The notes beneath the pieces are model-generated. The model saw nothing but the letters and a program-made list of their open reading frames with translations. It had not been told where the DNA came from and made no database searches. Source: an uncultured candidate division Zixibacteria bacterium (GTDB lineage Bacteria; Zixibacteria; MSB-5A5; UBA10806). Taken from it: 64,000 nt of DNA. The position numbers were made by a program, and so were the translations under genes. This document shows, piece after piece, positions 1-64,000 of this stretch; within the stretch, counting starts at the first letter, position 1, and each line of letters begins with the position of its first letter. The stretch is taken from NCBI GenBank assembly GCA_963801605.1, contig CAWDFP010000006.1, positions 288,001 through 352,000 of the forward strand. Reading direction: 5' to 3'.

Positions 1-790
1 CCAAAAGAGGATTGTTGGTATCGAATGAATATGCTTTTTCGAATAGGCGTACGGCGGCGGAGTTCAGCGACCGTAAACGGCCATTATCCTCAACAACAAT
101 GATGGCAACCGGGGTTTTATCGAGGATTGCTTCCTGAAAACGCTGCAGGTTGAAAAGTTCGGTGTAAAGCTGGGCGTTCTGGATTGCCAGGGCGGCCTGA
201 TCGGCAAAAAGTTCGAATAAATAGAGATCGGACTGTAAGAATATATTGGCTCTCGAGGAGTTATCGAGATAGACCACTCCGATTATCTGATTCTTGATTT
301 TCAACGGAACGCACATCGCCGAGCGAATATTCATCTGGAGAACAGATTGTTTGGAGCAGAAACGGTCATCGCTTAAGGCGTCGGAGGTATAAGTTGAACG
401 GCCAGTCTTGACGACACCTTCCGCAATGGTGGTGGAAACTTTGAGATCGCTTTGATCCAGCTCCTGCTTCTTGATATTATGAGCGGTCTTAAATTGCAGC
501 TTACCGTCGGAGTCGAGCAGCATGAGAAAACCGCGTTCGGCTTTGAGAAGCTCGATTGATTTTTTCATGACAATACTTAAAATCTCATCGAGGATCAGGG
601 TTGAATTAACAGCCCGCGAGACCTCGTAGAGAACCTGAAGATCCTCGCTGCCCAGAGCATGAGCGGCACCGTGTCCACCGGTGATATCGGGGGAAATGCT
701 GGTAGTAGAGAATTTTTTTAGTTCCGAGGCGATGTTCAGTTTTTCGGTGTTATCGTAACGGACACTACCAAGTAGAATCTTGTTTGACAT
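1..790 (-). CDS. GAF + PAS domain signal-transduction protein (3' end runs off window)
   Basis: Hand translation from ATG at 790: MSNKILLG...LQVLYEVSRAVNSTLILDEILSIVMKKSIELLKAERGFLML...IRSAMCVPLKIKNQIIGVVYLDN...FADQAALAIQNAQLY (GAF), then ILDKTPVAIIVVEDNGRLRSLNSAAVRLF (PAS start); frame open to window edge. Confidence 0.85.
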   Translation of the reverse strand, partial: MSNKILLGSVRYDNTEKLNIASELKKFSTTSISPDITGGHGAAHALGSEDLQVLYEVSRAVNSTLILDEILSIVMKKSIELLKAERGFLMLLDSDGKLQFKTAHNIKKQELDQSDLKVSTTIAEGVVKTGRSTYTSDALSDDRFCSKQSVLQMNIRSAMCVPLKIKNQIIGVVYLDNSSRANIFLQSDLYLFELFADQAALAIQNAQLYTELFNLQRFQEAILDKTPVAIIVVEDNGRLRSLNSAAVRLFEKAYSFDTNNPLL

Positions 791-1053
791 AATAATCCGC
801 CATTTTATTTCGCCCAGCCTTCTTATCTTTCAGGTCCGGGCAGTTTAACTTGACGATCCCCCGATTATTGGCACTTATATCTGAGGTTCGGCAAACCCTA
901 TAGGATTTATCGGTTGAATCATCAAAGACTTAACGGCCCAAACGAGTCTTTTTATAGGAAGCGTAACAGAGGCATTAGCCTATGAAAGCCGATACAAAAC
1001 CAATTGTGTGGCAGTTTTAATGCCATTAAAGCGGGGTTATGCCAATTTGCTGT

Positions 1054-1599
1054 TTATTGGATGATCTCGGCCGATGCTATTCGGCCGTTATAAACCGGGC
1101 ATATCGCCCTTTGATGACATCTGGTGCAAGCGCGAGCTCGATAAAAGCGGCGATGAAGAAATAAAACGGCGAGATAAATCAGAAATAAGCCATGCGCTAA
1201 GAATGAAAATTTGCCCGTAACCCAAATGGGCAGCAGTCGAATTCCCAGAATAATCGGGATAAATCTTAGCGGCCAGAATAAAATGCTCCATCCATAGTAA
1301 GTTCCAAAATCGCCGTTTTCGCTTTTTGAGAAGAATCTCGCAACCCAAAATTTACCCCAGCCAAAGTTGCATCGATGGCCATAGTAGCTGCAGCGGACGC
1401 AACGAACGAGAGGGAAAATCAGGAAAAGGCAAACTATTCCATAGGCTAAAAAGGCGATTCCAAAGGAGAGACTGGCGCCAAGCGTAAAATAAAGTGCCAA
1501 TCCGGCCTCGATAATAAGGAGGAGCCAACGAATGATGGGGATTCGACGTGGGTAAGTGTCTAATCCCAATTTGTTCGAGACGTTTATGGTCTGATCCAT
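1054..1599 (-). CDS. Hypothetical membrane protein with two Cys clusters
   Basis: About 4 hydrophobic segments; CVRCSYYGHRC and CTRCHQRAIC motifs. Confidence 0.7.
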   Translation of the reverse strand: MDQTINVSNKLGLDTYPRRIPIIRWLLLIIEAGLALYFTLGASLSFGIAFLAYGIVCLFLIFPLVRCVRCSYYGHRCNFGWGKFWVARFFSKSENGDFGTYYGWSILFWPLRFIPIILGIRLLPIWVTGKFSFLAHGLFLIYLAVLFLHRRFYRARACTRCHQRAICPVYNGRIASAEIIQ

Positions 1600-1708
1600 G
1601 AGCCTAATAATATCGTCTGCGCAAAGTTAGAGCAAGTAATCTCTTGACTGGCCCCAATAAATCTGGTAACAATTGAACTGCATTATCCGTAGCTTAAGAG
1701 GGTGAGAA

Positions 1709-2974
1709 ATGAAAAGATTAACTTCGACAATCATCATAGCGCTGACCATCTACGCGGCCACGAACCCGGTCCTGGCCACAACTTTCCTAAGCACCAAAAG
1801 CCCAAGCTTTGAAGTTGACACCGTTTACAACGATGATGTTTTCATATCGGGTGCCAGAATCAAGTTTAACAGCAAAGTCATCGGCGATCTTTTCTCTCTT
1901 AGCTACGAGATGGTACAGACAGATACTGTAACCGGCAATTTCATGGCGTTGGCGTATTCGGTCCAAAATCTGGGGCCGGTTTTGGGAAGCTACCGGGTTT
2001 GTGCCAGGAATATGTCATGCAACGCCGACGTAGGACGAAATGTGCTGCTTTACGGGCAAGAGATAAATGTTGGGCCGGCTTCACATATCGGGCGCGACGC
2101 TAACCTGGCCGGGGGCAGTGTCGTATTCCAGGGCGATTGCGCCGGGAATCTATTTGTCAGCGCCCAAGCAGCGGTGATTTCGGGTAGGGTTGGTGGGAAT
2201 TTGAATTTCCAGGGTGACAGCCTGACGATCAATCCCAACACCGTTATCGAGGGAAATGTCGACTATAATTCTCCATCGAGAGCCATGATCGCTCCCGGGG
2301 CAGTAGTTAATGGCCAGGTCACCTGGAAAAAGAGTGAAACAGAAAAACCTCAGGAAAACAGGCAAGGCAATTTTTGGACGGCCCTGACCTGGATAATATC
2401 TCTCAGAGGTTATTTTATTATTTCAACTATATTTTCGGTGGTTATCATCGCCTTGAGCCTAATTCCTTTTCCGGGCTGGGTCGTGCTTATCTTTCTTTGG
2501 ATTATTCTGGCTGTTTCGGGGAATGTTTTAATTCTTCTAACTAAATCGAAGGCGATAGCAACCGAGAAAATACTCGAATCTCGTCTATTCCCCAGTATGG
2601 GGCTTGGATTTATAATCTTTTTCATTACCCCTGTCGTGGCAATGATACTATTTTTTACAATCCTGGCGGCTCCCCTGGCGCCGCTTCTTTTGATGCTCTT
2701 TGGGATAGCTGCATTTGCCGGCGCTATTTTTAGCAGCCTGTTTGTGGGCCGAAGCATTTGCGGGTTATTTGGGCAGGGAGCAGCCAATACTCCCGGTTAC
2801 CTTTGTTATACGATCGGCATGACGATTATTGTAGCTTTATCATTTATTCCAATAGCCGGTTATATCCTGGTGCTAATGGCAGTGATGGCGGGCCTGGGCG
2901 GGCTGGTACAAACGTATCAAAAAACCAAAGTTGAGCCAGGTATAACATTAGATAATGCCTCTTCGTCGGTGTAG
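1709..2974 (+). CDS. Exported beta-helix (bactofilin/polymer-forming-like repeat) protein with C-terminal multi-pass membrane domain
   Basis: Signal peptide, repeated (V/I)xG(D/N)(L/V) motifs, then about 6 TM helices; GAG-rich RBS upstream. Confidence 0.75.
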   Translation: MKRLTSTIIIALTIYAATNPVLATTFLSTKSPSFEVDTVYNDDVFISGARIKFNSKVIGDLFSLSYEMVQTDTVTGNFMALAYSVQNLGPVLGSYRVCARNMSCNADVGRNVLLYGQEINVGPASHIGRDANLAGGSVVFQGDCAGNLFVSAQAAVISGRVGGNLNFQGDSLTINPNTVIEGNVDYNSPSRAMIAPGAVVNGQVTWKKSETEKPQENRQGNFWTALTWIISLRGYFIISTIFSVVIIALSLIPFPGWVVLIFLWIILAVSGNVLILLTKSKAIATEKILESRLFPSMGLGFIIFFITPVVAMILFFTILAAPLAPLLLMLFGIAAFAGAIFSSLFVGRSICGLFGQGAANTPGYLCYTIGMTIIVALSFIPIAGYILVLMAVMAGLGGLVQTYQKTKVEPGITLDNASSSV

Positions 2975-3106
2975 AATAATTTTAACGGTTTGTCCAGTAG
3001 CATCAGTATGGAGACGCGCAAAGTATGTTCCGCTTGCCACCTTATTCGGCTAATTAATCTATTTATACTATAGGGCCTTTCTCCGATTTGTCAACATTAT
3101 TATAGA

Positions 3107-3139
3107 TAAAAAAAGCCCCGATCTATTAAGACCGGGGCT
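3107..3139 (-). terminator. Intrinsic terminator
   Basis: AGCCCCG...CGGGGCT stem followed by a T-run on the minus strand, just downstream of 3157-3366. Confidence 0.6.
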
Positions 3140-3156
3140 CGAAAATTAAATTTTAC

Positions 3157-3366
3157 CTAAAATCGTTTATCTCTGGGGAAATCCAACATAAAATTAGCCG
3201 CGCAATCGCGACATCCCCAAACCGCCTGGTTGCCATCAAACCATCTCAGGCCTATTTCATAGGAGCCGCATCGCGGGCAATACAGCCGTGGATAAGTTGT
3301 CTCCAGCATCGCGCCGGAATCGGGATAGTATCCCAGATTTACCTCTTTCTCAATTATGGCTTTCAT
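3157..3366 (-). CDS. Small zinc-ribbon protein
   Basis: CPRC...CRDC pairs; AGGGG RBS upstream; terminator downstream. Confidence 0.6.
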   Translation of the reverse strand: MKAIIEKEVNLGYYPDSGAMLETTYPRLYCPRCGSYEIGLRWFDGNQAVWGCRDCAANFMLDFPRDKRF

Positions 3367-3516
3367 AAACCCCCTTTGATTTCAGGTTCTTCTCTTATTA
3401 CCGCCTTATACAAATTGAAGTTCCAAATTTTCGGAAGATGTGCAAAAAAGAGACAAAAATTTCAAATTATAAAGAACTCGGATATGACTATAATAATCCC
3501 TTATTAAAATCAGGGC

Positions 3517-4563
3517 TTAATTCCAGGTTCTAAAAAGCAGGCTTTCCGACGAAAAGCCCGGCCCGAGCGCACTGAAAAGACCATAGGCTCCAGGCTTATA
3601 ATCGGTGCCAAGAAAGCGCTCTAATATATATAGGATAGTCACCGATGACATATTGCCATGATCGCGAAGCACTTGCTCTGATATTGCCAACCCATCCGAT
3701 CCCAGTCCAAGAGCCTCACGGTAAGCGTCGATAACTTTAGCCCCTCCGGGATGAAACAAGTGATAACTAATATCTTCAAGACCCAAATTAAATTTCGAAA
3801 TAAAATTGGTTATATTTGCGCGGGTATATTTGCTCACAATCGATGGAATGGCGCGGGCGAAAACCACTTGCAGACCTTGATTCAGAACATTCCAACCCAT
3901 AACATCAAGCGAATCGGGCCAGAGGGTGCTTTGGCGGGCGATAATTTCGGGGCCGCCTTCGGCTCCGTCGAGGAGGACAGCGGCAGCGCCATCGCCGAAG
4001 AGTGCGGTTGCCACAAGATTGCTTTTCCCAAGATCGTCAAACTGGAAAGTCAGGCTGCATAGTTCGACCGCAATTAGAAGCACTCGCGCTTGCGGATAAG
4101 CCTTAAGATAATCGAATGCCATAGATAACCCCATGGCGCCCCCGGCACATCCCAAACCCCAAACCGGAACACGGGAGATATCGGTCCTCAGCCCCAACAG
4201 GTTTATAAGACGAGCATCGATAGACGGTGTAGCCAGGCCGGTGGTGGAGACAAAGATAAGATGATCAACATCATTAGGGGAGAGAGAGGCGTTAGCCAGA
4301 CATTTTCGCGCCGCTTCTTCTCCCAGACGGCAAGCCCAATCGATATAGGTTTTATTTTTTTCCTCGAAATTATGTGGCTCGAAAAACCAGGTTTTAGGGA
4401 CACAGAACTGCCGAGTTTTAACACGGGAACTGGTATATACTCCCAGAAGCCTATCAATGTCGTGGAATTTAGAGGAAAAATGATGATGGGCAAATTCTAC
4501 GGCTTCGCTTTGATCGATCGGATATGGCGGTTTAGCAATGGCGGCGGCAACTATTCTGGCCAT
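3517..4563 (-). CDS. Type III polyketide synthase (chalcone synthase-like, BpsA/SrsA-type)
   Basis: Catalytic triad contexts GLGCAGG, FHPGG, HGNMSS; ELCSL, ALFGDGAAA and GPGF motifs. Confidence 0.92.
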   Translation of the reverse strand: MARIVAAAIAKPPYPIDQSEAVEFAHHHFSSKFHDIDRLLGVYTSSRVKTRQFCVPKTWFFEPHNFEEKNKTYIDWACRLGEEAARKCLANASLSPNDVDHLIFVSTTGLATPSIDARLINLLGLRTDISRVPVWGLGCAGGAMGLSMAFDYLKAYPQARVLLIAVELCSLTFQFDDLGKSNLVATALFGDGAAAVLLDGAEGGPEIIARQSTLWPDSLDVMGWNVLNQGLQVVFARAIPSIVSKYTRANITNFISKFNLGLEDISYHLFHPGGAKVIDAYREALGLGSDGLAISEQVLRDHGNMSSVTILYILERFLGTDYKPGAYGLFSALGPGFSSESLLFRTWN

Positions 4564-4882
4564 TAATGAGTCCCCCCTTAATTTTGGATTATGTCCTGAA
4601 TCAAGTTAGATAATAAAGATAAAAAAAGGAAGTCGTCAAGAGTAAATTGCACTTATGGACAATTTCGATAATAAAATGTTTATTCCAATACTATTTCAAT
4701 AGCGTCGCTCGAATTGTAGCGATGCGATCGCCGCATTCAAATCTAAAAAAATAAACGCCCGAGGCGGCCGGAGCTCCGGAGTCGTCCCCTAGGAGCGAAC
4801 AAATTGGAGCGCTTCTGCCGAGATTATCAACTACGTAAATTTGTTGACCGGAGCGATTCATTTGTCATATCTTGAATCCATC

Positions 4883-7800
4883 ATGCAACTTTCCTCAGCC
4901 CAAAGGGATGCAGTCGAATACTTAAGCGGCCCCCAGATAATTTTGGCAGGCGCCGGTTCGGGCAAGACGCGCGTAATCGTCGCTAAAGCCCAGTATCTGA
5001 TCGAGCAAAAAGGTTACGCTCCCGATTCTATCTATGTCATAACCTATTCCAATAAAACGCAGACTGAACTTGAAGAGCGGATGGCAGCCCTTGGCGATCA
5101 GGCTCCAATCATTAAGACTTTCCACTCATTCGGCATGGACCTGATTGGTGAGTTCGGGCATTATCTCAAACTGCCCGGCGAGATTGTCAAGGCCAGCGAG
5201 CATCGTCTCTGGCAATATCTCAAACGCGCCATAGGAGAGTTGACCGAATCAGATCTTCTTGATACCAACCAATCGATGAAAGTATATCTCGATCTCAAGC
5301 AGTTTATCAGCCGTGCCAAAGATGAATTGGTCAAGCCCGAGGAGATAATCGCCAGGGCCGAAAAAGAGCTGGCGGCAATCCCGGCTGGAGTTGAAACCGA
5401 TGATGTTATCCTGCAGCGCGCCAAGTGGAGCAAGGTCCTGGAGGCGGGGAAGATATTCCAATCGTATGAGCGGATAAAATCTGAGCAAAGCACTTCATCG
5501 AACGGCATCGGCGGGATCGACTATGGCGATATGATCGTTCTGACGCATCGGCTCTTATCATCGGAGAAGGTGGTGGGGGCGTCAATCCGCAAACGCTGCC
5601 GTTATATCTTAGTTGATGAGTTTCAGGATGCCAATTTCGCGCAAGTGGAAATTCTACGACTGGTAGCGTCAAACGATTGCGGCGTTACAGTAGTTGGTGA
5701 CGACGACCAGGCGATCTACCGTTTCAGAGGGGCCAGTTTCGCATCATTTAGATTATTCCAGAAGCTTTTCCCGGGGTGGAAAATATTCCGGCTTGAGGAG
5801 AACTACCGCTCGCAGGCCAATATCGTGCATGCGGCGCAAGCCTTGATTGAGCTCGATCCGGCAGCGCGGTTTGATCCCGGCAAGAAAATGACCGCTTTCA
5901 AGCCGGAGGCCGCCAAAGTCATAGTGCGAAAGTGCCCTGATGAATATAGCGAGGCCTTATCCGTGGCCGAGGAGATTGAACGACTCCTGGTCAAAGAGGA
6001 GTTTCAGAAACCGTCGTCAATTGCGGTGCTGGTTCGGGCCCGACGACACAAAGATGTGCTCGCTAAAATACTGGAACGGAAGGGTATTGATTATTTCTAT
6101 GATCGAAGCAGCGCGGAACTAACAAAAAAATCCGCTAAACTCCTATTATTACTATACGAATTTACAGTCGATGATTCGCGGGCCAATCTTTTGCCAACAT
6201 TAATAAATCATTTCGTACCCAACCTTAAGCCTGAGCTCGAACGTGAAATAAACTATCGGCTTTCGCGCCAAAGCACGTCACCCCTGCCGGTATTGACCGC
6301 ATTTATCGCTGAACAGGGCGAGTCCGCTCCGGTCGGGCTTAAAACGATGATTGAACTTCTCGAGCGGCTCAAATTGCTTTCGGTGGAAACGACGCCGTTA
6401 CAGCTTTTGGAAAAGATTATCATTGAAACGGGGATTTTAAAAAATATCGTCATAGAGGGCAAACCAACTGATAATGAGGCCATGCAGGAGATATCCGGCA
6501 TACTCAAAGATGCTGAGAAATTTTTATCGGAATATTCGGACGGATCACATGCTGCCTTTTTAGATTACTTCGATTGGCAAACATCAGGCGGCGAAAACGA
6601 TGGGGAATCTGAAACGAAATCACCGATAATACTGCAGACGGTACACGGGTCAAAAGGCCTGGAGTATCCCGTGGTTTTTATGATCGGCCTCTCGAATCGA
6701 CGCTTTCCGCCTCAAAAACAGAATTCGCTTCTGGAGTTTCCGTCGGAGTTATATAAGGAGGATCTGCCTCCCGGCGATTACCGTATCCAGGAGGAACGCC
6801 GTTTATTTTATGTCGGGATGACTCGCGCCAGGGAAATTCTTTATCTCTATGGAGTTGAAAAAAAAGGCACCAAGATATCGCAGTTTATAGCGGAGCTTTC
6901 TAAATCGTCAGCTTTTATAATCTCGAGCGAATGCGAAACGTTGGGGCAGACCTCGCCTGAAATAATCGAAGGCGTTGGCGCGCGCCAGTTAACAACAGAT
7001 CCTGATTCAGTGATCATCATTCCCTCGAAAAGACCAATTGATAATGCCATTTCCGAAAGCCTTTTTGAGCTTTGGAAAAAGCAGAGTTTCGCTGTCAAAA
7101 ACGAAGAGGACTTTGAGAATCGCAAGGCCGAGTTTACCCAAATGATCGAAAGCGGGCTGGCCAACATTAAAGAAATTATTCATAACGATATCTTTAATCC
7201 ACCGCCTCCTCAACAGCACTATACCGTAGGAAGTATATCGTACACTGATATTTCGGCGTTCCAGGATTGCCCGCTCAAATTCTACTATCGCAAGGTGCTT
7301 TGCCTGCCGGCGCCATCAGGGCCTCAGCAAAGCCTGGGATCTGTGATTCATGGCATTCTCGAGGAAGCCGGAAAGAAGATGATGAAGGGCGAAAAGCCAT
7401 CCCTTGAATCTCTGGTAGCCTCGTTTGAAACCCGTTGGCGAAGAGCGCTTCTAAATGATCCCGATCAAAAGGAACGATTAAGGACGAGGGGACATAATCT
7501 TCTGGAGCGTTTTTTAAAGATGCAAGATGAGCGAACCGGTATACCAATAGCTACGGAGCTTATTTTTAAATTCAGTATCAGCGATCCGGGAAAACCGCCC
7601 AAGCTCACCGGCCGAATAGACCGCGTGGATAAAACCGATGGGGGACTTGAGATCGTCGATTATAAAACGGGCAAAAGCACATCGACGGATTTCAAATCCG
7701 ATCTGCAGCTTCCGATTTACGCCCTGGCCTGTTTCGATCTTTTCAAGGAATACCCTCGTAGGCTAACCTATATGTTCCTTGGAGATGAGATCTGCCATGA

Positions 7801-7954
7801 CGCCGTCTATGACCCCAAGTCTCTGGAAGAAATAAAGGCGCAAATAGTTGCAACGATCGACGAGATAAATAAATCCGATTTTATCGCTACGCCCGGACGT
7901 ATTTGCGAAAATTGTGATTACAAAAGGATTTGTCCGGCCAGGCAAGAGGGATAG
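4883..7954 (+). CDS. UvrD/REP-family helicase fused to C-terminal PD-(D/E)XK (RecB/Cas4-like) nuclease
   Basis: AGAGSGKT, LVDEFQD, VGDDDQAIYRFRGA, TVHGSKGLEY, EERRLFYVGMTRA; nuclease GRIDRVD...VDYKTG...QLPIY; Cys motif DCP...CENCDYKRIC. ATG at 4883 preferred over TTG at 4841. Confidence 0.92.
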   Translation: MQLSSAQRDAVEYLSGPQIILAGAGSGKTRVIVAKAQYLIEQKGYAPDSIYVITYSNKTQTELEERMAALGDQAPIIKTFHSFGMDLIGEFGHYLKLPGEIVKASEHRLWQYLKRAIGELTESDLLDTNQSMKVYLDLKQFISRAKDELVKPEEIIARAEKELAAIPAGVETDDVILQRAKWSKVLEAGKIFQSYERIKSEQSTSSNGIGGIDYGDMIVLTHRLLSSEKVVGASIRKRCRYILVDEFQDANFAQVEILRLVASNDCGVTVVGDDDQAIYRFRGASFASFRLFQKLFPGWKIFRLEENYRSQANIVHAAQALIELDPAARFDPGKKMTAFKPEAAKVIVRKCPDEYSEALSVAEEIERLLVKEEFQKPSSIAVLVRARRHKDVLAKILERKGIDYFYDRSSAELTKKSAKLLLLLYEFTVDDSRANLLPTLINHFVPNLKPELEREINYRLSRQSTSPLPVLTAFIAEQGESAPVGLKTMIELLERLKLLSVETTPLQLLEKIIIETGILKNIVIEGKPTDNEAMQEISGILKDAEKFLSEYSDGSHAAFLDYFDWQTSGGENDGESETKSPIILQTVHGSKGLEYPVVFMIGLSNRRFPPQKQNSLLEFPSELYKEDLPPGDYRIQEERRLFYVGMTRAREILYLYGVEKKGTKISQFIAELSKSSAFIISSECETLGQTSPEIIEGVGARQLTTDPDSVIIIPSKRPIDNAISESLFELWKKQSFAVKNEEDFENRKAEFTQMIESGLANIKEIIHNDIFNPPPPQQHYTVGSISYTDISAFQDCPLKFYYRKVLCLPAPSGPQQSLGSVIHGILEEAGKKMMKGEKPSLESLVASFETRWRRALLNDPDQKERLRTRGHNLLERFLKMQDERTGIPIATELIFKFSISDPGKPPKLTGRIDRVDKTDGGLEIVDYKTGKSTSTDFKSDLQLPIYALACFDLFKEYPRRLTYMFLGDEICHDAVYDPKSLEEIKAQIVATIDEINKSDFIATPGRICENCDYKRICPARQEG

Positions 7955-7986
7955 GGAATAATCCTTCATCGGAAATTCGAATAATG

Positions 7987-8014
7987 TTGACGGCCCTCTT
8001 ATGCGATGTATATT
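7987..8014 (+). promoter_or_regulatory. Putative sigma70 promoter
   Basis: TTGACG-16 nt-TATATT upstream of the lipoprotein gene. Confidence 0.35.
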
Positions 8015-8107
8015 AATTATAGGGCGTCGATTTTCATATAACTTTATATTGAATAATGTTTTTTCAACTGATAGATAGATTGGTAAACGGGAAAGAACAT
8101 CATCGGA

Positions 8108-9403
8108 GTGATGATTATGGGCAAGAAACTTCTGATCTTTTCGGCGATTGCGCTGACGATATCGGCGTGCAACAACCTTAAGCCATCAGAGGGCATAAAG
8201 AATGACCCTCCTGACGCTCCATCAAACCCCAATCCGGGGGATGGGGCTGTCAATCAAGAGATTCATATCAATATGACCTGGGGATGGAACGATGTGGATG
8301 GTGACACCCTGACCTTTAACCTTTATTTTGGCTCTGAGGCAAACCCTCCACTCAAGGTATCTAATCTCGGTACAAGCGGGTATTCTCCGGAAAGCCTGGA
8401 GTATGATCACACTTATTACTGGAAAGTGGTGGCGGACGATGGACACGGACATCAAACCGGCAGCCCGATATGGCATTTTGCCACTCGCGCCTTAAGATCA
8501 TTTAATATCCTGGGGCAATATGCTGACGCCTCGCAAGGGCCATATTACGATCTTACAGGTAATATTCAATCCACATACCTATACGTGACAAACAGACATT
8601 CCTCGGGAACGAGAGACTCATCGTTGATACTTGATTTCTCTGATCCGAACGACATAAGCGTAGCCGGATATATAAGGGGAGCGCTGTTTGGCAATCAATT
8701 CGGGCCAGGTTATATCTATAGTGTAGGACGGCTCGACAGTGGATTCAAATTGAGAGCTTTTTCTCTGGGAGACGCTACTCATCCGAACGAGGAATTCAGA
8801 TTCGATGTCGCCAACATTCAGGACCTGGTGGTGGCTAATGATTATGTTTATTTATATATGAATGGTCATGACGCCGGTCTGCCCAACGGCGTGATTACAG
8901 TTGACAACATGGTGCCGGTTGACACTTTAATCACCGAGTCAACTACCTGGGGACGTTTGAGAGCTTTTGGGACTCTGTTGTTAATTCCGGAGATTGGGGG
9001 AATTGAAATTGTTGATATCAGCGATCCGATTAATCTGCAGATTAGGGCTATGGCTCCCACGCCCGGGGAATGCCGCGATGCCGCCATTTCGGGTACTACA
9101 TTGTATATCGCCTTACACAGCGTTGGTATTGCAATCGCGGATATTTCAGCTCTGCCGTCAGCCGTACCGCTGGGGACAATACCGTCAGTAAATAATTCAT
9201 CAGACATTCTGCTGGTTTCACAAGGGGTACTCTATGTGGCGGATAACAACCTCTTGATTGCCTACAATATCTCTATCCCCGGCAATCCGTTCGAACTTAG
9301 CCAGATACCAGGCCCCAGCGCGAATAACGTCTTTGAATTATTTGCAAAGCCTGCTCATTACATATACCGATTCGATAAATATCAGTGGAATTCAGGGGCT
9401 TGA
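8108..9403 (+). CDS. Lipoprotein with Fn3/Ig-like domain and LVIVD-type beta-propeller repeats
   Basis: Lipobox (LIFSAIALTISA-C); PSNPNPGDGA...YYWKVVADDG...W domain; GGIEIVDISDP and GIAIADIS repeats. The C-terminus may be frameshifted. Confidence 0.75.
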   Translation: MMIMGKKLLIFSAIALTISACNNLKPSEGIKNDPPDAPSNPNPGDGAVNQEIHINMTWGWNDVDGDTLTFNLYFGSEANPPLKVSNLGTSGYSPESLEYDHTYYWKVVADDGHGHQTGSPIWHFATRALRSFNILGQYADASQGPYYDLTGNIQSTYLYVTNRHSSGTRDSSLILDFSDPNDISVAGYIRGALFGNQFGPGYIYSVGRLDSGFKLRAFSLGDATHPNEEFRFDVANIQDLVVANDYVYLYMNGHDAGLPNGVITVDNMVPVDTLITESTTWGRLRAFGTLLLIPEIGGIEIVDISDPINLQIRAMAPTPGECRDAAISGTTLYIALHSVGIAIADISALPSAVPLGTIPSVNNSSDILLVSQGVLYVADNNLLIAYNISIPGNPFELSQIPGPSANNVFELFAKPAHYIYRFDKYQWNSGA

Positions 9404-9464
9404 AATTCAGCCTTAGAATCCGCGAGAACAGATTTTTTCTATCCTGGAAATTTAACAAAATAAT

Positions 9465-9493
9465 AAACCGGGGATCTATCGGGTCCCCGGTTT
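9465..9493. terminator. Bidirectional terminator hairpin between convergent genes
   Basis: AAACCGGGGA...TCCCCGGTTT inverted repeat. Confidence 0.6.
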
Positions 9494-9513
9494 CAATTAA
9501 CTCGAAATTATGA

Positions 9514-10164
9514 TTATTCCCTGATTCGTTCGATGTCGCTGAATTTACCGATAACCACCATTATATCGGTATCTTTAAATATAGTATCGGGTGGGGGGAT
9601 AAACTTAAAATTATCCTGCAACACATCCTTGATGGCGATAAGTTCAACATGGTACTTCTGACGAATCTGCAGCGACGCGATTGTCTTACCGTGGAAATGC
9701 ATCGGAGGAGCGATCTCGGCTACGGTGTAATCCTCGCCTAAAGGAATGAAATCCAGGAGATTGGGACGGGACAGGGAACGGGCCAGTTTTTTAGCCATTT
9801 CCTCCTCTGGAAAAACCACCCGATCTCCGCCCACGGCAAGCAGAATACGCCCATGATCGGGATCCTCGGCTTTGATAATAATATCGCGGCATTTAAGCTC
9901 TCTCAGATGCAATGCGATCAGGATCGAGGCGTGCTGATCAGCGCCGGTAGAGATAACAGCGGCGTCATAACTTGGAATATCAAGCTGTTTCAGAACTTCA
10001 ATATCGGTGGCGTCAGCCAACAGGGCTTGATTGGAATAGCTTTGAATATATTGCACCCGCGCTTTGGATTTATCGATTGCCGTAATATTATGGCCCTCGC
10101 TAAAAAGCGTTTTGGCCACACCTATTCCGAAATTCCCAAGTCCGATCACAAGAAAATGTTTCAA
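9514..10164 (-). CDS. ktrA: Ktr/Trk potassium uptake regulatory subunit (RCK_N + RCK_C)
   Basis: VIGLGNFG Rossmann motif, IIIKA...VVFPE, C-terminal RCK_C; adjacent to ktrB. Confidence 0.9.
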   Translation of the reverse strand: MKHFLVIGLGNFGIGVAKTLFSEGHNITAIDKSKARVQYIQSYSNQALLADATDIEVLKQLDIPSYDAAVISTGADQHASILIALHLRELKCRDIIIKAEDPDHGRILLAVGGDRVVFPEEEMAKKLARSLSRPNLLDFIPLGEDYTVAEIAPPMHFHGKTIASLQIRQKYHVELIAIKDVLQDNFKFIPPPDTIFKDTDIMVVIGKFSDIERIRE

Positions 10165-10205
10165 GTTTCACCTCACCTCTAAACGCATCCCAAACTTCGG
10201 GACAC

Positions 10206-11561
10206 TTACCCAATCATGACGCTTTCCTCGGCGTACGAAATCCGGTCAGCCCCTTCCGGCCTGGCTATTACATAGAACATGGTCAGAAGACCAACTCGTC
10301 CGATGATCATCATTATAATCAAAATCAGTTTGCCAGATGTATGCAATCCTGGAGTTATTCCGGTCGAAAGGCCCACGGTGCCAAATGCAGAAACGGTTTC
10401 GAACAGATAATCAAGTTCGGCGCCTTTGGGAAGCCTCGACGGCGTAAAATCGCTTTCAAAAAGCATTAGAGCAATTGTGGCCGAAAAGAGAAGCAATACC
10501 GCCAGCACAAAGATCGAAACTGCTTTGATGACGCTGTCCCTGGAGACTGTCCGCTTAAATATCTCCACATCCGCTTTGCCGTAGAAACGCGCCCGAATTG
10601 CCATGACGATAACCGCAAAGCTCGAAGTTTTGATACCGCCGCCGGTGGAACCCGGCGAAGCGCCGATTATCATTAATAATATCGTAATAAGAATACTGAA
10701 AACCGTGAGGTTATTTTGAGGTACTGTATCGAACCCCGCTGTACGCGGTGTCACCGCCTGGAAAAAACCGGTTATGACTTTAAGATGCCAGGGATCATCC
10801 TTGTAAGCATTGTTCATCTCAAAAAGCACGAACAGAATCGTGCCGATAATAAGCAGCAAGCCGGTAGTAACTACCACCAATTTGGTGTGAAGCGTTAGCC
10901 GCCGGCGTTTACGGAAATTCCTGATTCGATCAGCTATCTCCATATTGGCGGTGAACCCCAAGCCTCCGATAATAATCAGCGCCGCAATTCCCAGCACAAC
11001 GGTAATATTGGAATGATAATCCTGCAATCCGTTTTGGGCGATTGAAAGGCCGGCGTTATTGAATGCCGAAATCGAGTGAAATATCGCAAAATAAATTGCC
11101 TGGAGCGGATTCATCCTGCTTGAAAAGGGAAAATAAAGAAGGATCACTCCAAGCCCTTCAATAATCAATGTCACAATAAAGGCCGCTTTAAGTATCGAGC
11201 GTACCTGAAGAGTAGCCCGGCTGGTGAATGTCTGCCGGAGATCGAATATTTGTCCCGACGAAATCCGTCCGCTAAAAACGAGGAAAAAGAGAGTCGAGAA
11301 GGTCATGACGCCCAGCCCGCCAAGCTGCATGAGAATCATGATAACCACCTCGCCGAAAGTGGAGTAGGTATTAGGAATATTAACGACGGTCAAACCGGTA
11401 ACGCAGAATGCGGAAGTTGAAGTGAATAAAGCATCAATAAAAGTGACCGGGCCTTTCTCGGCGCTGAGCTCGCTGAAAAGAAATATACCGCCAAGAAGGA
11501 TTGGAATGATAAACCAGATTGCAATTTTAAGGGCAGGTGCGATTCTCTTGAGGCGTGTCAT
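10206..11561 (-). CDS. ktrB: Ktr/Trk potassium uptake membrane subunit
   Basis: Pore-loop motifs SAFCVTGL, SAFNNAG, TPRTAGF, SAFGTVGLS; GASPGSTGGGIK. Confidence 0.92.
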   Translation of the reverse strand: MTRLKRIAPALKIAIWFIIPILLGGIFLFSELSAEKGPVTFIDALFTSTSAFCVTGLTVVNIPNTYSTFGEVVIMILMQLGGLGVMTFSTLFFLVFSGRISSGQIFDLRQTFTSRATLQVRSILKAAFIVTLIIEGLGVILLYFPFSSRMNPLQAIYFAIFHSISAFNNAGLSIAQNGLQDYHSNITVVLGIAALIIIGGLGFTANMEIADRIRNFRKRRRLTLHTKLVVVTTGLLLIIGTILFVLFEMNNAYKDDPWHLKVITGFFQAVTPRTAGFDTVPQNNLTVFSILITILLMIIGASPGSTGGGIKTSSFAVIVMAIRARFYGKADVEIFKRTVSRDSVIKAVSIFVLAVLLLFSATIALMLFESDFTPSRLPKGAELDYLFETVSAFGTVGLSTGITPGLHTSGKLILIIMMIIGRVGLLTMFYVIARPEGADRISYAEESVMIG

Positions 11562-11575
11562 GAATTATTTGAAAA

Positions 11576-12571
11576 TCACAACTCCAAATATGGGACAGCG
11601 TTATGGCCCAGACTGGACCGTTCGCCGCGCTCCAGGTGAAATGAACCACAGGCCGCAACCATGGCGCCGTTATCTGTACAAAGCTCAGGAGATGGGAAAA
11701 AGATCTCCATGTCTTCAGTCTTCCGTTCCATAAATAATTCCCTTAAGCGCTTGTTGCGCGCCACTCCTCCGGTAACGGAAATCTGTTTTACTTTCATAAA
11801 TTCGGCGGCTACAAGGGTTTTTCTCACCAGGATATCGGCTACGGCCTCCTGGAACGAGGCGGCAATATCTGCTCGATGAGATTCCACGAATTCGGACGGC
11901 TTTTCGTTTACAAAAACCGAGACTGCAGTCTTGAGACCGGAGAATGAGAACTCGAAGCTTTCTCGTCCCATTTGAGCCCGGGGAAACTTGATGAAGTTTC
12001 TATTTGCTCCCTTAGCTGCTTTTTCGATCGCCGGGCCTCCGGGGTAGCCGAAACCCAAAAGCTTCGAAATCTTATCAAAAGCCTCGCCGGGAGCATCGTC
12101 GCGGGTGGCGCCGAGGAGACGGTATTGCCCCCAATCTTCCACTAAATATAGATTCGAATGGCCGCCAGACGCCACTAAAGCAATGTGGGGAGTGCGAAGA
12201 TCTTTATGCTCGAGCTTTCCCGCAAAGATATGCCCCTCGAGATGATTCACTCCATAATAGGGAATACCCCTGGCCAGATGCACTGATTTCACAAATGAAA
12301 GCCCCACCAGAAGGCAGCCTACCAAACCGGGGCCGGACGTTACCGCCAGGCCATCGAGATCGTCAAGGGTGAGTTTGGCCGCTGATAGCGCTTTATCGAT
12401 TATACCCACTAATTCGGTGATATGAATACGCGAGGCGATTTCTGGAACGACGCCGCCGTAACGTTCATGAATTTCCTGGGAAAGGATGATATTGGAGAGA
12501 ATCTCGCGACCATCCCGAACGATACCAGCGGAGGTTTCGTCACAGGAGGTCTCAACTCCTAAGACTAACAT
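11576..12571 (-). CDS. tsaD: tRNA N6-adenosine threonylcarbamoyltransferase
   Basis: LGVETSCDET, GGVVPEIASR, VNHLEGH, SGGH, TRDDAPGEAFDK, FSFSGLKT, CTDNGAM. Confidence 0.97.
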   Translation of the reverse strand: MLVLGVETSCDETSAGIVRDGREILSNIILSQEIHERYGGVVPEIASRIHITELVGIIDKALSAAKLTLDDLDGLAVTSGPGLVGCLLVGLSFVKSVHLARGIPYYGVNHLEGHIFAGKLEHKDLRTPHIALVASGGHSNLYLVEDWGQYRLLGATRDDAPGEAFDKISKLLGFGYPGGPAIEKAAKGANRNFIKFPRAQMGRESFEFSFSGLKTAVSVFVNEKPSEFVESHRADIAASFQEAVADILVRKTLVAAEFMKVKQISVTGGVARNKRLRELFMERKTEDMEIFFPSPELCTDNGAMVAACGSFHLERGERSSLGHNAVPYLEL

Positions 12572-12575
12572 TAAC

Positions 12576-12974
12576 TTAAGTCCCGGGCTTAACGGTAACT
12601 ACAAATTGAGTGGGTCCGATAAAGGTAACACTATGATAGCTCGATGGATCAATATCATAAAGGTTGGTGGGATTAATGGTATATTCATATTGGCCAGGGC
12701 GAGATATAAAGGATAAGTCTATATAGGCAGTCGCGCCGCCCGAAAGCATTAATTGGAGAAGCTGCTTACCGGATGCGACTATCGAAACATCGGTGCTGGC
12801 CGGAGCGATGTCGGAAACCTTGAGATTATCTTTCAACCCGATAGTCTGTACTTTGGTGGCGAAGGTCTTTTCGTATATCTTCTCGGTTGAGACATGGAAC
12901 CAGAGCACCAGCGCTAAAAGGATGGCGATTATCTTCCATCCAAGATTAGAGAAGATTTTTTCCTTAATGTTCAA
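12576..12974 (-). CDS. YbbR/CdaR-like protein (N-terminal TM + single YbbR domain)
   Basis: NLGWKIIAILLALVLWFHV N-terminus typical of YbbR; AYIDLS...GQY. Confidence 0.7.
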   Translation of the reverse strand: MNIKEKIFSNLGWKIIAILLALVLWFHVSTEKIYEKTFATKVQTIGLKDNLKVSDIAPASTDVSIVASGKQLLQLMLSGGATAYIDLSFISRPGQYEYTINPTNLYDIDPSSYHSVTFIGPTQFVVTVKPGT

Positions 12975-13165
12975 GGCTGTTTATCGGTATGTTTGATGAG
13001 CTTACCCTTTGAAACCTCGCCATTATCTATTCGGATATTATACTGGCAATCCGGGTTAGAGCAAACCCAGGCTTTATATCGGATTTCTGAGCCATCGCGC
13101 CCGTAATCCGAAAGCGGCACCAGGACCCCCTTATTGCATTTCAAACATTGTGGGTAGTTTTCCAA
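12971..13165 (-). CDS. Small zinc-finger protein
   Basis: CLKC...WVCSNPDC; TTG start with GGAGGAGAGG RBS; 4-bp overlap with the ybbR-like gene. Confidence 0.7.
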   Translation of the reverse strand: MENYPQCLKCNKGVLVPLSDYGRDGSEIRYKAWVCSNPDCQYNIRIDNGEVSKGKLIKHTDKQP

Positions 13166-13810
13166 TTCCTCTCCTCCCTACGTTGTCCGCAACCCATAAT
13201 ATTACAAAACAAGGATTTGTCTGTCAATTAGGAATTGTTAGCATTTCAAAAAGAACAGCTGAATTACTATTGGAATCCGCCTTATTTCATAATTTTGGCA
13301 AACGATCCCGTTCAAAGGTTTATCCTATTATATCTTTTACGCTTACCCGTGCCGAAATTTTTTAGTTAAATTCATATCTGTCAGTTAGCTGTCGTCGCCG
13401 TTCATCGGCAACAGTTGTCCAAAGCTATGCCGAGACGTATTATATTTCTCCCTTAGCTTGTCCATTTTTCAAGTACAGGCTACCGTCTTTTTCAGTATCG
13501 GACAATAACCAGTAGTACAATTAAACCACCATCCCAAAGACTGCTTATTTGAAGAACCAATTCGGTTTTTGCCCCAAAATAAAGGGTCGGCCCATTTTTT
13601 TGTAGGACCGACCGCCTAAAGTAGCCCCCGCAATTCTTCTAATATGAAAAATGCCAGTTTTGCTGGCTTTTTTGATTTTTGTGATCCTTAGCAGTATTTC
13701 TCTAAGTAAACCCCTTTTTATAATCCAACGCAAATTAAGTAGGGGCGGGATGGCTGTCAAGCGAATAATTTTAGGCGAATTCTGGACCTAAAAATAGGTT
13801 GAAAAACTTA

Positions 13811-14105
13811 TTACTTAAGCAACAAGAGCTTTTTAACTTCCGTTTGATCGCTTGCCCTGAGCCTGACAAAATATACGCCGCTTGAAACCGTCTGCCCATT
13901 GCCGTTATGCCCATCCCAAATAATACTGTGGCTCCCGGCCGGCAGCGGTTGATTGATCAGGGTGGTTATTTTCTGGCCGAGGATGTTATATATGGTAAGC
14001 TCAACAATTCCTGTGGCTGGGTAGGTCGAATTCAATCTTGGTTTGCGAATTAAAAGGATTGGGGTAGCTTTGATGCAAGGAGAAGCTTTTGGGGACCACT
14101 TCCAC
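13811..14105 (-). pseudogene. Stand-alone FlgD-like/secretion C-terminal sorting domain, frameshifted (+1, probably a sequencing error)
   Basis: Frame A reads (GTG)EVVPKSFSLHQSYPNPFNSQTKIEFDLP. Removing one C from CTACCCAGCC (~14020) joins it to ATGIVELTIYNILGQKI...WDG...SSGVYFVRL...KKLLLLK. Confidence 0.65.
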
Positions 14106-14175
14106 CTCTTTCCTGGGATAACCGCTGTTAATATGAAACGATTGGATTCCAGATCAAACCCGTGATCCCGCCCGC

Positions 14176-15549
14176 TCAGACCCTGATGGTCAGCCATCTG
14201 CCGCGCTGGTAATATACAAAGAAGGCGATGGCGCTAACGGCTGCCGCCAGAGTCATGATCCACCAGATGGCCAGCTCGCCGCCGCCGAAAAACTGCCTTA
14301 CAATGAAGATCGGCAAAACCTGTAACACCCAGGCATTGATGATATTTACAACCATCGCCGGAGTATTAAGCCCGACGCCAGTATGAACAAACTCAATGAT
14401 CATTAGAGCTCCCATAAATGGCATACAAAGTGCAATAATCCTCATCAGCCCCACGCCGTGTTCAATGGTTTCGGAATTCGAAAAGAATATTCCGAGCACC
14501 TGAGGCGCCAGAGCGAATATTATCAAGCCAAAGACAGTCATAATGCCGACACCTATCGCAATCGATTTGTCGCCGGTATTCTTGGCGCGTTCGATTTTTT
14601 CGGCGCCAACATTATGGCCGATAAGAGCCGAAAGCCCCAGTCCAATTCCCACCATAAGAGTATAGCCCAGTCCCATGATTTGATTGGCCACGCCATAAGC
14701 CGCCACCACCGCAGTCCCAAAACCGGCAATCATCGGAGTAATGAGAAGGCGCGACGATGAAAATGACATTTCGGCCAGCCAGGCGGGTATCCCCAATTTG
14801 ACTAATATCCACATGCTGTCAAGGGACATCTTCTCTTTGCTTTTCCAGTGGACTCGGACATTGGTATGGCCGGTGAAGAAAAGCCAGATGCCTATCGAAA
14901 AGATAACTGTAAAGGTAATCACCGAGGCATAGGCAGCGCCAACCATGCCAAAGGCCGGCAAACCGAAAAGCCCAAATATCAATATTGGATCCAGGGCCAT
15001 GTTGAGGACACTGAATCCAAGCATCAATATCATAGCCTTATGGGGATTGGCCGTTCCTCGAAGGGCAGTGAAGATTGTCCAGATGGCATAGTTGATGGGC
15101 AACCCTATAAAGATGATTCGTCCGTACTGGAGACCAAGAGTTAGAGATTCATCCCGCGCTCCGATTAGATACATCATCTGAGGTAGAAAAACAAATCCCA
15201 CAATACCGAAGATCGTTCCGAAAAGAAGCTTGAGTACGAGAGTTTCCTTGATCGCCTTCTCGGTCTTACCGTATTCCCTTTCGCCGTACCGTCGGGAGAT
15301 AATTGCCACCGAACCGGGACCAATCAAATGATTAAAGGTACCCAGAAACCAGGCCAGATTGTTAAAGAAGGTGATCCCCGCTACAGCCGATTCCGATTGA
15401 GGCAGATGCGAGACCCAGAACATATTTACCAAGCCATAAATGTTCTGCGACATAAATCCGAACATCGATGGCAATCCCATCTTGAGGATCGATTTGGTGA
15501 TGGATCCTTTGGTGTAATCGGTGTGGGTTTCGTTTTTATCGTCTATCAT
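14176..15549 (-). CDS. MATE family efflux transporter
   Basis: About 12 TMs; LRGTANP, NMALDPILIFG, GAAYAS, FGTAVVAAYG, GHNVGA; likely start ATG at 15549. Confidence 0.9.
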   Translation of the reverse strand: MIDDKNETHTDYTKGSITKSILKMGLPSMFGFMSQNIYGLVNMFWVSHLPQSESAVAGITFFNNLAWFLGTFNHLIGPGSVAIISRRYGEREYGKTEKAIKETLVLKLLFGTIFGIVGFVFLPQMMYLIGARDESLTLGLQYGRIIFIGLPINYAIWTIFTALRGTANPHKAMILMLGFSVLNMALDPILIFGLFGLPAFGMVGAAYASVITFTVIFSIGIWLFFTGHTNVRVHWKSKEKMSLDSMWILVKLGIPAWLAEMSFSSSRLLITPMIAGFGTAVVAAYGVANQIMGLGYTLMVGIGLGLSALIGHNVGAEKIERAKNTGDKSIAIGVGIMTVFGLIIFALAPQVLGIFFSNSETIEHGVGLMRIIALCMPFMGALMIIEFVHTGVGLNTPAMVVNIINAWVLQVLPIFIVRQFFGGGELAIWWIMTLAAAVSAIAFFVYYQRGRWLTIRV

Positions 15550-15961
15550 CTTTATGATCCAAAATAGCAGATACGTAAATATTTCACAAGTGTTGCCTGC
15601 AAGCCAATTTGATTTTAACCGGGTTCCGGGCACTTATCAAGAAATCAAATAGTTAGACAATGGGCACTTGCAGAACGCAGAGATGATTTATTTTAATTTC
15701 GTAAAATAACAGGGACAAAGGAGGCGGATATCGAAGATACACCTTATCAGTGCAGCAATTTTAAATTTATAAGAAATTATGTAATTTTAGTGATAATAAG
15801 GGCGGTGCGCGCCGAAATATATTATATTGGCAGTGCATGGTGATCTTAGTTAACGGTCACTGGGAGAGGAAGTATGTTTGGTCTTTAGGACGAACCCAAT
15901 CCTCCTTAAACTTTTCAGTAGATTTCATTTGATTCTCCTCTTATAATAATTAAAATTCGAG

Positions 15962-16888
15962 ATGCGCGTGGAACAGACTATTTCGATAGCGACTAAATCA
16001 CAAGCAGTAAAGAAAATCAGGTTCAATAAAGTCTTTTGGGCTGTGCTTTATTCAGCCGCAATTATCGTATATATATTTATTTTTTATGGCGGAGCATCGT
16101 TTTACCTGACTCCCTATATGGATCGGCCTTACAGCGCGGCATACCGGTCGCTTCGACCGGCCGGATTTACGGGTCATGCTTACGGCGTGATCGGTTCAGC
16201 GTTGATGATTTTGATGCTTTCCTATTCTCTTCGAAAAAGAGTCAGGGTATTACGAAATTGGGGGATGTTAAGCCGCTGGCTCGATACTCATATCTTTTTT
16301 GGCATTGTGGGACCGTTGCTGGTCGTGCTGCATACAGCATTCAAGGTACAAGGGTTGGTAGCTGTAAGTTTTTGGTCGATGGTGGCGGTTACTATAAGCG
16401 GTATTTTCGGGCGTTATTTGTATCTTCAGATACCGCGTAATATCCAGGGCGACGAGCTAAGTATAAAAGAGCTCGAGGAATCAAACCTGCGCTATTCACA
16501 AGAGCTTCAGAAGGAATATAATCTCTCGGAAGAGATCGTCAAACGACTGGAGGCTCGTGAAACTTTTAAGATTTCCGAAAGCGCGGGCGCTTTCAAAATC
16601 CTGGCGACGGTGTTTGTAAATGATGCGCTCCGCCCTTTTACATTTTTTACCCGAAAGCGAGAGGAGCACGCCGATCTTAAACACCTTCCCCACGAACAGC
16701 AAAAGAAGATTGTTCGTATCTTACACCGGAAGTCGATTTTGACCAGGCGCGTGCAGCTTTTAAATCACATGCAGCGTCTTTTTCACTATTGGCATGTAAT
16801 CCACAAACCGTTTGCGATAATTATGTATTTGATAATGGTGATTCATATTACGGTGGCTGTCTGGACGGGGTATAAATGGATTTTTTAA
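15962..16888 (+). CDS. Integral membrane diheme cytochrome b-like protein (ferric-reductase-type His pairs)
   Basis: TM helices with His pairs 14 residues apart (WLDTHIFFGIVGPLLVVLH; WHVIHKPFAIIMYLIMVIH); first gene of the cytochrome operon. Confidence 0.7.
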   Translation: MRVEQTISIATKSQAVKKIRFNKVFWAVLYSAAIIVYIFIFYGGASFYLTPYMDRPYSAAYRSLRPAGFTGHAYGVIGSALMILMLSYSLRKRVRVLRNWGMLSRWLDTHIFFGIVGPLLVVLHTAFKVQGLVAVSFWSMVAVTISGIFGRYLYLQIPRNIQGDELSIKELEESNLRYSQELQKEYNLSEEIVKRLEARETFKISESAGAFKILATVFVNDALRPFTFFTRKREEHADLKHLPHEQQKKIVRILHRKSILTRRVQLLNHMQRLFHYWHVIHKPFAIIMYLIMVIHITVAVWTGYKWIF

Positions 16889-16902
16889 GGATTGCGATTT
16901 CA

Positions 16903-18589
16903 ATGCGTCAATTATCTCTGGTCGCTTTATTAATCTTTCTTGTTTCGGGAAATCTTTTGGCGCAGCTTTCACCCGGTGAGCTTTCACGGCCGCATGCATA
17001 TCTGGAAGGCCTGGAAAATTGCAATAAATGCCATGGTTTCGAAGAAAAACTTTCGCCGGACAAATGCCTGGCCTGCCATCTGTTTCTCGCCGCTCGAATC
17101 AAGGCCGGGCAGGGGCTTCATGCCAACACCGAACATTCCGATTGCGGAAGCTGTCACGTTGAGCATCAGGGGAGAAACTTTATTATCATACATTGGAATG
17201 GCGGCGAGGAAAAGTTCGATCATAATCAGACAGGTTACAAACTCGATGGTAAACATGCAAAATTAGAATGCCGGGCCTGTCATAAGAGTAATAATATAAA
17301 TCCAACAGCTAAGTTACAATCGGATAAGATAGATCTCAATCGCACCTTCCTTGGGACTCGAAAAGGATTGTCTTTCCTGCCATCCAGATGAACATCACGG
17401 ACAATTAGCAAAGGACTGCCTGACCTGTCATATTATGGCAGGATGGAAACCTGCCAGCGCTTTTGACCATTCCAAGGCCAAATATATCCTAACCGGCAAG
17501 CATACTGACGTAACTTGCGTGAAGTGCCATCCGTCGCTGACGAATGAAAATCAGCCATCAGGTAAAGCGTATACCAAATTTACCGGATTGCAATTCCAGA
17601 AGTGTTTGGACTGCCACAAAGACGTTCACAACAATAAATTTGGGCAGAACTGCGAGAGCTGCCATAATACATCAAGCTGGACAAGTGTAAATCAAACAAA
17701 ATTCGATCATTCGAAAACCCAGTATCCGCTCGAACTTAAACATGTTTCGGTTGCCTGTAACAAATGCCATGTTCCGGGAAAGCCGCTTGCCGGATTAAAA
17801 TTCAAGCTCTGCACAGATTGCCACGGCGATTATCATCGGGGAGATTTCGCATCCCGCGAGAAAAAGGGCGCTTGCGAAGAGTGCCATACATTGGCGGGAT
17901 TTGAGATCACTAAATTTACTGTCGACGAACATCAAAAAACAAAATATCAGTTGGCGGGAAGCCACCTGGCAGTCCCTTGCGACGGCTGCCACAAGAAGGT
18001 GATTCTCAACGGTAATAATGAGACGGTTCATATCAAATTCGAAAGCACTCGCTGCCAGGTCTGTCATACTGATCCTCATAAAGGAGCAGTTGACAATTAC
18101 ATGCCAAAGGGCGGATGTGAGTATTGCCACTTAGTAGAAAACTGGCGAGCCAGTTCTTATGATCATTCGCAAGCGAAATTTGTTCTCGACGGCAAACATA
18201 AGACGATCGCATGCAAGGCGTGCCATCAAAAAAAGGGTACTGATCCGCCTCTCTTACAGTTTACCGAACTGGCGCAAAATTGTCAGGGGTGCCATGATGA
18301 TATTCATCGCGGGCAGTTTGTCCAGGTTTCTTCCACAAAAGATGGCTCAAGCAAAGATACGGAATGCAATCGCTGCCATACAGCTGTTGCCTGGAAAACG
18401 CTTAAATTCGATCATAGCCGCGATTCCAAATTTATTCTCGATGGTGCTCATATCAAGCTTTTATGCATCCAATGTCATAAACCTGAAATGATAGACGGTA
18501 AAGCTTTTATAAAATATAAGCCGCTGGGGTCCAAATGCAGCGATTGCCACGGCGGTCAAACGATCCAAACCGGAGCGGGCCAATCATGA
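16903..18589 (+). CDS. 20-heme cytochrome c, split by a +1 frameshift at ~17353
   Basis: Signal peptide from ATG 16903; 4 CxxCH in the first ORF + 16 in the second. Deleting one G from CTTGGGACTC gives continuous RTFLGLEKDCLSCH. Confidence 0.85.
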
Positions 18590-21500
18590 AAAGGATAGCT
18601 ATAGCAACGGTTATTAGTCTGGCACTCGCCACGATACTGTTAGCGGCTAACGCTACTCAAAACCCTCACGGGAAACTTCAGTGGGAGTGCTATGATTGTC
18701 ACAATACAACGTCATGGACGTCCTTCAAAGAACCGATGACATTTCAGCATGACAAAACCGGTTTTCCTTTGGTGGGAAGACACGGTAAGGTCGATTGCGG
18801 CAATTGCCATAAAGATTTGAAGTTCTCCATGATAGGTTCCGCCTGCGCCGATTGCCATCCCGACATACACAGAGCGCAATTCGGGACAGATTGCGAAAAT
18901 TGCCATACGCCAAAAAACTGGGCAGACAATAAGGAAATAATTAATCTTCATGCCTCTAACGGCTTTCCATTGGTGGGAGTGCATGCGATTGCCGATTGTG
19001 ATGCCTGCCATATCGGCCAACAAAATAAAGAGTATGCCGGCACGCCAGTCGATTGCAAAGGGTGCCACGAAAGCAATTTCACATCTTCCACTGATCCCAA
19101 TCACAATCAGGCGGGATTTTCATCCGATTGTCAGAAATGCCATTTGCAGGTGGCATCAAGCTGGAAAAACACGACGTATCAGCACCCGGCGGCATTTGCT
19201 CTTCACGGAGGACATTTAACAATCGGCTGCAACAGTTGCCATACTCAAGGCTTCACCAATACAAGTTCGGATTGCTATTCGTGTCATCAAGCGCAGTTTA
19301 ATGCCACAACCAATCCGACACACGCCGCCTTTGGTTTCCCAACTACCTGTGCCGCCTGCCACAACGATGTCTCCTGGCAAGGAACACAATTCGATCATGT
19401 GCAGGCCAGCCAATTCGCCTTAAATGGGGCACATGCAACCGCACTGTGCACATCATGCCATATAAATAATCAACTAACGGGGCTGGCTCGCGATTGTTAT
19501 GGCTGCCACCAAAGAGATTTTTCGGGAGCCAACAACCCGGATCACGTCCAGGGCAATTTCCCTCAGACTTGTCTGACCTGCCATAATGAAAACGCCTGGT
19601 CACCGGCGACATTCGACCACAGTCAGTCGCGTTTCCCGCTTACCGGAGCCCATACCGCGCTTCAGTGCCAGGCTTGCCATGCAAACGGCTATCAGAATAC
19701 GCCATTCGATTGTTTCTCATGCCATCAGACTAATTATAATGGCGCCACGAATCCCAATCACGTTCAGAACAACTTCGATCACAACTGCGCAGTCTGCCAC
19801 AGCACATCAGCCTGGTCACCGTCGACTTTTAACCACAACAATACTACTTTCCCTCTGACCGGAGCTCACACGTCAATACAGTGCGTAGCCTGTCATTCGG
19901 CCGGTTACCAAAATACTCCGACGGATTGTTATTCATGTCATCAAGCGGCATTCAACGGAGTAAGCGATCCCAACCACGTGACGAATAATTTCAATCACGA
20001 TTGCACTCAATGCCATAACACCTCGGCCTGGACTCCAGCGACGTTCGATCACGCCAACACCCGATTCCCCTTGACGGGGGCGCATATTCCTCTGCAATGT
20101 ATCGCTTGCCATGCAAATGGATATCAAAATACGCCATACGACTGCTATTCATGTCATGCCAACGACTTCAACAACGCCACGGATCCAAATCATATCCAGA
20201 ATAATTTCAGCCATGACTGCACCCAATGCCACAATACATCAAGTTGGAGCGATGGTTTCAACCACAGTAATTTGGGATTTCCTTTAACAGGTGCGCATAC
20301 ATCCCTGCAATGTATCGCCTGTCATGCTAACGGGTATCAAAATACGCCTGCTGATTGTTATTCTTGCCATGAAGCGGCATTCAATGCGGTGACTGATCCA
20401 AACCACGTCCAAAACAATTTCAATCATGATTGTACTTTATGTCACAGTACGACTTCCTGGTCACCGGCAACATTCGATCATAGCTCAACCACGTTCCCTC
20501 TTACAGGAGCGCACACATCCGTTCAGTGCATAGCCTGTCATGCCAACGGCTACCAGAATACGCCTACGGATTGCTATTCATGTCATGAAGCAGCCTTCAT
20601 TGGAGTATCCGATCCTAATCACGTCACGAATAATTTTGATCATAACTGCACGATCTGCCACACTACCACCGGCTGGTCCCCGGCGACATTCGATCATAAC
20701 GGCACGGCTTTCCCTCTAACGGGAGCGCATATATCGCTACAGTGCATAGCCTGCCATGCCAACGGATATCAAAATACGCCGACGGATTGCTGGTCCTGTC
20801 ATCAGGCAGCCTACAATGGGGCAACCGATCCCAACCATGTTCAGAATAATTTTGATCATAATTGCACGATCTGTCACAGCACCACGGGCTGGTCGCCGTC
20901 GACATTCAATCACAACAATACCGCTTTTCCTCTAACGGGAGCGCATATATCGCTGCAGTGTATAGCCTGTCATGCCAATGGTTATCAAAATACACCTACT
21001 GATTGCTGGTCATGCCATTCCGGCGATTACAATCGAACCACGGATCCGAACCATGTTCAGAATAATTTCAGCCATGACTGTACCCAATGTCATAACACTT
21101 CAAGATGGGATGATGGTTTTAACCATGGCAATTTAGGTTTCCCCTTAACCGGAGCGCACTCGACGCTTCAATGTATCGCATGTCACGCTAATGGATATAT
21201 TAATACGCCTGCGGATTGTTATTCCTGCCATGAAACGGCATTTATTGGTGTAACCGATCCCAACCACGTTCAAAACAACTTTAATCATGATTGTACTCAA
21301 TGCCATACAACAAATGGCTGGACGCCAGCCACATTTGACCATGCAGGTACGCCATTCCCGTTAACCGGGGCACACGTTTCGGTGCAATGTGTAGCATGCC
21401 ATGCGAACGGTTATCAAAACACTCCGACGGATTGCTATGCCTGCCATCAAACAGCATACGATGGCGTAACCGATCCTAATCACGTTCAAAACAACTTCAA

Positions 21501-22857
21501 TCATGATTGTACTCAATGCCATACTACAAATGGCTGGACGCCGGCTACATTTGACCATTCAGGAACGCCATTTCCGTTAACCGGGGCACATGTTTCGGTG
21601 CAGTGCATAGCATGCCATGCGAATGGTTATCAGAATACTCCCACAGATTGCTATTCCTGCCATCAAACCGCATATAATGGCGTAACCGATCCCAATCACG
21701 TTCAAAATAATTTCGATCATAATTGCACGATCTGCCACACTACCACAGGTTGGTCACCATCGACCTTTAATCACGCTAATACTCCATTCCCATTAACAGG
21801 AGCACACACATCATTGCAGTGCGTAGCCTGCCACGCTAATGGATATCAAAACACTCCGACAGATTGCTATTCCTGCCATCAAACTGCCTATAACGGAGTG
21901 ACTGATCCTAACCACGTTCAAAACAATTTTGATCATAACTGCACGACCTGTCATACCACTTCAGGCTGGTCACCGGCCACATTCGACCATAGCAATACTA
22001 CTTTCCCCTTAACAGGAGCGCACACATCGTTGCAATGCGTAGCCTGTCATGCCAACGGATATCAAAATATACCAACCGATTGTTATTCCTGCCATCAAAC
22101 TGCCTATAACGGAGTAACTGATCCCAATCACGTTCAAAATAATTTCGATCATAATTGCACGATCTGCCACACCACTACTGGTTGGTCACCGGCCACATTC
22201 GACCATAGCAATACTACTTTCCCCCTAACAGGAGCGCACACTTCTTTACAATGCGTGGCCTGTCATGCCAACGGATATCAAAATATACCAACCGATTGTT
22301 ATTCCTGCCATCAAACTGCCTATAACGGAGTGACTGATCCCAATCACGTGTCTGATAATTTCAGCTATATTTGTACGCAGTGCCATACTACAACAGGTTG
22401 GTCCCCGGCTACGTTTAATCATAATCAGACATCCTTCCCGCTAACGGGCGCGCATGTGAGCCTGCAATGCCTGAGTTGCCACGCCAATGGATTCGACAAC
22501 ACGCCGACCGATTGTTTTGCCTGCCATCAAAGCGATTTTAATGGCGCCACAAATCCAAACCATCAGAGCGCTGGTTTCCCGACTCAATGCGTAATGTGTC
22601 ATAACACCAGCGCCTGGAGCCCATCAACATTTAATCACGACGCCCAATATTTCCCAATCTACTCAGGAAATCACCGGGGACGATGGAGTACCTGCTCGCA
22701 GTGCCATACCAATCCCTCGGATTTTAGCACATTTGAATGTATCCTCTGTCATGAGCATAACCGCACTGACACAGATTCGCACCATCAGGGCGTGCCGGGC
22801 TATCAGTACAACAGCCAGGCCTGCTATAATTGCCACCCCAGAGGAAGCGGCGGATGA
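18586..22857 (+). CDS. Giant 58-heme cytochrome c of tandem triheme repeats
   Basis: ATGA overlap with the upstream stop; signal peptide MKRIAIATVISLALATILLAANA; 58 CxxCH counted by hand in 1423 aa. Confidence 0.93.
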   Translation: MKRIAIATVISLALATILLAANATQNPHGKLQWECYDCHNTTSWTSFKEPMTFQHDKTGFPLVGRHGKVDCGNCHKDLKFSMIGSACADCHPDIHRAQFGTDCENCHTPKNWADNKEIINLHASNGFPLVGVHAIADCDACHIGQQNKEYAGTPVDCKGCHESNFTSSTDPNHNQAGFSSDCQKCHLQVASSWKNTTYQHPAAFALHGGHLTIGCNSCHTQGFTNTSSDCYSCHQAQFNATTNPTHAAFGFPTTCAACHNDVSWQGTQFDHVQASQFALNGAHATALCTSCHINNQLTGLARDCYGCHQRDFSGANNPDHVQGNFPQTCLTCHNENAWSPATFDHSQSRFPLTGAHTALQCQACHANGYQNTPFDCFSCHQTNYNGATNPNHVQNNFDHNCAVCHSTSAWSPSTFNHNNTTFPLTGAHTSIQCVACHSAGYQNTPTDCYSCHQAAFNGVSDPNHVTNNFNHDCTQCHNTSAWTPATFDHANTRFPLTGAHIPLQCIACHANGYQNTPYDCYSCHANDFNNATDPNHIQNNFSHDCTQCHNTSSWSDGFNHSNLGFPLTGAHTSLQCIACHANGYQNTPADCYSCHEAAFNAVTDPNHVQNNFNHDCTLCHSTTSWSPATFDHSSTTFPLTGAHTSVQCIACHANGYQNTPTDCYSCHEAAFIGVSDPNHVTNNFDHNCTICHTTTGWSPATFDHNGTAFPLTGAHISLQCIACHANGYQNTPTDCWSCHQAAYNGATDPNHVQNNFDHNCTICHSTTGWSPSTFNHNNTAFPLTGAHISLQCIACHANGYQNTPTDCWSCHSGDYNRTTDPNHVQNNFSHDCTQCHNTSRWDDGFNHGNLGFPLTGAHSTLQCIACHANGYINTPADCYSCHETAFIGVTDPNHVQNNFNHDCTQCHTTNGWTPATFDHAGTPFPLTGAHVSVQCVACHANGYQNTPTDCYACHQTAYDGVTDPNHVQNNFNHDCTQCHTTNGWTPATFDHSGTPFPLTGAHVSVQCIACHANGYQNTPTDCYSCHQTAYNGVTDPNHVQNNFDHNCTICHTTTGWSPSTFNHANTPFPLTGAHTSLQCVACHANGYQNTPTDCYSCHQTAYNGVTDPNHVQNNFDHNCTTCHTTSGWSPATFDHSNTTFPLTGAHTSLQCVACHANGYQNIPTDCYSCHQTAYNGVTDPNHVQNNFDHNCTICHTTTGWSPATFDHSNTTFPLTGAHTSLQCVACHANGYQNIPTDCYSCHQTAYNGVTDPNHVSDNFSYICTQCHTTTGWSPATFNHNQTSFPLTGAHVSLQCLSCHANGFDNTPTDCFACHQSDFNGATNPNHQSAGFPTQCVMCHNTSAWSPSTFNHDAQYFPIYSGNHRGRWSTCSQCHTNPSDFSTFECILCHEHNRTDTDSHHQGVPGYQYNSQACYNCHPRGSGG
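19597..22614 (+). repeat. 14 in-frame tandem repeats of 216 bp (two of 213 bp), each encoding a triheme module
   Basis: Consensus W(S/T)PATFDHxxTxFPLTGAHxSLQ-CxACH-ANGYQNTPTD-CYSCH-QxAYNGVTDPNHVQNNFDHN-CTxCH; span 3018 bp = 14x216-6. Confidence 0.9.
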
Positions 22858-22881
22858 GACCTGAGATGGTAAATTAATGTT

Positions 22882-23667
22882 ATGAACATATTGTTATTGG
22901 TTTTCCCATTAGTATTGGCTCTTGGCGGAGAGAAAATAGAAACTCCGCACAAGGTTTTAAGGTTTGAGTGTAACGATTGTCATAGTTCCACAACCTGGCG
23001 GGAGGTCAAATTCGATCACGCTAAAACGGACTTTGCCCTTGAAGATCGGCATACGAAAGTAAAATGCGTCCAATGCCATTCGCTTGAGGATTTTCGTGTT
23101 GCGGGAAGTGATTGCGTTTCCTGTCATGATGATATTCATCAGGGCAAACTGGCCCATACTTGTGAACAATGCCACAGCGCCCGCGGGTGGTCCGTCTTCA
23201 ATACGTTGAAGGTTCATGCCAATACATCATTTCCCCTGATTGGCGCCCATGCCAGGCTCGATTGCCGCGCGTGTCATATCAGCGAAATAGAGGGAGAGTA
23301 TTCATTCTTGAAATCGGAGTGCATATTTTGTCATAAAACCGATTTTGAACAAGCTCAAAGTCCACCGCACACGCAGATGGGCCTGGGAACTCGCTGCGAG
23401 GATTGCCACTTTATGGTAAGTTGGCAACCAGCCAATTTTAGCGGACACGACTCGTTCTTTCCGATTTTTTCCGGCAGGCATGCCGGTGTCTGGACAAGCT
23501 GCGAAATTTGCCATGCCAGTTCGCAGGACTATACGATATTTGATTGTTTTAATTGTCACGAGCATTCCAAGGTTCGAATGGATGGTGCACATTCGGATAT
23601 CAGGAATTATGTATATGAAAGCGGCGCATGTTATTCTTGCCATCCTGGTGGCAGCGCTGGAGGATGA
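22882..23667 (+). CDS. Decaheme cytochrome c, short paralog of the 58-heme protein
   Basis: Signal peptide; 10 CxxCH; N- and C-terminal segments align by eye with the ends of the giant cytochrome. Confidence 0.9.
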   Translation: MNILLLVFPLVLALGGEKIETPHKVLRFECNDCHSSTTWREVKFDHAKTDFALEDRHTKVKCVQCHSLEDFRVAGSDCVSCHDDIHQGKLAHTCEQCHSARGWSVFNTLKVHANTSFPLIGAHARLDCRACHISEIEGEYSFLKSECIFCHKTDFEQAQSPPHTQMGLGTRCEDCHFMVSWQPANFSGHDSFFPIFSGRHAGVWTSCEICHASSQDYTIFDCFNCHEHSKVRMDGAHSDIRNYVYESGACYSCHPGGSAGG

Positions 23668-23669
23668 TC

Positions 23670-25271
23670 ATGAAAATATTAGCGATGCTCTTATTGCTAT
23701 TTTCGCCAGCCTATCTTCTGGCTCAAAAGACTACGTGCCATGTCAAGTATGTCTCCGGAGAAAGCATTTATATCGATGCCGGGAACGCTGACAGCCTGGC
23801 TGTAGGAGATACTCTTCGGATTGTGCACGGCGATAGCGTCACGGCAACGCTTGAGATATCTTTTGTAGCCGAAAATTCCTCGTCGTGCAAAATATTGAGT
23901 TCGTCCGGAGAAATCAGGGTAGGCGATTCGATTCAATTATCGCAAAAGCCTGTTATTGCCAAATCGATGCAGCCTGCGATTGATACCACCCAATCAGTTG
24001 CCATTCCCACGCCGGCACCGGCAGTGCCGGAACAAGCCGCAAAACCGAAGCCTGCCAGAGTCGATGGCAGCGTAGCGTTTCAGCTTTTTCGATTTACCGA
24101 TCGCAGCCCGTCCCACCTTAATTTTACCCAGCCGACCATGCGATTTAATTTAAAGGCAAACAAGCTTTTTGGCCAGGATATCACCCTTACTATCCGAACC
24201 GATAGCCGCTATAATATGCGCAGCCGCGCTTATAATATTGATGTACCTAAGAACGAATGGCGAAATCGAATATATCAGTTTTCTCTAGGCTTTGCCGGAG
24301 ACAACGCGCCATATAATTTCGAGGTTGGCCGAATCCTTTCAAATAAGGTCAGCGGAGTAGGGTATATCGATGGCTTTATGGCACAAAAAAGGGTGGGAAA
24401 TGGTTTTCAAATAGGAGGGTTTGGGGGAACTCAACCGGAGTGGCAATATTCCAATTTCCAAACCTCGCTTCAAAAATATGGGATTTTCGTAAGTTATGTA
24501 TCGGGTTCTTATCAGAAAAAACGCTTTGAATCAGCGGTGGCAGCCACTGGCGAATATCACGGTCAGATAGTTAGCCGGGAGTACTTCTTTATGAAAAACA
24601 ACCTCAATATTGGGGGCTCCTGGAACTTCTATCAAAGCAGCGAAATCGACATGAATCGCTCCTGGCGTAAGGCGAGAACTGGCAAGAGCTTATCGATAAC
24701 AAACCTGTTTCTTTCGGCGCGAGGCCGCCTATTTAAAAGGCTATCGGCATCTTTAAGTTATGATAACCGTAAAAATTATTGGACTTACGAGACGAGGTCT
24801 CTGGCCGACAGTCTGTTCGATAGTGTTCTTCGTCAGGGGATACGGACGGATTTATCGCTTCGGGCCGGAAAGGGGTTTTCGATCTTTACTAACTTTGGTT
24901 ACAATAAAAGATCAACCGATACCAGGGCCACTTACTCTTATGGAGGCGGCGTCAATAAGAGTAATTTCTTATCAACCAAGCAATTTTTTAACAGCCAGAT
25001 AACCGGTTTCTCGGGTCCTTTCACCGACGGATACAATCTATCTTTAACCGTTGGCCGATATCTGTGGGCGGGAAATATGCTCTCCCTAGGCTACGGTGCT
25101 TATGCCTATAAATTCAACGCCGCTGGAATCAGCAGACTTAACCAGTGGTTTCAAACCAACACGCAGTTCGATATAACTCATAGCGCCTATTTTTCCGGTA
25201 CATTCGAATACGATACCGGCAAGGATACCAAGGGCGAACGTCTGATTGGTGAATTAGGGTATCGTTTTTAA
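23670..25271 (+). CDS. Putative outer-membrane beta-barrel protein
   Basis: Signal peptide, small N-terminal beta domain, Pro/Ala linker, then ~400 aa of alternating amphipathic strands ending GELGYRF (terminal Phe, BAM-type); GGAGGA RBS. Confidence 0.75.
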   Translation: MKILAMLLLLFSPAYLLAQKTTCHVKYVSGESIYIDAGNADSLAVGDTLRIVHGDSVTATLEISFVAENSSSCKILSSSGEIRVGDSIQLSQKPVIAKSMQPAIDTTQSVAIPTPAPAVPEQAAKPKPARVDGSVAFQLFRFTDRSPSHLNFTQPTMRFNLKANKLFGQDITLTIRTDSRYNMRSRAYNIDVPKNEWRNRIYQFSLGFAGDNAPYNFEVGRILSNKVSGVGYIDGFMAQKRVGNGFQIGGFGGTQPEWQYSNFQTSLQKYGIFVSYVSGSYQKKRFESAVAATGEYHGQIVSREYFFMKNNLNIGGSWNFYQSSEIDMNRSWRKARTGKSLSITNLFLSARGRLFKRLSASLSYDNRKNYWTYETRSLADSLFDSVLRQGIRTDLSLRAGKGFSIFTNFGYNKRSTDTRATYSYGGGVNKSNFLSTKQFFNSQITGFSGPFTDGYNLSLTVGRYLWAGNMLSLGYGAYAYKFNAAGISRLNQWFQTNTQFDITHSAYFSGTFEYDTGKDTKGERLIGELGYRF

Positions 25272-25301
25272 GATCCTGATAAAGATCTGAGTGAGTATAT
25301 A

Positions 25302-26624
25302 ATGGAATCTGCAGCAATTTGGGTTATTACAGCTATTATAATTATAGGGATTATAACGCCCTATTTTGTCAAGTTCCGTAGAAGTCAGAAACACGATTTA
25401 GAGCGTATCAAGGAAGCACAACTCCTCGGATTGGACCGTCCCAGGGGACAATATCCTTTGATCGACATGTCGTTTTGTATCGGATGCGGCTCTTGTGTCA
25501 GAGCGTGCCCGGAGGAGGACGTTCTGGGCATCGTATTTGGGCGGGCGATGGTTGTCAATGGACAACGCTGTGTGGGGCATGGATACTGCGAAGCCGCCTG
25601 CCCGGTTGGGGCGCTGAAAGTGGGATTGGGCGATATTAAAACCCGACCCGATATTCCCATAACCGACGAATATGGTCAGACAAATATACCCGGCATCTAC
25701 ATAGCGGGCGAATTAGGAGGATTATCGCTTATAAGAAACGCGATAGATCAGGGACATAAGGCGATTAACCATATTTTTCAAAGCGGACGGCGCACGAATT
25801 CAAACGATATCTATGATGTTATCATCATTGGCGCCGGTCCAGCGGGGATGAGTGCGTCACTGGCGGCCATAAAGTATAATTTGCGATATGTTACGTTCGA
25901 CCAGCAACAGCCCGGCGGCACGATCCTTCAATACCCCCGTCAAAAATTGGTGATGACTCAACCGGTGGAAATTCCACTTTACGGCAAGCTCGATGCTGAG
26001 GAATATTCCAAGGAAGCGCTTCTTGAAATTTGGCAGGATGCAGTTCAAAAAAACAGCGTTTCCCTTAAATGCGACGAAAAAGTGGAACGGGTAATCACAG
26101 GTGACGGAATTATCGAAATTCAGACCCCAAAAGGAGGTTATCGAGCCGCGAATGTTATCCTGGCAATCGGACGACGCGGTACGCCAAGAAAACTGGGAGT
26201 GCCCGGGGAGGATCTTCCAAAGGTGATGTATCAACTCGTTGATGCTCAGTCGTATCAGAATAAAAATATCCTAATTGTAGGTGGTGGTGACAGTGCGGTT
26301 GAGGCGGCGGTCGGCCTGGCAAGGCAGAAAGGCAACAAGGTCACGATTTCATATCGTCAGGCTAAATTTGCGCGGGTCAAAAAGAAAAACGAGGACCGCA
26401 TTAATGAAATAATAGCGCAAAAAAAAGCCCGTCCAATATTCTTTTCGAATGTTCTCGAGATCAGAGAAAAAACGGCGCTGCTCAGGGTTGGCGACAATGA
26501 GAATCTCGAGATCCCCAACGATTATGTTTTCATATTTGCCGGGGGCGAACCGCCGTTTAAGATGCTAAATGAGATCGGAATAGTATTCGGGGGAGAGGCT
26601 AAGCCGATCCCTCTGGCATCATAA
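25302..26624 (+). CDS. Membrane-anchored 4Fe-4S ferredoxin / FAD-dependent NAD(P)H oxidoreductase (thioredoxin-reductase-like fold)
   Basis: N-terminal TM; CIGCGSCVRACP and CVGHGYCEAACP; TNIPGIYIAGE; IIGAGPAG; GRRG; VGGGDSAVE. Confidence 0.88.
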   Translation: MESAAIWVITAIIIIGIITPYFVKFRRSQKHDLERIKEAQLLGLDRPRGQYPLIDMSFCIGCGSCVRACPEEDVLGIVFGRAMVVNGQRCVGHGYCEAACPVGALKVGLGDIKTRPDIPITDEYGQTNIPGIYIAGELGGLSLIRNAIDQGHKAINHIFQSGRRTNSNDIYDVIIIGAGPAGMSASLAAIKYNLRYVTFDQQQPGGTILQYPRQKLVMTQPVEIPLYGKLDAEEYSKEALLEIWQDAVQKNSVSLKCDEKVERVITGDGIIEIQTPKGGYRAANVILAIGRRGTPRKLGVPGEDLPKVMYQLVDAQSYQNKNILIVGGGDSAVEAAVGLARQKGNKVTISYRQAKFARVKKKNEDRINEIIAQKKARPIFFSNVLEIREKTALLRVGDNENLEIPNDYVFIFAGGEPPFKMLNEIGIVFGGEAKPIPLAS

Positions 26625-26773
26625 GTCTTCAATTATAAATTCCCCATATTTACTATCTTGTTCTGCTTATAAAGCCAAGATCATAGAAAAGACTTGCCAG
26701 CGGCAGTCGAGTAGGATAGAATCCTGCCTATTGGTGTGTCGGGGGGCGATAACGTATTTCCAGAGGTGAATGA

Positions 26774-28096
26774 ATGAGCAATACCTTGAGATTTCAAAGC
26801 ATAGCATTAGTTATTTTAGTAATTATAATCGGATTCGCTTGCCTGTCTGCCGGGGCTATTGAGACAAGCCCCACGACGGTTGCGCCCAAATACAAGATAA
26901 GCTTCACTGAGCGTTTTCGAATCGAAACCTGGGATAATACCACCAGTTTGAATGACACTCTCCACGCCGGAACCAGCTACACCAGAAACAGATCTACCAT
27001 TATGGGGCAGTGGTTTCCCAATGAGAAGGTTGAGTTGGCTTTAAAATTCGCCAACGAGTTTCGTTCCTATTTAGTCCCTGAGAACAGGCAATTTAATATA
27101 GATGAGCTCTTTATCGACCAGCTTTATTTCAAATGGAAAAATATCGCTAACGTTCCGCTGACCGTTACATTTGGCCGTCAAAACATGCAGTTCGGCGAGG
27201 GCTTTGTGATTATGGATGGAGGCCCGCTCGATGGATCACGCAGCGCTTATTTTAACGCCGTTCGCGCCGATTATGAATTTGCCTCCAAAAAGAATATCTC
27301 CGCGTTTTATACAGTCCAGAATCGTCGGGACGATTTGCTTCCCATTATAAATAATAAGAAAAAAGCCTTGAACGAACAAAACGAGCGCTCTGGCGCTATT
27401 TATTTTAACGGAGATTTCGATTCGAGGAATTTTCAGGCTTACTTTATCCGCAAAGATGCTAAAAGCGCAACCTCGCCCCCATACAATACTCACGTTAACA
27501 CCATCGGGGAACGCACCGTTACTCCGGTATATGCGAAATTATCGCTTACCTTTGAAGGCGCTTATCAATTCGGTAAACGTGGTGGAGCCGACCTGTCTGC
27601 TTATGGCGGTTATGCTTACCTTAGTTATCCGTTTTGTTGGCCGCTGCGCTTCCCTGTGAGCATGACGATCGGGACGATATATCTCAGCGGTGATAATCCC
27701 GACACGCACAAGTATGGGGGATGGGACCCTCTCTACGGACGTTGGCCTAAGTGGAGCGATTCCTATATCTACACCTTGCTGAAAGAAAATGGCGTTGCCT
27801 ATTGGACTAATCTCTTTTCGCTCTGGGGGCGAGCGCAAATTGATATCGCAAAGGGCGTTAAATTCTCATTCGATTATCATCATCTGAGAGCTCCGTTTAA
27901 CGACACGACCAGAATGACGTTCCCCGGCGGCAAGGGCAAATATCGAGGTGAATTGGGAATATTCAAATTGACTTATCAGATCAACAAGATGGTCAATGGA
28001 CGGATTATTTGGGAGAATTTTAATCCCGGCTCGTATTACCTTCCCGGCGCTGACAAGGCCAATTGGATGCAAATTGAATTTATGTTGAGTCTATAA
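26774..28096 (+). CDS. Alginate-export (AlgE-like) family outer-membrane porin
   Basis: Signal peptide; ERFRIETW, IDQLYF, GRQNMQFGEG, FNAVR, EGAYQFG, YLSGDNP, DPLYG motifs. Confidence 0.75.
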   Translation: MSNTLRFQSIALVILVIIIGFACLSAGAIETSPTTVAPKYKISFTERFRIETWDNTTSLNDTLHAGTSYTRNRSTIMGQWFPNEKVELALKFANEFRSYLVPENRQFNIDELFIDQLYFKWKNIANVPLTVTFGRQNMQFGEGFVIMDGGPLDGSRSAYFNAVRADYEFASKKNISAFYTVQNRRDDLLPIINNKKKALNEQNERSGAIYFNGDFDSRNFQAYFIRKDAKSATSPPYNTHVNTIGERTVTPVYAKLSLTFEGAYQFGKRGGADLSAYGGYAYLSYPFCWPLRFPVSMTIGTIYLSGDNPDTHKYGGWDPLYGRWPKWSDSYIYTLLKENGVAYWTNLFSLWGRAQIDIAKGVKFSFDYHHLRAPFNDTTRMTFPGGKGKYRGELGIFKLTYQINKMVNGRIIWENFNPGSYYLPGADKANWMQIEFMLSL

Positions 28097-28141
28097 AATA
28101 TTAGAAAATGTGATGTATTGGCGATAGAGTAAGGAGATATT

Positions 28142-29620
28142 ATGGCGCTAAAAATTATCATTCTGGCGGCCTTCGCCCTGATGACTATCACGGTGGGCAT
28201 CATCGCCTCACGCAAAGCCCGCTCGTTTTCCGATTTCTTTTTAGGCGGTAACGATATCGGCCCCTGGATGACGGCTTTCACCTATGGCGCCGCTTATTTT
28301 TCGGCGGTGCTGTTCATCGGTTTTGCAGGCAAGATCGGTTGGGATTTCGGGATGTCAGGTCTCTGGATCGCCCTGGGCAATTCTTTTATCGGAGTTCTTG
28401 GGGTCTGGTGGATATTGGGCCCGCGAATTAAAAAGATGGCCACCGAAACCGGCGCTCAGACCATGGCAGAATATTTCGAGTTGCGATACAACAGCAAAGC
28501 CCTGAATATTTACACCTCGATTTGCATTTTCATTTTCTTTATCCCCTATACGGCGGCGGTATTTATGGGGCTTTCATATTTATTTAAAGCTAATTTCAAT
28601 GTCGAATATACTACGGCATTAATTTTCATGGGAGTTTTCACTGCTATATATCTGGTATTGGGCGGTTATCGTTCAATGACGATGATCGATGTTATCTTTG
28701 GAATAATCATGATTGCCGGAGTGATTACGCTTTTTTTCAGTACCGTAACCCGAGGCGGAGGCATGGCGATGATCTTTTCCGGGTTGGAAGCCATAAATCC
28801 CAAGTTGACATCGACTATCGGTCCGCCGGGAATCTGGCCTCTTTTCAGTCTGGTCTTTTTGACAAGCGTGGCTCCTTTTGCAATGCCGCAGCTTGTGCAG
28901 AAATTTTATGCGATTAAAGATCAACGTTCGATTCGAATCGGTATGGTGGCATCAACTATATTTTCAATCCTGATCGCGGGAGTCGCTTATTTTACCGGCG
29001 CCACCGCCAGGCTTTTTATAAATCCTGAAAATGCACCGGCCGCTTTCAATAATGGCAAGCCGGTGTTCGATGCCCTGGTACCGGAATTTTTAACCAAGGC
29101 GATACCGGAAGGCCTGGCAATCCTGATATTGCTTCTGGTGCTATCGGCCTCGATGTCAACCCTGGCGGCTTTGGTGCTTATTTCAAGCTCTACGGTCTCC
29201 AAAGATGTTTATCACAGATTTATCAATAAAAAGGCGAGCGATAAGAGGCTGACGATTCTGATGAGAGCCTGTAGCGCCTTTTTTGTGCTGCTTTCAGTGA
29301 TAATGGCCTATTTCAAACCGGCAACGATCGTGGCAATTCTGGGAATCTCCTGGGGCTCGATCGGGGCGGCTTTCCTGGGGCCGTTTGTGTGGGGATTACT
29401 CAGTAAACGAACCACCAAGTTTGGCGCATTTTCATCGTCAGTGCTTGGCCTGGCGACATGTTTGATACTATATGTTAAGGGAATTTCTCCGCCCGAGGCC
29501 GGTACAATTGGAATGCTGATATCTCTGGGGGCTTGCCCGATAATAAGCTTGTTCGCATTCGGCAAAGAACCGGTTATCGCTCCCGAGGTGCTTGAAGTAG
29601 AAGCGAAGCAGCGGATATAA
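28142..29620 (+). CDS. Sodium:solute symporter (SSS family)
   Basis: DFFLGG, YFSAVLFIGFAG, TMAEYFELRY, LGGYRS...D, MPQLVQKFYA, SASMST. Confidence 0.9.
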   Translation: MALKIIILAAFALMTITVGIIASRKARSFSDFFLGGNDIGPWMTAFTYGAAYFSAVLFIGFAGKIGWDFGMSGLWIALGNSFIGVLGVWWILGPRIKKMATETGAQTMAEYFELRYNSKALNIYTSICIFIFFIPYTAAVFMGLSYLFKANFNVEYTTALIFMGVFTAIYLVLGGYRSMTMIDVIFGIIMIAGVITLFFSTVTRGGGMAMIFSGLEAINPKLTSTIGPPGIWPLFSLVFLTSVAPFAMPQLVQKFYAIKDQRSIRIGMVASTIFSILIAGVAYFTGATARLFINPENAPAAFNNGKPVFDALVPEFLTKAIPEGLAILILLLVLSASMSTLAALVLISSSTVSKDVYHRFINKKASDKRLTILMRACSAFFVLLSVIMAYFKPATIVAILGISWGSIGAAFLGPFVWGLLSKRTTKFGAFSSSVLGLATCLILYVKGISPPEAGTIGMLISLGACPIISLFAFGKEPVIAPEVLEVEAKQRI

Positions 29621-29644
29621 ATATAGCTAAATTAAAATCAATTG

Positions 29645-29674
29645 CCGGGGATTATTATACTCCCCGGTTTTTTT
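29645..29674 (+). terminator. Intrinsic terminator
   Basis: CCGGGGA...TCCCCGG stem followed by TTTTTTT. Confidence 0.7.
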
Positions 29675-30269
29675 ATTTCTTCACAACTCCCAGCGGAGCG
29701 ACTACCTTACCATAAACCTCATTTAATACCTGAGCCAAACCAGCATACATCGCCAGCAAACCGCAAATGATACCTTCAATGCCGGCAACCAGCTTAACGG
29801 CCGCGCTTTCGGTGGCATCGCCCAATGCTAACAGGAAGAAAAGCAGCGCCAGGGTGCCGAAAACAAGCTGTAAGGCGCGACTAATTTTCAGGGTTCCGAT
29901 AAACATGATGGCTGTAAACAGACCCCAGATAAAAAGATAGGACGCCATAGCCGCATTACCCGGAGCAGAGCCCCATCCGATACGAGGGAAAACAAGCAAC
30001 GCCACCAGGCTCATCCAGAAAAGGCCATAGGCGGTAAAAGCGGTTGTGCCAAATGTATTTTCCTTTTTCCATTCCATAATTCCGGCGATAACCTGCGCCA
30101 AACCTCCAAAAAACAGACCCATTCCCAGTATCATGGTATCGAGCGGGTATAGCCCGGCATTGTGCAGATTAAGGAGCACAGTGGTCATTCCAAATCCGAG
30201 TAAACCTAAAGGCGCCGGATTTGCGGTAGATTCTTTAACTATGCGCACCGAAGCGGCGGCGGTATCCAT
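29673..30269 (-). CDS. satP: Acetate/succinate uptake transporter (AceTr/GPR1/FUN34/YaaH)
   Basis: Signature [39 protein letters not shown]. Confidence 0.93.
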
Positions 30270-30440
30270 TACTTTCCTCCATTCATCAATTTAGTATCCG
30301 ATCATCGACCTTATTTAATATCCCATGCCACGTTTGTCCATAATAATTCCGGGGTTACGATATGCTTGCTTAGTTTGAGATTTCATTATAACTTATACTT
30401 TGAAATGGAATATTAAACAATTAAGGCGGAATCAAACCCT

Positions 30441-31358
30441 ATGAAATTTGAAAATATCATTTTGCACGAGGTGGGGCCACGAGATGGTTTACAGGTCGAA
30501 AAGACCAGTGTGCCGCTGGATGAGAAAATTCGCTGGATAGATGGTGTTCTTAAAAGTGGAATCGATATCATTCAGCTTGGCTCCTTTGTCAATCCGGAAA
30601 AGGTGCCTCAAATGGCCGATACCGATAAGCTTTTCGCGCATTACGCATCGGTGGATAAAAAAGGAGTGATTTTATCGGCATTAGTGCTCAATGAAAAGGG
30701 GTTGGAGCGTGGCCTCGCTTGCGGAGTTGAGATGTTCTGCATGGGTGTTTCCGCCAGTGAGACTCATAGCAAGAAAAACACCGGCATGACCACGTCGGAG
30801 GCGTTGGGGCGAATTATACCGATGGCTAAACAAGCGCAAGCGGCCGGGAAAAAAGTACAGGTTTCGATTCAATCGGCGTTCGGTTGCGGTTTCGAGGGGC
30901 CAGTACCGGCGGAAAGAGTGCTTTCAATCGCCAAAGAGTATTTTGCCAATGACATTAGAAATATCAGCTTAGCCGATACAGCCGGACATGGCAACCCCGT
31001 TCAGGTTGAAGAGCTTTTCGGATCGCTAAAAGAACTTGAACCTGATGCACAGCTGGCCTGCCATTTCCATAATACTTATGGCCTGGGGTTAGCTAACTGC
31101 TACGCCGCGTTGAAATCAGGTGTTACATCCTTTGAGAGCGCATTTGGCGGTTTGGGCGGATGCCCCTTTACAAAGCTTCCGGCCGGTAATGTTTCCACCG
31201 AAGACCTGGTTCATTCGCTGCAGCGCATGGGGCTTCGTCGCGATATCAAGCTTGATATTCTGCTCGATGTGGCTCGTATGGTGGCAGGCTACTTTAACAG
31301 AGAGCTGCCGGGCTTTATCCTGAAATCCGGATCAATTGTTGATTTTAAGAAAGTCTAA
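30441..31358 (+). CDS. Hydroxymethylglutaryl-CoA lyase family protein
   Basis: EVGPRDGLQ, VPQMAD, SLADTAG, HFHNTYG, GGLGGCPF, GNVSTEDL. Confidence 0.9.
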   Translation: MKFENIILHEVGPRDGLQVEKTSVPLDEKIRWIDGVLKSGIDIIQLGSFVNPEKVPQMADTDKLFAHYASVDKKGVILSALVLNEKGLERGLACGVEMFCMGVSASETHSKKNTGMTTSEALGRIIPMAKQAQAAGKKVQVSIQSAFGCGFEGPVPAERVLSIAKEYFANDIRNISLADTAGHGNPVQVEELFGSLKELEPDAQLACHFHNTYGLGLANCYAALKSGVTSFESAFGGLGGCPFTKLPAGNVSTEDLVHSLQRMGLRRDIKLDILLDVARMVAGYFNRELPGFILKSGSIVDFKKV

Positions 31359-31375
31359 TATCGCAGGAGAATAAA

Positions 31376-32569
31376 ATGAAGCTTCTTGAAAAAATCCGCG
31401 TGATCGATATGACCAATGTCCTTTCGGGACCGTTTACCACGTTACATCTATCGCTATTAGGCGCCGAGGTAATTAAAATAGAAAATCCCGATGGTGGAGA
31501 TTTAGCTCGAAAACTGGGCAATGTCCCCAAGCTCAACAAAGAACTGATGGGCACGAGTTTCTTAGCACAGAACGCCAACAAGAAATCGTTAACGTTGAAC
31601 TTGAAAGTACCCGAGGCCAAGGAGATTTTCGGGAAGCTTCTAAAAACAGCCGATGTGGTAGTTGAAAATTTTCGTCCCGGCGTGATGGCCCGGTTGGGTT
31701 TCTCATACGAAGAGATCTGCAAGATTAATCCCAAAATTGTTTATTGCGCTATCTCGGGTTTCGGGCAGACCGGTCCGGATGCTTTTAAGCCAGCCTATGA
31801 CCAGATTATCCAGGGGCTTTCCGGAGTGATGGATGTCAATGGAGACGAGCGGCTTCATCCTCTGCGCGCCGGTTTCCCGGTTTGCGATACCGTCGGCGGC
31901 CTGAATGCCGCCTTTGCGATCATGGCAGCGTTATATCATCGGGAACGAACCGGTGAGGGTCAGTTTATTGATATCGCCTTGCTTGATGCTATTATGCCGC
32001 TGATGGGCTGGGTGGCGGCTAATTTGCTCATTGGCGGTCAGGCGCCCATCCCGATGGGAAACGACAACTTTACCGCGGCTCCATCCGGGGCATTCCGTAC
32101 GAAGGATGGTTTTATAAATATCGCCGCCAACCAACAGAAGCAGTGGGAGGATCTGGCAGATTCGGTTTGCCTGCCGGAACTAAAAACCGATCCCCGGTTC
32201 CAGGAACGTGATACACGGAAAGCGAACCGCAAGCTTTTGACCCCAATTCTCGAAGAAAAGCTAATGCAAAATACCACCGAGCATTGGGTCGATCTCCTAA
32301 ATGCCAAAGGGATACCGTCGGGGGATATCGTTGGCCTCGAAAAAGCGCTGACCAGCGATCAAATCAAGCATCGGGAAACTCTGACTACCATTAAAGATCC
32401 GCAAATTGGAGATGTCAGGATTTTTAATCTTTCTGCTAAATTTTCCAAGACACCGGCCAAGGTAGAAGCTCCGCCTCCGAGGCTTTCAGCGCATACCGAA
32501 GAGATTTTAATGTCGCTCGAATATACCAAAGAAGATATAAAATCGCTTAAAGAAAAGATGGCGATTTAA
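31376..32569 (+). CDS. Family III CoA-transferase (CaiB/BaiF)
   Basis: LSGPF...LGAEVIKIE, NANKKS, DVVVENFRPG, SGFGQTGP, AYDQIIQ, catalytic-Asp region VCDTVGG. Confidence 0.92.
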   Translation: MKLLEKIRVIDMTNVLSGPFTTLHLSLLGAEVIKIENPDGGDLARKLGNVPKLNKELMGTSFLAQNANKKSLTLNLKVPEAKEIFGKLLKTADVVVENFRPGVMARLGFSYEEICKINPKIVYCAISGFGQTGPDAFKPAYDQIIQGLSGVMDVNGDERLHPLRAGFPVCDTVGGLNAAFAIMAALYHRERTGEGQFIDIALLDAIMPLMGWVAANLLIGGQAPIPMGNDNFTAAPSGAFRTKDGFINIAANQQKQWEDLADSVCLPELKTDPRFQERDTRKANRKLLTPILEEKLMQNTTEHWVDLLNAKGIPSGDIVGLEKALTSDQIKHRETLTTIKDPQIGDVRIFNLSAKFSKTPAKVEAPPPRLSAHTEEILMSLEYTKEDIKSLKEKMAI

Positions 32570-32615
32570 TTAAGTTTTCGGAAATCATCGCTCATGAAAA
32601 AAATTGTTCGGTAGG

Positions 32616-32990
32616 TTAATCGATTCTTATAGTTTCAGTCTTATTTGATTTGTATTTAAGGATTACCTGCATAATCTCCCTGATATAAGCTAAAGCGCAG
32701 GGAGCTTTACATCTGCCAAGATCATTACACATCAGGCATTTACCGCTGCAATCGCTCAAGCCGAATCTTACCTCGGTAAAATGCGGTCCGTCATACATAT
32801 CGATGAAGCGCGCCACCGGGACCGCTAAAGTCGTCCCACATTCTTTTATGGTATGATTAAACAGAAAGAGGCCCTCTTCCGGATTTTCAAACGCTGGCTG
32901 GTAGCCGTGAAGGCGAATATCGAGGGATGCCAGGAAATCATCTCTACTTTCCCAGAGGCAACGACAAGAAGGACAAGCTTTAAAGGGCAT
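32616..32990 (-). CDS. Cys-rich hypothetical protein
   Basis: CPSC...FNH...CGTT...CSGKC...C...C...C pattern. Confidence 0.6.
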   Translation of the reverse strand: MPFKACPSCRCLWESRDDFLASLDIRLHGYQPAFENPEEGLFLFNHTIKECGTTLAVPVARFIDMYDGPHFTEVRFGLSDCSGKCLMCNDLGRCKAPCALAYIREIMQVILKYKSNKTETIRID

Positions 32991-33441
32991 AAATCTCTCC
33001 TGGCTCTATTTAATGTTTCGCATAACATCCGTATATAACCTGTTTTTGCAATTACGGATATATACCTTACGATTATCGGCATGTTTTCAATAACATTACA
33101 ATACTTATTATAACAAGATCATACCATGTTTACCTCTCTTGTACATTTTTAATTGAAACTCGCGAGTCGAATTTTCATCAATTTCTTATTATATATTGAC
33201 ATGGCTTCCCATTAATCTTTATATAAAGGCAGTGCGGTTTCCGAACAACGGGCGGATTTACGCGCGTTGTGAGCTTCAAAAAGGCTCCATGAAGAACTTA
33301 AATCGAAGACGGGCAAAAGATGCGGTAATTTTGAATCTCGTCGAATTAAATCAGCGGGAAAATTAACAATAAATGATAGAAAACACAGTTGCTAATTTAG
33401 AACTGTGTGTTTCCTCGGTTAACAACGTCAGGAGTGTACTT

Positions 33442-36400
33442 ATGCGAAAAGTATCAAGGTTTTTAATTCTCTCTTTGGTGTTATTGGGAATTGCAGCCAG
33501 CGCCTTTGCCGGGCAGTACAGCGAGGCATTTCCGCAATATTTGGCCAGTCACAAATCCGGCACCATGGTGCCGGCTATAATTACGATGGCTGACAGGCTG
33601 GACTTAGGTGCTTTGCAGAATAACCTTTCTGCGACACATGCTGATAGAAGGCTCTGGCATGAAACGGTCGTGCGGGCTCTGCAGGCCAAAGCCACTGAGA
33701 GCCAGGCCGATTTATTGGCGGCACTTTCCGTTATGACCCAGAATGGCGAAGTAGAGAGTTACTCGTCCCTCTGGATTGGTAATATGGTCATTGTAACGGC
33801 AACTCCCGAGGCCCTTGACCAGTTAGTGTCGCGAAACGATGTCATGCTGGTCAGCCCTGATTATTTAATCGAAAGCATTGAGCCAGTTCATACGGGCGGA
33901 AACAGCCCCACCATAGCAGGCCATGAGATTGGCGCCACACGGCTTCATGTGCCAGAAGTATGGGCTATGGGGATAACCGGAGAAGGACGGCTTGTAAGCC
34001 ATTTAGATACCGGAGTACAAGGTAGTCACCCGGCCCTGGCTGCCAGATGGAGAGGCGTAGCAGATACGCGCTACGAGGGCCATCCGCAATGGGCCTGGTA
34101 CGATCCCAGACCTCCACATACAACATTTCCTACCGCTTTTGGCGCACATGGAACCCATACCATGGGGACGATATGCGGCAGAAGCACATCCACACCTGAC
34201 ACAGTAGGCGTTGCTATTGACGCGCAGTGGATTTCAGCTGGCGTAATTGACCGTGTCGATATTCCCACAACAATGGCGGATGCTATAACTGCATTACAAT
34301 GGATTGCGGATCCCGATGCAGATCCGTCCACAGTTTGGGATGTGCCCGACGTGTGTTCCAACTCCTGGGGTGTGAGGACTGACTTTGGCTATCCTCCGTG
34401 CGATGAAACTTTGTGGGAAGTTATCGATGGCGCCGAAGCGGCCAGTGTAGTGGTCGTATTCGCCGCCGGTAATGAAGGATATAGCGGCGCGCGAACGATC
34501 CGCAGACCTGCCGATAGGGCAACCACGGAATTGAATTGTTTTTCCGTGGGCGCCGTGAACGGCGATAACCCGAGTCTCCCAATAGCGGATTTTTCCTCGC
34601 GGGGACCGGCAAATTGCACACCATCCGGAAATGATACTTTCAAACCTGAAGTGGTCGCTCCGGGAGTTAACGTGCGCTCTTCGGTTCCCGGTGGTGGCTA
34701 TGAAAGCGGCTGGGATGGCACCTCGATGGCCACACCGCACATCGCGGGTATCATAGCATTAATGAGGCAGGCCAACCCTAATTTAACAGTTGATCAGATT
34801 AAACAGATTTTACTCGACACCGCCACAGATTTAGGAACCAGCGGTGAAGATAATGCCTATGGCAAGGGAATCGCGAACGCTCTGGCGGCCGTGCAAATGG
34901 CATTATCCTATTTGGACGGTTGGGGAACGCTTGGCGGAGTAATAACGGATCAGGCTTCCGGCACGCCCATTCAGGGAGCGAGAGTATCGGTAATCGGCCG
35001 TCCCTGGGGTGCTTCTTCCCGAGGCAACGGCGAATATTTCATGTTCGCCCCAGCCGATACTTTGTGGCAAATTAAGGTTGAATATCCGCCCACGCACCTC
35101 TCGGTTTTCGATACCGTAACGATTGCCGAAAACGATACAATCATCAGGAATTATGCGCTGGAGGGTAAAGTAGCGGTTCTGCTTAAGGCATCATTTGCTA
35201 ATCCCGCTAATGTTGATTACCGCACTTTCTTCATTAAGGGAAGTTGGGATGCTGAAGGCATGTACGATTCCACCTGGTCGGGTCCGCAGATCGAGATAAA
35301 AGACGATGGCGTTTCTCCGGATCAGACTATACACGACGGTATCTTCACAGGTAAAGTGTTATTGAGAATAGACGGCGTTCATACCTACCGTTGGGCGCTT
35401 TATAGTGAGAGCAATGGCGGTGACGCCGCTCGCTTGCAGCCTGGCGCCGACATCCAGATTCCCAACGCTACGCCGCCAGTAATTCCAACTCTCGCGGTTA
35501 ATCCATCCGGATCAGATAATAATTGGATAATTTCCGCAATTGGCGATAACAGCTTAAATCTCGACCTGGTTCGTAATTTCGGCAATGTCGCCACAAAATG
35601 GGGCGCGGCTTGCACTCTTTACACTCCCAACACTTACACTTTTAGATTTAAGGTGATGCATTCCGATAGCGCCAGTTATGGATCCGGAGGTATCGGCGGA
35701 CCGGACCTGCATTTCACACCGCCAATTACAGGGTCTTACGTATTCGTATTTAATGACGCGACGGATATGTACTATGTTTTGATGAGCGGTACGCAAGGTC
35801 CTCCAACAACTTTAGCGGCAACATCGGGTCTCGATCATCATGTAACTCTCACCTGGCGGGCGCCTACAGCTCCGGAACCGCCTTTGATTGTCCCACCGGA
35901 TAACGGCACACCAAGAATCATGGATACAGAAGTATTGGCGGGTTACAATGTTTATCGCGATACCCTGCCCTACCCATTCGATCGAAATTTATTGGTGAAC
36001 AATAGCCTTATCACGGTGGTCAATTATGATGATCACGGTGGACTCCAGGGTCATTTAACAAACGGCAAAACCTACTACTATCAAACCTCGGCAGTTTATG
36101 ATATCGGAGGCGGACAACTCGTAGAAGCCGGCCCATCGAATCAAGCGCTGGCTACGCCTCAGAATCATCCTCCGGCCACACCGACATTCCTGATTGCCGG
36201 CAGTGCCGGTCGCGTAATCAATCTCAAATGGAATTTCCTAAATGATATTGGCGATCTGGATCATTTCAGCGTCGAGCGTATGTTGATGCCATCAGGCGCC
36301 TGGACCGAAGTAGGCACAACCGTTGATACTGTTTTCTCGCAAACGATTCCTGACGGCGAGGACGGTTCTTACGGATATCGAGTCACCGCAATTGACGACG

Positions 36401-39400
36401 GGACGCCGGCATTATCATCGACGCCATCTCAACCGGCCTATGCTATGGTCGGGCATTTAGCGCCTGGCACTTTAAGAGCTACAAGCGGCGAGGAGTTCCA
36501 GGTTCCAGTACATTGGGCACTTCCCGGCTCCTGGACGGTCAATGGCATTCTCGATCCCGAAACGCCGATTATTTATAGCGATGAAGATGGTTCCGCAGAT
36601 ACTCCCGGCATAATGAATCGCGGTGAACCGGATGCTGCCGGATATCTCTGGATAGATTCCGATGAGCCCGGTGGACCGACATATCAATGGCGAGATATTA
36701 CCGGAATCGGCCAGCAGATTCCGATGAATGGAGACAACCAGTTGTTGGGTTCCTATAACATCGGTTTTAGTTTCCCCTTCTACGGAAACGATTTTAATAC
36801 CTTTAGAATTTGCTCCAATGGTTGGTTAAGTTTTACGGATAGTACTCATAATTACAGCAGCAACCGGGCGCTTCCGAGTACTCAATATGCACCCTTCAAT
36901 CTGGTCGCCCCGTTCTGGGATGACCTGACATTCATTGGCGGCGGACAACTTTGGTATTATTCCGACGGCGTTGAATGTATCATTTCTTACATCGAAGTTC
37001 CGCATGTTGGTTCGGGGGGACCATATTCGTTCCAGGCGATCCTGAGAAGTTCAGGCGCTATTATCTATCAATATGGTTCAATGGGAACAGTCTTGAATTC
37101 CGCCACGATAGGAATTCAAAATGGAACCGGCACAATTGGCCTGCAGGCGGTTTACAATGCCAATTATGTTCATGATAATATGGCAATACAGCTGAATAGA
37201 CCTGCCGACGGTTTCAGCCCCGCCCATTTTAAATTATACCGCTCGACGACAAGCCCCGTGCCTTTGGATGACAGCCATCTGATCGCAGGAAGCATTCCCG
37301 GAATTCAAGCGGGTTACGTGGATCGCCTTAACATTCAAAACGGAATACCGTACTTTTACAAAGTAACAGCGGTATGGCCCGATTCAATCGAATCAGTCGC
37401 ATCCAATGAAACTACCGGCACCGCCGCTAATCATCCGCCGATAGCGCCAACCAACCTTGCCGGCTTGCTAAATGGCCGCACGATTAATCTGCACTGGTCA
37501 TTTGCCAATTTGGTAGGAGATTGGGATCATTACAATATCTATAAAAGAGCTCTTCCACTTGGTGTCTGGCTATTGACCAGCACAACTAACGATACTCTGG
37601 GAGCAGTTACTATCCCGGCGGGTCAGGACGGCGTTTATGAGATCGCTGTTACCGCGGTAGATAACGGAACACCGCAACTTGAATCTCGATATTCCCGAGC
37701 GGTTACCTTCAATGTCGGAAATCTGGCGCCAGTCCAGCTTGCGGCCAGAAGCGATCACGATCTTGCCGTTCCGCTAAACTGGATGCATCCCGGCACATGG
37801 CTTATGGATGACCACGGAGATCAGCCGCTTCCCGGCATAGCAAGTATGAATGGCTCAGATCCCTCCGCTCTGCCAACACTTTTCGGCCGCGGCGGCCCCG
37901 ATGGCGCCGGCTATATCTGGGTTGATTCCGACGAACCGGACGGACCTGATTATCAGTGGCGGGATATAACGGCGATTGGCCAACAAATCCCGATGATTGG
38001 CGATAACCAGATATTGGGCGCCTTCAATATCGGCTTTAGTTTCCCGTTTTACGGAAACAACTTTAATACCTTCAGGGTCAATTCCAATGGCTGGTTGAGC
38101 TTTACAGATAGCATTCACACATACAATACCAATCGCGCCATTCCAAGCACAGTCTCCGCACCCTTCAATCTGGTGGCACCGTTCTGGGACGATCTCACTT
38201 TCGTTGGGGGCGGACAACTCTGGTACTATAGTGACGGCGCGGAATGCATTATCTCATACATAGCCGTGCCCCGCGTAAGTTCAGGAGGACCCTGCACATT
38301 CCAGGTAATACTCAGGAGCTCAGGCACAATTGTCTATCAGTATGGCGCTATGGGAACAGTTCTTAATTCCGCTACCGTTGGCATTCAAAACTCAGACGGC
38401 ACAATCGGCCTTCAAGTTGTTTGCAATGGCGATTATATGCACGACAATATGGCGATCCAATTGCAGAATCTTTCTGAAGGCATATCCCCAGTTCATTACA
38501 AACTTTATAGATCAACATCGTCTCCTGTACCGGTCGATCCCGGTCATTTGATAACCTCTGCTATCGCCGGGGATCGCCTGAGTTATACTGATACTGGTAG
38601 TGTGGTAAATGGAACGAGATACTATTATGTCCTGACGGCTGTCTGGCCTGATTCTGCGGAATCACCGGCCTCAAATGAAACCAGTGCTATTCCCGTTATG
38701 GGCGCCAGGATGACCCTGAATCCAACATCCCTTGACCTCTCGATCGAAAGCGGACGCACTATTCTGGATACGCTCAATATCGCTAATCCCGGCGGATTGA
38801 GCTTAAACTGGAATCTCTTCACGCAATCCGATCTTATCCTCTCCGTTCCTAAAACGGCCGATAGAAGCGGCGTTATATTGGAATCTTCCAGCCGATGCCG
38901 GAGAGGGTTCGACCGATAACCCGCCGGAGCTATTCGGAAGAGGCGGGCCAGATGGATTTGGTTATACCTGGGTTGATTCCGATGAGCCGGGCGGTCCGAC
39001 TAATCATTGGGTTGATATTACAACTCGCGGCCAGCAGCTCACAATGATTAACGACGATAATCAGGGGCCGTTTGCCATGGGAATCCATTTCCCGTTCTAT
39101 GGCAACACTTTCGACAGCGTACGCATCTGTTCTAATGGCTGGATAAGCTTTAACAGCACCGTCAGATCGGCTGCCAACTATCCATTACCGAGCACCTCGG
39201 CGCCGGTGAACCTGATTGCGCCATTCTGGGATGATCTTGATCCTTCCGCCGGCGGGCAGATGTGGTATTACACCAATCCTGAATCCACGGTAGTCTCCTG
39301 GATCGATGTGCCCTATCGTACGACGGGCGGCCCTTATACATTCCAGGTGGTGTTGCTCTCAACAGGCGGTATTTACTTCAATTATGGCAGTATGAATACT

Positions 39401-40009
39401 CCGCTAAATGGCGCCACTATTGGAATTCAAAACGCCGCCAGAAATATCGGTTTGCAGGTAGCTTACAACCAAGCTTACGTGCATGGCAATATGACCGTGA
39501 AGATTAATCACAGTTGGGTGACCGCATCCCCCGGCTCAGGGGTAATTGCAGCCGGAGCTAATTCGGATATCGTCGTAACTTGCGATGCGTCATCTTTGGG
39601 CGCAGGCACATACACCGGCTCACTGGCGATTTCCGGTCAGGATCAATTCCACGTTCTGGCGGTGCAAATTGTACCCGTTACTTTGCATGTAACGCCCCAG
39701 GGCATAGAGGATAATGCCTCTAATATGCCAAGCGAATTCGAACTTTCGCAAAACTATCCCAATCCTTTCAATCCGACTACCGAGATAGGATTCGCTTTAC
39801 CGACGAAATCTTTTGTTTCTCTCGAGGTTTTCAATGTCCTGGGACAAAAGGTAAAAACGCTGATTAATGCCGACATGGAAGCGGGATTTAGATCAATCAC
39901 CTGGAACGGCACTGACGAATCCGGGGCGTCGGTTACGTCGGGTATCTACTTCTACAAGCTGGCTGCCGGAAATAAAATATTCACTAAGAAGATGACATTC
40001 CTGAAGTAA
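33442..40009 (+). CDS. Large secreted S8 (subtilisin/bacillopeptidase F-like) protease with Fn3 domains, three repeated NIDO-like domains and a C-terminal sorting domain; +1 frameshift at ~38830-38890
   Basis: Signal peptide; triad HLDTG, HGTHTMG, GTSMATPH. The frame of ORF 39044 extends upstream through LFGRGGPDGFGYTWVDSDEPGG, matching repeats 1 and 2; ends ELSQNYPNPFN...GIYFYKL...KKMTFLK. Confidence 0.88.
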
Positions 40010-40036
40010 TCGATATAGATAATATCGGATCAGTTG

Positions 40037-40075
40037 AAAGCCCTCGCTCATATTGGAGCGAGGGCTTTTTGTTTT
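40037..40075 (+). terminator. Intrinsic terminator
   Basis: AAAGCCCTCGCTC-loop-GAGCGAGGGCTTT followed by TTGTTTT. Confidence 0.85.
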
Positions 40076-40089
40076 GGGACTATCCAATC

Positions 40090-40118
40090 TTGACCGCTCT
40101 ATTTCATTATACTATATT
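40090..40118 (+). promoter_or_regulatory. Putative sigma70 promoter
   Basis: TTGACC-17 nt-TATATT upstream of the aldo/keto reductase. Confidence 0.4.
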
Positions 40119-40154
40119 TCTCGATATTAAGAAAATCAGGGGAAGGAAATAAAT

Positions 40155-40970
40155 ATGATGGAAGATTTTACTCATGCCACGCTCGGCCATACCGGTACGA
40201 AGGTACATCGGCTGGGATTATCGGCTACCTACCGGCCAGGCAAGGATACGATCCATAAGGCTCTCGACGAAGGGATGAATTACTTTTTCGCCTACGGATT
40301 TGATTCCCAAATGACGAAGACTTTGCGCGAAATTGGAAAAACTCGACGGGAAAGCTTTGTAATTGCTACCGGAGCCTATAATCTTTATCAACTGGGTCAT
40401 ACTGATCTTCGCAAAACCCTGGAGAAGCGCCTTCGACAGCTCGATACTGATTATATCGATGTTTTCATGTTCCTCGGAGTCACCAAAGAAAAGCATTTCC
40501 CTGAAAAACTCAGGACGGAACTCAATCATCTTCGTGAGGAGGGAAAGGTACGGGCGGTTTCGATATCCTGTCATGACCGGAAATTTGCGGGGAAGTTGGT
40601 CGAAAACGGAGAGCTTGATGTTCTCATGGCACGTTATAATGCCGCCCATCGTGGCGCTGAAGAGGATATATTTCCTTATCTGGCTAAACATAACACTGGC
40701 CTGGTAAGCTACACTGCTACCCGTTGGGGATATCTTATCAGGCGAATGGGCAAATGGCCGCAGGAGAGGCCAATTCCTACGCCGGGGATGTGCTACCGAT
40801 TTGTGCTAACGAATCCGCATGTCGATGTCTGTCTGACCGCCCCATCGAACATTAAACATTTAACAGAAAATATCAACTCTCTCAAAAGCGGTCCTCTCAG
40901 CCCCGAGGAAATGGCTTTCATAAAAGAGTACGGCGATATGGTGCATCACACCAAGAAGTGGTTTATGTAG
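40155..40970 (+). CDS. Aldo/keto reductase family protein
   Basis: LGHTGTKVHRLG, LEKRLRQLDTDYIDVF, EGKVRAVSIS, RYNAAHR. Confidence 0.85.
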   Translation: MMEDFTHATLGHTGTKVHRLGLSATYRPGKDTIHKALDEGMNYFFAYGFDSQMTKTLREIGKTRRESFVIATGAYNLYQLGHTDLRKTLEKRLRQLDTDYIDVFMFLGVTKEKHFPEKLRTELNHLREEGKVRAVSISCHDRKFAGKLVENGELDVLMARYNAAHRGAEEDIFPYLAKHNTGLVSYTATRWGYLIRRMGKWPQERPIPTPGMCYRFVLTNPHVDVCLTAPSNIKHLTENINSLKSGPLSPEEMAFIKEYGDMVHHTKKWFM

Positions 40971-40991
40971 CTGCTTCGCAAAGTCCTGGTT

Positions 40992-42770
40992 TTATTGCAG
41001 CTTCAGAATACCAAAGCTATCAGGATTGTAATCAATAGGAACCTGCCAGTCGCCCGCTGTATTTAAGCGCTTTTGTTTACGGAGGAAATTTAATCCCCAG
41101 CTCTGATTGGGCGCTGCTATTATTCCAAGCTGTTTTAGCGGGATTGATACTTCTAAATCCCAATAATCCTTACCGCTTCTAGTTTTTATTTTATAGTTTC
41201 CGTTCCAGGATTTCTCTCCTTCGAAATAACCAAAAATGCCTTTAGAAATCTTTTGATCGAGAATCGTACCAAGCGGATTGATATATATCTGGTAGGCGGT
41301 ATCTATTTGTGGATTGGGTTGAATGAAGAAGCCGACGCAGTCCTCGCCACTGACGGATCCATCCCGCTTCTTAACGCTGGCGACAAGTGAATTCATAGCT
41401 GATTCCTGGCAATGGGCCGCCAGGTATAGATTGTCCTTATCGTATGAAAAATAAAACCAGGTTGCTTCGATTTTGGCAGTGCTACCATCGGGGGCAAACA
41501 ACACGTGTTCCGGATTTTTCCAGCACTTATCGTTTAGCTTACCATCGATGGACGGAGGCGATCCAGCCGGGTTAGCGGCGGCAAATCGAGCGATCTTTAA
41601 ATCTTTTACTATCGGAATGGTCTTGTTTTCGGCAAAAGGAAATCCAATGGTTACTGTCGGTACTGGATAAAGATTGCCGCTGGACGTTACTTGAAATGAG
41701 ACTTGCTTTTTACCCTTGGGCATTATAGCCAGATTTTCCTCGGCGGGCTGAATCGACCAACCCCGAGGAACGCTCCAACGGATTGTATCATTGAGAGTTT
41801 GAGCCGAAATATTATTAAATTCGATAGTGGCAATGCCATTCGATATTTTCAAATCATCACCAACGGGCGCCTTGGCGATAAAGACCAGGCCGTTTTGAAT
41901 GATGTTGTCGGCTACATGCTCTTCGCCGGCCGTGACAATGTCCCAGGGTTTAACTGATCCTTTTTTTATAGGCGCGATATCGATGGCGCTATCGCTCAGA
42001 GTTACCCAGGTAAAATGATAGTCGAGTCCGCCGGGAACGGCATCGGCGATACCGCCGGAGCTTCCCAAAGCTGTATACAAGATACCATCGATCCTGGTGC
42101 TGAAATAGGTATGCAGATGGCCGTTGAAAACGGCGTCAACGCCATAAGCTTTGAATAAGGAATGAAGCGTATCTGGTTTTCCCATTACGATTGTATCATA
42201 CCAAAACGGCTTATGATAAAATACCAGGGTCTTGGCGGCGTCTTTGTTGGCCGACAAATCCCCGGCCAGCCAGGTAAGTTCGTCAGACGGCAATTCCTCG
42301 CCTGATTCCCAGCGGGTAACATCGAGCACTACAAAATGGAAATTGCGGACATTGAAGGAATAATATGGTTTGCCGATTCTGTGCTGATATGTCGGCAGGG
42401 CAGCGTTACTGGTAATATCGTGATTTCCCGGCGTAAGGTAGATTGGCATTGTAAGCGGTTTAATAATCGAAAGGTATTCATCCCACTGGGAATTGAGCGT
42501 CAGAGTATCCCCGGTATATCCCTGGATGGCGTCACCCACGGTAATTACAAAATCCGGCCTGAGTTCTTCAATTTCCCCCACGATCTCTTCGTAAATACCG
42601 GGAGTGGCCTGACTGGTCCGATCTCCAATTATGGCAAAACGGATTGGGGTGCTATTTAACGCCAAATTTTCGAAACTTATCCCGAATGCGCAGTTTTCGG
42701 CGAGGAGGACTACCGCGAATCCGACCAAAAAATGAAGTACTTTAGCTCTCATATTTTCCTCACTTATCAA
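40992..42770 (-). CDS. Exported calcineurin-like metallophosphoesterase with C-terminal CBM9/DOMON-like domain
   Basis: IIGD, VGD, PGNHD, YHKP, GHLH motifs; PSIDGKLND..W, YDKDNLYLA, DCVGFFI, WDLEVSIP. Confidence 0.8.
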   Translation of the reverse strand: MISEENMRAKVLHFLVGFAVVLLAENCAFGISFENLALNSTPIRFAIIGDRTSQATPGIYEEIVGEIEELRPDFVITVGDAIQGYTGDTLTLNSQWDEYLSIIKPLTMPIYLTPGNHDITSNAALPTYQHRIGKPYYSFNVRNFHFVVLDVTRWESGEELPSDELTWLAGDLSANKDAAKTLVFYHKPFWYDTIVMGKPDTLHSLFKAYGVDAVFNGHLHTYFSTRIDGILYTALGSSGGIADAVPGGLDYHFTWVTLSDSAIDIAPIKKGSVKPWDIVTAGEEHVADNIIQNGLVFIAKAPVGDDLKISNGIATIEFNNISAQTLNDTIRWSVPRGWSIQPAEENLAIMPKGKKQVSFQVTSSGNLYPVPTVTIGFPFAENKTIPIVKDLKIARFAAANPAGSPPSIDGKLNDKCWKNPEHVLFAPDGSTAKIEATWFYFSYDKDNLYLAAHCQESAMNSLVASVKKRDGSVSGEDCVGFFIQPNPQIDTAYQIYINPLGTILDQKISKGIFGYFEGEKSWNGNYKIKTRSGKDYWDLEVSIPLKQLGIIAAPNQSWGLNFLRKQKRLNTAGDWQVPIDYNPDSFGILKLQ

Positions 42771-42884
42771 TAATCGAAATATTTAAAATTCATATTATCG
42801 CCATCTAAATATCAATTGAAATGCTAAGGGATGGAAAAGGGAGTGTCAAGCCGCAATGAGTAAATAATCTATCCAATTAAATAT

Positions 42885-43247
42885 TTAATCGCCGGTTGGT
42901 TTAACCTCGGCGGCCTCAACCATGAGAACCACAGTGCGCTTTGGAGCCCGAGTCCGATGCAGTACTCCTCTGGGCACCATGATCCCCTGACGGGGCAGAA
43001 GTTCCTCTGTTCGTCCTTCGAGATCCAAAAACAGCTTGCCCTCAATAACGAAAAAAAATTCATCTTCGGCATCATGTTTATGCCAATGAAATTCACCCTC
43101 GAAAACTCCCAGCCGTATCACGCAATCGTTAACTCTGGTAAGCGACTGGTTCCACCAGAGATCGCGGCATTCGTCAGCCAGGCGCCCGATATCCTCATGT
43201 TCCAACGGCTTGTATTTTATATTGGTGTGGATAGAATATTCAGTCAT
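42885..43247 (-). CDS. Cupin domain protein
   Basis: GEFHWHKHDAEDEFFFVIEG...VPRGVLH. Confidence 0.88.
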   Translation of the reverse strand: MTEYSIHTNIKYKPLEHEDIGRLADECRDLWWNQSLTRVNDCVIRLGVFEGEFHWHKHDAEDEFFFVIEGKLFLDLEGRTEELLPRQGIMVPRGVLHRTRAPKRTVVLMVEAAEVKPTGD

Positions 43248-43966
43248 GTTTTTCCTTTATGATTTTGTTCGAATTATCTGCAATTTGTGCATTAATATAT
43301 ATTTGGGGGATCCAAATGTCATTTAAATGATTTGCCGATTAATTCGGGAATACTATAGGAATAGATTATATACCGAATGCATAAAAGCCGAAGGCTATTA
43401 CACTACAATCTATTGATCGACCACTTAAGGAGGAGCGCCCAGGTCGACTGGCCCTAAGCAATTAATTGTCAAGCGGTTATGGTGCGCCCTGGGTTTGATT
43501 GCCGACTTGATACAAATTATAGGCTGCCAATATCGTCTAATAATAGCTGATTTATGTTGATATAATATTTTTTTGTTATATTATGTATCAGTTAGTTTGA
43601 TCTTACACAATTAGACCCTATGGAGTTTATCGCTTAACGCTTGCGGCGTTACTATGCTTGAAAATTGGTAAACCTGTATGTTAATACCACGCGCTACGAA
43701 TTTAATCGAAATACATTCGAAAGGTTTTAAACATTATATGGGTTTAGATGCCAGACTCGCCTGTCTTGGTTGACAGCGTTTGGGAGAACGCAGAGAATGG
43801 CACGAGGGAAAAGCAAGCAAACTTCAAGCATTAAGGAGCCTGTCTAAACTACACCGAAAATTCGGTCAGCCTGAAAATCATCTATAGAAACCTCTGAAGC
43901 TGAAATGTCAGCTATAGGTTAAGCAGTAACGTTTTGGAGGTCTCAATGCGGGCAAGACATTGAGGT

Positions 43967-45217
43967 GTGCCTATGAACAAAGCTTATCCGATTAAGACAA
44001 ACGTCCTGTGGATTCATAGTTCCAGAGTTCATGTTTTCATGTATTCGGCGCTTATCGTTTTGACGCCGTTCATTCTGCTGCGAAACTATATGGTCCAGGC
44101 GATCTCTCTGCTATCTCAATCCTCATTTCCGGCTCTGGGGATACAAATCAAGGTAATGCCGGCTATTGCATTGTTGATAGCAATGGCACTTTTTTTTGCG
44201 CTTCGTAAACAAATCACGAAATTAAGGCTTCTGGCGGTCGCGATTGTAATTCTTCTCGACGCTCTGGCCCAACAGATTACCGATTATTATTTTGGACATC
44301 ACTTTTACGATCTTCAGCATAACTGGCATTATATCGCCTATGGACTGTATGCTTATGTAATCTACCGTGATTTAAATACCCGGGGCATGCCCTTGTACAA
44401 GATAATGCTGATTACATATTTTTCCGCACTTGGCTTGTCCGCGTTCGATGAAGCTTTCCAGATGTTCATGAGCAGCCGGGTATTTGATGTTTGTGATATT
44501 GGGAAGGATGTATGGGGGGTTTACATGGGGATGATTTTGGTTTATTTTTCCAGCAAGCGTTCCCTGCTTTTTAAGGATTGGCAGCATATCCGTCATAGGA
44601 AACTAAAAAATTATTACAGGCACTCTTTTACTCTTTTGGCGCTTCTTTTTATTCTTACATTAATATTTCTCAGCGTGGGATCTCTTTTATCCGAAACGGA
44701 ATATCTTCCTCAAGTTTTATTACTCACTATCGTATTTTTTGCAATGTTTTTCCTGATATGGCATTTTAGTCAGTTTAAAATCGGCAGAATAATTCTGCTA
44801 ACACTTTTGGTTACAGCAGTATTAGTACAGGGTGGATTCTTCCTAAAATATCGAAATAAAAACGTAATATATTCACAATTTGGTTTAACCGTGTATAAGG
44901 GCATTCCAATACCATTTTTCGATATCATGATATTTCCTGATGGCACTTTTCGCTTAGTCGATAAAAAACATTTTTTCAATCAAAGAGACCGCGACTTTTT
45001 CCTGCGAAAAAAATCCGATATTTTATTGATTTCAAGCGGCGTTTACGGCAAAGGCGGAAAGGGTTTTTCCGACCCTCGACATCAGTTTATGTACAATTCC
45101 TGGGCAAAGAAAGCTACCCAGGTAATTATTCAGAAAAACTCGGATGCCTTTGATACTTTCAATCGCCTAAAAGATGAAAATAAAAATGTTCTATTTATAA
45201 TTCATAATACCTGTTAG
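43967..45217 (+). CDS. Membrane protein: VanZ-like domain fused to C-terminal Mth938-like domain
   Basis: HYIAYG...DEAFQ...RVFDVCD (VanZ-like); C-terminal KH...DILLISSG...FNRL...IIHNTC (Mth938/DUF498-like). Confidence 0.6.
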   Translation: MPMNKAYPIKTNVLWIHSSRVHVFMYSALIVLTPFILLRNYMVQAISLLSQSSFPALGIQIKVMPAIALLIAMALFFALRKQITKLRLLAVAIVILLDALAQQITDYYFGHHFYDLQHNWHYIAYGLYAYVIYRDLNTRGMPLYKIMLITYFSALGLSAFDEAFQMFMSSRVFDVCDIGKDVWGVYMGMILVYFSSKRSLLFKDWQHIRHRKLKNYYRHSFTLLALLFILTLIFLSVGSLLSETEYLPQVLLLTIVFFAMFFLIWHFSQFKIGRIILLTLLVTAVLVQGGFFLKYRNKNVIYSQFGLTVYKGIPIPFFDIMIFPDGTFRLVDKKHFFNQRDRDFFLRKKSDILLISSGVYGKGGKGFSDPRHQFMYNSWAKKATQVIIQKNSDAFDTFNRLKDENKNVLFIIHNTC

Positions 45218-45229
45218 GGATTATAGAGT

Positions 45230-46114
45230 ATGAATAACAAACCTGAACCGATTAAGCCCACACGGACTAGAACTGTAATTACAATATGTCTTATGATAAT
45301 TTGGGCATCGCTTATATCCTTTACTTTTATTTCAGCCATTGAGCCTGCCTGGCTTAAAAATATCGCTCAGGTCGGAAGAAAGGGCGAAGCTGATGGCATG
45401 AAGGAGTATGGCGACTATTATCTGCGTCAAAAAGACTACCCGATGGCAATAGCCCAATATAAGACTGCACTTAAAATTAAACCGGATCTCGTGGGGGCCA
45501 TGGTTAATATCGCGGTGGCATATAATCTTTCGGGTAATGGTGAACAGGGACTGGCGATTTTGCATAGCGCGCTGAAACTCTATTCCAGGCGAACCGGAAC
45601 TATTTGTTATAACTTAGCGGAAATACTTCAAGGGCAAGGTAAAACGCGGGAGGCGCTCGAATATTATTTGAAAGCGTTAAATTCTGATGCCAAGCAGGAT
45701 TTAGTTAATTGCATGCTCGGCGCATTGTATTTTGACGCTAAAAACTATGGCGAAGCGCGCAAATCATTCGAAAACGCCTTAGTCATTCAATCCAATCCGG
45801 TCACACCATTGGTAAATATGATAAAAGTGGCCATATCCAATTATGAAGATGATAAGGATAATTTGTCGGTTCTCGAACAGATGCTTAATGATGACGTAGA
45901 TACATCCAAAATGAAAAATTACGATTTAATAACCATTGAGTCTGTTAATGAAAGTAATTCCGCAATAGCTAAAACTCACAATTACCTTGGAGCAATCTGC
46001 GCCATCCAGGGGGACACCCTTCAAGCCATAAAGCATTTCCGGGAATCCAATCAAATCTGGCCCAATAATGTGGACGCCATTAATCAGCTCAAGTTATTAA
46101 CCGGAAAAAAATAA
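45230..46114 (+). CDS. Membrane-anchored TPR protein
   Basis: N-terminal TM; repeats such as AIAQYKTALKIKP, ALEYYLKAL, HNYLGAICA. Confidence 0.8.
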   Translation: MNNKPEPIKPTRTRTVITICLMIIWASLISFTFISAIEPAWLKNIAQVGRKGEADGMKEYGDYYLRQKDYPMAIAQYKTALKIKPDLVGAMVNIAVAYNLSGNGEQGLAILHSALKLYSRRTGTICYNLAEILQGQGKTREALEYYLKALNSDAKQDLVNCMLGALYFDAKNYGEARKSFENALVIQSNPVTPLVNMIKVAISNYEDDKDNLSVLEQMLNDDVDTSKMKNYDLITIESVNESNSAIAKTHNYLGAICAIQGDTLQAIKHFRESNQIWPNNVDAINQLKLLTGKK

Positions 46115-46227
46115 CATCCCCCCATTAAGGCTCCAGGCGAATTTTCTAAAAGTTGAGGAAAAATCGCCTTGTAATTGTTATGTCCGAATTGTTAAATATA
46201 TTGAAATTATCGAATTAATAAACGAGG

Positions 46228-47016
46228 ATGAGTATAATGAAGATACCTATTTATCAAATCGATGCGTTCGCTGATAAAATGTTCTCCGGAAATCCGGCGG
46301 CAGTCTGTCCCCTGAATGAGTGGATAGAAGATAGCCTCATGCATAATATCGCCGCTGAAAACAATCTGGCCGAGACAGCCTTTTTTGTCTCAAGAGGCGA
46401 CATCTTCGAGATTCGCTGGTTTACTCCCGCGGCTGAGATCAATCTTTGCGGTCACGCCACGCTGGCATCGGCACACGTTCTCTTCAGGCATCTTGATTAT
46501 AAAAAAGACAAAATCATTTTTACCTGTAAAAGCGGCGAGTTGGTTGTTTCCAAAGCCGGGGATATCATAACATTAAATTTCCCATCCAATAAACCTGCCC
46601 CCGTTTCTATGCCCTCGGGATTAATAGAGGCGATCGGAGCAAAACCTGATGAAATCTATAAAGCCAGAGACTTTATGGCTGTTTTTCGGTCCGCCAATGA
46701 TATAATGACAATCCGGCCAAATTTTGATCTACTTGCCAGAGTCGATGCTCATGGTATTATTGTTACCGCACCTGGTGGTGATTGCGATTTCGTCTCGCGC
46801 TTCTTTGCACCAAGATTAGGGATAAACGAAGACCCTGTTACGGGTTCGGCACAAACAACTTTAATTCCCTTTTGGTCTGAGAGGCTGGGGAAGAAAAAGA
46901 TGCGGGCTCGGCAACTTTCAAAGCGCGGCGGTGAACTTTTTTGCGAGGATCTTGAAAATCGAGTTCTTATTAGCGGCAGAGCGGTGACATATTTACGGGG
47001 AGAGATCGAAGTATAA
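46228..47016 (+). CDS. PhzF family isomerase/epimerase
   Basis: QIDAF...GNPAAV, ENNLAETAF, RWFTP..EINLCGHATLA, EDPVTGSA. Confidence 0.92.
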   Translation: MSIMKIPIYQIDAFADKMFSGNPAAVCPLNEWIEDSLMHNIAAENNLAETAFFVSRGDIFEIRWFTPAAEINLCGHATLASAHVLFRHLDYKKDKIIFTCKSGELVVSKAGDIITLNFPSNKPAPVSMPSGLIEAIGAKPDEIYKARDFMAVFRSANDIMTIRPNFDLLARVDAHGIIVTAPGGDCDFVSRFFAPRLGINEDPVTGSAQTTLIPFWSERLGKKKMRARQLSKRGGELFCEDLENRVLISGRAVTYLRGEIEV

Positions 47017-47124
47017 GATAGAACTGAGACCGCCCATTTTATCAAACCTGGTATTTTTACTAATTATGTTTGGGTGTCAGGCCTGGCATTGGATATGGGA
47101 AAGTTAAATTAAAGAGAAGGAATA

Positions 47125-49044
47125 ATGAAATACCGTCAAATTAGCCTGCTGTTAGCGGCCCTGATATTTCAGCTATTAGCGGTTTCAAATCGGCCGCTGG
47201 CGGAAACGGTCTCGGATGCGATCACATTAAGGGTGGATGCTTCCGAAATCAGCAGAAAAATATTGCATGTTTCCGAAACGATTCCAACCGAGCCGGGCGA
47301 ATTATCTTTATGCTACGCCAAATGGATACCCGGCGAGCATGGCCCGACCGGACCGGTGGTTGATTTGGCTGGACTAATAATTAAAACCGGCGATAGGATA
47401 TTGGATTGGCGACGCGATCTGGTTGATATGTACACCATTTATGTGGAGATTCCGGAACAAGCTAAACAGATCGATCTATCGTTCGATTTCATTTTATCTC
47501 CGCAATCGGAAGGGTTTTCGTCCGGGGCATCATCCACCAGTCAAATGGGGGTTATTAGCTGGAATCAGGTGGTATTATATCCGTGCGATCAATTATCAGA
47601 CAGTATCAATATTACTCCATCGCTAATACTGCCTCAAGGATGGAAATTGGGAACCGCGCTGGAATCAATATTCCTTTCCGAAAATGCTGTAAATTTTAAA
47701 CCGGTATCTTTAACAAGACTCATAGATTCTCCGGTGCTTATAGGTCGATATTTCAATAAAATCGATGTTTCACCGGTTCCTGGAGTCCCACATTATTTGG
47801 ATCTTGCCGCCGATGACAATGATGCTATAGATATGCCGCAATGGCAGATCGAAGCTTACAAACGTTTAATATTGGAGGCAAACAGTCTGTTCGGGGCGCG
47901 TCATTATGATCATTATGACTTTCTTGTTTCGCTTAGCAGCAAGATTGCCAATTTCGGACTAGAACATCACGAATCCAGCGATGACAGGTTGCCGGAAAAG
48001 GCAATCACCGACAGCAGCGTTCAAAGAGCCTGGGCATCGCTTCTTTCCCACGAATACGCTCATTCCTGGAATGGCAAATATAAACGTCCAATAGGATTGG
48101 CGGCAAATAAATATTCTGATCCATCGAAAGGCGATCTTCTCTGGGTTTATGAGGGTTTGACCACTTATTTGGGAGAGATGCTGGCCGCCCGCTCCGGCCT
48201 AAGAACACCTGAGGATTTCAGGGAGAATCTGGCATTGCAGGCTGCCAGACTGAACAATCTGCCTGGCAGAACGTGGCGGTCATTACAGGATGTATCGAAC
48301 TCGGCCCAGATACTATACGGCGCCAGAGAGGATTGGCAATCTCTTCGACGCGGAGTTGATTTTTATGACGAGAGCTATTTAATCTGGCTGGAAGCGGACG
48401 TGATTATTCGCGAGTTAAGTAATGGCAAAAAATCGCTTGATGATTTCTGTAAACAATTTTACGGTGGTGTAAACAGCGGACCGCAGGTCAGTTCATATAC
48501 TTACTATGATATCGTTTCATCATTAAATAATATTATTCCCTATGATTGGAACACTTTTCTAACCGATCGTCTTGATTCTCTCGATGCTCACGCTCCATTG
48601 GGAGGAATAGAACAAAGCGGCTGGAAACTTATATATCGTGAATCGCCCGGTGGTCTTCAGGAGATATTTGAAAATGATGATAAGGCTATCGACGCCCGGT
48701 ATTCGATAGGCCTATACCTTGATGAAAGCGGCAAAATCGAGGACATTATTCCTGGTTTTCCAGCTGCCAACGCCGGACTGGCGCCCGGTATGAATATCGT
48801 GGCGATTAATGGAAGAAAATTCTCCAAAGACGTTTTCCGTAATATTATGAAAGACGCCATGAAAGGCTTATCGCCTATGGAATTCTTAATTGAGAATTGT
48901 GATTTTTTCAGCACTCATTTAATAGATTATCACGGGGGCGAACGTTATCCGGTCCTGGAACGAGATAACAGCAAGCCTGATATCCTCCTGAAAATTATCA
49001 AACCAAAGGTAAAAACAAATCCATTGAAAAAAGTTCAACAATAA
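47125..49044 (+). CDS. M61 family metallo-aminopeptidase with C-terminal PDZ
   Basis: Signal peptide; WIPGEH, GLEHHESS, LLSHEYAHSWNGK, LWVYEGLTTY; PAANAGLAPG..IVAING. Confidence 0.92.
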   Translation: MKYRQISLLLAALIFQLLAVSNRPLAETVSDAITLRVDASEISRKILHVSETIPTEPGELSLCYAKWIPGEHGPTGPVVDLAGLIIKTGDRILDWRRDLVDMYTIYVEIPEQAKQIDLSFDFILSPQSEGFSSGASSTSQMGVISWNQVVLYPCDQLSDSINITPSLILPQGWKLGTALESIFLSENAVNFKPVSLTRLIDSPVLIGRYFNKIDVSPVPGVPHYLDLAADDNDAIDMPQWQIEAYKRLILEANSLFGARHYDHYDFLVSLSSKIANFGLEHHESSDDRLPEKAITDSSVQRAWASLLSHEYAHSWNGKYKRPIGLAANKYSDPSKGDLLWVYEGLTTYLGEMLAARSGLRTPEDFRENLALQAARLNNLPGRTWRSLQDVSNSAQILYGAREDWQSLRRGVDFYDESYLIWLEADVIIRELSNGKKSLDDFCKQFYGGVNSGPQVSSYTYYDIVSSLNNIIPYDWNTFLTDRLDSLDAHAPLGGIEQSGWKLIYRESPGGLQEIFENDDKAIDARYSIGLYLDESGKIEDIIPGFPAANAGLAPGMNIVAINGRKFSKDVFRNIMKDAMKGLSPMEFLIENCDFFSTHLIDYHGGERYPVLERDNSKPDILLKIIKPKVKTNPLKKVQQ

Positions 49045-49198
49045 TTAAAACAAACCGATATTCGACGGTACGCAAAATTTATCGCCCCGTTTTATACCGA
49101 TTTAATGGTAGATTAGATGGTTGTGGGATATTATTGGGCTAATATTATAGTTGGATTTCCCAAAAGTGACGAAAGAAATTGTGTCGGAATTTAAAAAA

Positions 49199-49271
49199 CT
49201 CCCGGGGCCGGATTCGAACCAGCGACCCAGTGGTTAACAGCCACTTGCTCTGCCAGCTGAGCTACCCGGGA
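49199..49271 (-). tRNA. tRNA-Asn(GTT)
   Basis: TCCCGGGTAGCTCAGCTGGCAGAGCAAGTGGCTGTTAACCACTGGGTCGCTGGTTCGAATCCGGCCCCGGGAG; cloverleaf, GTT anticodon, CCA not encoded. Confidence 0.96.
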
Positions 49272-49359
49272 TTATTCAATTATCAGCCTGTTAAGATAGG
49301 CAAAAGGTTGATTCTGTCAAGAATTTTATACCAGAAATACATCGGCGAATTTGCCTTAT

Positions 49360-50641
49360 CTACAGCAGTATCCCCGCCACGCAGCAGGTGCACCAGCTGG
49401 CAAACGCGCCGCAAAGCATCGCCTTTAGCCCCAGACTTCGCCAGATCGCCTCGTCGATCCGGAGCCAATGCCGAAATCCCGCCGATCTGAATACCGACCG
49501 AGCCCAAATTCGAGAAGCCGCAAAGGGCATAGGTAGCCAGAATCGCTGTTCGGGGATCTATATGACCCGCATAAGCCCTCAAGCTTCGTGTAGGAAACAA
49601 ATTCATTTATCATAACTTGAGTGCCCAAGTAGATCGCCGAATTGTGGCGCATCTTTCCAGGGAATGCCCATCAGCCAGGCCAATGGCGACATCACCTTTC
49701 CAAAAATCGCGGACAGAGTAGAGATCTTTATGAATCATGACCCAGCACCAGATTAATCAGGGCAATAATCCCGATAAATGCTATCAACATGGCAGCGACA
49801 TTAAGCGCCAGATTGCAGACCGTCGCCGGTGCCGCCGCGCATGGCATCAATTCCGTTGCGATGTAAGTTTTTCAGTCGGCAGTTTGACATTGCCGGCCGT
49901 TTCCGGCTGATCGATTTCGGGCCGCATAATTTTGGCCATCATCAGCCCGGCCGGGGCGACATTATTGATGCTGACAGAAGATGTCCGGCAATATTGGGAA
50001 TCGAATCCTTCAAGCAGACCGACATAAGCTGCCATCACACCACCGGCAATCGTCGCAAAACCGCCCACCATGATGGCGTTAAGCTCCGACATTGTCATTT
50101 TCGAGAGATATGGTTTTATCACCAGTGGCGCTTCAGTTTGGCCGACAAATATGTTGGAAGCAGCCGATAGAGACTCCGCGCCTGATGTTTTCATTGTCTT
50201 CGACATTATCCGGGCCATAAAGAGCACAATCCGTTGCATAATGCCATAGTGGTAGAGAAGACTCATAAGCGCGGAGAAGAATATGATTGTCGGAAGAACG
50301 GAAAATGCAAATATCGCAGAGCCGTGATTAGCGAAAAGATCTTGAAATTGCTTAAATCCACCCACGCCATTCTGGCCGACCGGAACGAACATATTAACCA
50401 GATTACCGAAAACAAAAGCCGCCCCCTCCTGAGCACAACCCAAAATTCCTATGACGACATCGTTGACTTTAAGGAAAAACCACTTGCCGGGTCCGGTTTT
50501 TAGCACAATCAAAGCAAATAAAAACTGCAATGCCAGACCCCACCCGATGATTCGAAGCTTGACCGCTCGTTTATTTGCCGATAACAGGTAAATTATACTA
50601 ATCATGGTTAAAATGCCCAATATTCCAATAAACCTATGCAT
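49360..50641 (-). pseudogene. nupC: NupC/CNT family nucleoside transporter with multiple frameshifts
   Basis: FAFSVLPTIIFFSAL, SGAESLSAASNIFVGQTEAPL, GGFATIAGGV. Downstream motifs (HLLSAS, ALNVAAMLIAFI, NEFVSY, YALCGFSNLGS, GILL*) lie in several different frames. Confidence 0.8.
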
Positions 50642-50781
50642 GATCTATCCTTTCCAAAAATATTAATTTATCAAATTCAAGCGGTTTGGGAGCCAACTTC
50701 GCAAGAAAAGCAACCCATTAAGTTGACTTATATCACAAAAACCGAAGAATTAAAAGCAGACTTAAGAAGAAAGGAAACGAA

Positions 50782-51264
50782 TTATTCAAGCGGCAGCTCA
50801 ATATCCATCCAGCAATTAGATTTGTGCCCCAGTTCTTTTGCAAAATAGTCGAGGAGCGGCTGACGAGACTCTTTCCTTAACACGCCTCCGTCAGCAGTCA
50901 GACCGGCCTGTTTGTGGAAGTTATATTTGGTGCCGCACGCCCCGGCGATTGTATCAATTTCGCCAAAGACCACGCGGTTGATTTTATAGTGGATCATCGC
51001 CCCGGTACACATGGCGCAGGGTTCAAGGGTGGAATAGATGGTGACACCCGAAAGATCGAAATCGAGCTTTTGCGATGAGAGATTCCGCAGGCACATCATT
51101 TCGGCGTGAGCGGTGATATCGGACAGGGCGTTGCGACGGTTATGGCCGCGGGCCACGATCTGGCCATCCTTGACGGCAACAGCCCCGATCGGCACTTCGC
51201 CCTCGGCGAATCCTTTGAGCGCCTCGGCCACCGCCTCGGACATGAATTTCTCATCGATTGTCAT
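50782..51264 (-). CDS. tadA: tRNA adenosine(34) deaminase / nucleoside deaminase
   Basis: GEVPIGAV, DITAHAE, TLEPCAMC, VVFG..D..AGA.G. Confidence 0.75.
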   Translation of the reverse strand: MTIDEKFMSEAVAEALKGFAEGEVPIGAVAVKDGQIVARGHNRRNALSDITAHAEMMCLRNLSSQKLDFDLSGVTIYSTLEPCAMCTGAMIHYKINRVVFGEIDTIAGACGTKYNFHKQAGLTADGGVLRKESRQPLLDYFAKELGHKSNCWMDIELPLE

Positions 51265-51507
51265 CTCTTATTCCCCTTTTTGAAAGTGCAAGAACCGAAA
51301 GGCCGGCCAGATGGGACAATGCGGGCATAAAAAAACCGCTGCCTTTACGCTTCTGACGCGTTCCAGACCACGATAGGGGAATTTAACTTGAAGGAACGGG
51401 ATTGTCAATGGCGGTTTTCTATACTCATTTCCCGCATTAAATATCGGAAATATCTGGTGAATAAAACACTTTTGCCCTTTCATGTTTAGGCGTATATTAA
51501 ACTTACT

Positions 51508-53037
51508 ATGTTAATGGAATCCATTTTATCCCTGGCTCTCCTTGGCTACAGCGGAGGATTCCGTGAGGGCGATTGGGTTAATTATAGTGATTTCCGATTC
51601 ATAAACTGTGCGGCCCAGGACCAAACCACAGTCTATTTCGGCACCTCAAATGGCGTTATTCGTTACGATAAATTTGGCAACGACTGGCTTGATCCAATTA
51701 CGGTCACCGATGGCCTGCCCGATCCCAGAATAAACAACATTGCCTACGAATCCGACAATGATCGCCTCTGGGTAACTACGCCCCTTGGCAACGCTTACTA
51801 TCAGCCTACCTTTCAAAGATGGTACCTGGGACTCGATTTTCCCACCGAACTGGCTCGCAACGATTATAAACCGTTGAGCCTGGGGATGCTGAACACCGAT
51901 TTTGGCTATACATATCAGAATGGAGTGCTGACCGATCTCAATTTCCGAAGCTTCCAGCTCACCCGGGGAATTGACGATGGTTTCAATCATCTCTATGTCG
52001 GCACCTGGGGCCTGGGAGCGGTGATAATAAATCCGCGATACGGCCAATTGCAGCGAATACCGTACGGGCCATATAGCGAGGATGCCAGCACCTTTGTGAG
52101 AGTCGGCAATAAATTCTGGATGGGATCCAGTCTGGGCGATGCAGTGGAACCGGGTATCACCAGATGCGATACATCGCTTCAAATCTGGAACTGGTATGTG
52201 CCTCCGTATACCCGGGGAATGACGTCGACGAACCTTTCCTGCGCCATTGGCGATGGTCCGCAAACCTGGCTCGGAACCGATAATGGCCTGATGCGTTACG
52301 ACTCTGTTTATAATGAGTTTTACTCATATAGCAATAGCAGGCTGCTGCCCTCGCTGGCGGTAACATCGCTGGCCGAAGATTCGGCCTGGGTATATGTCGG
52401 CACTGATAATGGGCTGGGCTATATAAGTCGTTATCAGGAGGAAAAAGGCAATAAGCATAAAAAGGTTGAACAAGCTGCTCCCGATACCGTCTCCTCTGCG
52501 CCCGATTCCGCAGCGAATACATTACCCCTGATGGGGAAAAATCGCCTTTTAGGATGGTATATTTACCGGCTTAAGGTTTTAAACGATTACCTTTATGCCG
52601 GTACTAACCGCGGTGTCTTACGTCGACAACTCGGCAATTATGGCGATTTTTCCGTCGTGAACACATCCGACAGCCTGCTTTCGACTGATATTATCGATAT
52701 TGCTCAGGTGCGCGATTCGCTTTATTTCGCGACCAGAAATGATATCATTATTATCGATACGAAAACCGGCCTAAGTTCGAGCCTGACTCAACTAACCCAT
52801 TTTGGACAGTGGCAAATCAGGCAAATTGCAGTCGGCAAACAGCGGGTTTGGGCAGCCACGGACGCCGGACTCTGGATGTATCGGCTCTCGGACGGTTACG
52901 AGAGGCTTTTTACCGTAAGCGATGGTATGATTTCAGCCGATGTGCGTTCGCTGGAGCTTATAGGAAATTATATCTGGATGGCCACTCCCAAAGGAGTTAT
53001 AAGATTTCTCTGGAACAGACCTGGCCGAAGCGATTAA
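51508..53037 (+). CDS. Exported beta-propeller protein (two-component-regulator-propeller-like repeats)
   Basis: Repeated VYFGTSNGV, WLGTDNGL, VYVGTDNGL, VWAATDAGL, IWMATPKGV; DGLPD motif. Confidence 0.75.
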   Translation: MLMESILSLALLGYSGGFREGDWVNYSDFRFINCAAQDQTTVYFGTSNGVIRYDKFGNDWLDPITVTDGLPDPRINNIAYESDNDRLWVTTPLGNAYYQPTFQRWYLGLDFPTELARNDYKPLSLGMLNTDFGYTYQNGVLTDLNFRSFQLTRGIDDGFNHLYVGTWGLGAVIINPRYGQLQRIPYGPYSEDASTFVRVGNKFWMGSSLGDAVEPGITRCDTSLQIWNWYVPPYTRGMTSTNLSCAIGDGPQTWLGTDNGLMRYDSVYNEFYSYSNSRLLPSLAVTSLAEDSAWVYVGTDNGLGYISRYQEEKGNKHKKVEQAAPDTVSSAPDSAANTLPLMGKNRLLGWYIYRLKVLNDYLYAGTNRGVLRRQLGNYGDFSVVNTSDSLLSTDIIDIAQVRDSLYFATRNDIIIIDTKTGLSSSLTQLTHFGQWQIRQIAVGKQRVWAATDAGLWMYRLSDGYERLFTVSDGMISADVRSLELIGNYIWMATPKGVIRFLWNRPGRSD

Positions 53038-53095
53038 GTTTTTATAGTAGTAACCATAATTTACCTGGCACATTTACGATATAGGCAAAATTTCC

Positions 53096-54283
53096 ATGCA
53101 AGATATCATTCTTAAACCCGGCCGGGATAAAACGGCGCGTCAATATCATCCCTGGATATTCTCCGGAGCCATAGCGAAAGCCAGCAAATCAATAACGCCG
53201 GGCGAGATTGTCAGAGTCTTAAGCAATAAGGATGATTTTTTAGCCTTTGGATATTACAACTCTCGCTCACAAATTCGAGTGCGCCTTTTGGAGTGGGATG
53301 AGCATAAATCAGTTAACGATGCCTGGTGGTTTCAACGTCTTAAAGATGCTATCTCTTGCCGCGAGAAACTTCTTGGTGATGATAAAACTAATGCCTGCCG
53401 CTTGGTTTATGGTGAATCCGATTTTTTGCCGGGACTGATTGTCGATAAATACGCTGGCCATATCGTAATTCAAAGCCTCACCGCCGGTATAGAGAAAGTT
53501 AAAGATCTGATTGTTTCAAACCTTGTCGAGCTTTTATCTCCTGCAGGAATTTATGAACGTAGTGATTCTGAATCTCGCGCTTTAGAGGGGCTTTCGATAA
53601 TATCCGGTTCCTTATATGGTGAAGCTCCGCCTGAGTATCTTGAGATTCTTGAAAACAATCTGAAATTCTGGGTCGATATCAAATCAGGACAAAAAACAGG
53701 GTTTTATCTGGATCAGCGTGACAACCGGCAGGCAGTATCCGATTTTGCCAAAGGATGTGAGGTCCTGGACTGTTTTTCTTATAGCGGGGGATTTTCGGTA
53801 AGCGCCCTTTCCGGTGGAGCAAAAAGCGTTGTTATGGTTGATTCCTCAGCTCAAAGCTTAAAACTTGCCGGAGAAAATATCAAACTTAACCATTTTGAGT
53901 CATCAAAGGTTGAATCACACGAGGGCGACGTTTTCAAGGTGTTAAGAGAGTTTCGAGCTAGCGAGCGAAAATTCGATCTAATAATATTAGATCCGCCAAA
54001 ATTTGCTCCCTCAAAATCCGATCTTAAACGCGCGCTTTCAGGCTATAAGGACATTAATCTTCTGGCGATGGGTTTATTAAGGCCAGGGGGAATTCTGGCA
54101 ACGTACTCCTGTTCGGGGGCGGTCGATTCACAAACACTTCAGACTGTGCTTTTCTGGGCCAGCAGTGATTTGGCCCGGCCGGTTCAGATATTGAAACCGC
54201 TCTCTCAAGGCCCGGATCATCCTCGTTTGGTGAGCTTTCCGGAATCGGAATACCTGAAAGGCTTCATCTGCCAGGTTTTATAA
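53096..54283 (+). CDS. rlmI: 23S rRNA m5C1962 methyltransferase-like (PUA + SAM MTase)
   Basis: HPWIFSGAI, GESDFLPGLIVD, GQKTGFYLDQR, VLDCFSYSGGF, LDPPKF, YSCSG, YLKG. Confidence 0.9.
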   Translation: MQDIILKPGRDKTARQYHPWIFSGAIAKASKSITPGEIVRVLSNKDDFLAFGYYNSRSQIRVRLLEWDEHKSVNDAWWFQRLKDAISCREKLLGDDKTNACRLVYGESDFLPGLIVDKYAGHIVIQSLTAGIEKVKDLIVSNLVELLSPAGIYERSDSESRALEGLSIISGSLYGEAPPEYLEILENNLKFWVDIKSGQKTGFYLDQRDNRQAVSDFAKGCEVLDCFSYSGGFSVSALSGGAKSVVMVDSSAQSLKLAGENIKLNHFESSKVESHEGDVFKVLREFRASERKFDLIILDPPKFAPSKSDLKRALSGYKDINLLAMGLLRPGGILATYSCSGAVDSQTLQTVLFWASSDLARPVQILKPLSQGPDHPRLVSFPESEYLKGFICQVL

Positions 54284-54372
54284 GTAATAAGGAACTCGAT
54301 ATTCTTTTTTTATTTGAATAAATAGACCTCTTGAGGTTACAGTATTATGATGATTCTAATAAGGAGGATACA

Positions 54373-54645
54373 ATGACCAATGGAGCAGTGGTGGCAGCGG
54401 CTATTGCCAATGCGATAAAAGCGTCGGGAGCGATTGTCAGGTTAGAAAGCAGGGATTTTCAATCAATCATTCAAAGATCGCAACGGCCACTGGTGGTTGT
54501 ATCGGACAAAAGCTTTTGGTCGCCCGGATATAAATATCTTTCAAATTATAAGGGACTTACCTTCTATACCAAATCCAGCCAGCCGTTAATGCTTCCCGGC
54601 GATGCCGAGATTGTATCCTGCAGCCAGATTTATATCCCATCTTAA
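54373..54645 (+). CDS. Hypothetical protein
   Basis: AAGGAGG RBS before ATG 54373; AAAIANAIKASGAIV...YKGLTFYTKS. Confidence 0.7.
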   Translation: MTNGAVVAAAIANAIKASGAIVRLESRDFQSIIQRSQRPLVVVSDKSFWSPGYKYLSNYKGLTFYTKSSQPLMLPGDAEIVSCSQIYIPS

Positions 54646-54662
54646 AAAAGGACGAGCTTATA

Positions 54663-54857
54663 ATGATTAAAATTCTTCTTTGGCTAATACTCTTCGTGCT
54701 TTCGTGGCCAATAGCGATTCTGGCTCTGATCCTCTATCCAATTATCTGGCTTATACTCCTGCCATTCCGCCTGGTCGGGATCACTATTGAAGGTGTCCTG
54801 GCACTTCTTAAATCAATCCTCATGCTTCCGGCCCGGCTATTAAGCCGACGCGGTTAA
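54663..54857 (+). CDS. Small hydrophobic membrane protein
   Basis: Leu-rich LLWLILF...LLPFRLVG; co-oriented with neighbours. Confidence 0.6.
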   Translation: MIKILLWLILFVLSWPIAILALILYPIIWLILLPFRLVGITIEGVLALLKSILMLPARLLSRRG

Positions 54858-54960
54858 TCTGGTTCTCGGCAACCGACCCTAATATCGCTCTTGCTTTTAA
54901 ATACTATATTAGTAAATTTATTAACAATGTTGGATTGTTTATAATACCTAAGGAGTATTC

Positions 54961-55308
54961 ATGCCAATAAAACAAGACCTGCTGTTAATATTAAAATCAT
55001 CCTGCCTGGGTGAGGGCGAAATCGATCTCGGCGAAACCCTCCTGGAGAAATTTCTCGCCACCCTGTTTGAATCCGGAAATCTTCCGGCCAGAATTATTTG
55101 CATGAACAGCGCTGTCTTTCTGACAACCGAAGGATCGCGTTTCAATGATATTCTGCGGAAATTTAGCGAAGAGGGTACAGCTGTCCTATCCTGTTCAACC
55201 TGCCTGGAATATTATGGCCGCAAAGATAAACTTACCGTTGGCGCCCCCACCACGATGAAAGATACCGTCACCGCCATGTTGACTTTTAGCAGAGTGCTTT
55301 CGCTTTAG
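54961..55308 (+). CDS. DsrE/YedF-like sulfur/selenium relay protein
   Basis: LGEG..LGETLL..F, NSAVFLT.EGS, CSTCLEYYG; AAGGAG RBS. Confidence 0.75.
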   Translation: MPIKQDLLLILKSSCLGEGEIDLGETLLEKFLATLFESGNLPARIICMNSAVFLTTEGSRFNDILRKFSEEGTAVLSCSTCLEYYGRKDKLTVGAPTTMKDTVTAMLTFSRVLSL

Positions 55309-55512
55309 CAAAATTTCTTATACGATTATAAACTTGCCAACCGGCTAAGTTTATTTGGTTAAATATTTCTCCGGCTCTTTATCGAATTTTTGCTTACAGG
55401 AAACATTACAGAAATAATAGGTCTGACCCTTATATACGGAGTTGCCAGCTGCCTTTTTTTCATCGATTTTCATCTTGCAAACGGGATCGATAACCATAAT
55501 TCCTCCCATAAA

Positions 55513-58140
55513 TTATCTTGATAATTTAACGTGCCTTAATCTCAAAGAGTTTGTAACGACAAACACTGATGAGAATGCCATTGCGGCCGAGGCGATCATT
55601 GGATTAAGAAGTCCCATAGCGCCAAAGGCCGGATAAAGAACTCCGGCCGCAATTGGTATTCCTATAATATTATATATAAAAGCCCAGAATAGATTCCACT
55701 TGATCGTGCGAAGCGTCTTTTTAGATAGCTCGATTGCCCGAGGTACGCCGAAAAGATCGCTCCCGATCAGGGTAATATCCGAAGCCTCCAGGGCTACATC
55801 GGTTCCCGAGCCAATCGCGATTCCAACATCGGACTGAGCCAGCGCCACTGCATCGTTGATACCATCACCAACCATAGCAACCCGGTTGCCAGCTTTCTGA
55901 AGTTTTCTTATCTCCGAGGCTTTATCATCGGGAAGCACCTCGGCTATTACCTTCTCAATACCGATTTGTCGCGCTACGGAATTAGCCGTGATTTTATTAT
56001 CACCCGTTATCATAATAATCTCAAGCCCCATCGATCGCAAAGATTTAACGACCTGAGCTGAGTCGGCTTTCAGAGTATCGGCCACCGCAATCGCTCCGAT
56101 AACTACATTGTTCAGAGACAATATCATTGGCGTTTTGCCATCGGAGGCAAACTTTGAAATCACATTTTCAACTCCAGAGCTATCGATCTTCCGCTCCTGC
56201 ATAAACCTTAAATTTCCCAAAAGAATCTTTTCGCCATCGATAATTCCCTCGATTCCCTGACCGGGAATGGCTAAAAAATCGCGGACCTCTCCGAAATTAA
56301 TATTTTTCTCACGCGCTTTAGCCACGATTGCTTCTCCCAAGGGGTGTTCGGAATTTCTTTCAATCGAGGATGCATAGTAAAGAATTTTGTCCTCGGAGTA
56401 ACTATTGGCAGCGAAAACATCTGTTACCTCAGGTTTCCCTTTAGTTAAAGTCCCGGTTTTATCGAATACAATAGTATTGATACTATGAGCGCTTTCGAGG
56501 CTTTCACCACCTTTAATTAAAATGCCATTTTCCGCTCCCAGGCCGGTCCCAACCATAATTGCCGTGGGAGTAGCAAGCCCCAAAGCACAAGGACAAGCGA
56601 TGATAAGCACCGCCACAAAATTCAGAAGCGCTAACGTTAGCGCCGGTTGAGGTCCGACAATCATCCAGACTGCAAATGTTACCAGGGCAATTGCAATAAC
56701 AATCGGCACAAATATTCCAGCGATCCGATCTGCCAGCCGCTGTATCGGGGCCTTCGAACCCTGGGCCTCTTGCACCATCTTAATAATATGGGCCAAGACC
56801 GTATCTTTGCCAATCTTGGTTGCCCTAAATTTGAAGCTTCCAGTGCGATTTATCGTAGCGCCAATAACCTCATCACCGGGGACTTTCTCTTTCGGCATGC
56901 TCTCGCCCGTCAGCATTGATTCATCGATACTGGAACTACCATCGGCAATTACACCGTCAACAGGGATTTTTTCTCCCGGCCGCACCAGAATAATATCGCC
57001 CACCATTACCTGCGAAATATCCACATCTAACTCATGATCGTCTCGAATTATTCTGGCGGTTTTAGCCTGCAGCCCCGCGAGTTTTCGAATCGCCTCCGAG
57101 GTCCGCCCCTTAGCTTTTGCCTCAAGCAGCCTCCCTAAAAGTATAAGCGTGATAATTACAGCGGCAGTATCGAAATATACCTCGATCCCTCGTCCGGCCG
57201 AAATAAGCAGCCCCGGGAAAAAAGTCGCTATCGTACTATAGATAAAGGCTGCTCCCGTGCCGACCGCCACCAGGGTGTTCATATCAGCGGTCTTGTGCTT
57301 CAATGATGCCCAAAATCCCTTATAAAACTGCGAGCCCGCCCATACGACGACCGGGAAGGTTAAAATAAACTGCAAAATATGATTGTGATAATGAGTGAAC
57401 AGATGAGAAAACATCAGGATCATCACTATCGCCGAAAATGCCGCCGCCACAATAAATTTCAGTTGAAGCTCGTTGAGCTCTTTTTCTCTAAGTTCTCTTT
57501 CAGAATCTACGCCGCTTTCAGAGGATATATCGAGAACCCGATAGCCGGTGCTTTCCACGACCCGCTTAAGCTCTTCATACCCGATACCGGCCAGATGGGT
57601 TACAAAGGCACGTTCAGTCCCGAAATTAATGGCGGCATCTATAACTCCGTCCGTGCCCCGAAGGCCATTTTCAATCTTCATTACGCAGGAAGCGCAACTC
57701 ATCCCGGAGATCGCCAGTTCGGTTCTTTCAAGAAGAGTTTCGATTCCGGCCTCGTTGAGTTTTTCGAGCAGGTGCTCAGGAACAATCTTATCAGTGTTGT
57801 ACCTGACCGTAGCGGTGTTTCTATCGGTATTGATAATAACGTCAGATACACCCTGCTGCCCGACCAGAACCTTTTCGGCTAAACTCATTTTCGCGGATTC
57901 GCTTCCCACTTGAATCGGAATTGTTATCTCCGCCAAATGGCCCTTATGCGCCTGCTTAGTAATCTGAACGGCGGCGCCACCGCTCAAATCCGCCGAATTC
58001 AGGTACTTTTCCGGATCTTTATTGAAGCTTTCCAGACACGATTCCGCGCAAAAAAAGTATTCTCGACCTTTGTATTTAGTTTTATACTCTGCTGTTTCCG
58101 GATCAACGTCCATCCCGCAAACAGGGTCAATCACAGTCAT
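55513..58140 (-). CDS. copA: Cu(I)-translocating P1B-type ATPase with N-terminal YHS and HMA domains
   Basis: DPVCGM (YHS), GMSCASC, TGES, CPC, DKTGT, HP, GDGIND, YN, MAFSS. Confidence 0.93.
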
Positions 58141-58477
58141 TTCGGTCGCCTCGAATAATCCTTAAAATATGCTGCCACTATATAATCTCCATAGCCAAGC
58201 GTATCCAATATAATAAAATGACTGACCGCAACAATAGTTCCGCATCATAAATCAATTAACAATTTGCGGTTTCATAATGATTGTAAAGTCGCTCATCCAA
58301 ACCCTGTTCAAACCTTGCGCTTTTAACTTTTATTTTCGATACCTATAGGAAATTCCCCATAGAATTTAATAAACGAAGCCAAAGGAAAAGAATAAGCGCC
58401 CGCAAAACCTGGCTCGCAACCAATTATGGTTCTGTGGCTTGACTCGTTCATTCCAATTCGCCCTTCATCATCCAAAC

Positions 58478-58494
58478 ATGGTATGGCTCTTGCT
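58478..58494 (+). promoter_or_regulatory. Putative sigma54 (-24/-12) promoter of the minor pilin operon
   Basis: TGGTATGGCTCTTGCT: GG-N10-GC with TTGC, ~42 bp upstream of the pilV-like start. Confidence 0.55.
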
Positions 58495-58535
58495 TTACCC
58501 CTATACGGATAAAACTCGAAGACAAGGGGAATAAG

Positions 58536-58889
58536 ATGATAAAGAGAAAAAAACAACACGGATTCACACTTATCGAAGTGATGGCTGGCATGGTCCTGCT
58601 GGCAGTAGGATTGCTGCTGCTGCTCCCCATGATGGTCACTTCTATCAGGGCTAACAACTATGCCAGAGACGCTTCCGAAGCCTCCATGCTTATTAAAGAT
58701 AAGATGGAAGATTTGAAAAACATGAGTACTCCGAACAGCGGTAATGACGTTCTCAGCGGCGCTACCCGCAACTGGACCTCAACGCAGGTTAGCACTAACC
58801 TCTGGAGACTTTCAGTAACGGTGGGCTGGGCCGATGAACAGGGTTATAATCACTCCAATACTATGACATCCTACATGTCAGTACGATAA
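58536..58889 (+). CDS. Type IV minor pilin, PilV-like
   Basis: Prepilin motif KKQHG|FTLIEVM; 117 aa. Confidence 0.8.
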   Translation: MIKRKKQHGFTLIEVMAGMVLLAVGLLLLLPMMVTSIRANNYARDASEASMLIKDKMEDLKNMSTPNSGNDVLSGATRNWTSTQVSTNLWRLSVTVGWADEQGYNHSNTMTSYMSVR

Positions 58890-58924
58890 CGCCTGATTTG
58901 CAGGGAATCTATAAAGGCGGTAAT

Positions 58925-59797
58925 ATGAACAAGATAAGAAAACTTCAAAATAAGCCAGCGACTATGGGAATCTTCGTTAATACCAGGTTAGGAAGAATCG
59001 CGGGCTTTACCGTTGTTGAGTTACTTATCGCGGTTCTACTGGCGGCATTAATCACCACGGCCTCAATGTCTCTCTATCTCACGCAGCATAAGCAGTTCAT
59101 GGTGCAGGGAGATATTTCTGATATGCAGGCCAGTATGAGAGCCGGGATGTCGGAAATTTGCACCAGAATCCGAATGGCCGGGTATAGTTTGCCTAGCGGC
59201 TTTCCCTGCATAGTAACGCATAACACTAATCCGGATACTATCGAAGTTGTCACTAATTCCGATAATATGGATGGTGTCCAGATTGAACATGCCATGCCGA
59301 CACCGTCATCGGAGTTGCGCTGTGATGGCCACGATATTTCCGCGGTTAATATCGGAGATACGCTTTATATCTACGATCCGGTAGCCATGATTGGAGAATA
59401 TTTTACCGTCAGCCAGGTGCAACTGAGTTCATCTAATATTCAGCACAACGATACGCCTTTAAGTCGTTGTTATCCTCAGGGAAGTAAAATCATAAAGGCG
59501 ATCAATTATAAATTCTATATCGATAATACGACCGATGCGGCTCATCCCAGCCTGGTCTATCAGGTTTCTCACATCGGGCCTCAAATCTATGCGGAAAACA
59601 TCACAGACCTCAATGTCCAATATGTGCTTTCCAGCGGCCAGATAGTTGATAACACCAATTTTGCCTATATGATCAGAGAGGCCATAATCACTCTATCCGG
59701 CAAAACCGATAAGGCCGATGAAGGTTTTTTAAATCCCTATCATAATAGATCATTAACAACCAGAATAAAGATTCGAAATCTCGGGGACAACAGATAA
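58925..59797 (+). CDS. Type IV minor pilin, PilW-like (copy 1)
   Basis: RIAG|FTVVELLIA; MQ...R...IRMAGY; AENITDLNVQY; TRIKIRNL. Confidence 0.8.
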   Translation: MNKIRKLQNKPATMGIFVNTRLGRIAGFTVVELLIAVLLAALITTASMSLYLTQHKQFMVQGDISDMQASMRAGMSEICTRIRMAGYSLPSGFPCIVTHNTNPDTIEVVTNSDNMDGVQIEHAMPTPSSELRCDGHDISAVNIGDTLYIYDPVAMIGEYFTVSQVQLSSSNIQHNDTPLSRCYPQGSKIIKAINYKFYIDNTTDAAHPSLVYQVSHIGPQIYAENITDLNVQYVLSSGQIVDNTNFAYMIREAIITLSGKTDKADEGFLNPYHNRSLTTRIKIRNLGDNR

Positions 59798-59809
59798 GCG
59801 AGACACATT

Positions 59810-60676
59810 ATGAAACTACACAATTCCAAATTCACAATCGCCAATTTGTTCAATCGCTTTGGCTCGAAGCTGCGGAAATCCCAACGCGGTATTACTATGG
59901 TTGAATTGTTAATATCGGTAGCCATAGGTGGTGTGGTAACAACTGCCGCAATGTCGTTGTATATAACCGAGCACAACCAAATGCTCTCTCAAAGTAGTGT
60001 TTCCGACATGCAGTCGAGCCTGCGCGCCGCCACCCAGGAATTAGCCTCAAAGATTCGTTTGGCGGGCTATAAGGTGCCGGACGTGTCGATGGCTATCAAA
60101 GCTTCGAATACCAATCCCGACACCATAATGATCGGCTTCGATGCCGGAATGGATTGCGGACCAGTCACCCTTAGCAATGCGATGCCGCAGCCTTCGGCAG
60201 AGCTTAAGGTCGCCGGCGATATTTCATGCATCGAAGAAGGCGATGTTTTATTCATATTTGATCCTACTACAAAATTTGGCGAAAATTTTATATGTACGAA
60301 TGTCCAGCAATCCGCCATGCATATTCAGCATAACACCACCACCCTGCACGAATCTTATCCTGCGGGAAGCACCATAACTAAGAATCATTTCGTGAAATAT
60401 TATATCGACAATACTAACTCCGCCCATCCGAATCTCATGGTTCAAACTGATTTGGGTGCGCCGGTAGTATACGCCGAGAATATCACCAACCTTAATATTA
60501 CTTACGTCCTTTCTTCGGGAGCAGTCGTCAATGTTCCCCCGATGATCAGTATGGTTCGCGAGGTTGTCATCAGGGTTGACGCTCGAAGCGATCAAAGAGA
60601 AAAGGACTTACAAAATCAATATCTCACCAGGACTCTGGTCACCAGAGTTAAAGTTAGAAACCTTGGAATTGGTTAA
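59810..60676 (+). CDS. Type IV minor pilin, PilW-like (copy 2)
   Basis: QRG|ITMVELLIS; colinear with copy 1 (NTNPDTI, AMPxPSxEL, YIDNT..AHP, AENIT, TRVKVRNL). Confidence 0.8.
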   Translation: MKLHNSKFTIANLFNRFGSKLRKSQRGITMVELLISVAIGGVVTTAAMSLYITEHNQMLSQSSVSDMQSSLRAATQELASKIRLAGYKVPDVSMAIKASNTNPDTIMIGFDAGMDCGPVTLSNAMPQPSAELKVAGDISCIEEGDVLFIFDPTTKFGENFICTNVQQSAMHIQHNTTTLHESYPAGSTITKNHFVKYYIDNTNSAHPNLMVQTDLGAPVVYAENITNLNITYVLSSGAVVNVPPMISMVREVVIRVDARSDQREKDLQNQYLTRTLVTRVKVRNLGIG

Positions 60677-60752
60677 TGGTGTATCGATGGCGGGTTTTTC
60701 AACCCGGTGCATACGCCTGAATTAATAGATGAAAATTTTTAAGGAGGATAAT

Positions 60753-62405
60753 ATGACAAAGGTCCCTCAAAATAGAAGCGGCGGAGAAAACGGCTTTGTG
60801 CTGGTAATCTGCCTGATTCTGCTTCTGATGTTGTCGCTTATCGGTATTGCGTCGATTACATCCTCGCAAAGTGATATGCAGGTATCTGGAAATGAACTTA
60901 AGCAAACGGGCGCTTTTTATGCCGCCGAATCGGGCCTGGAAAAAGCCACCGCTTCAATAATAAACAGCTATCAGACCACCGCCAGTCCTCCAAGTCCGCT
61001 GCCCGCTGATCGGGTGACCGAATATGGATATCAATATGATTATTCGACTGCCAGCAATGGCGCCGCCGTCCAAACAACGTTGACCGTTGGTGCTTACCGA
61101 GGACTTTATGGTTTGGTCCGTTCATTTACAATCAACTCATTAGGATATGACCCTCAAGGCGAGTCCCGGGCTCAACTCAGTATGATTGTGCAGGACGCAC
61201 TAATACCGCTGTTCCAGTTTGCCGTTTTCTACCAAAACGATTTGGAGATTGCTCCAGGACCAAATATGACCTTGGGAGGCAGGGTGCACTCCAACAGCAA
61301 CATCTACCTGGAATCGGATAATAACATTTATATCAATTCCTACATGACATCGGCAGGCGATATCCTTCACGGGCGAAAACCTGGCAGCGGTATGTATGTT
61401 GGAAACGGAAATGTCTTTATAAAAGATAAAAATAATGCTTACCAAAATATGGAGAATGCCGATGGCACCTGGCTTGATTCTCAAAGTTCCGATTGGGTAA
61501 ACAGCTCCATTACGCGCTGGGGTGGACTGGTTGAAGACAGCAATCATGGCATTACTCCGCTTGAAATGCCGGTGGTCGTCGATGGCCCCTCCACCGATTT
61601 AATTGATCGCGCTTCCGGCAATAACGATAGCTACGAGAACAAGGCCGGGTTAAAGTTTATCGATAATCAGGCCTATTATTTACAATCCAACGGGACGTGG
61701 ATAAATGTTACATCTACCTTGACCACAAGCGGCGCTATAACAAGCACCACTTTTCGTGATGCCCACGAAGGGAAAGATGTGAACGCAATCGACATCGATA
61801 TAACCAAGCTGAATACCAGCGGCTACTACCCGACAAACGGTATTATTTATGGTTCCATCGCTACTTCTTCCGGCGTTATAAAAGCATTTAGACTCAAAAA
61901 TGCGGCTACGCTTCCACGGGCAACAACGGTTGCAACCAACAATCCACTTTATACTCTTGGCAACTTTAATACCGTTACTAAAAAGCCGGCAGCTCTAATG
62001 TCCGATGCTCTCACTATTCTCTCGGTAAATTGGAGCGATGCGCGCAGCACACAAACTCTTAGCAATAGGGATGCTTTAGCCACCCAGGTAAATGCCTCCT
62101 ATATGACCGGTAATTTTGAGACTGGCACATCGGGAAGAGGTTATAATGGCGGCCTTGAGAACCTGCCTCGTTTCCTTGAAGATTGGGGTGGAATCAACTT
62201 CACCTGGCGGGGAGCGGCGGTTTCTCTCTGGTATTCCCGTCAAACCGGGGCGGCGGTGAGTGGCAGCTATTATAGTCCTCCAAATAGAGATTGGGCTTTT
62301 GATACAGATTTACTCGATGTCACAAAACTGCCTCCGGGAACACCGATGGTCAATATCGTTCAAAAATCGCAATGGAGCCAAAACTTCGGCGAAACGGGTC
62401 AATAA
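60753..62405 (+). CDS. PilX-like minor pilin with large C-terminal domain (copy 1)
   Basis: ENG|FVLVICLILLL (no Glu5, typical of PilX/GspK), AFYAAESGL; AAGGAGG RBS before ATG 60753. Confidence 0.8.
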   Translation: MTKVPQNRSGGENGFVLVICLILLLMLSLIGIASITSSQSDMQVSGNELKQTGAFYAAESGLEKATASIINSYQTTASPPSPLPADRVTEYGYQYDYSTASNGAAVQTTLTVGAYRGLYGLVRSFTINSLGYDPQGESRAQLSMIVQDALIPLFQFAVFYQNDLEIAPGPNMTLGGRVHSNSNIYLESDNNIYINSYMTSAGDILHGRKPGSGMYVGNGNVFIKDKNNAYQNMENADGTWLDSQSSDWVNSSITRWGGLVEDSNHGITPLEMPVVVDGPSTDLIDRASGNNDSYENKAGLKFIDNQAYYLQSNGTWINVTSTLTTSGAITSTTFRDAHEGKDVNAIDIDITKLNTSGYYPTNGIIYGSIATSSGVIKAFRLKNAATLPRATTVATNNPLYTLGNFNTVTKKPAALMSDALTILSVNWSDARSTQTLSNRDALATQVNASYMTGNFETGTSGRGYNGGLENLPRFLEDWGGINFTWRGAAVSLWYSRQTGAAVSGSYYSPPNRDWAFDTDLLDVTKLPPGTPMVNIVQKSQWSQNFGETGQ

Positions 62406-62456
62406 GGACATTGCCATAATTACCAGGCAGGCGCAATAGCAGTAAAGGAAGTTTAT

Positions 62457-64000
62457 ATGAATAGGCACGCACTCGATAAGACAAACAGCAGAAAAGGCAT
62501 GGTCCTCGTAGTCTGCCTGATTCTGCTTCTCGTGGTTAGCCTTATTGGTATCGCATCCATAAGCAGCTCAACCAGTGAGATGAAAATATCGGGAAATGAA
62601 ATCAAACAAACCGGTTCGTTTTACGCTGCAGAATCGGGATTGGAAACAGCAGCGGCTTCAATCATTAGCAGCTATCAAACGGTGGGCGATCCGCCCAATC
62701 CTCTTCCCAGCGGATCAATCGTTGATGGCAACTTCCGCTACGATTATGCGACTCAGGATAATGGCCCGGCGGTACAAACATCCTTAAACGAAGGCGCTTA
62801 CACGGGGTTATATGGTCTTGTAAAGACATTCAATATCAACTCAACCGGAATTGATAGTGATCGGGAATCATCGGTAACATTAAGACTTGTAATGCAGGAT
62901 GCCTTGATTCCACTCTTCCAGTTCGCTGTATTCTATCAGAACGATCTGGAGATTGCCCCCGGTCCAAATATGATTCTTGGAGGCAGGGTGCACTCCAACA
63001 GCAATGTTTACCTGGAGTCCAATGCTAATCTAAACATCGATTCTTACCTGACGGCCGCCGGAAATATTTTTCACGGACGAAAGCCGGGAAGCGGGCAGAT
63101 TGACGCCACCGGAAATGTGTTTATAAAAGATAGAAACGGCAACTATCAAAACATGAAAAGCTCCGATGGAAGCTGGCTCGATTCACGAAACTCGGATTGG
63201 GTTGATGCCTCCATGGAGCGTTGGGGCGGCCTTGTCGAGGATAGAGATCATGGTATTTCGGAACTTAATATGCCTGTAGTTTCGCATGGGGACGCTACCA
63301 ACTTTATCGATCGCGGAGCATCAAATACCGACAGTTACGAAAACAAGGCCGGGCTCAAATTTGTAGATGGTCAGGCCCTATACCGTCAATCAAATGGATC
63401 CTGGGTTAATGTAACGGCTGCCCTGGTCGCTCAGGGAGTTATAGGTTCTTCAATATTTAAGGATGGGCGTGAAGCCGAGGATGTACATTCGCTCGATCTC
63501 GATATCCAGAGGCTTTCGGCCAGCGGGTATTACCCACCCAACGGCATTATCTATGGCTCGTTGCCGACCGGCAGCGGTTATCTCTCGGCAATTCGTCTGA
63601 AAAACGCGGCGACTTTACCCCAGGCTTTAACCGTAGCAACCAACAATCCACTATATACGATTGGAAATTTCAATACTGTTGCTAAGAAACCGGCGGCGCT
63701 TTTGGCCGATGCCCTTACAATCCTTTCGGGAAATTGGAATGACGCCAACAGCAATCAGAGTTTAAGCATGAGGCAAGCGACGGCCACCCAGGTCAACGCC
63801 TCATACCTCACCGGCAATACCGAAACCGGCACCGGAGGCCAGGGATATTGCGGCGGCCTGGAAAACCTTCCCCGCTTTCTGGAAAAATGGGATGGGGTTA
63901 CCTTTACCTGGCGTGGTTCGGCGGTCGATCTTTGGTATTCCCGACAGGCCACCGGGGCGTGGTCGTACGGCAACTACTATACTGCCCCCAACAGAGACTG
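62457..64000 (+). CDS. PilX-like minor pilin with large C-terminal domain (copy 2; runs off window)
   Basis: Hand translation MNRHALDKTNSRKG|MVLVVCLILLL...SFYAAESGL...IPLFQFAVFYQNDLEIAPGPNM...GGLENLPRFLE...YYTAPNRD; colinear with copy 1. Confidence 0.85.
   Translation, partial: MNRHALDKTNSRKGMVLVVCLILLLVVSLIGIASISSSTSEMKISGNEIKQTGSFYAAESGLETAAASIISSYQTVGDPPNPLPSGSIVDGNFRYDYATQDNGPAVQTSLNEGAYTGLYGLVKTFNINSTGIDSDRESSVTLRLVMQDALIPLFQFAVFYQNDLEIAPGPNMILGGRVHSNSNVYLESNANLNIDSYLTAAGNIFHGRKPGSGQIDATGNVFIKDRNGNYQNMKSSDGSWLDSRNSDWVDASMERWGGLVEDRDHGISELNMPVVSHGDATNFIDRGASNTDSYENKAGLKFVDGQALYRQSNGSWVNVTAALVAQGVIGSSIFKDGREAEDVHSLDLDIQRLSASGYYPPNGIIYGSLPTGSGYLSAIRLKNAATLPQALTVATNNPLYTIGNFNTVAKKPAALLADALTILSGNWNDANSNQSLSMRQATATQVNASYLTGNTETGTGGQGYCGGLENLPRFLEKWDGVTFTWRGSAVDLWYSRQATGAWSYGNYYTAPNRD

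Follow-up and report, generated by a model that had tools for sequence, protein, structure and literature searches.

Six neighbouring genes in a 64,000-nucleotide stretch of DNA from an uncultured Zixibacteria bacterium (hereafter the window) raise two questions: do they move electrons from NAD(P)H to extracellular acceptors, and is such a route new? An earlier sequence-only reading had proposed a self-contained conduit of this kind, fed by a NOX-like module and distinct from Mtr and Pcc systems.

Parts of the cluster

The cluster and its putative promoter are composed as follows:

15929..15956, + strand: candidate promoter, weak match to a sigma-70-like consensus (9/12), just before gene A
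15962..16888, + strand: gene A, 308-aa inner-membrane protein of the PCC3 'IMP' type
16876..18589, + strand: gene B, 20-haem cytochrome c with a signal peptide, predicted periplasmic
18586..22857, + strand: gene C, 58-haem cytochrome c of 1423 aa
22882..23667, + strand: gene D, 10-haem cytochrome c, n=0 paralogue of C
23670..25271, + strand: gene E, 533-aa predicted outer-membrane protein
25302..26624, + strand: gene F, 440-aa Fe-S flavoprotein with an N-terminal anchor helix

The co-oriented genes with overlapping or 2-30 bp junctions described earlier were recovered: A and B overlap by 13 bp, B and C by 4 bp (with the start of C corrected to 18586), and gaps of 24, 2 and 30 bp separate C from D, D from E (starting at 23670) and E from F. 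The total of 88 c-haems in three cytochromes is likewise confirmed by CXXCH counts (4 + 16 in B, 58 in C and 10 in D). However, the six genes are seven ORFs as assembled, since a frameshift near 17350-17365 separates the 20-haem gene into a 4-haem piece (16876-17391) and a 16-haem piece (17351-18589). The break is probably an assembly error, because the assembly has flagged splits in 29 of its 125 orthologues of same-genus genes, including a few shadow frames. Among relatives, the first cytochrome is a single 20-haem ORF in 57 of 67 non-edge cases. Four DNA sequencing runs, all with small shares, and no RNA run are listed as containing this DNA; the contigs from them do not extend over the frameshift. 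The conduit is not self-contained, since the haem attachment genes are on another contig of the same genome. We do not count gene G (26774-28096) as part of the operon, given a 149-bp gap and the absence of a homologue from related loci. The promoter match is weak, as the sigma-70-like scan found 37 sites for 23.7 expected. Scans with Rex, FNR, CRP and Fur consensus motifs found none upstream of gene A in the window, and such motifs precede A in at most 4 of 79 relatives.

Gene A encodes five hydrophobic segments, a 119-aa helical loop predicted to be cytoplasmic, SGXXG at 146 and WX3HX13H at 106 and 277, the latter accounting for the two His pairs already noticed. Their four His are invariant in 117/117 aligned homologues. 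We infer that A is a dihaem cytochrome b in which H110 and H281 would hold a haem on the inner side, H124 and H295 another on the outer side. Among 56 homologues of A, 18 weakly match PF01794 (Ferric_reduct; E<=0.1, best E 4e-4) and 15 the Ni_hydr_CYTB profile (E<=0.1); A itself falls below the PF01794 cut-off. Foldseek of the A model returned nothing at E<=0.001, and the VIA fold search gave no clear match (best Z 8.9, on long helices). Ferric-reductase structures are absent among these fold matches, which still allows such a fold. Searching PDB sequences with profiles of A and E gave nothing useful, and the atlas neighbours of both are unnamed. A tree of 141 A-family rows, obtained by a quick method and showing long branches, carries no claim here.

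The haem number of B is nearly fixed at 20, whereas outer cytochromes have anything from 10 to 73 haems, increasing three at a time; 49 of the 55 complete ones have 10+3n haems. Protein C is made of an N-terminal cap, three-haem repeats of ~72 aa and a C-terminal cap. D, optional among relatives, shares the haem spacing of C and is 36-38% identical to it at either end; judged by its sequence, it is the shortest, repeat-free (n=0) form of this protein. D was rejected as an MtrA-type subunit, being paralogous to C and having no match to TIGR03508 (DmsE/MtrA decahaem), for which B and C score 49 and 42 (cut-off 192). The signal peptide of C has no lipobox, and a lipobox was found in 0/72 outer cytochromes; their surface exposure is assumed.

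Gene E encodes a signal peptide, a small N-terminal beta domain weakly matching ExtJ, a disordered linker and a barrel ending in Phe, and matched no Pfam family. Its AlphaFold2 model (pLDDT 88) has 22 strands between residues 130 and 532 and no plug-sized domain. Its fold matches are generic outer-membrane barrels, TonB receptors reaching Z ~17-18 and MtrB coming at rank 44 (Z 13.3). Model and matches support the beta-barrel of the earlier reading as a predicted outer-membrane barrel.

Likeness to PCC3 and to other conduits

By its motifs and gene order, the core of the operon is a PCC3-type porin-cytochrome cluster, a group predicted in 2017 whose function is itself a prediction (PMC5566968). 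Hence, the architecture is not new, contrary to the novelty entertained earlier. The PCC3 IMP, already compared with ferric reductase and NOX, is a ~300-aa protein with five helices, SGXXG on helix 4 and WX3HX13H on helices 3 and 5 (PMC5566968); all these motifs are present in A. Furthermore, the order IMP, periplasmic cytochrome, extracellular cytochrome, porin is that of Slit_1446-1449, which is, with the type cluster Slit_0867-0870, one of two PCC3 of Sideroxydans lithotrophicus ES-1 (PMC5566968; Gallionellaceae survey, PMC10734462). PCC3 cytochromes are repeat-built, with ~21 and 10-85 haems and 22-39 aa per haem, and the second is rich in small residues; B and C fit this description, C having 24.5 aa per haem and a T+S+A+G content of 34%. 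The likeness to the ES-1 clusters is drawn from motifs, layout and proteome peptides rather than from full-length type sequences.

There are also differences. The barrel is a 533-aa protein with a small beta domain, whereas the ES-1 porins, labelled sporulation-domain and TPR, have 744 and 862 aa. B has 20 haems instead of 21-27, and the decahaem paralogue D is extra. PCC3 hosts are Proteobacteria, whereas the carriers found here belong to Zixibacteria, Calditrichota, Ignavibacteria, Bacteroidota and Acidobacteriota. Moreover, the accessible parts of PMC5566968 do not list F among the components. The portions of the PCC3 literature available to us report no experiment on any PCC3, and those on Melioribacter, Caldithrix, Zixibacteria RBG-1 and large-scale cytochrome surveys do not describe this cluster.

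Other systems resemble the operon less. PCC4 and porin-less clusters also combine an HX13H membrane protein, a multihaem cytochrome and a redox protein (PMC5566968, Supplementary Table 6), and A finds such membrane proteins at 21-27% identity. However, the cytochromes of these clusters have 4-18 haems, usually no porin accompanies them, and the flavoprotein has another architecture. PCC4 was rejected on haem counts: its periplasmic cytochromes have 4, 5 and 10 haems with no large extracellular one, against 20, 58 and 10 here. MtrCAB/MtoAB and OmbB-OmaB-OmcB share the general trans-envelope design of a barrel with multihaem cytochromes. Unlike the former, the cluster has no CymA/NapC-type gene and no lipoprotein outer cytochrome; the latter uses octa- and dodecahaem lipoprotein cytochromes, from which both the haem counts and the absent lipobox differ. 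In the profile tests run, MtrB_PioB PF11854 has no match anywhere in the genome, which, with the lack of a TIGR03508 match in D, agrees with the view that the conduit is not of the Mtr type; it is probably not of the Pcc type either.

Flavoprotein F and the probable entry of electrons

Flavoprotein F is a fixed fifth part of the cluster and an addition to the known PCC3 picture. A close homologue of A occurs in 47 of 151 genomes of the phylum, and all 47 also encode a full-length F, on the same contig in 41; the two F-only genomes are both broken at contig ends. Among loci with >=8.5 kb downstream of A, 45/47 contain cytochrome, barrel and flavoprotein genes, so that the operon is not a chance assemblage. 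Hence, the gene neighbourhood comparison that the sequence-only reading had suggested reveals strong co-conservation. F is found in 46/47 of these long loci, which come from several phyla, and in 14 of 15 long Bacteroidota loci, this phylum having the system in 31 of 301 sampled genomes. Its position shifts (at the end, or directly beside A), yet it stays inside the cluster. F also has a counterpart next to the type PCC3 Slit_0867-0870: the 430-aa pyridine nucleotide-disulfide oxidoreductase Slit_0866. Five peptides are listed for it, and visual alignment matches three of them to F (identities 10/11, 8/14 and 6/8). The single Slit_1447 peptide contains the FDHS-T repeat motif common to B and C.

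The anchor helix, ferredoxin domain and Pyr_redox domain of F correspond to the membrane-anchored ferredoxin-FAD oxidoreductase described earlier. F has two 4Fe-4S motifs, the second being CxxHxxCxxxC with an invariant His. The flavin domain, an FAD/NAD(P)H domain resembling TrxR and YpdA, is circularly permuted, so that residues 121-140 of F correspond to TrxR 265-284. Its closest solved relatives are PDB 7A76, 7A7B, 3AB1 and 6GAS (E 7e-24 to 8e-11), the nearest folds being YpdA/Bdr bacillithiol disulfide reductase and TrxR-type ferredoxin-NADP reductases. F differs from these by the permutation, the fused ferredoxin domain and the anchor, and scores 158 with the YpdA profile (cut-off 340). 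A true thioredoxin reductase was rejected, since the conserved redox CXXC is absent from the NADPH domain and conserved Cys occur only in the ferredoxin domain. The body of F is predicted to be cytoplasmic; K/R are more abundant after the anchor in 56/56 rows of the family, in which the Tat motif is absent.

With NOX, ferric reductases and MsrQ-Fre, as generally understood, the pair A-F shares His pairs 13 residues apart on helices 3 and 5 and a proposed path from NAD(P)H through flavin and dihaem b across the membrane. However, F is a Pyr_redox/TrxR-type protein with 4Fe-4S motifs and has no FNR-type FAD/NADPH domain, so that it was rejected as a NOX member. A differs from ferric reductases by its five helices and large inner loop, and its acceptor would be a c-haem wire. 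The proposal of a NOX-like entry module is thus retained for a ferric-reductase-like dihaem A served by an NAD(P)H flavoprotein, and abandoned for the dehydrogenase domain.

Distant relatives of A adjoin other flavoproteins: an FNR-type FAD/NAD + 2Fe-2S protein with a fold unrelated to that of F (loci L107 and L108), or a Pyr_redox + cNMP + 4Fe-4S protein (L109). Our best reading is that these pairings and the near-perfect A-F linkage favour a direct NAD(P)H feed. A complex prediction of A and F with haems and clusters (score 0.01, mark 0.32) weighs neither way.

The published model instead links electrons via the quinone pool (PMC5566968): A would be a quinone-reactive cytochrome b connected to menaquinone, and F a feeder at the same node or an accessory. 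We regard this as unlikely. It is consistent with the weak Ni_hydr_CYTB matches, with one Sideroxydans PCC3 without adjacent F and with the ability of most carriers to make menaquinone: menB or mqnC occurs in 38/47. Both genes are missing in 9/47 carriers, compared with 44/104 non-carriers in the phylum, and therefore the operon is not enriched where quinone synthesis is missing. The present genome itself probably has quinone, since it keeps a menA-like gene, menG, an ACIII/Qrc-like complex and oxidases; for this reason, the argument that a host without quinones implies a quinone-independent route was rejected. Conversely, three observations speak against a quinone-linked A: the A-F linkage, the several kinds of NAD(P)H flavoprotein that accompany relatives of A, and the nine carriers with neither menB nor mqnC, which include this family and in which menA-like salvage is possible.

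Probable direction and possible uses of the electron flow

On balance, we lean towards a flow from NAD(P)H through flavin and Fe-S clusters to dihaem b, the haem wire and the exterior, a route that would bypass the customary quinone step. This is built on motifs, conservation, linkage and predicted folds, from which cofactors, topology, contacts and direction are inferred. Electrons taken from NAD(P)H by F would go from FAD via its pair of 4Fe-4S clusters to both b haems predicted in A, the His of the second cluster motif being the likely exit point to haem. The 20-haem B would then carry them over the periplasm, and C or D, presumably passing through barrel E, would deliver them to outside acceptors. 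The fixed B and the length-variable outer cytochrome may provide a fixed periplasmic span and an adjustable outer reach. An outward electron current that takes no protons along draws on the membrane potential, as it does in phagocyte NOX. Therefore, such a system could serve as a redox valve or give access to acceptors that lie too low for menaquinol; it would not be energy-conserving by itself.

Some observations do not sit easily with this reading. A full copy is carried on a plasmid by the cultured Emticicia oligotrophica DSM 17448, an aerobe that is not known to respire metals. The neighbours of the second Sideroxydans PCC3, Slit_1446-1449, encode an HD hydrolase and an aldolase instead of F. 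Slit_0866 is raised on late magnetite cultures (log2 2.35 and 2.55), above its level on Fe(II)-citrate, while the proteins of its own cluster, Slit_0867-0870, are largely undetected in the proteome of this Fe(II) oxidiser, unlike what simple outward flow would give.

The path from F to A may also serve a non-respiratory purpose, such as electron storage in the 88 haems, reduction of metals for uptake or detoxification, or cytochrome maturation; reductant would then go to the periplasm or surface, and the barrel would be a pore for export or anchoring, not a conductive sheath. The barrel-less A-flavoprotein-cytochrome triplets common in aerobic Proteobacteria, ccsA directly upstream of the Emticicia copy, ccm genes near a Methylophaga triplet, the outer cytochromes without lipobox and the cost in membrane potential all point this way. 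We nevertheless find it rather improbable: nearly all long loci keep the barrel, a fixed 20-haem protein with a length-variable partner suits spanning and reach, and A has no Cys in its sequence for a thiol relay. Inward flow, in which F would make NAD(P)H with electrons from Fe(II) minerals, cathodes or partner cells, is very unlikely despite the magnetite response of Slit_0866 and the frequency of PCC3 in iron oxidisers (PMC5566968), since no ion-coupling subunit is encoded, reducing NADP+ in this way would demand a special donor or coupling, and most carriers found here belong to lineages that we take to be heterotrophic. As to the donor, NADP+ (~-320 mV) can be reduced against the membrane potential only from near -450 mV or with a coupling ion.

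Among Gram-negative bacteria, the conduits studied in detail take their electrons from the quinone pool. If A does receive electrons straight from F, cytoplasmic NAD(P)H would be coupled to the outside in about a third of the sampled genomes of the phylum and a tenth of the Bacteroidota, many sediment heterotrophs would become candidate electron exporters, and PCC3 in iron oxidisers would have to be read differently. More tentatively, PCC3 might across many phyla consist of five parts and work as a trans-envelope analogue of NADPH oxidase that bypasses quinone and ends in a 10+3n wire. This possibility, if true, would provide a new entry route for Gram-negative extracellular electron transfer, revise the published quinone model and allow reduction, aided by membrane potential, of minerals, humics and partner cells below the reach of menaquinol.

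Layout and conservation of the operon

Six co-oriented genes form the operon, with neighbours overlapping by up to 13 bp or lying up to 30 bp apart:

15962..16888, + strand, gene A, membrane protein
16876..18589, + strand, gene B, 20-haem cytochrome
18586..22857, + strand, gene C, 58-haem cytochrome
22882..23667, + strand, gene D, 10-haem cytochrome
23670..25271, + strand, gene E, predicted outer-membrane barrel
25302..26624, + strand, gene F, flavoprotein

The closest named homologues are from Zixibacteria, which points to a host from that phylum. The 88 c-type haems announced by the sequence-only reading in these tightly joined genes were recovered as CXXCH motifs (4+16 in the two frames of gene B, 58 in C and 10 in D). 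Intact 20-haem homologues match frame 1 of gene B up to about 17355-17364 and frame 2 from 17351. This break is most likely an assembly error, since the first cytochrome is a single 20-haem ORF in 57 of the 67 non-edge cases among 80 loci and since 29 of 125 same-genus orthologues (covered at at least 80%) were flagged as frame-split in this assembly, including a few shadow frames. About one in five tested genes being frameshifted, among them that of oxidase subunit I, apparent pseudogenes of this assembly should be distrusted.

Upstream, a minus-strand ORF of 23 codons with a Shine-Dalgarno-like sequence (15857-15928) diverges from gene A, 33 bp apart. No clear ribosome-binding site was found upstream of gene A, which may be leaderless. 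Downstream lies a separate co-oriented block (26774-32569) that begins with an alginate-export-family barrel, followed by genes that we take to be sodium:solute symporter-, acetate channel-, HMG-CoA-lyase- and CoA transferase-like. Further on is a very large ORF, presumably for a secreted protease-like protein (33373-40009); it breaks off suddenly and the following ORF seems to carry it on, which probably reflects a further frameshift.

The operon is real and widely conserved. Named hosts of the 80 loci include Zixibacteria, Calditrichota, Ignavibacteria, Bacteroidota, Acidobacteriota and Ca. Electryonea. Among the 47 loci with at least 8.5 kb downstream of gene A, all carry the cytochromes, 45 carry E, 46 carry F and 45 carry all of these, a strong co-conservation of the genes. 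Within the phylum, 49 of 151 genomes encode a full-length F and 47 a close A (a partial F-like match and a distant A-like one being set aside); all 47 also encode F, 41 of them on a single contig, a co-occurrence to which no statistic is attached because related genomes are not independent. In the Bacteroidota sample, 31 of 301 genomes encode a close A, and F was present in 14 of the 15 fetched regions (out of 20) that were long enough, the remaining one carrying a broken A alone. An Emticicia plasmid carries a full copy downstream of ccsA.

Other forms were also encountered. One decayed copy retains A, the 20-haem gene and F, with the outer cytochrome and barrel only as fragments, and another retains only a broken A. 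A Bradyrhizobium BTAi1 plasmid carries three distant A-like genes, and a short A-like form (~190 aa) occurs in about 30 small genomes (2-3 Mb) of the Bacteroidota sample.

Predicted properties of the proteins

Gene A encodes five hydrophobic segments and a charged helical loop of 119 aa. Its residues H110, H124, H281 and H295, invariant across 117 aligned sequences, form two WX3HX13H motifs, and SGXXG lies at 146. The protein itself matches no Pfam or NCBIfam family above cut-off; its homologues weakly match Ferric_reduct (18/56) and Ni_hydr_CYTB (15/56) in profile searches (E<=0.1). From the motifs and charge distribution, we infer a dihaem b protein with one haem per membrane side. Distant relatives adjoin FNR-type/2Fe-2S or Pyr_redox/cNMP/4Fe-4S flavoproteins and small cytochromes.

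The body of protein F is predicted to be cytoplasmic, since K/R are commoner after than before its N-terminal helix (56/56 rows) and no row (0/56) has a Tat motif. Its first cluster motif is CxxCxxCxxxC; in the second, His93 replaces the second Cys (56/56). The flavin domain is nearest to YpdA/Bdr and thioredoxin reductases (TrxR), and its fold is circularly permuted, since residues 121-140 align with the C-terminal FAD motif of TrxR. From TrxR features, we take a basic YR[K/R] stretch with R358 and K360 to suggest NADPH. The aligned homologues have no conserved Cys beyond the ferredoxin part. This anatomy would suit an NAD(P)H-to-one-electron transducer rather than a disulfide reductase.

Gene E matches no Pfam family, and no PF11854 match was found anywhere in the genome by profile search. 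Its AlphaFold2 model is a confident beta-barrel (pLDDT 88), with 22 predicted strands counted from residue 130; a small beta domain and then a disordered linker precede the barrel. Phe is the last residue in 111 of 118 homologues.

Cytochrome C is built of three-haem repeats of ~72 aa between an N-terminal and a C-terminal cap. D aligns to both ends of C (36-38% identity) and has its haem spacing minus the repeats. Of 72 downstream cytochromes from the 80 loci, 55 match both caps; once the 17 without a cap are excluded, haem numbers follow 10+3n (from 10 to 73) in 49 of the 55. In Bacteroidota copies, counted in stop-to-stop frames, some numbers fall outside this series (for example 32, 38 and 48). 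A lipobox is absent from all 72. The fixed size of B and variable length of C suggest that B spans the periplasm and that C provides outer reach. Genome-wide, there are 25 multihaem ORFs with 268 CXXCH motifs, including a 42-haem protein; other multihaem clusters lie on contigs C6 (773354-788176 and 845550-866203) and C7 (3698-9697), and ccm-type haem attachment genes at the start of C7.

Relationship with PCC3

The sequence-only reading considered this conduit a possibly uncharacterised architecture. However, its core was already predicted as PCC3, defined in PMC5566968 by a porin, extracellular and periplasmic multihaem cytochromes and an inner-membrane protein (IMP) whose motifs are identical to those of gene A. 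The operon is a variant of that predicted system and not a new class. The same paper likens the IMP to ferric reductase/NOX and suggests that it connects to quinone. In the accessible parts of later publications (PMC10734462, bioRxiv 2025.02.27.639646, PMC13386937), PCC3 is still treated as predicted and, where its parts are listed, they number four. Full-text searches pairing PCC3 or porin-cytochrome systems with NADPH yielded no paper other than PMC5566968; subscription journals and supplements may hold more.

In Sideroxydans lithotrophicus ES-1, proteome tables describe Slit_0866 as a 430-aa pyridine nucleotide-disulfide oxidoreductase adjoining porin Slit_0867 (PMC12016527); PMC8788666 confirms Slit_0867 as the porin and Slit_0870 as the IMP. 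Since Slit_0866 adjoins this porin and three of its five listed peptides match gene F by eye (PMC12016527 supplement), the type PCC3 cluster probably shares this fifth gene and its position. Unlike the operon described here, one ES-1 PCC3 copy has no adjacent F, according to the same tables.

Putative electron path and the role of quinone

Linkage, motifs and folds are best read as a path by which electrons from NAD(P)H would reach the FAD of F, then its two 4Fe-4S clusters, the two b haems of A and cytochrome B, and would pass to C or D and through barrel E to an acceptor outside the cell. By textbook potentials, outward flow would run downhill with the help of the membrane potential, which it would consume; this suits a redox valve or acceptors of low potential. 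Inward NADP+ reduction would need a very low-potential donor.

Several data count against quinone-free entry. menB or mqnC is present in a higher share of operon carriers (38/47) than of non-carriers (60/104); 53 of the 151 genomes of the phylum have neither. In the family of this bacterium, menB and mqnA/D were not found in any of 14 genomes and 13 carry menA-like genes; the genome studied here has menG and a weaker menA-like gene, together with an ACIII/Qrc-like operon and a cytochrome c oxidase. This points to quinone derived from a scavenged precursor or through an unknown pathway, and salvaged quinone is likely in this bacterium. In the ES-1 tables, late magnetite cultures contain significantly more Slit_0866 than do those grown to the late stage on Fe(II)-citrate (log2 2.35 and 2.55), with its neighbouring PCC3 proteins largely undetected (PMC12016527); Slit_0866 might work with the other PCC3 copy. 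This rise in an iron oxidiser and the F-less PCC3 of ES-1 count against the NAD(P)H-to-exterior path. The value of the operon lies in an overlooked flavoprotein and in a hypothesis open to testing, that electrons enter without quinone.

Follow-up and report, generated by a model that had tools for sequence, protein, structure and literature searches.

Genes of the operon and layout of the 58-heme protein

The window, that is the whole stretch of 64,000 nucleotides of Zixibacteria DNA that was analysed, contains an operon of six genes on one strand, the third of which encodes a cytochrome c with 58 heme-binding motifs (Table 1).

Table 1. Genes of the operon and the tandem array inside the 58-heme gene, with positions in the window
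Feature	Position	Strand	Remarks
Inner-membrane protein (IMP), predicted diheme cytochrome b of ferric-reductase-like type	15962..16888	+	308 aa
20-heme cytochrome c, K/R-rich, likely periplasmic	16876..18589	+	ends with a two-heme unit; split by a frameshift here
58-heme repeat cytochrome c	18586..22857	+	1423 aa; no lipobox in its Sec-type signal; 18 triheme modules between N-cap and C-cap
216-bp tandem array, most recently expanded modules	19596..22349	+	TRF, 12.8 copies, 74% matches
10-heme short paralog with N-cap and C-cap as in the 58-heme protein	22882..23667	+	40% identity to the C-terminal 137 aa of the 58-heme protein
Predicted outer-membrane beta-barrel with N-terminal soluble domain and C-terminal Phe	23670..25271	+	533 aa; assigned by sequence pattern
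Membrane-anchored ferredoxin + FAD/NAD(P)H oxidoreductase, TrxR/YpdA/FNR fold	25302..26624	+	anchor N-terminal

The 58-heme gene, whose start overlaps the upstream stop codon (ATGA), encodes 58 CxxCH motifs at 24.5 aa per heme. The earlier note had given the same number of motifs for the same length, and the ORF count confirmed it; 2000 shuffled versions of the protein contained a mean of 0.84 CxxCH motifs and six at most. All 116 Cys lie inside these motifs and 73 His lie outside them. The hemes are distributed over the N-cap (1), the 18 modules (54) and the C-cap (3), and the N-cap, behind a signal-like N-terminus, shows the pattern NPH..CxxCH..W..FxH. The triheme modules of 72 aa described earlier were also recovered, 11 of the 17 measured separately being exactly of this length and the others of 67–77 aa. 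The near absence of Met held as well: there are four (positions 1, 51, 82 and 1337) and none recurs at a module position. T, A, S and G are among the most frequent residues of the protein; K+R account for 1.7% and S/T/N/Q for 36%, versus 13 and 22%, respectively, in the 16-heme part of its 20-heme partner.

The DNA identity between module pairs reaches 87%, and an inflation of the module number by the assembly, of which the earlier note had warned, could be argued from the repetitiveness of the gene and from the indel errors of this assembly. However, the longest exact DNA repeat within the gene is 74 bp and at least 27% of the codons for identical residues differ, whichever of the 55 pairs of 72-aa modules is compared. 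The array is therefore old enough to exclude such an inflation. In addition, an intact 58-heme ORF was found at four other loci and proteins of 67 and 73 hemes at others, and we regard an assembly origin of the module number as practically discarded.

Concerning heme ligation, three non-motif His per module (F.H, G.H and PNH) are invariant or nearly so in three alignments (A2, A3 and A4), and 119 long homologs have a median of 1.07 and a minimum of 0.98 non-motif His per heme. With three conserved His for three hemes in each module and about one non-motif His per heme overall, the all-bis-His ligation proposed earlier is well supported by counting, and each heme would have one conserved distal His. 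The proposal of extra module His thus stood for these three but not for a fourth one, which occurs at 12 of 18 positions in the 58-heme protein and at 368 of 2434 equivalent positions (15%) in the 119 homologs, and which was consequently rejected as a conserved ligand.

AF2 modelling of residues 1140–1423 with 106 sequences gave a confident repeating fold (pLDDT 87.8, pTM 0.60). A pTM of 0.60 is insufficient to establish a straight rod; at 1 nm per heme, the whole chain would be an elongated rod of about 58 nm at most. The parallel that the earlier note had drawn with GSU1996 (PDB 3OV0, 12 hemes) stands in that this protein, like GSU2210 (27 hemes), is a single chain of triheme repeats, but it is only an analogy, since each triheme domain of GSU1996 contains one His-Met heme (PMC10138318) and the AF2 model found no structural match among PDB chains. 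PF14522 passes its cut-off, and the profile of the 58-heme family matches 3OV0 weakly (E 9e-7). Unlike GSU1996, the 58-heme protein has no module Met, carries five times the hemes and is encoded in an operon with a barrel and an IMP. The motif order of its modules also departs from that of c7. With four Met in 1423 aa, the protein departs from the c7-domain polymers of GSU1996 type in the trait of one His-Met heme per domain. Two further known types were considered and rejected: the MtrA/DmsE decaheme, as TIGR03508 scored 41.9 of 192 bits, and HmcA, as NF045713 scored 80.3 of 400 bits, both below the NCBIfam cut-offs.

The 20-heme partner, the repeat register and the protein family

In this assembly, one frameshift near 17352–17373 splits the 20-heme gene into ORFs 16876–17391 (4 hemes) and 17351–18589 (16 hemes), and an intact ortholog aligns contiguously across the two frames. 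Were the frameshift real, the locus would be decaying and the 58-heme protein would be left without its periplasmic connection. We consider this very unlikely: when 52 genes elsewhere in the assembly were roughly tested, 8 were likewise split across frames, a G run lies at the site and the five other genes of the operon are intact. The splitting of those other genes makes a sequencing error the likely cause.

Of the 55 intact ORFs for the first cytochrome at the related loci listed, 50 encode 20 hemes (the rest 17, 19 or 23), and the second cytochrome has from 10 to 73 hemes, following 3n+1 in 25 of 25 intact ORFs; truncated, frameshifted and pattern-failing ORFs are omitted from these counts. 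The 20-heme and the 58-heme proteins share the same module type (hhalign 99.9%), in which a two-heme unit [H H C C] alternates with a one-heme unit [H C]. By the strict pattern, the 20-heme protein ends in a two-heme unit at 42 of 49 junctions, and the seven misses comprise three that differ at Gly only, two long-to-10-heme junctions and two broken genes. The long protein opens with a one-heme unit at 44 of the 49. As the repeat register is continuous over the boundary between both genes, the sequences suggest that these originated by fission of one array and that their products may dock head to tail. Each chain has a balanced His count of its own, and ligation across chains is therefore not needed.

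Both the operon and the family around the 58-heme gene had been overlooked in the earlier reading. A search restricted to proteins of 782–2491 aa yielded 2293 relatives of the 58-heme protein at E ≤ 0.001. The best 120 of these, a set biased to long repeats and including the 58-heme protein itself, have a median of 68 hemes and a maximum of 100, and, of the 61 apparently complete proteins in this set, 44 exceed 58 hemes and 54 follow 3n+1. The C-terminal 137 aa of the 58-heme protein were matched in 64 of 201 sampled genomes of the host phylum, its own genome included. The family is widespread and, because its members carry 10 to 100 hemes, 58 is a mid-range number and the size of the protein is unremarkable.

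Conserved linkage and comparison with described clusters

The IMP carries two WX3HX13H motifs (aa 106 and 277) and SGxxG (aa 146), and its four His are invariant in 13 sequences. Four transmembrane helices were found by a simple hydropathy scan, and a fifth near aa 70–89 is plausible by eye. A search with the IMP hit 14 of 41 genomes, its own included, and 12 regions with the IMP carry the same genes up to where their contigs end. A genome scan confirmed at least 497 IMP relatives, of which 80 loci, partly kin and some from genomes already represented among the 12 regions, were compared. Their hosts belong to Zixibacteria, Calditrichota, Ignavibacteria, Acidobacteriota, Bacteroidota and others, with Zixibacteria prominent among the best named loci listed. 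Among these 80 of at least 497, the barrel was found at 53 loci, the flavoprotein at 54 and both at 50; the three loci having the barrel without the flavoprotein are contigs of 5–9 kb. The 10-heme paralog is present at a minority of related loci and is possibly an alternative short arm; at some loci (L058, L070 and L080), a 10-heme protein alone occupies the slot of the long cytochrome.

The predicted barrel gave no Pfam match and only a weak ExtJ match over its N-terminal 50 aa, and the named Atlas clusters closest to it, which are outer-membrane barrels, lie at 0.86, a value that, being below 0.9, is a lead only. The redox CxxC is absent from the flavoprotein in 42 of 42 ORFs scored. Two heme-maturation genes (PF01578) and two secretins are encoded in the host genome. 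Plasmid searches returned one operon alone, that of the Emticicia oligotrophica plasmid pEMTOL02, with ccsA, the IMP, the flavoprotein, 23-heme and 40-heme cytochromes and the barrel. Among 7997 candidates scored for fusions, three natural proteins (P0241–P0243, 687–743 aa) combine the flavoprotein (38–43% identity) and the IMP (25–26%) in one chain that retains both His pairs. These fusions are distant relatives known from protein sequences alone.

The fold of the flavoprotein and its fusions to the IMP suggest a NOX-like entry of electrons from NAD(P)H. The resemblance to NOX and ferric reductases (FRD) consists of two HX13H pairs for two b hemes and of a FAD/NAD(P)H partner that is sometimes fused. 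However, the flavin part is here of TrxR/YpdA fold with a ferredoxin domain, whereas NOX has its own dehydrogenase fold, and the acceptor would be a chain of c-type cytochromes instead of O2 or a metal chelate.

The closest described clusters are those of PCC3 type, defined by an IMP, an MHC in the periplasm, an extracellular one and a porin, and described as four genes from Proteobacteria (PMC5566968). Their extracellular and periplasmic cytochromes have medians of 34 and 21 hemes, respectively, and up to 85; the large ones have T/S/A/G-rich repeats, 22–39 aa per heme and a varying heme number, and the IMP of PCC3 and PCC4 has about 300 aa, two WX3HX13H, SGXXG and five transmembrane helices (PMC5566968). 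Wire and capacitor proposals for PCC3 are both in print, He et al. (2017) having presented the 63- and 85-heme cytochromes as molecular wires (PMC5566968). Hoover et al. (2023) gave 10–35 and 21–27 hemes and AF2 models that are long and mostly linear (PMC9900912; PMC10734462), and the periplasmic cytochromes reported for PCC3 carry 21, 24 or 27 hemes (PMC9900912). In ES-1, the cluster is Slit_1446-1449 in the order IMP, cytochrome, cytochrome, barrel, and its extracellular cytochrome Slit_1448 was undetected in every condition listed in the proteomes (PMC11429942); PCC3 is functionally unverified according to the CL21 preprint. The single-chain wire of the earlier note is plausible but not exceptional, the idea having been put forward before for PCC3 cytochromes, the largest with 85 hemes.

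The gene order of the operon equals that of Slit_1446-1449, with the localisations presumed, and the 308-aa IMP with its motifs, the nearly fixed heme number of the first cytochrome beside the widely varying one of the second and the 24.5 aa per heme, inside the 22–39 range, also agree with PCC3. On gene order and IMP motifs the operon can be called PCC3-like, and it likely works like PCC3. In contrast, the hosts are here Zixibacteria-like, other FCB and Acidobacteriota instead of Proteobacteria; the first cytochrome has 20 hemes (3n+2; 17–23 overall) instead of 21, 24 or 27; and a 10-heme paralog and a conserved FeS-flavoprotein are added, whereas the PCC3 IMP is described as quinone-linked. 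The accessible parts of PMC5566968 describe no PCC3 flavoprotein. A Rifle Burkholderiales cluster reported by Arbour et al. (2020), compared here by its description, has 24- and 49-heme cytochromes with module indels and is similar in its conserved smaller cytochrome, its larger one varying by indels of heme domains and the porin that follows; it differs in being proteobacterial and in that no flavoprotein is mentioned in the accessible text (PMC7399161). The operon is not described in the accessible text of PMC13013709, PMC3903129, PMC6295460, PMC11475568 or PMC10732223, and no paper on the flavoprotein-linked form or on the in-register junction was found in the open-access literature searched. 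The 58-heme protein is real, intact and probably a wire, in an already described cluster type; what is new relative to the print accessible to us is the linkage and fusion of flavoprotein and IMP and the register continuing across the boundary between the 20-heme and 58-heme proteins.

Proposed conduit, alternatives and meaning

The reading that we prefer, with a probability of about 0.58, is that the 58-heme chain would be an elongated all-bis-His wire acting as the variable-length, likely outward arm in a conduit resembling PCC3, which would lead from NAD(P)H to the outside. Electrons would pass from NAD(P)H through FAD to the FeS clusters of the anchored flavoprotein, the likely cytoplasmic source, then to the two b hemes of the IMP, the likely entry point of the conduit, from there to the 20-heme periplasmic cytochrome and, through the barrel, would reach the 58-heme arm and acceptors outside the cell. 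For this conduit we infer heme loading, rod shape, location, docking and direction. The assignment of the outward arm is based on the fixed length of the first cytochrome, which fits a periplasm-spanning part, and the free length of the second, which fits an outer arm. The outside location is proposed because 1.7% K+R and 36% S/T/N/Q resemble the T/S/A/G-rich extracellular PCC3 cytochromes. The conduit is supported by the order IMP, cytochrome, cytochrome, barrel, by the IMP motifs, the conserved linkage, the flavoprotein-IMP fusions, the heme-maturation genes, the secretins and the confident repeating fold in the AF2 model. Against the outward arm count the absence of a lipobox from 46 of 46 N-termini scored and of any obvious export tag in the 58-heme protein, and against the conduit the functionally unverified state of PCC3 clusters, the non-detection of Slit_1448 in the listed ES-1 proteome conditions, the frameshift of the 20-heme partner, its 20 hemes instead of 21, 24 or 27, a barrel assigned by sequence pattern and a sub-0.9 Atlas lead, and the remoteness of the fusions.

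A Sec-type signal with neither lipobox nor export tag would also suit a periplasmic capacitor, in which the 58-heme protein lies along the membranes or is coiled between them, with room for about 58 electrons, and the barrel takes the short C-cap or the 10-heme paralog. GSU1996 and the 27-heme GSU2210 are periplasmic and are proposed capacitors (PMC10138318), and extra modules would mean extra capacity. However, a store does not account well for a fixed-length partner beside a freely varying one of differing surface composition, nor for the tight linkage to an outer-membrane barrel, and the 10-heme protein found alone in the slot at L058, L070 and L080 would be a poor capacitor. The fixed first and module-wise variable second cytochrome favour the outward arm over the periplasmic store, which we consider unlikely. 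The arm could also be wired otherwise, with the IMP exchanging electrons with quinones (He et al.), or with electrons flowing inwards from an outside donor to NAD(P)+ and ending at the flavoprotein. In print, PCC3 is modelled as quinone-linked and discussed in the frame of Fe(II) oxidation (PMC5566968), and the sequence does not fix the direction. Furthermore, the TrxR-fold ferredoxin-NADP reductases matched by the flavoprotein search are reversible. On the other side, the flavoprotein present at 50 of the 53 barrel loci (among the 80 listed of at least 497) and fused to the IMP argues for direct coupling, and reduction of NAD(P)+ by typical bis-His c hemes would be uphill, which goes against the inward direction. 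Other wiring thus appears quite improbable.

A more far-reaching version of the outward conduit, which we regard as tentative and on balance doubtful, is that the two halves of the array, cut inside a module, would dock as one 78-heme wire through their own barrel. This wire would be fed by NADPH without quinones through a NOX-like pair of flavoprotein and cytochrome b, its reach would be tuned by whole modules and the 10-heme paralog would be a short alternative tip.

The bacterial nanowires that have been characterised consist of small cytochromes joined into polymers, and a single chain with a length set by its gene would, if true, be a different design. It would also be a ready scaffold on which bis-His heme wires could be made to a desired length, from a module without solved structure. 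The idea is testable in a cultured carrier, Emticicia oligotrophica, which has the whole operon and a heme-maturation gene on a plasmid. If the conduit from NAD(P)H is true, fermenters and aerobes beyond the classic metal reducers would have a direct electron sink outside the cell and, if the 78-heme reading also holds, a monomeric nanowire with its length coded in the gene would be present in a third of the sampled Zixibacteria and in many Bacteroidota.

Iron-sulfur motif of the flavoprotein

The second FeS motif of the flavoprotein (aa 90-100) reads CxxHxxCxxxC, its second Cys being replaced by His. This His was present in 42 of the 42 orthologs scored and also in all three fusions of the flavoprotein with the inner-membrane protein (IMP) of the operon. 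The motif could form a 3Cys-1His or a [3Fe-4S] site.

Neighboring genes and other multiheme clusters

The gene run 3' of the operon starts with an alginate-export-like barrel and a sodium:solute symporter, followed by genes recognized by eye as coding for small membrane proteins and as resembling those of lyases and CoA-transferases. This run is probably a cluster for carboxylate uptake and use and is not considered to belong to the conduit. The large secreted S8-peptidase-like ORF and the following ORF overlap in different frames and have repeat motifs in common, which probably reflects another assembly frameshift. Four ORFs lying side by side in the window showed, by eye, pilin-like or PilX-like N-termini. 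In a same-genus genome (L015), two genes are convergent with the operon, and we take their N-termini to resemble those of the ATPases and platform proteins of type II secretion or type IV pilus systems. Elsewhere in the window's own genome, further multiheme clusters include a 42-heme protein and a pair of 10 and 19 hemes.

Coordinates of the features described
Source	Coordinates	Feature
Window	25569-25601	Second FeS motif
Window	26774-32569	Downstream gene run
Window	33373-40009	S8-peptidase-like and next ORF
Window	38807-38919	Overlap of both ORFs
Window	58850-64000	Pilin-like or PilX-like ORFs
G000:C6 (own genome)	773354-788176	Multiheme cluster
G000:C6 (own genome)	861617-866203	Multiheme cluster
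L015	2594-5433	Two convergent genes
L027 (pEMTOL02)	8860-20658	Complete operon
L028	8288-10442	Distant IMP homolog
L029	6974-10457	Distant IMP homolog
L030	6842-10528	Distant IMP homolog

Homologs on plasmids

Distant IMP homologs on proteobacterial plasmids (L028, L029 and L030) have a 2Fe-2S protein on one side and, on the other, a small cytochrome of the c3 type, which carries 7 hemes in L029 and L030; hydrogenase genes adjoin this group in L029. These groups represent a module that follows the logic of the window operon at a smaller size and lacks the barrel. The complete operon, adjoining ccsA, was found on plasmid pEMTOL02 of Emticicia oligotrophica, a location that is a sign of mobility, and this carrier of the whole operon provides a cultured model.

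Follow-up and report, generated by a model that had tools for sequence, protein, structure and literature searches.

PCC3 is a putative porin-cytochrome complex (He et al. 2017, PMC5566968; Hoover et al. 2023, PMC10734462; Arbour et al. 2020, PMC7399161) in which a periplasmic cytochrome of ∼21–27 hemes accompanies a porin that is usually many-stranded, with up to 42 strands. Its inner-membrane protein (IMP), of ∼300 amino acids, carries an SGXXG motif and two WX3HX13H motifs, as does that of PCC4, and the extracellular PCC3 cytochromes are biased toward small polar residues and have few residues per heme (He et al. 2017, PMC5566968). Variation of heme number in PCC3 has already been published, the insertion and deletion of CxxCH domains in the larger cytochrome having been noted (Arbour et al. 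2020, PMC7399161). No functional test of any PCC3-type conduit was found in the literature examined. A “giant PCC cluster” with 61- and 20-heme cytochromes has also been reported from Lentimicrobium (Bacteroidota), and that report describes it as lacking synteny to characterized PCC modules (Nat Commun 2026, PMC13013709).

The window analyzed here, 64,000 nucleotides from an uncultured candidate division Zixibacteria bacterium, carries a related cluster whose features all lie on the + strand. It begins with a PCC3-type inner-membrane protein of 308 amino acids (15962..16888), a predicted di-heme, quinol-active cytochrome b in which two WX3HX13H motifs and SGXXG are present. This protein matches most proteobacterial IMPs with E values of 1e-16 to 1e-32 (phmmer) and is homologous to the IMPs of Gallionellaceae loci. 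The gene for a Lys/Arg-rich (13.3%) 20-heme periplasmic partner cytochrome follows (16903..18589), split by a putative frameshift near 17350–17355 into ORFs of 4 and 16 hemes; orthologues with all 20 hemes intact occur in 51 of the 58 loci of the phylum that hold the partner gene. The partner shares its head and A-like modules with the 21-, 24- and 27-heme proteins of loci titled Gallionellaceae, which we took as PCC3 by title, layout and heme numbers rather than by the accessions of the published studies. The ATG of the giant cytochrome (18586–22857; 1423 amino acids, 58 CxxCH motifs) overlaps the partner stop codon, and its start at 18586 is the same as that in the protein collection. A decaheme cytochrome (22882–23667; 261 amino acids, 10 CxxCH motifs) comes next, and its stop is overlapped by the start of a 534-amino-acid outer-membrane barrel protein (23664..25271). 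Finally, a 4Fe-4S dicluster and thioredoxin-reductase-like flavoprotein with a hydrophobic N terminus (25302..26624; Pfam Fer4 and Pyr_redox_3) adjoins the cluster here and in most loci of both types.

The giant and the decaheme share one plan, in which a single heme is followed by triheme modules, 19 in the giant (G1–G19) and three in the decaheme (D1–D3). In alignments against all 19 giant modules, D1 scores best with G1 (155; the rest 60–130), D2 with G2 (166, then G18 with 153 and the rest with 52–146) and D3 with G19 (212; the rest 52–109). The preference of D2 for G2 is thin, as by identity G11, G15 and G18 (39%) stand above G2 (35%), but it is settled by position-specific module HMMs trained on 27 other proteins, which type the giant as A-b-B16-C and the decaheme as A-b-C. 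Likewise, the two best local BLASTP matches between the proteins are at the C end (210 bits) and the N end (170 bits) of the giant, with internal matches at 150 bits or less. Thus, as a preliminary description of this DNA had proposed, the decaheme corresponds to the first seven and last three hemes of the giant, its end modules being more similar to the giant's ends than to internal modules, and the arithmetic of 10+16×3=58 hemes is correct. The signal peptide, heme 1 and modules A and b (hemes 1–7) span 18586..19143 in the giant and 22882..23409 in the decaheme. The giant continues with 16 B-type triheme modules in a row (48 hemes; 19144..22602), which have a period of 216 bp, and both proteins end in a C-type module (hemes 56–58 at 22603..22857 in the giant, hemes 8–10 at 23410..23667 in the decaheme). 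The 7+3 division of the decaheme could also be placed one heme earlier.

Modules G5–G17 are 60–88% identical at the DNA level, with a longest exact repeat of 74 bp, and the A-b-B16-C layout is also present in six other distinct proteins. This divergence among the repeats and the independent 58-heme relatives make it unlikely that the repeat count is an assembly artifact. The giant has 24 residues per heme, and Thr, Ser, Asn and Gln make up 36% of it. The B runs are rich in these four residues (32%) and nearly devoid of Lys/Arg (1.2%), whereas A-b is charged (7% Lys/Arg). Cysteines outside CxxCH motifs number zero in both proteins, so neither has a lipobox after its signal peptide, and even a loose lipobox pattern occurs in only 7 of 204 relatives. 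The signal on the giant is of the Sec type, and neither protein bears a recognized secretion tail; the lack of both lipobox and tail leaves export past the periplasm without explanation.

The expectation that heme counts of homologs change in steps of three is borne out by 116 of 119 relatives with both ends intact (10–73 hemes), which have 1+3n hemes (57/59 in loci of the phylum, 7/8 in other phyla and 52/52 among database proteins with both ends). These counts were made after removal of duplicates and of ORFs that contain runs of N or are cut off by a contig end; loci L078–L102, which are short versions of later loci, were left out. The series 10+3n and 1+3n are one and the same, the decaheme itself being three modules. 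Among 204 proteins with 1+3n hemes, the first module is A in 199, the second b in 202 and the last C in 196, and A is internal in none. The 177 proteins outside the HMM training set give corresponding values of 172, 175, 169 and 0. The modules of close pairs (73/67, 22/19, 55/52 and 58/55 hemes) correspond one to one at either end (85–99%), with the length differences falling inside the B run. Whole B modules are therefore gained and lost among relatives, in agreement with the earlier proposal that wire length is set by module count.

A further proposal, that conserved caps at both ends act as docking interfaces, fares less evenly. The end modules are indeed position-specific, and A-b is the sole part at a fixed distance from a terminus across layouts, in which either B modules are inserted behind b or C modules are appended behind C. 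However, 29 of 204 proteins have module C at an internal position or in tandem copies, and b lies beyond position 2 in four, such that only A is strictly terminal and C is not a cap in this sense. After C, B or C modules can follow in cis, but never A. Moreover, among 40 orthologues the N-terminal modules (43.5 and 45.2%) are no more conserved than mid-run B (44.4%) and hence give no conservation signal for an interface role, while the last B and C reach 54.9% and 54.2%, respectively.

The preliminary description also took the giant to be the adjacent decaheme with 16 modules inserted, and this part does not stand. The ends of the two proteins are about 40% identical, and those of the giant and those of the decaheme fall in separate clades, which argues that the giant is not an expanded form of its neighbor. 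A single clade, reflecting recent duplication into giant and decaheme, was rejected (AU test, p 7.1e-65; LG+G4, with 30 of 180 rows chosen to span groups). On phylogenetic evidence, the two are ancient paralogues and not parent and expansion. The decaheme belongs to a ten-heme subfamily of its own, and each of the 37 rows in its clade has exactly 10 hemes; the giant's clade ranges from 10 to 73.

The barrel protein comprises a ∼75-residue N-terminal beta domain, a flexible linker and a predicted 22-strand barrel (AlphaFold2, mean pLDDT 88), and matches no Pfam family. In the model, the small N-terminal domain could fill the pore. The structures most similar in fold to the barrel protein are TonB-dependent receptor barrels, also of 22 strands (Z 18.9, rmsd 5.2, 369 residues aligned); MtrB, to which it could still be kin, is absent among the matches listed. 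A predicted decaheme–barrel complex scored 0.55 versus 0.00 for the best of three controls, with runs sharing at least 72% of contacts and a partner pLDDT of at least 66. The score mark is reached by 116 of 157 solved pairs and 2 of 215 mismatched pairs, but of these only 18 solved pairs, together with the two mismatches, score 0.60 or less, so that support from this prediction is weak. It used author-made alignments, may have been helped by solved porin-cytochrome complexes such as MtrAB, and covered the decaheme and barrel with a score that says nothing on which end enters. The heme-free decaheme model (pLDDT 81, pTM 0.52) has no fold match at E≤0.001 in Foldseek or at Z≥2 in a wide search, which is no sign of a new fold, as proteins of this kind show little secondary structure when modeled without heme. 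In a 29-row alignment of decahemes, 11 non-motif His residues are invariant for 10 hemes. The idea that a spare His serves as an inter-subunit heme ligand was not kept, the extra His being present in only 179 of 197 C modules. Also dropped was the idea that the partner end and giant start are halves of one module, which depends on the register chosen; Pfam and PDB matches favor the register in which both chains are complete.

We judge it about an even call that these old paralogues likely form the long and short outer wires of a PCC3-like conduit, with the A-b head of each seated in a copy of the adjacent 22-strand barrel; the docking of both proteins through A-b is predicted from the data above. 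Electrons would be donated by quinol, or by NAD(P)H via the Fe-S flavoprotein, to the membrane cytochrome b and pass to the fixed-length 20-heme protein, which would span the periplasm, and thence to the A-b head inside the barrel. From there they would travel outward through the B modules and reach one or several C modules, which may contact an external acceptor or donor, and flow could go in either direction. Three proteins (P0033, P0043 and L051), each a single chain that starts with a partner-type head and continues up to a C module, are compatible with contact between partner and wire. At ∼1 nm per heme, a scale taken from MtrA (10 hemes, ∼100 Å), the giant would, if straight, have a reach of some 50–60 nm.

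A cytochrome gene of the A...C type holds a fixed place before the barrel gene, and a single intact one is found in 54 of 72 loci of the phylum, a count that includes one locus (L105) with a decaheme behind a frameshifted giant. The gene of one such single-gene locus (L115) encodes only 10 hemes, and in L180, L181 and L183, which represent one sequence type, a decaheme and barrel have no other cluster gene nearby. The smallest units comprise just a cytochrome and a barrel, as in these three loci and in L137–L139, where the cytochrome is of the A-b-Cn type. Of the two arrangements suggested earlier, both inferential, binding of short and long forms to the same partner fits better than head-to-tail chaining because either form occurs alone beside a barrel; chaining is also not needed, as most relatives carry one such gene. 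Still, many loci retain both giant and decaheme, which would also be explained if they were wired in series, the length-locked decaheme being embedded in the barrel in an MtrA-like role and the giant docking onto it end to end as an extension. The constancy of the ten-heme subfamily beside the variable giant clade speaks for this, as do its 26 metagenome loci: in 23 the decaheme directly precedes the barrel, the remaining three contigs breaking off before that point, and in 12 a long cytochrome lies upstream. Barrels from these loci form a cluster, and it was the decaheme that entered the weak complex prediction. Yet barrels of L107, L110 and L112 group with them although the long gene there is alone, the giant retains an intact A-b and C where one joint would do, C never precedes A in cis, and the His of C that might ligate a neighbor's heme is not invariant. 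We therefore regard wiring in series as doubtful.

It is unlikely that the end modules are simply structural caps, as in other repeat proteins, which would seal the heme stack, provide terminal His ligands and protect the hemes while partners bind along the rod or elsewhere. The unexceptional conservation of A and b relative to B, a last B as conserved as C, and the internal occurrence of C are what this would produce, whereas the absence of A and near absence of b from internal positions, the charge of A-b compared with the B run, and the need of a barrel partner for some fixed contact are not. Least probable in our estimation is a giant confined to the periplasm, where it would store electrons (a capacitor) or distribute them laterally as a wire, leaving the barrel to short forms or the 20-heme protein. 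Its Sec-type signal without lipobox or known export tag would suit such a location, as would a length free to vary among close relatives, and storage has already been proposed for PCC3 cytochromes. In most loci, however, there is no candidate barrel partner besides the long protein, which is encoded directly before the barrel; L137–L139 pair a long cytochrome (A-b-Cn) with a barrel in the absence of membrane protein and 20-heme partner; and the composition resembles that of predicted extracellular PCC3 cytochromes.

The bacterial nanowires known to us are polymers of small cytochromes, whereas here one polypeptide holds up to tens of nanometers of heme chain, with a clean modular grammar and natural variants that range in length from 10 to more than 70 hemes. 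The outer-wire reading can be extended, tentatively and with odds well against it, to a widespread and as yet unnamed family of nanowires, each a single chain with its reach encoded in the gene. The folded cytochrome would pass out through a 22-strand barrel of its own and come to rest with the A-b head lodged there; B modules would add three hemes each (10 to about 82), C modules would form contact pads at the tip, in repeats or at intervals along the wire, and the two genes would provide stub and mast for the same socket. The barrel gene is present in 85 of 285 genomes of the phylum and the cluster in many other phyla, so it may be a common means of exchanging electrons with minerals or other cells. 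As the minimal, tractable member, the decaheme lends itself to structural work. In addition, cultured Emticicia oligotrophica (DSM 17448) has a whole single-gene cluster, with 23- and 40-heme genes, on plasmid pEMTOL02, which makes both the PCC3 idea and the crossing of the outer membrane by a non-lipoprotein multiheme giant directly testable.

Among solved structures, the best sequence match is 3OV0 (E 2.5e-8), and Pfam Cytochrome_C7 exceeds its cut-off on whole-protein sums. PDB entries 3OV0, 3OUE and 3OUQ, which we take to be GSU1996-type polymers of cytochrome c7 triheme domains, likewise place tandem triheme units in an elongated multiheme chain, but the matches are short and driven by CxxCH spacing, and our apo model has no fold match. 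We know of no position-specific end modules or barrel partner in that family. As in MtrCAB and MtoAB, a decaheme gene directly precedes a beta-barrel gene, and the general design would be shared, a cytochrome sleeved in a porin; the barrel differs, and no lipoprotein outer cytochrome is present here. For TIGR03508 (MtrA/DmsE), the giant and partner score 41.9–49.4 bits against a cut-off of 192 and the decaheme gives no match. The system was not found in passages of Shi 2014 (PMC4245776), the Caldithrix genome paper (PMC5317091) or Garber 2024 (PMC11475568), whose supplements may list the family, and the A-b-Bn-C grammar was not found in the literature searched. The Lentimicrobium cluster, with 61 (1+3×20) hemes plus a 20-heme partner, is probably the same system, judging from heme numbers only; its description (PMC13013709) gives neither module analysis nor a decaheme.

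The nearest counterpart is PCC3, with which the cluster shares a homologous IMP bearing the same motifs, a homologous periplasmic multiheme protein, and a large repeat-built cytochrome of variable heme number and ∼24 residues per heme encoded before the barrel. The barrels show only distant similarity (a profile search of a small set reached E values as low as 2.4e-9; hhalign gave a probability of 67.5%, with 20% identity across 194 columns), and that described here has 534 amino acids and 22 predicted strands compared with about 710–900 amino acids, and the partner has 20 hemes rather than 21–27. Most proteobacterial PCC3 outer cytochromes give A/B-like matches of ∼35–55 bits and no module C match. 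Repeat-long homology to the giant was not seen in them, L009 and L049, the two inspected, having diheme-repeat chains without module C in place of the triheme A-b-Bn-C. The present system also includes a second, length-locked decaheme paralogue and occurs outside Proteobacteria. The operon, with its cytochrome-b-like membrane protein, 20-heme partner, barrel and Fe-S flavoprotein, is thus a sister of the PCC3 conduits in which the outer cytochrome differs.

A six-part cluster, all on the plus strand, holds both the giant cytochrome and the decaheme. It runs from a predicted di-heme inner-membrane protein (IMP; 15962-16888) through a multiheme partner cytochrome (16903-18589), the giant (18586-22857; 58 CxxCH motifs), the decaheme (22882-23667; 10 CxxCH motifs) and an outer-membrane protein, here called the barrel (23664-25271), to an Fe-S flavoprotein (25302-26624), and the stop and start codons overlap at two of its gene junctions. 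Neither the giant nor the decaheme has cysteines outside CxxCH, both carry Sec-type signal peptides that lack a lipobox as judged by eye, and genes for cytochrome c assembly proteins are present in the genome. The partner gene is split into 4- and 16-heme pieces by a frameshift at a short G run (17340-17360). Because relatives are intact and comparable breaks affect these cluster genes in several low-contig genomes, this frameshift is likely a sequencing error. Farther downstream (33373-40009) lie a large S8 peptidase with a NIDO domain and then a NIDO/FlgD protein with a T9SS-type tail. At genomic locus G000:C6:773354-788173, another ORF encodes a giant cytochrome of a different repeat type (42 hemes, 1047 aa) and is adjoined by several 3-7-heme genes; an ORF scan of this genome finds 24 ORFs with multiple CxxCH motifs.

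After the first heme, both proteins are chains of triheme modules of ~72 residues (216 bp), with 19 modules in the giant and three in the decaheme. Decaheme modules 1, 2 and 3 match giant modules 1, 2 and 19 best (scores of 155, 166 and 212, against 130, 153 and 109 for the runners-up), the middle module preferring giant module 2 only slightly. HMMs for first (A), second (b), internal (B) and last (C) modules, built from 27 other proteins, assign the giant the layout A-b-B16-C and the decaheme A-b-C, by clear margins. Module alignment and typing thus bear out the arithmetic of the preliminary description, which derived 58 hemes from ten plus 16 triheme modules; its 10+3n is the same series as 1+3n, one heme plus n modules. 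An assembly artefact is unlikely to account for the 16-repeat count, since the internal repeats have diverged in DNA (60-88% identity, no exact match longer than 74 bp) and the identical layout recurs in six further proteins, all distinct. Giant modules 8 and 12 (20233-21306) have a one-residue deletion in common and 78% DNA identity, a likeness that suggests duplication of a four-module block within the B run. Among solved structures the best sequence match is the c7-type dodecaheme 3OV0 (E 2.5e-8); fold comparison gave no confirmation of this c7 likeness.

Relatives were drawn from 77 loci of other phyla, 72 barrel-gene loci from the window's own phylum (in which 85 of 285 genomes have that gene), 57 metagenome loci and 147 database proteins. 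Among proteins picked solely for both end motifs, the heme number is 1 mod 3 in 57 of 59 from the phylum loci, the window's two counted in, in 7 of 8 from other phyla and in all 52 long database proteins; in a wider set, 204 of 223 obey 1+3n. Eleven of the 19 exceptions were inspected: seven conform when CX4-5CH is counted (giving up to 82 hemes), one has a mutated motif and three are truly off register. The remaining eight are in split-ORF loci or are partner-type proteins. Nearly all three-heme steps from 10 to 73 are occupied, and in close pairs (73/67, 22/19, 55/52 and 58/55 hemes) both ends align module for module at 85-99% identity, the extra modules of the longer member lying inside the B run. 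As had been anticipated, then, heme counts vary in steps of three, and the 1+3n rule holds in several phyla, though the counts include non-independent kin.

Several collected loci depart from the window's arrangement. Three Bacteroidota loci (L062, L054, L066) carry two or three long 1+3n-type genes consecutively, for example with 46, 59-60 and at least 25 hemes. Four database proteins (P0019, P0025, P0060, P0063; Thermoanaerobaculia is named for one source) combine Fe-S flavoprotein and 1+3n cytochrome in a single frame, with a hydrophobic, signal-like stretch between them; these are either genuine fusions that span the membrane or cases in which a stop codon has been lost. Loci L006 and L010 have long cytochromes without the usual type of A-b and with a CX3CH/CX5CH variant as last module; in both loci a ten-heme gene comes next, one that lies outside the main decaheme subfamily. 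Two Chloroflexia loci (L001, L011) combine an IMP with a single 29-30-heme chain bearing a C-like end motif, with no barrel match within the locus.

The proposal that the giant is the adjacent decaheme with modules inserted does not survive. The end modules of the two are 40% identical, and those of their counterparts in a same-genus genome are 66% (giant) and 61% (decaheme) identical to them. In an end-module tree (FastTree, 180 rows), the decaheme falls in a clade of 37 rows, every one with ten hemes, though ten-heme rows came mostly from a length-limited search. The giant belongs to another clade, whose 51 rows carry 10-73 hemes, and constraining both to one group is rejected (p-AU 7.1e-65, 30 rows). 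A search among longer proteins yielded a single decaheme-clade member, P0048, in which a partner cytochrome continues in frame into a decaheme that keeps its own signal peptide. Given the separate clades and the rejected grouping, the giant and the decaheme are old paralogues, the decaheme length-locked and the giant length-free.

The end modules had also been described as conserved docking caps. Their position specificity stands: of 204 proteins, 199 have A as first module, 202 have b as second and 196 have C as last, and A is never internal. Module C, however, is internal in 29 of the 204, is added in tandem in the decaheme's sister lineage (A-b-C3 to A-b-C14) and is interspersed through the B run of many Bacteroidota-type giants. 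It is therefore a third module type, usually chain-terminal, and not a strict cap. Nor does conservation show any sign of special interfaces: mean identity outside Cys/His in 40 orthologues is 43.5% for A, 45.2% for b, 37.7, 44.4 and 54.9% for the first, middle and last B, and 54.2% for C. The A-b-Bn-C architecture is well supported as real, with its history and the cap idea corrected.

Intact A...C genes number one in 54 of the 72 phylum loci (in one case a decaheme after a frameshifted giant), two in one locus and none in 17, the last due to frameshifts, gaps or contig ends. For the decaheme subfamily, 26 metagenome loci, many of them near-duplicates, place the barrel directly next in 23 and a long cytochrome upstream in 12. 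The barrels of such loci form a cluster into which three long-gene-only loci fall; the two-gene layout is an inherited subtype. Since a decaheme (L180, L181, L183) or a long A-b-Cn gene (L137-L139) can each accompany the barrel alone, the constant pair is a 1+3n cytochrome plus a barrel, and either length suffices. The likeliest barrel-binding piece would be A-b, because length is added after b or C and A-b alone keeps a fixed distance from a chain end.

In the model of the outer-membrane protein (pLDDT 88), a short N-terminal beta domain and a flexible linker precede a barrel of 22 strands; its best fold matches are TonB-receptor barrels (Z 18.9, rmsd 5.2 over 369 residues, 7% identity). The N-terminal domain (23724-23950) has a weak match (19.9 bits against a cut-off of 52.5) to ExtJ, from the porin-cytochrome operon ExtHIJKL of Geobacter. 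A predicted decaheme-barrel complex scores 0.55, against 0.00 for the best control, which lends weak support to pairing with a score that carries no interface; the runs have at least 72% of contacts in common and a partner pLDDT of at least 66. In the benchmark, 116 of the 157 solved pairs and 2 of the 215 mismatched ones attain this mark, and the range at or below 0.60 holds just 18 of those solved pairs and both of the mismatched. Alignments were user-supplied, and likeness to MtrAB may contribute to the score.

We propose that electrons from quinol or NAD(P)H, the presumed start of the path, would pass through the di-heme membrane protein to the partner, and from there to an A-b head seated in the barrel. 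The partner would span the periplasm, as its near-fixed length suggests (20 hemes in 51 of 58 phylum loci). Beyond the head, the B run might act as an uncharged spacer wire, with C modules as contact points. Composition sets the parts apart: Lys/Arg content is 1.2% in B runs, 7% in A-b and 13% in the partner, and Thr/Ser/Asn/Gln content is 32, 24 and 20%, respectively. A cell with the two genes would make both a long and a short form of the wire. Series wiring, with the decaheme in the barrel and the giant docked onto it end to end, appears unlikely; it would use both genes of the window, and loci with one such gene beside the barrel are the rule in the phylum. More doubtful is the idea that the end modules are purely structural caps, which would fit their ordinary conservation and the internal C modules. 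Least probable is a giant that serves as a periplasmic electron store. The favored arrangement, an A-b head in the barrel with a wire of variable length, can be set beside described conduits.

In excerpts of He et al. 2017 (PMC5566968), the proteobacterial porin-cytochrome complex class PCC3 comprises an IMP, periplasmic and extracellular multiheme cytochromes and a porin; heme numbers reach 85, and there are internal repeats. The periplasmic subunit has 21, 24 or 27 hemes and the extracellular one 10-35, according to passages of Hoover et al. 2023 (PMC10734462). Insertion or deletion of CxxCH domains as a source of variation in the larger cytochrome appears in a portion of Arbour et al. 2020 (PMC7399161), and the gain of heme-binding peptides in modular fashion has been published as a general theme (10.1101/2025.05.29.656830, in part). 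In the literature searched, which lay mostly outside subscription journals, neither the A-b-Bn-C grammar nor a length-locked decaheme turned up. Excerpts of a 2026 paper (PMC13013709) report a Lentimicrobium cluster of 61 and 20 hemes, unlike characterised modules; compared by numbers alone, it is compatible with the window's system. A cultured carrier exists in Emticicia oligotrophica, whose plasmid pEMTOL02 (L232, NC_018749.1, 78197-89995) encodes ccsA, IMP, flavoprotein, 23- and 40-heme cytochromes and barrel consecutively; that a plasmid carries the complete cluster, ccsA included, points to lateral spread of the conduit. The window's IMP has PCC3 motifs and its partner is homologous, whereas its barrel is only a distant relative, and the proteobacterial outer cytochromes inspected are diheme repeats without module C, unlike the triheme chain here. 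This kind of conduit is already described as PCC3, yet experimentally untested according to part of a 2025 preprint (10.1101/2025.02.27.639646), and the architecture here is a variant of it. The window's cluster probably operates in the manner of PCC3, of which it is best regarded as a sister variant.
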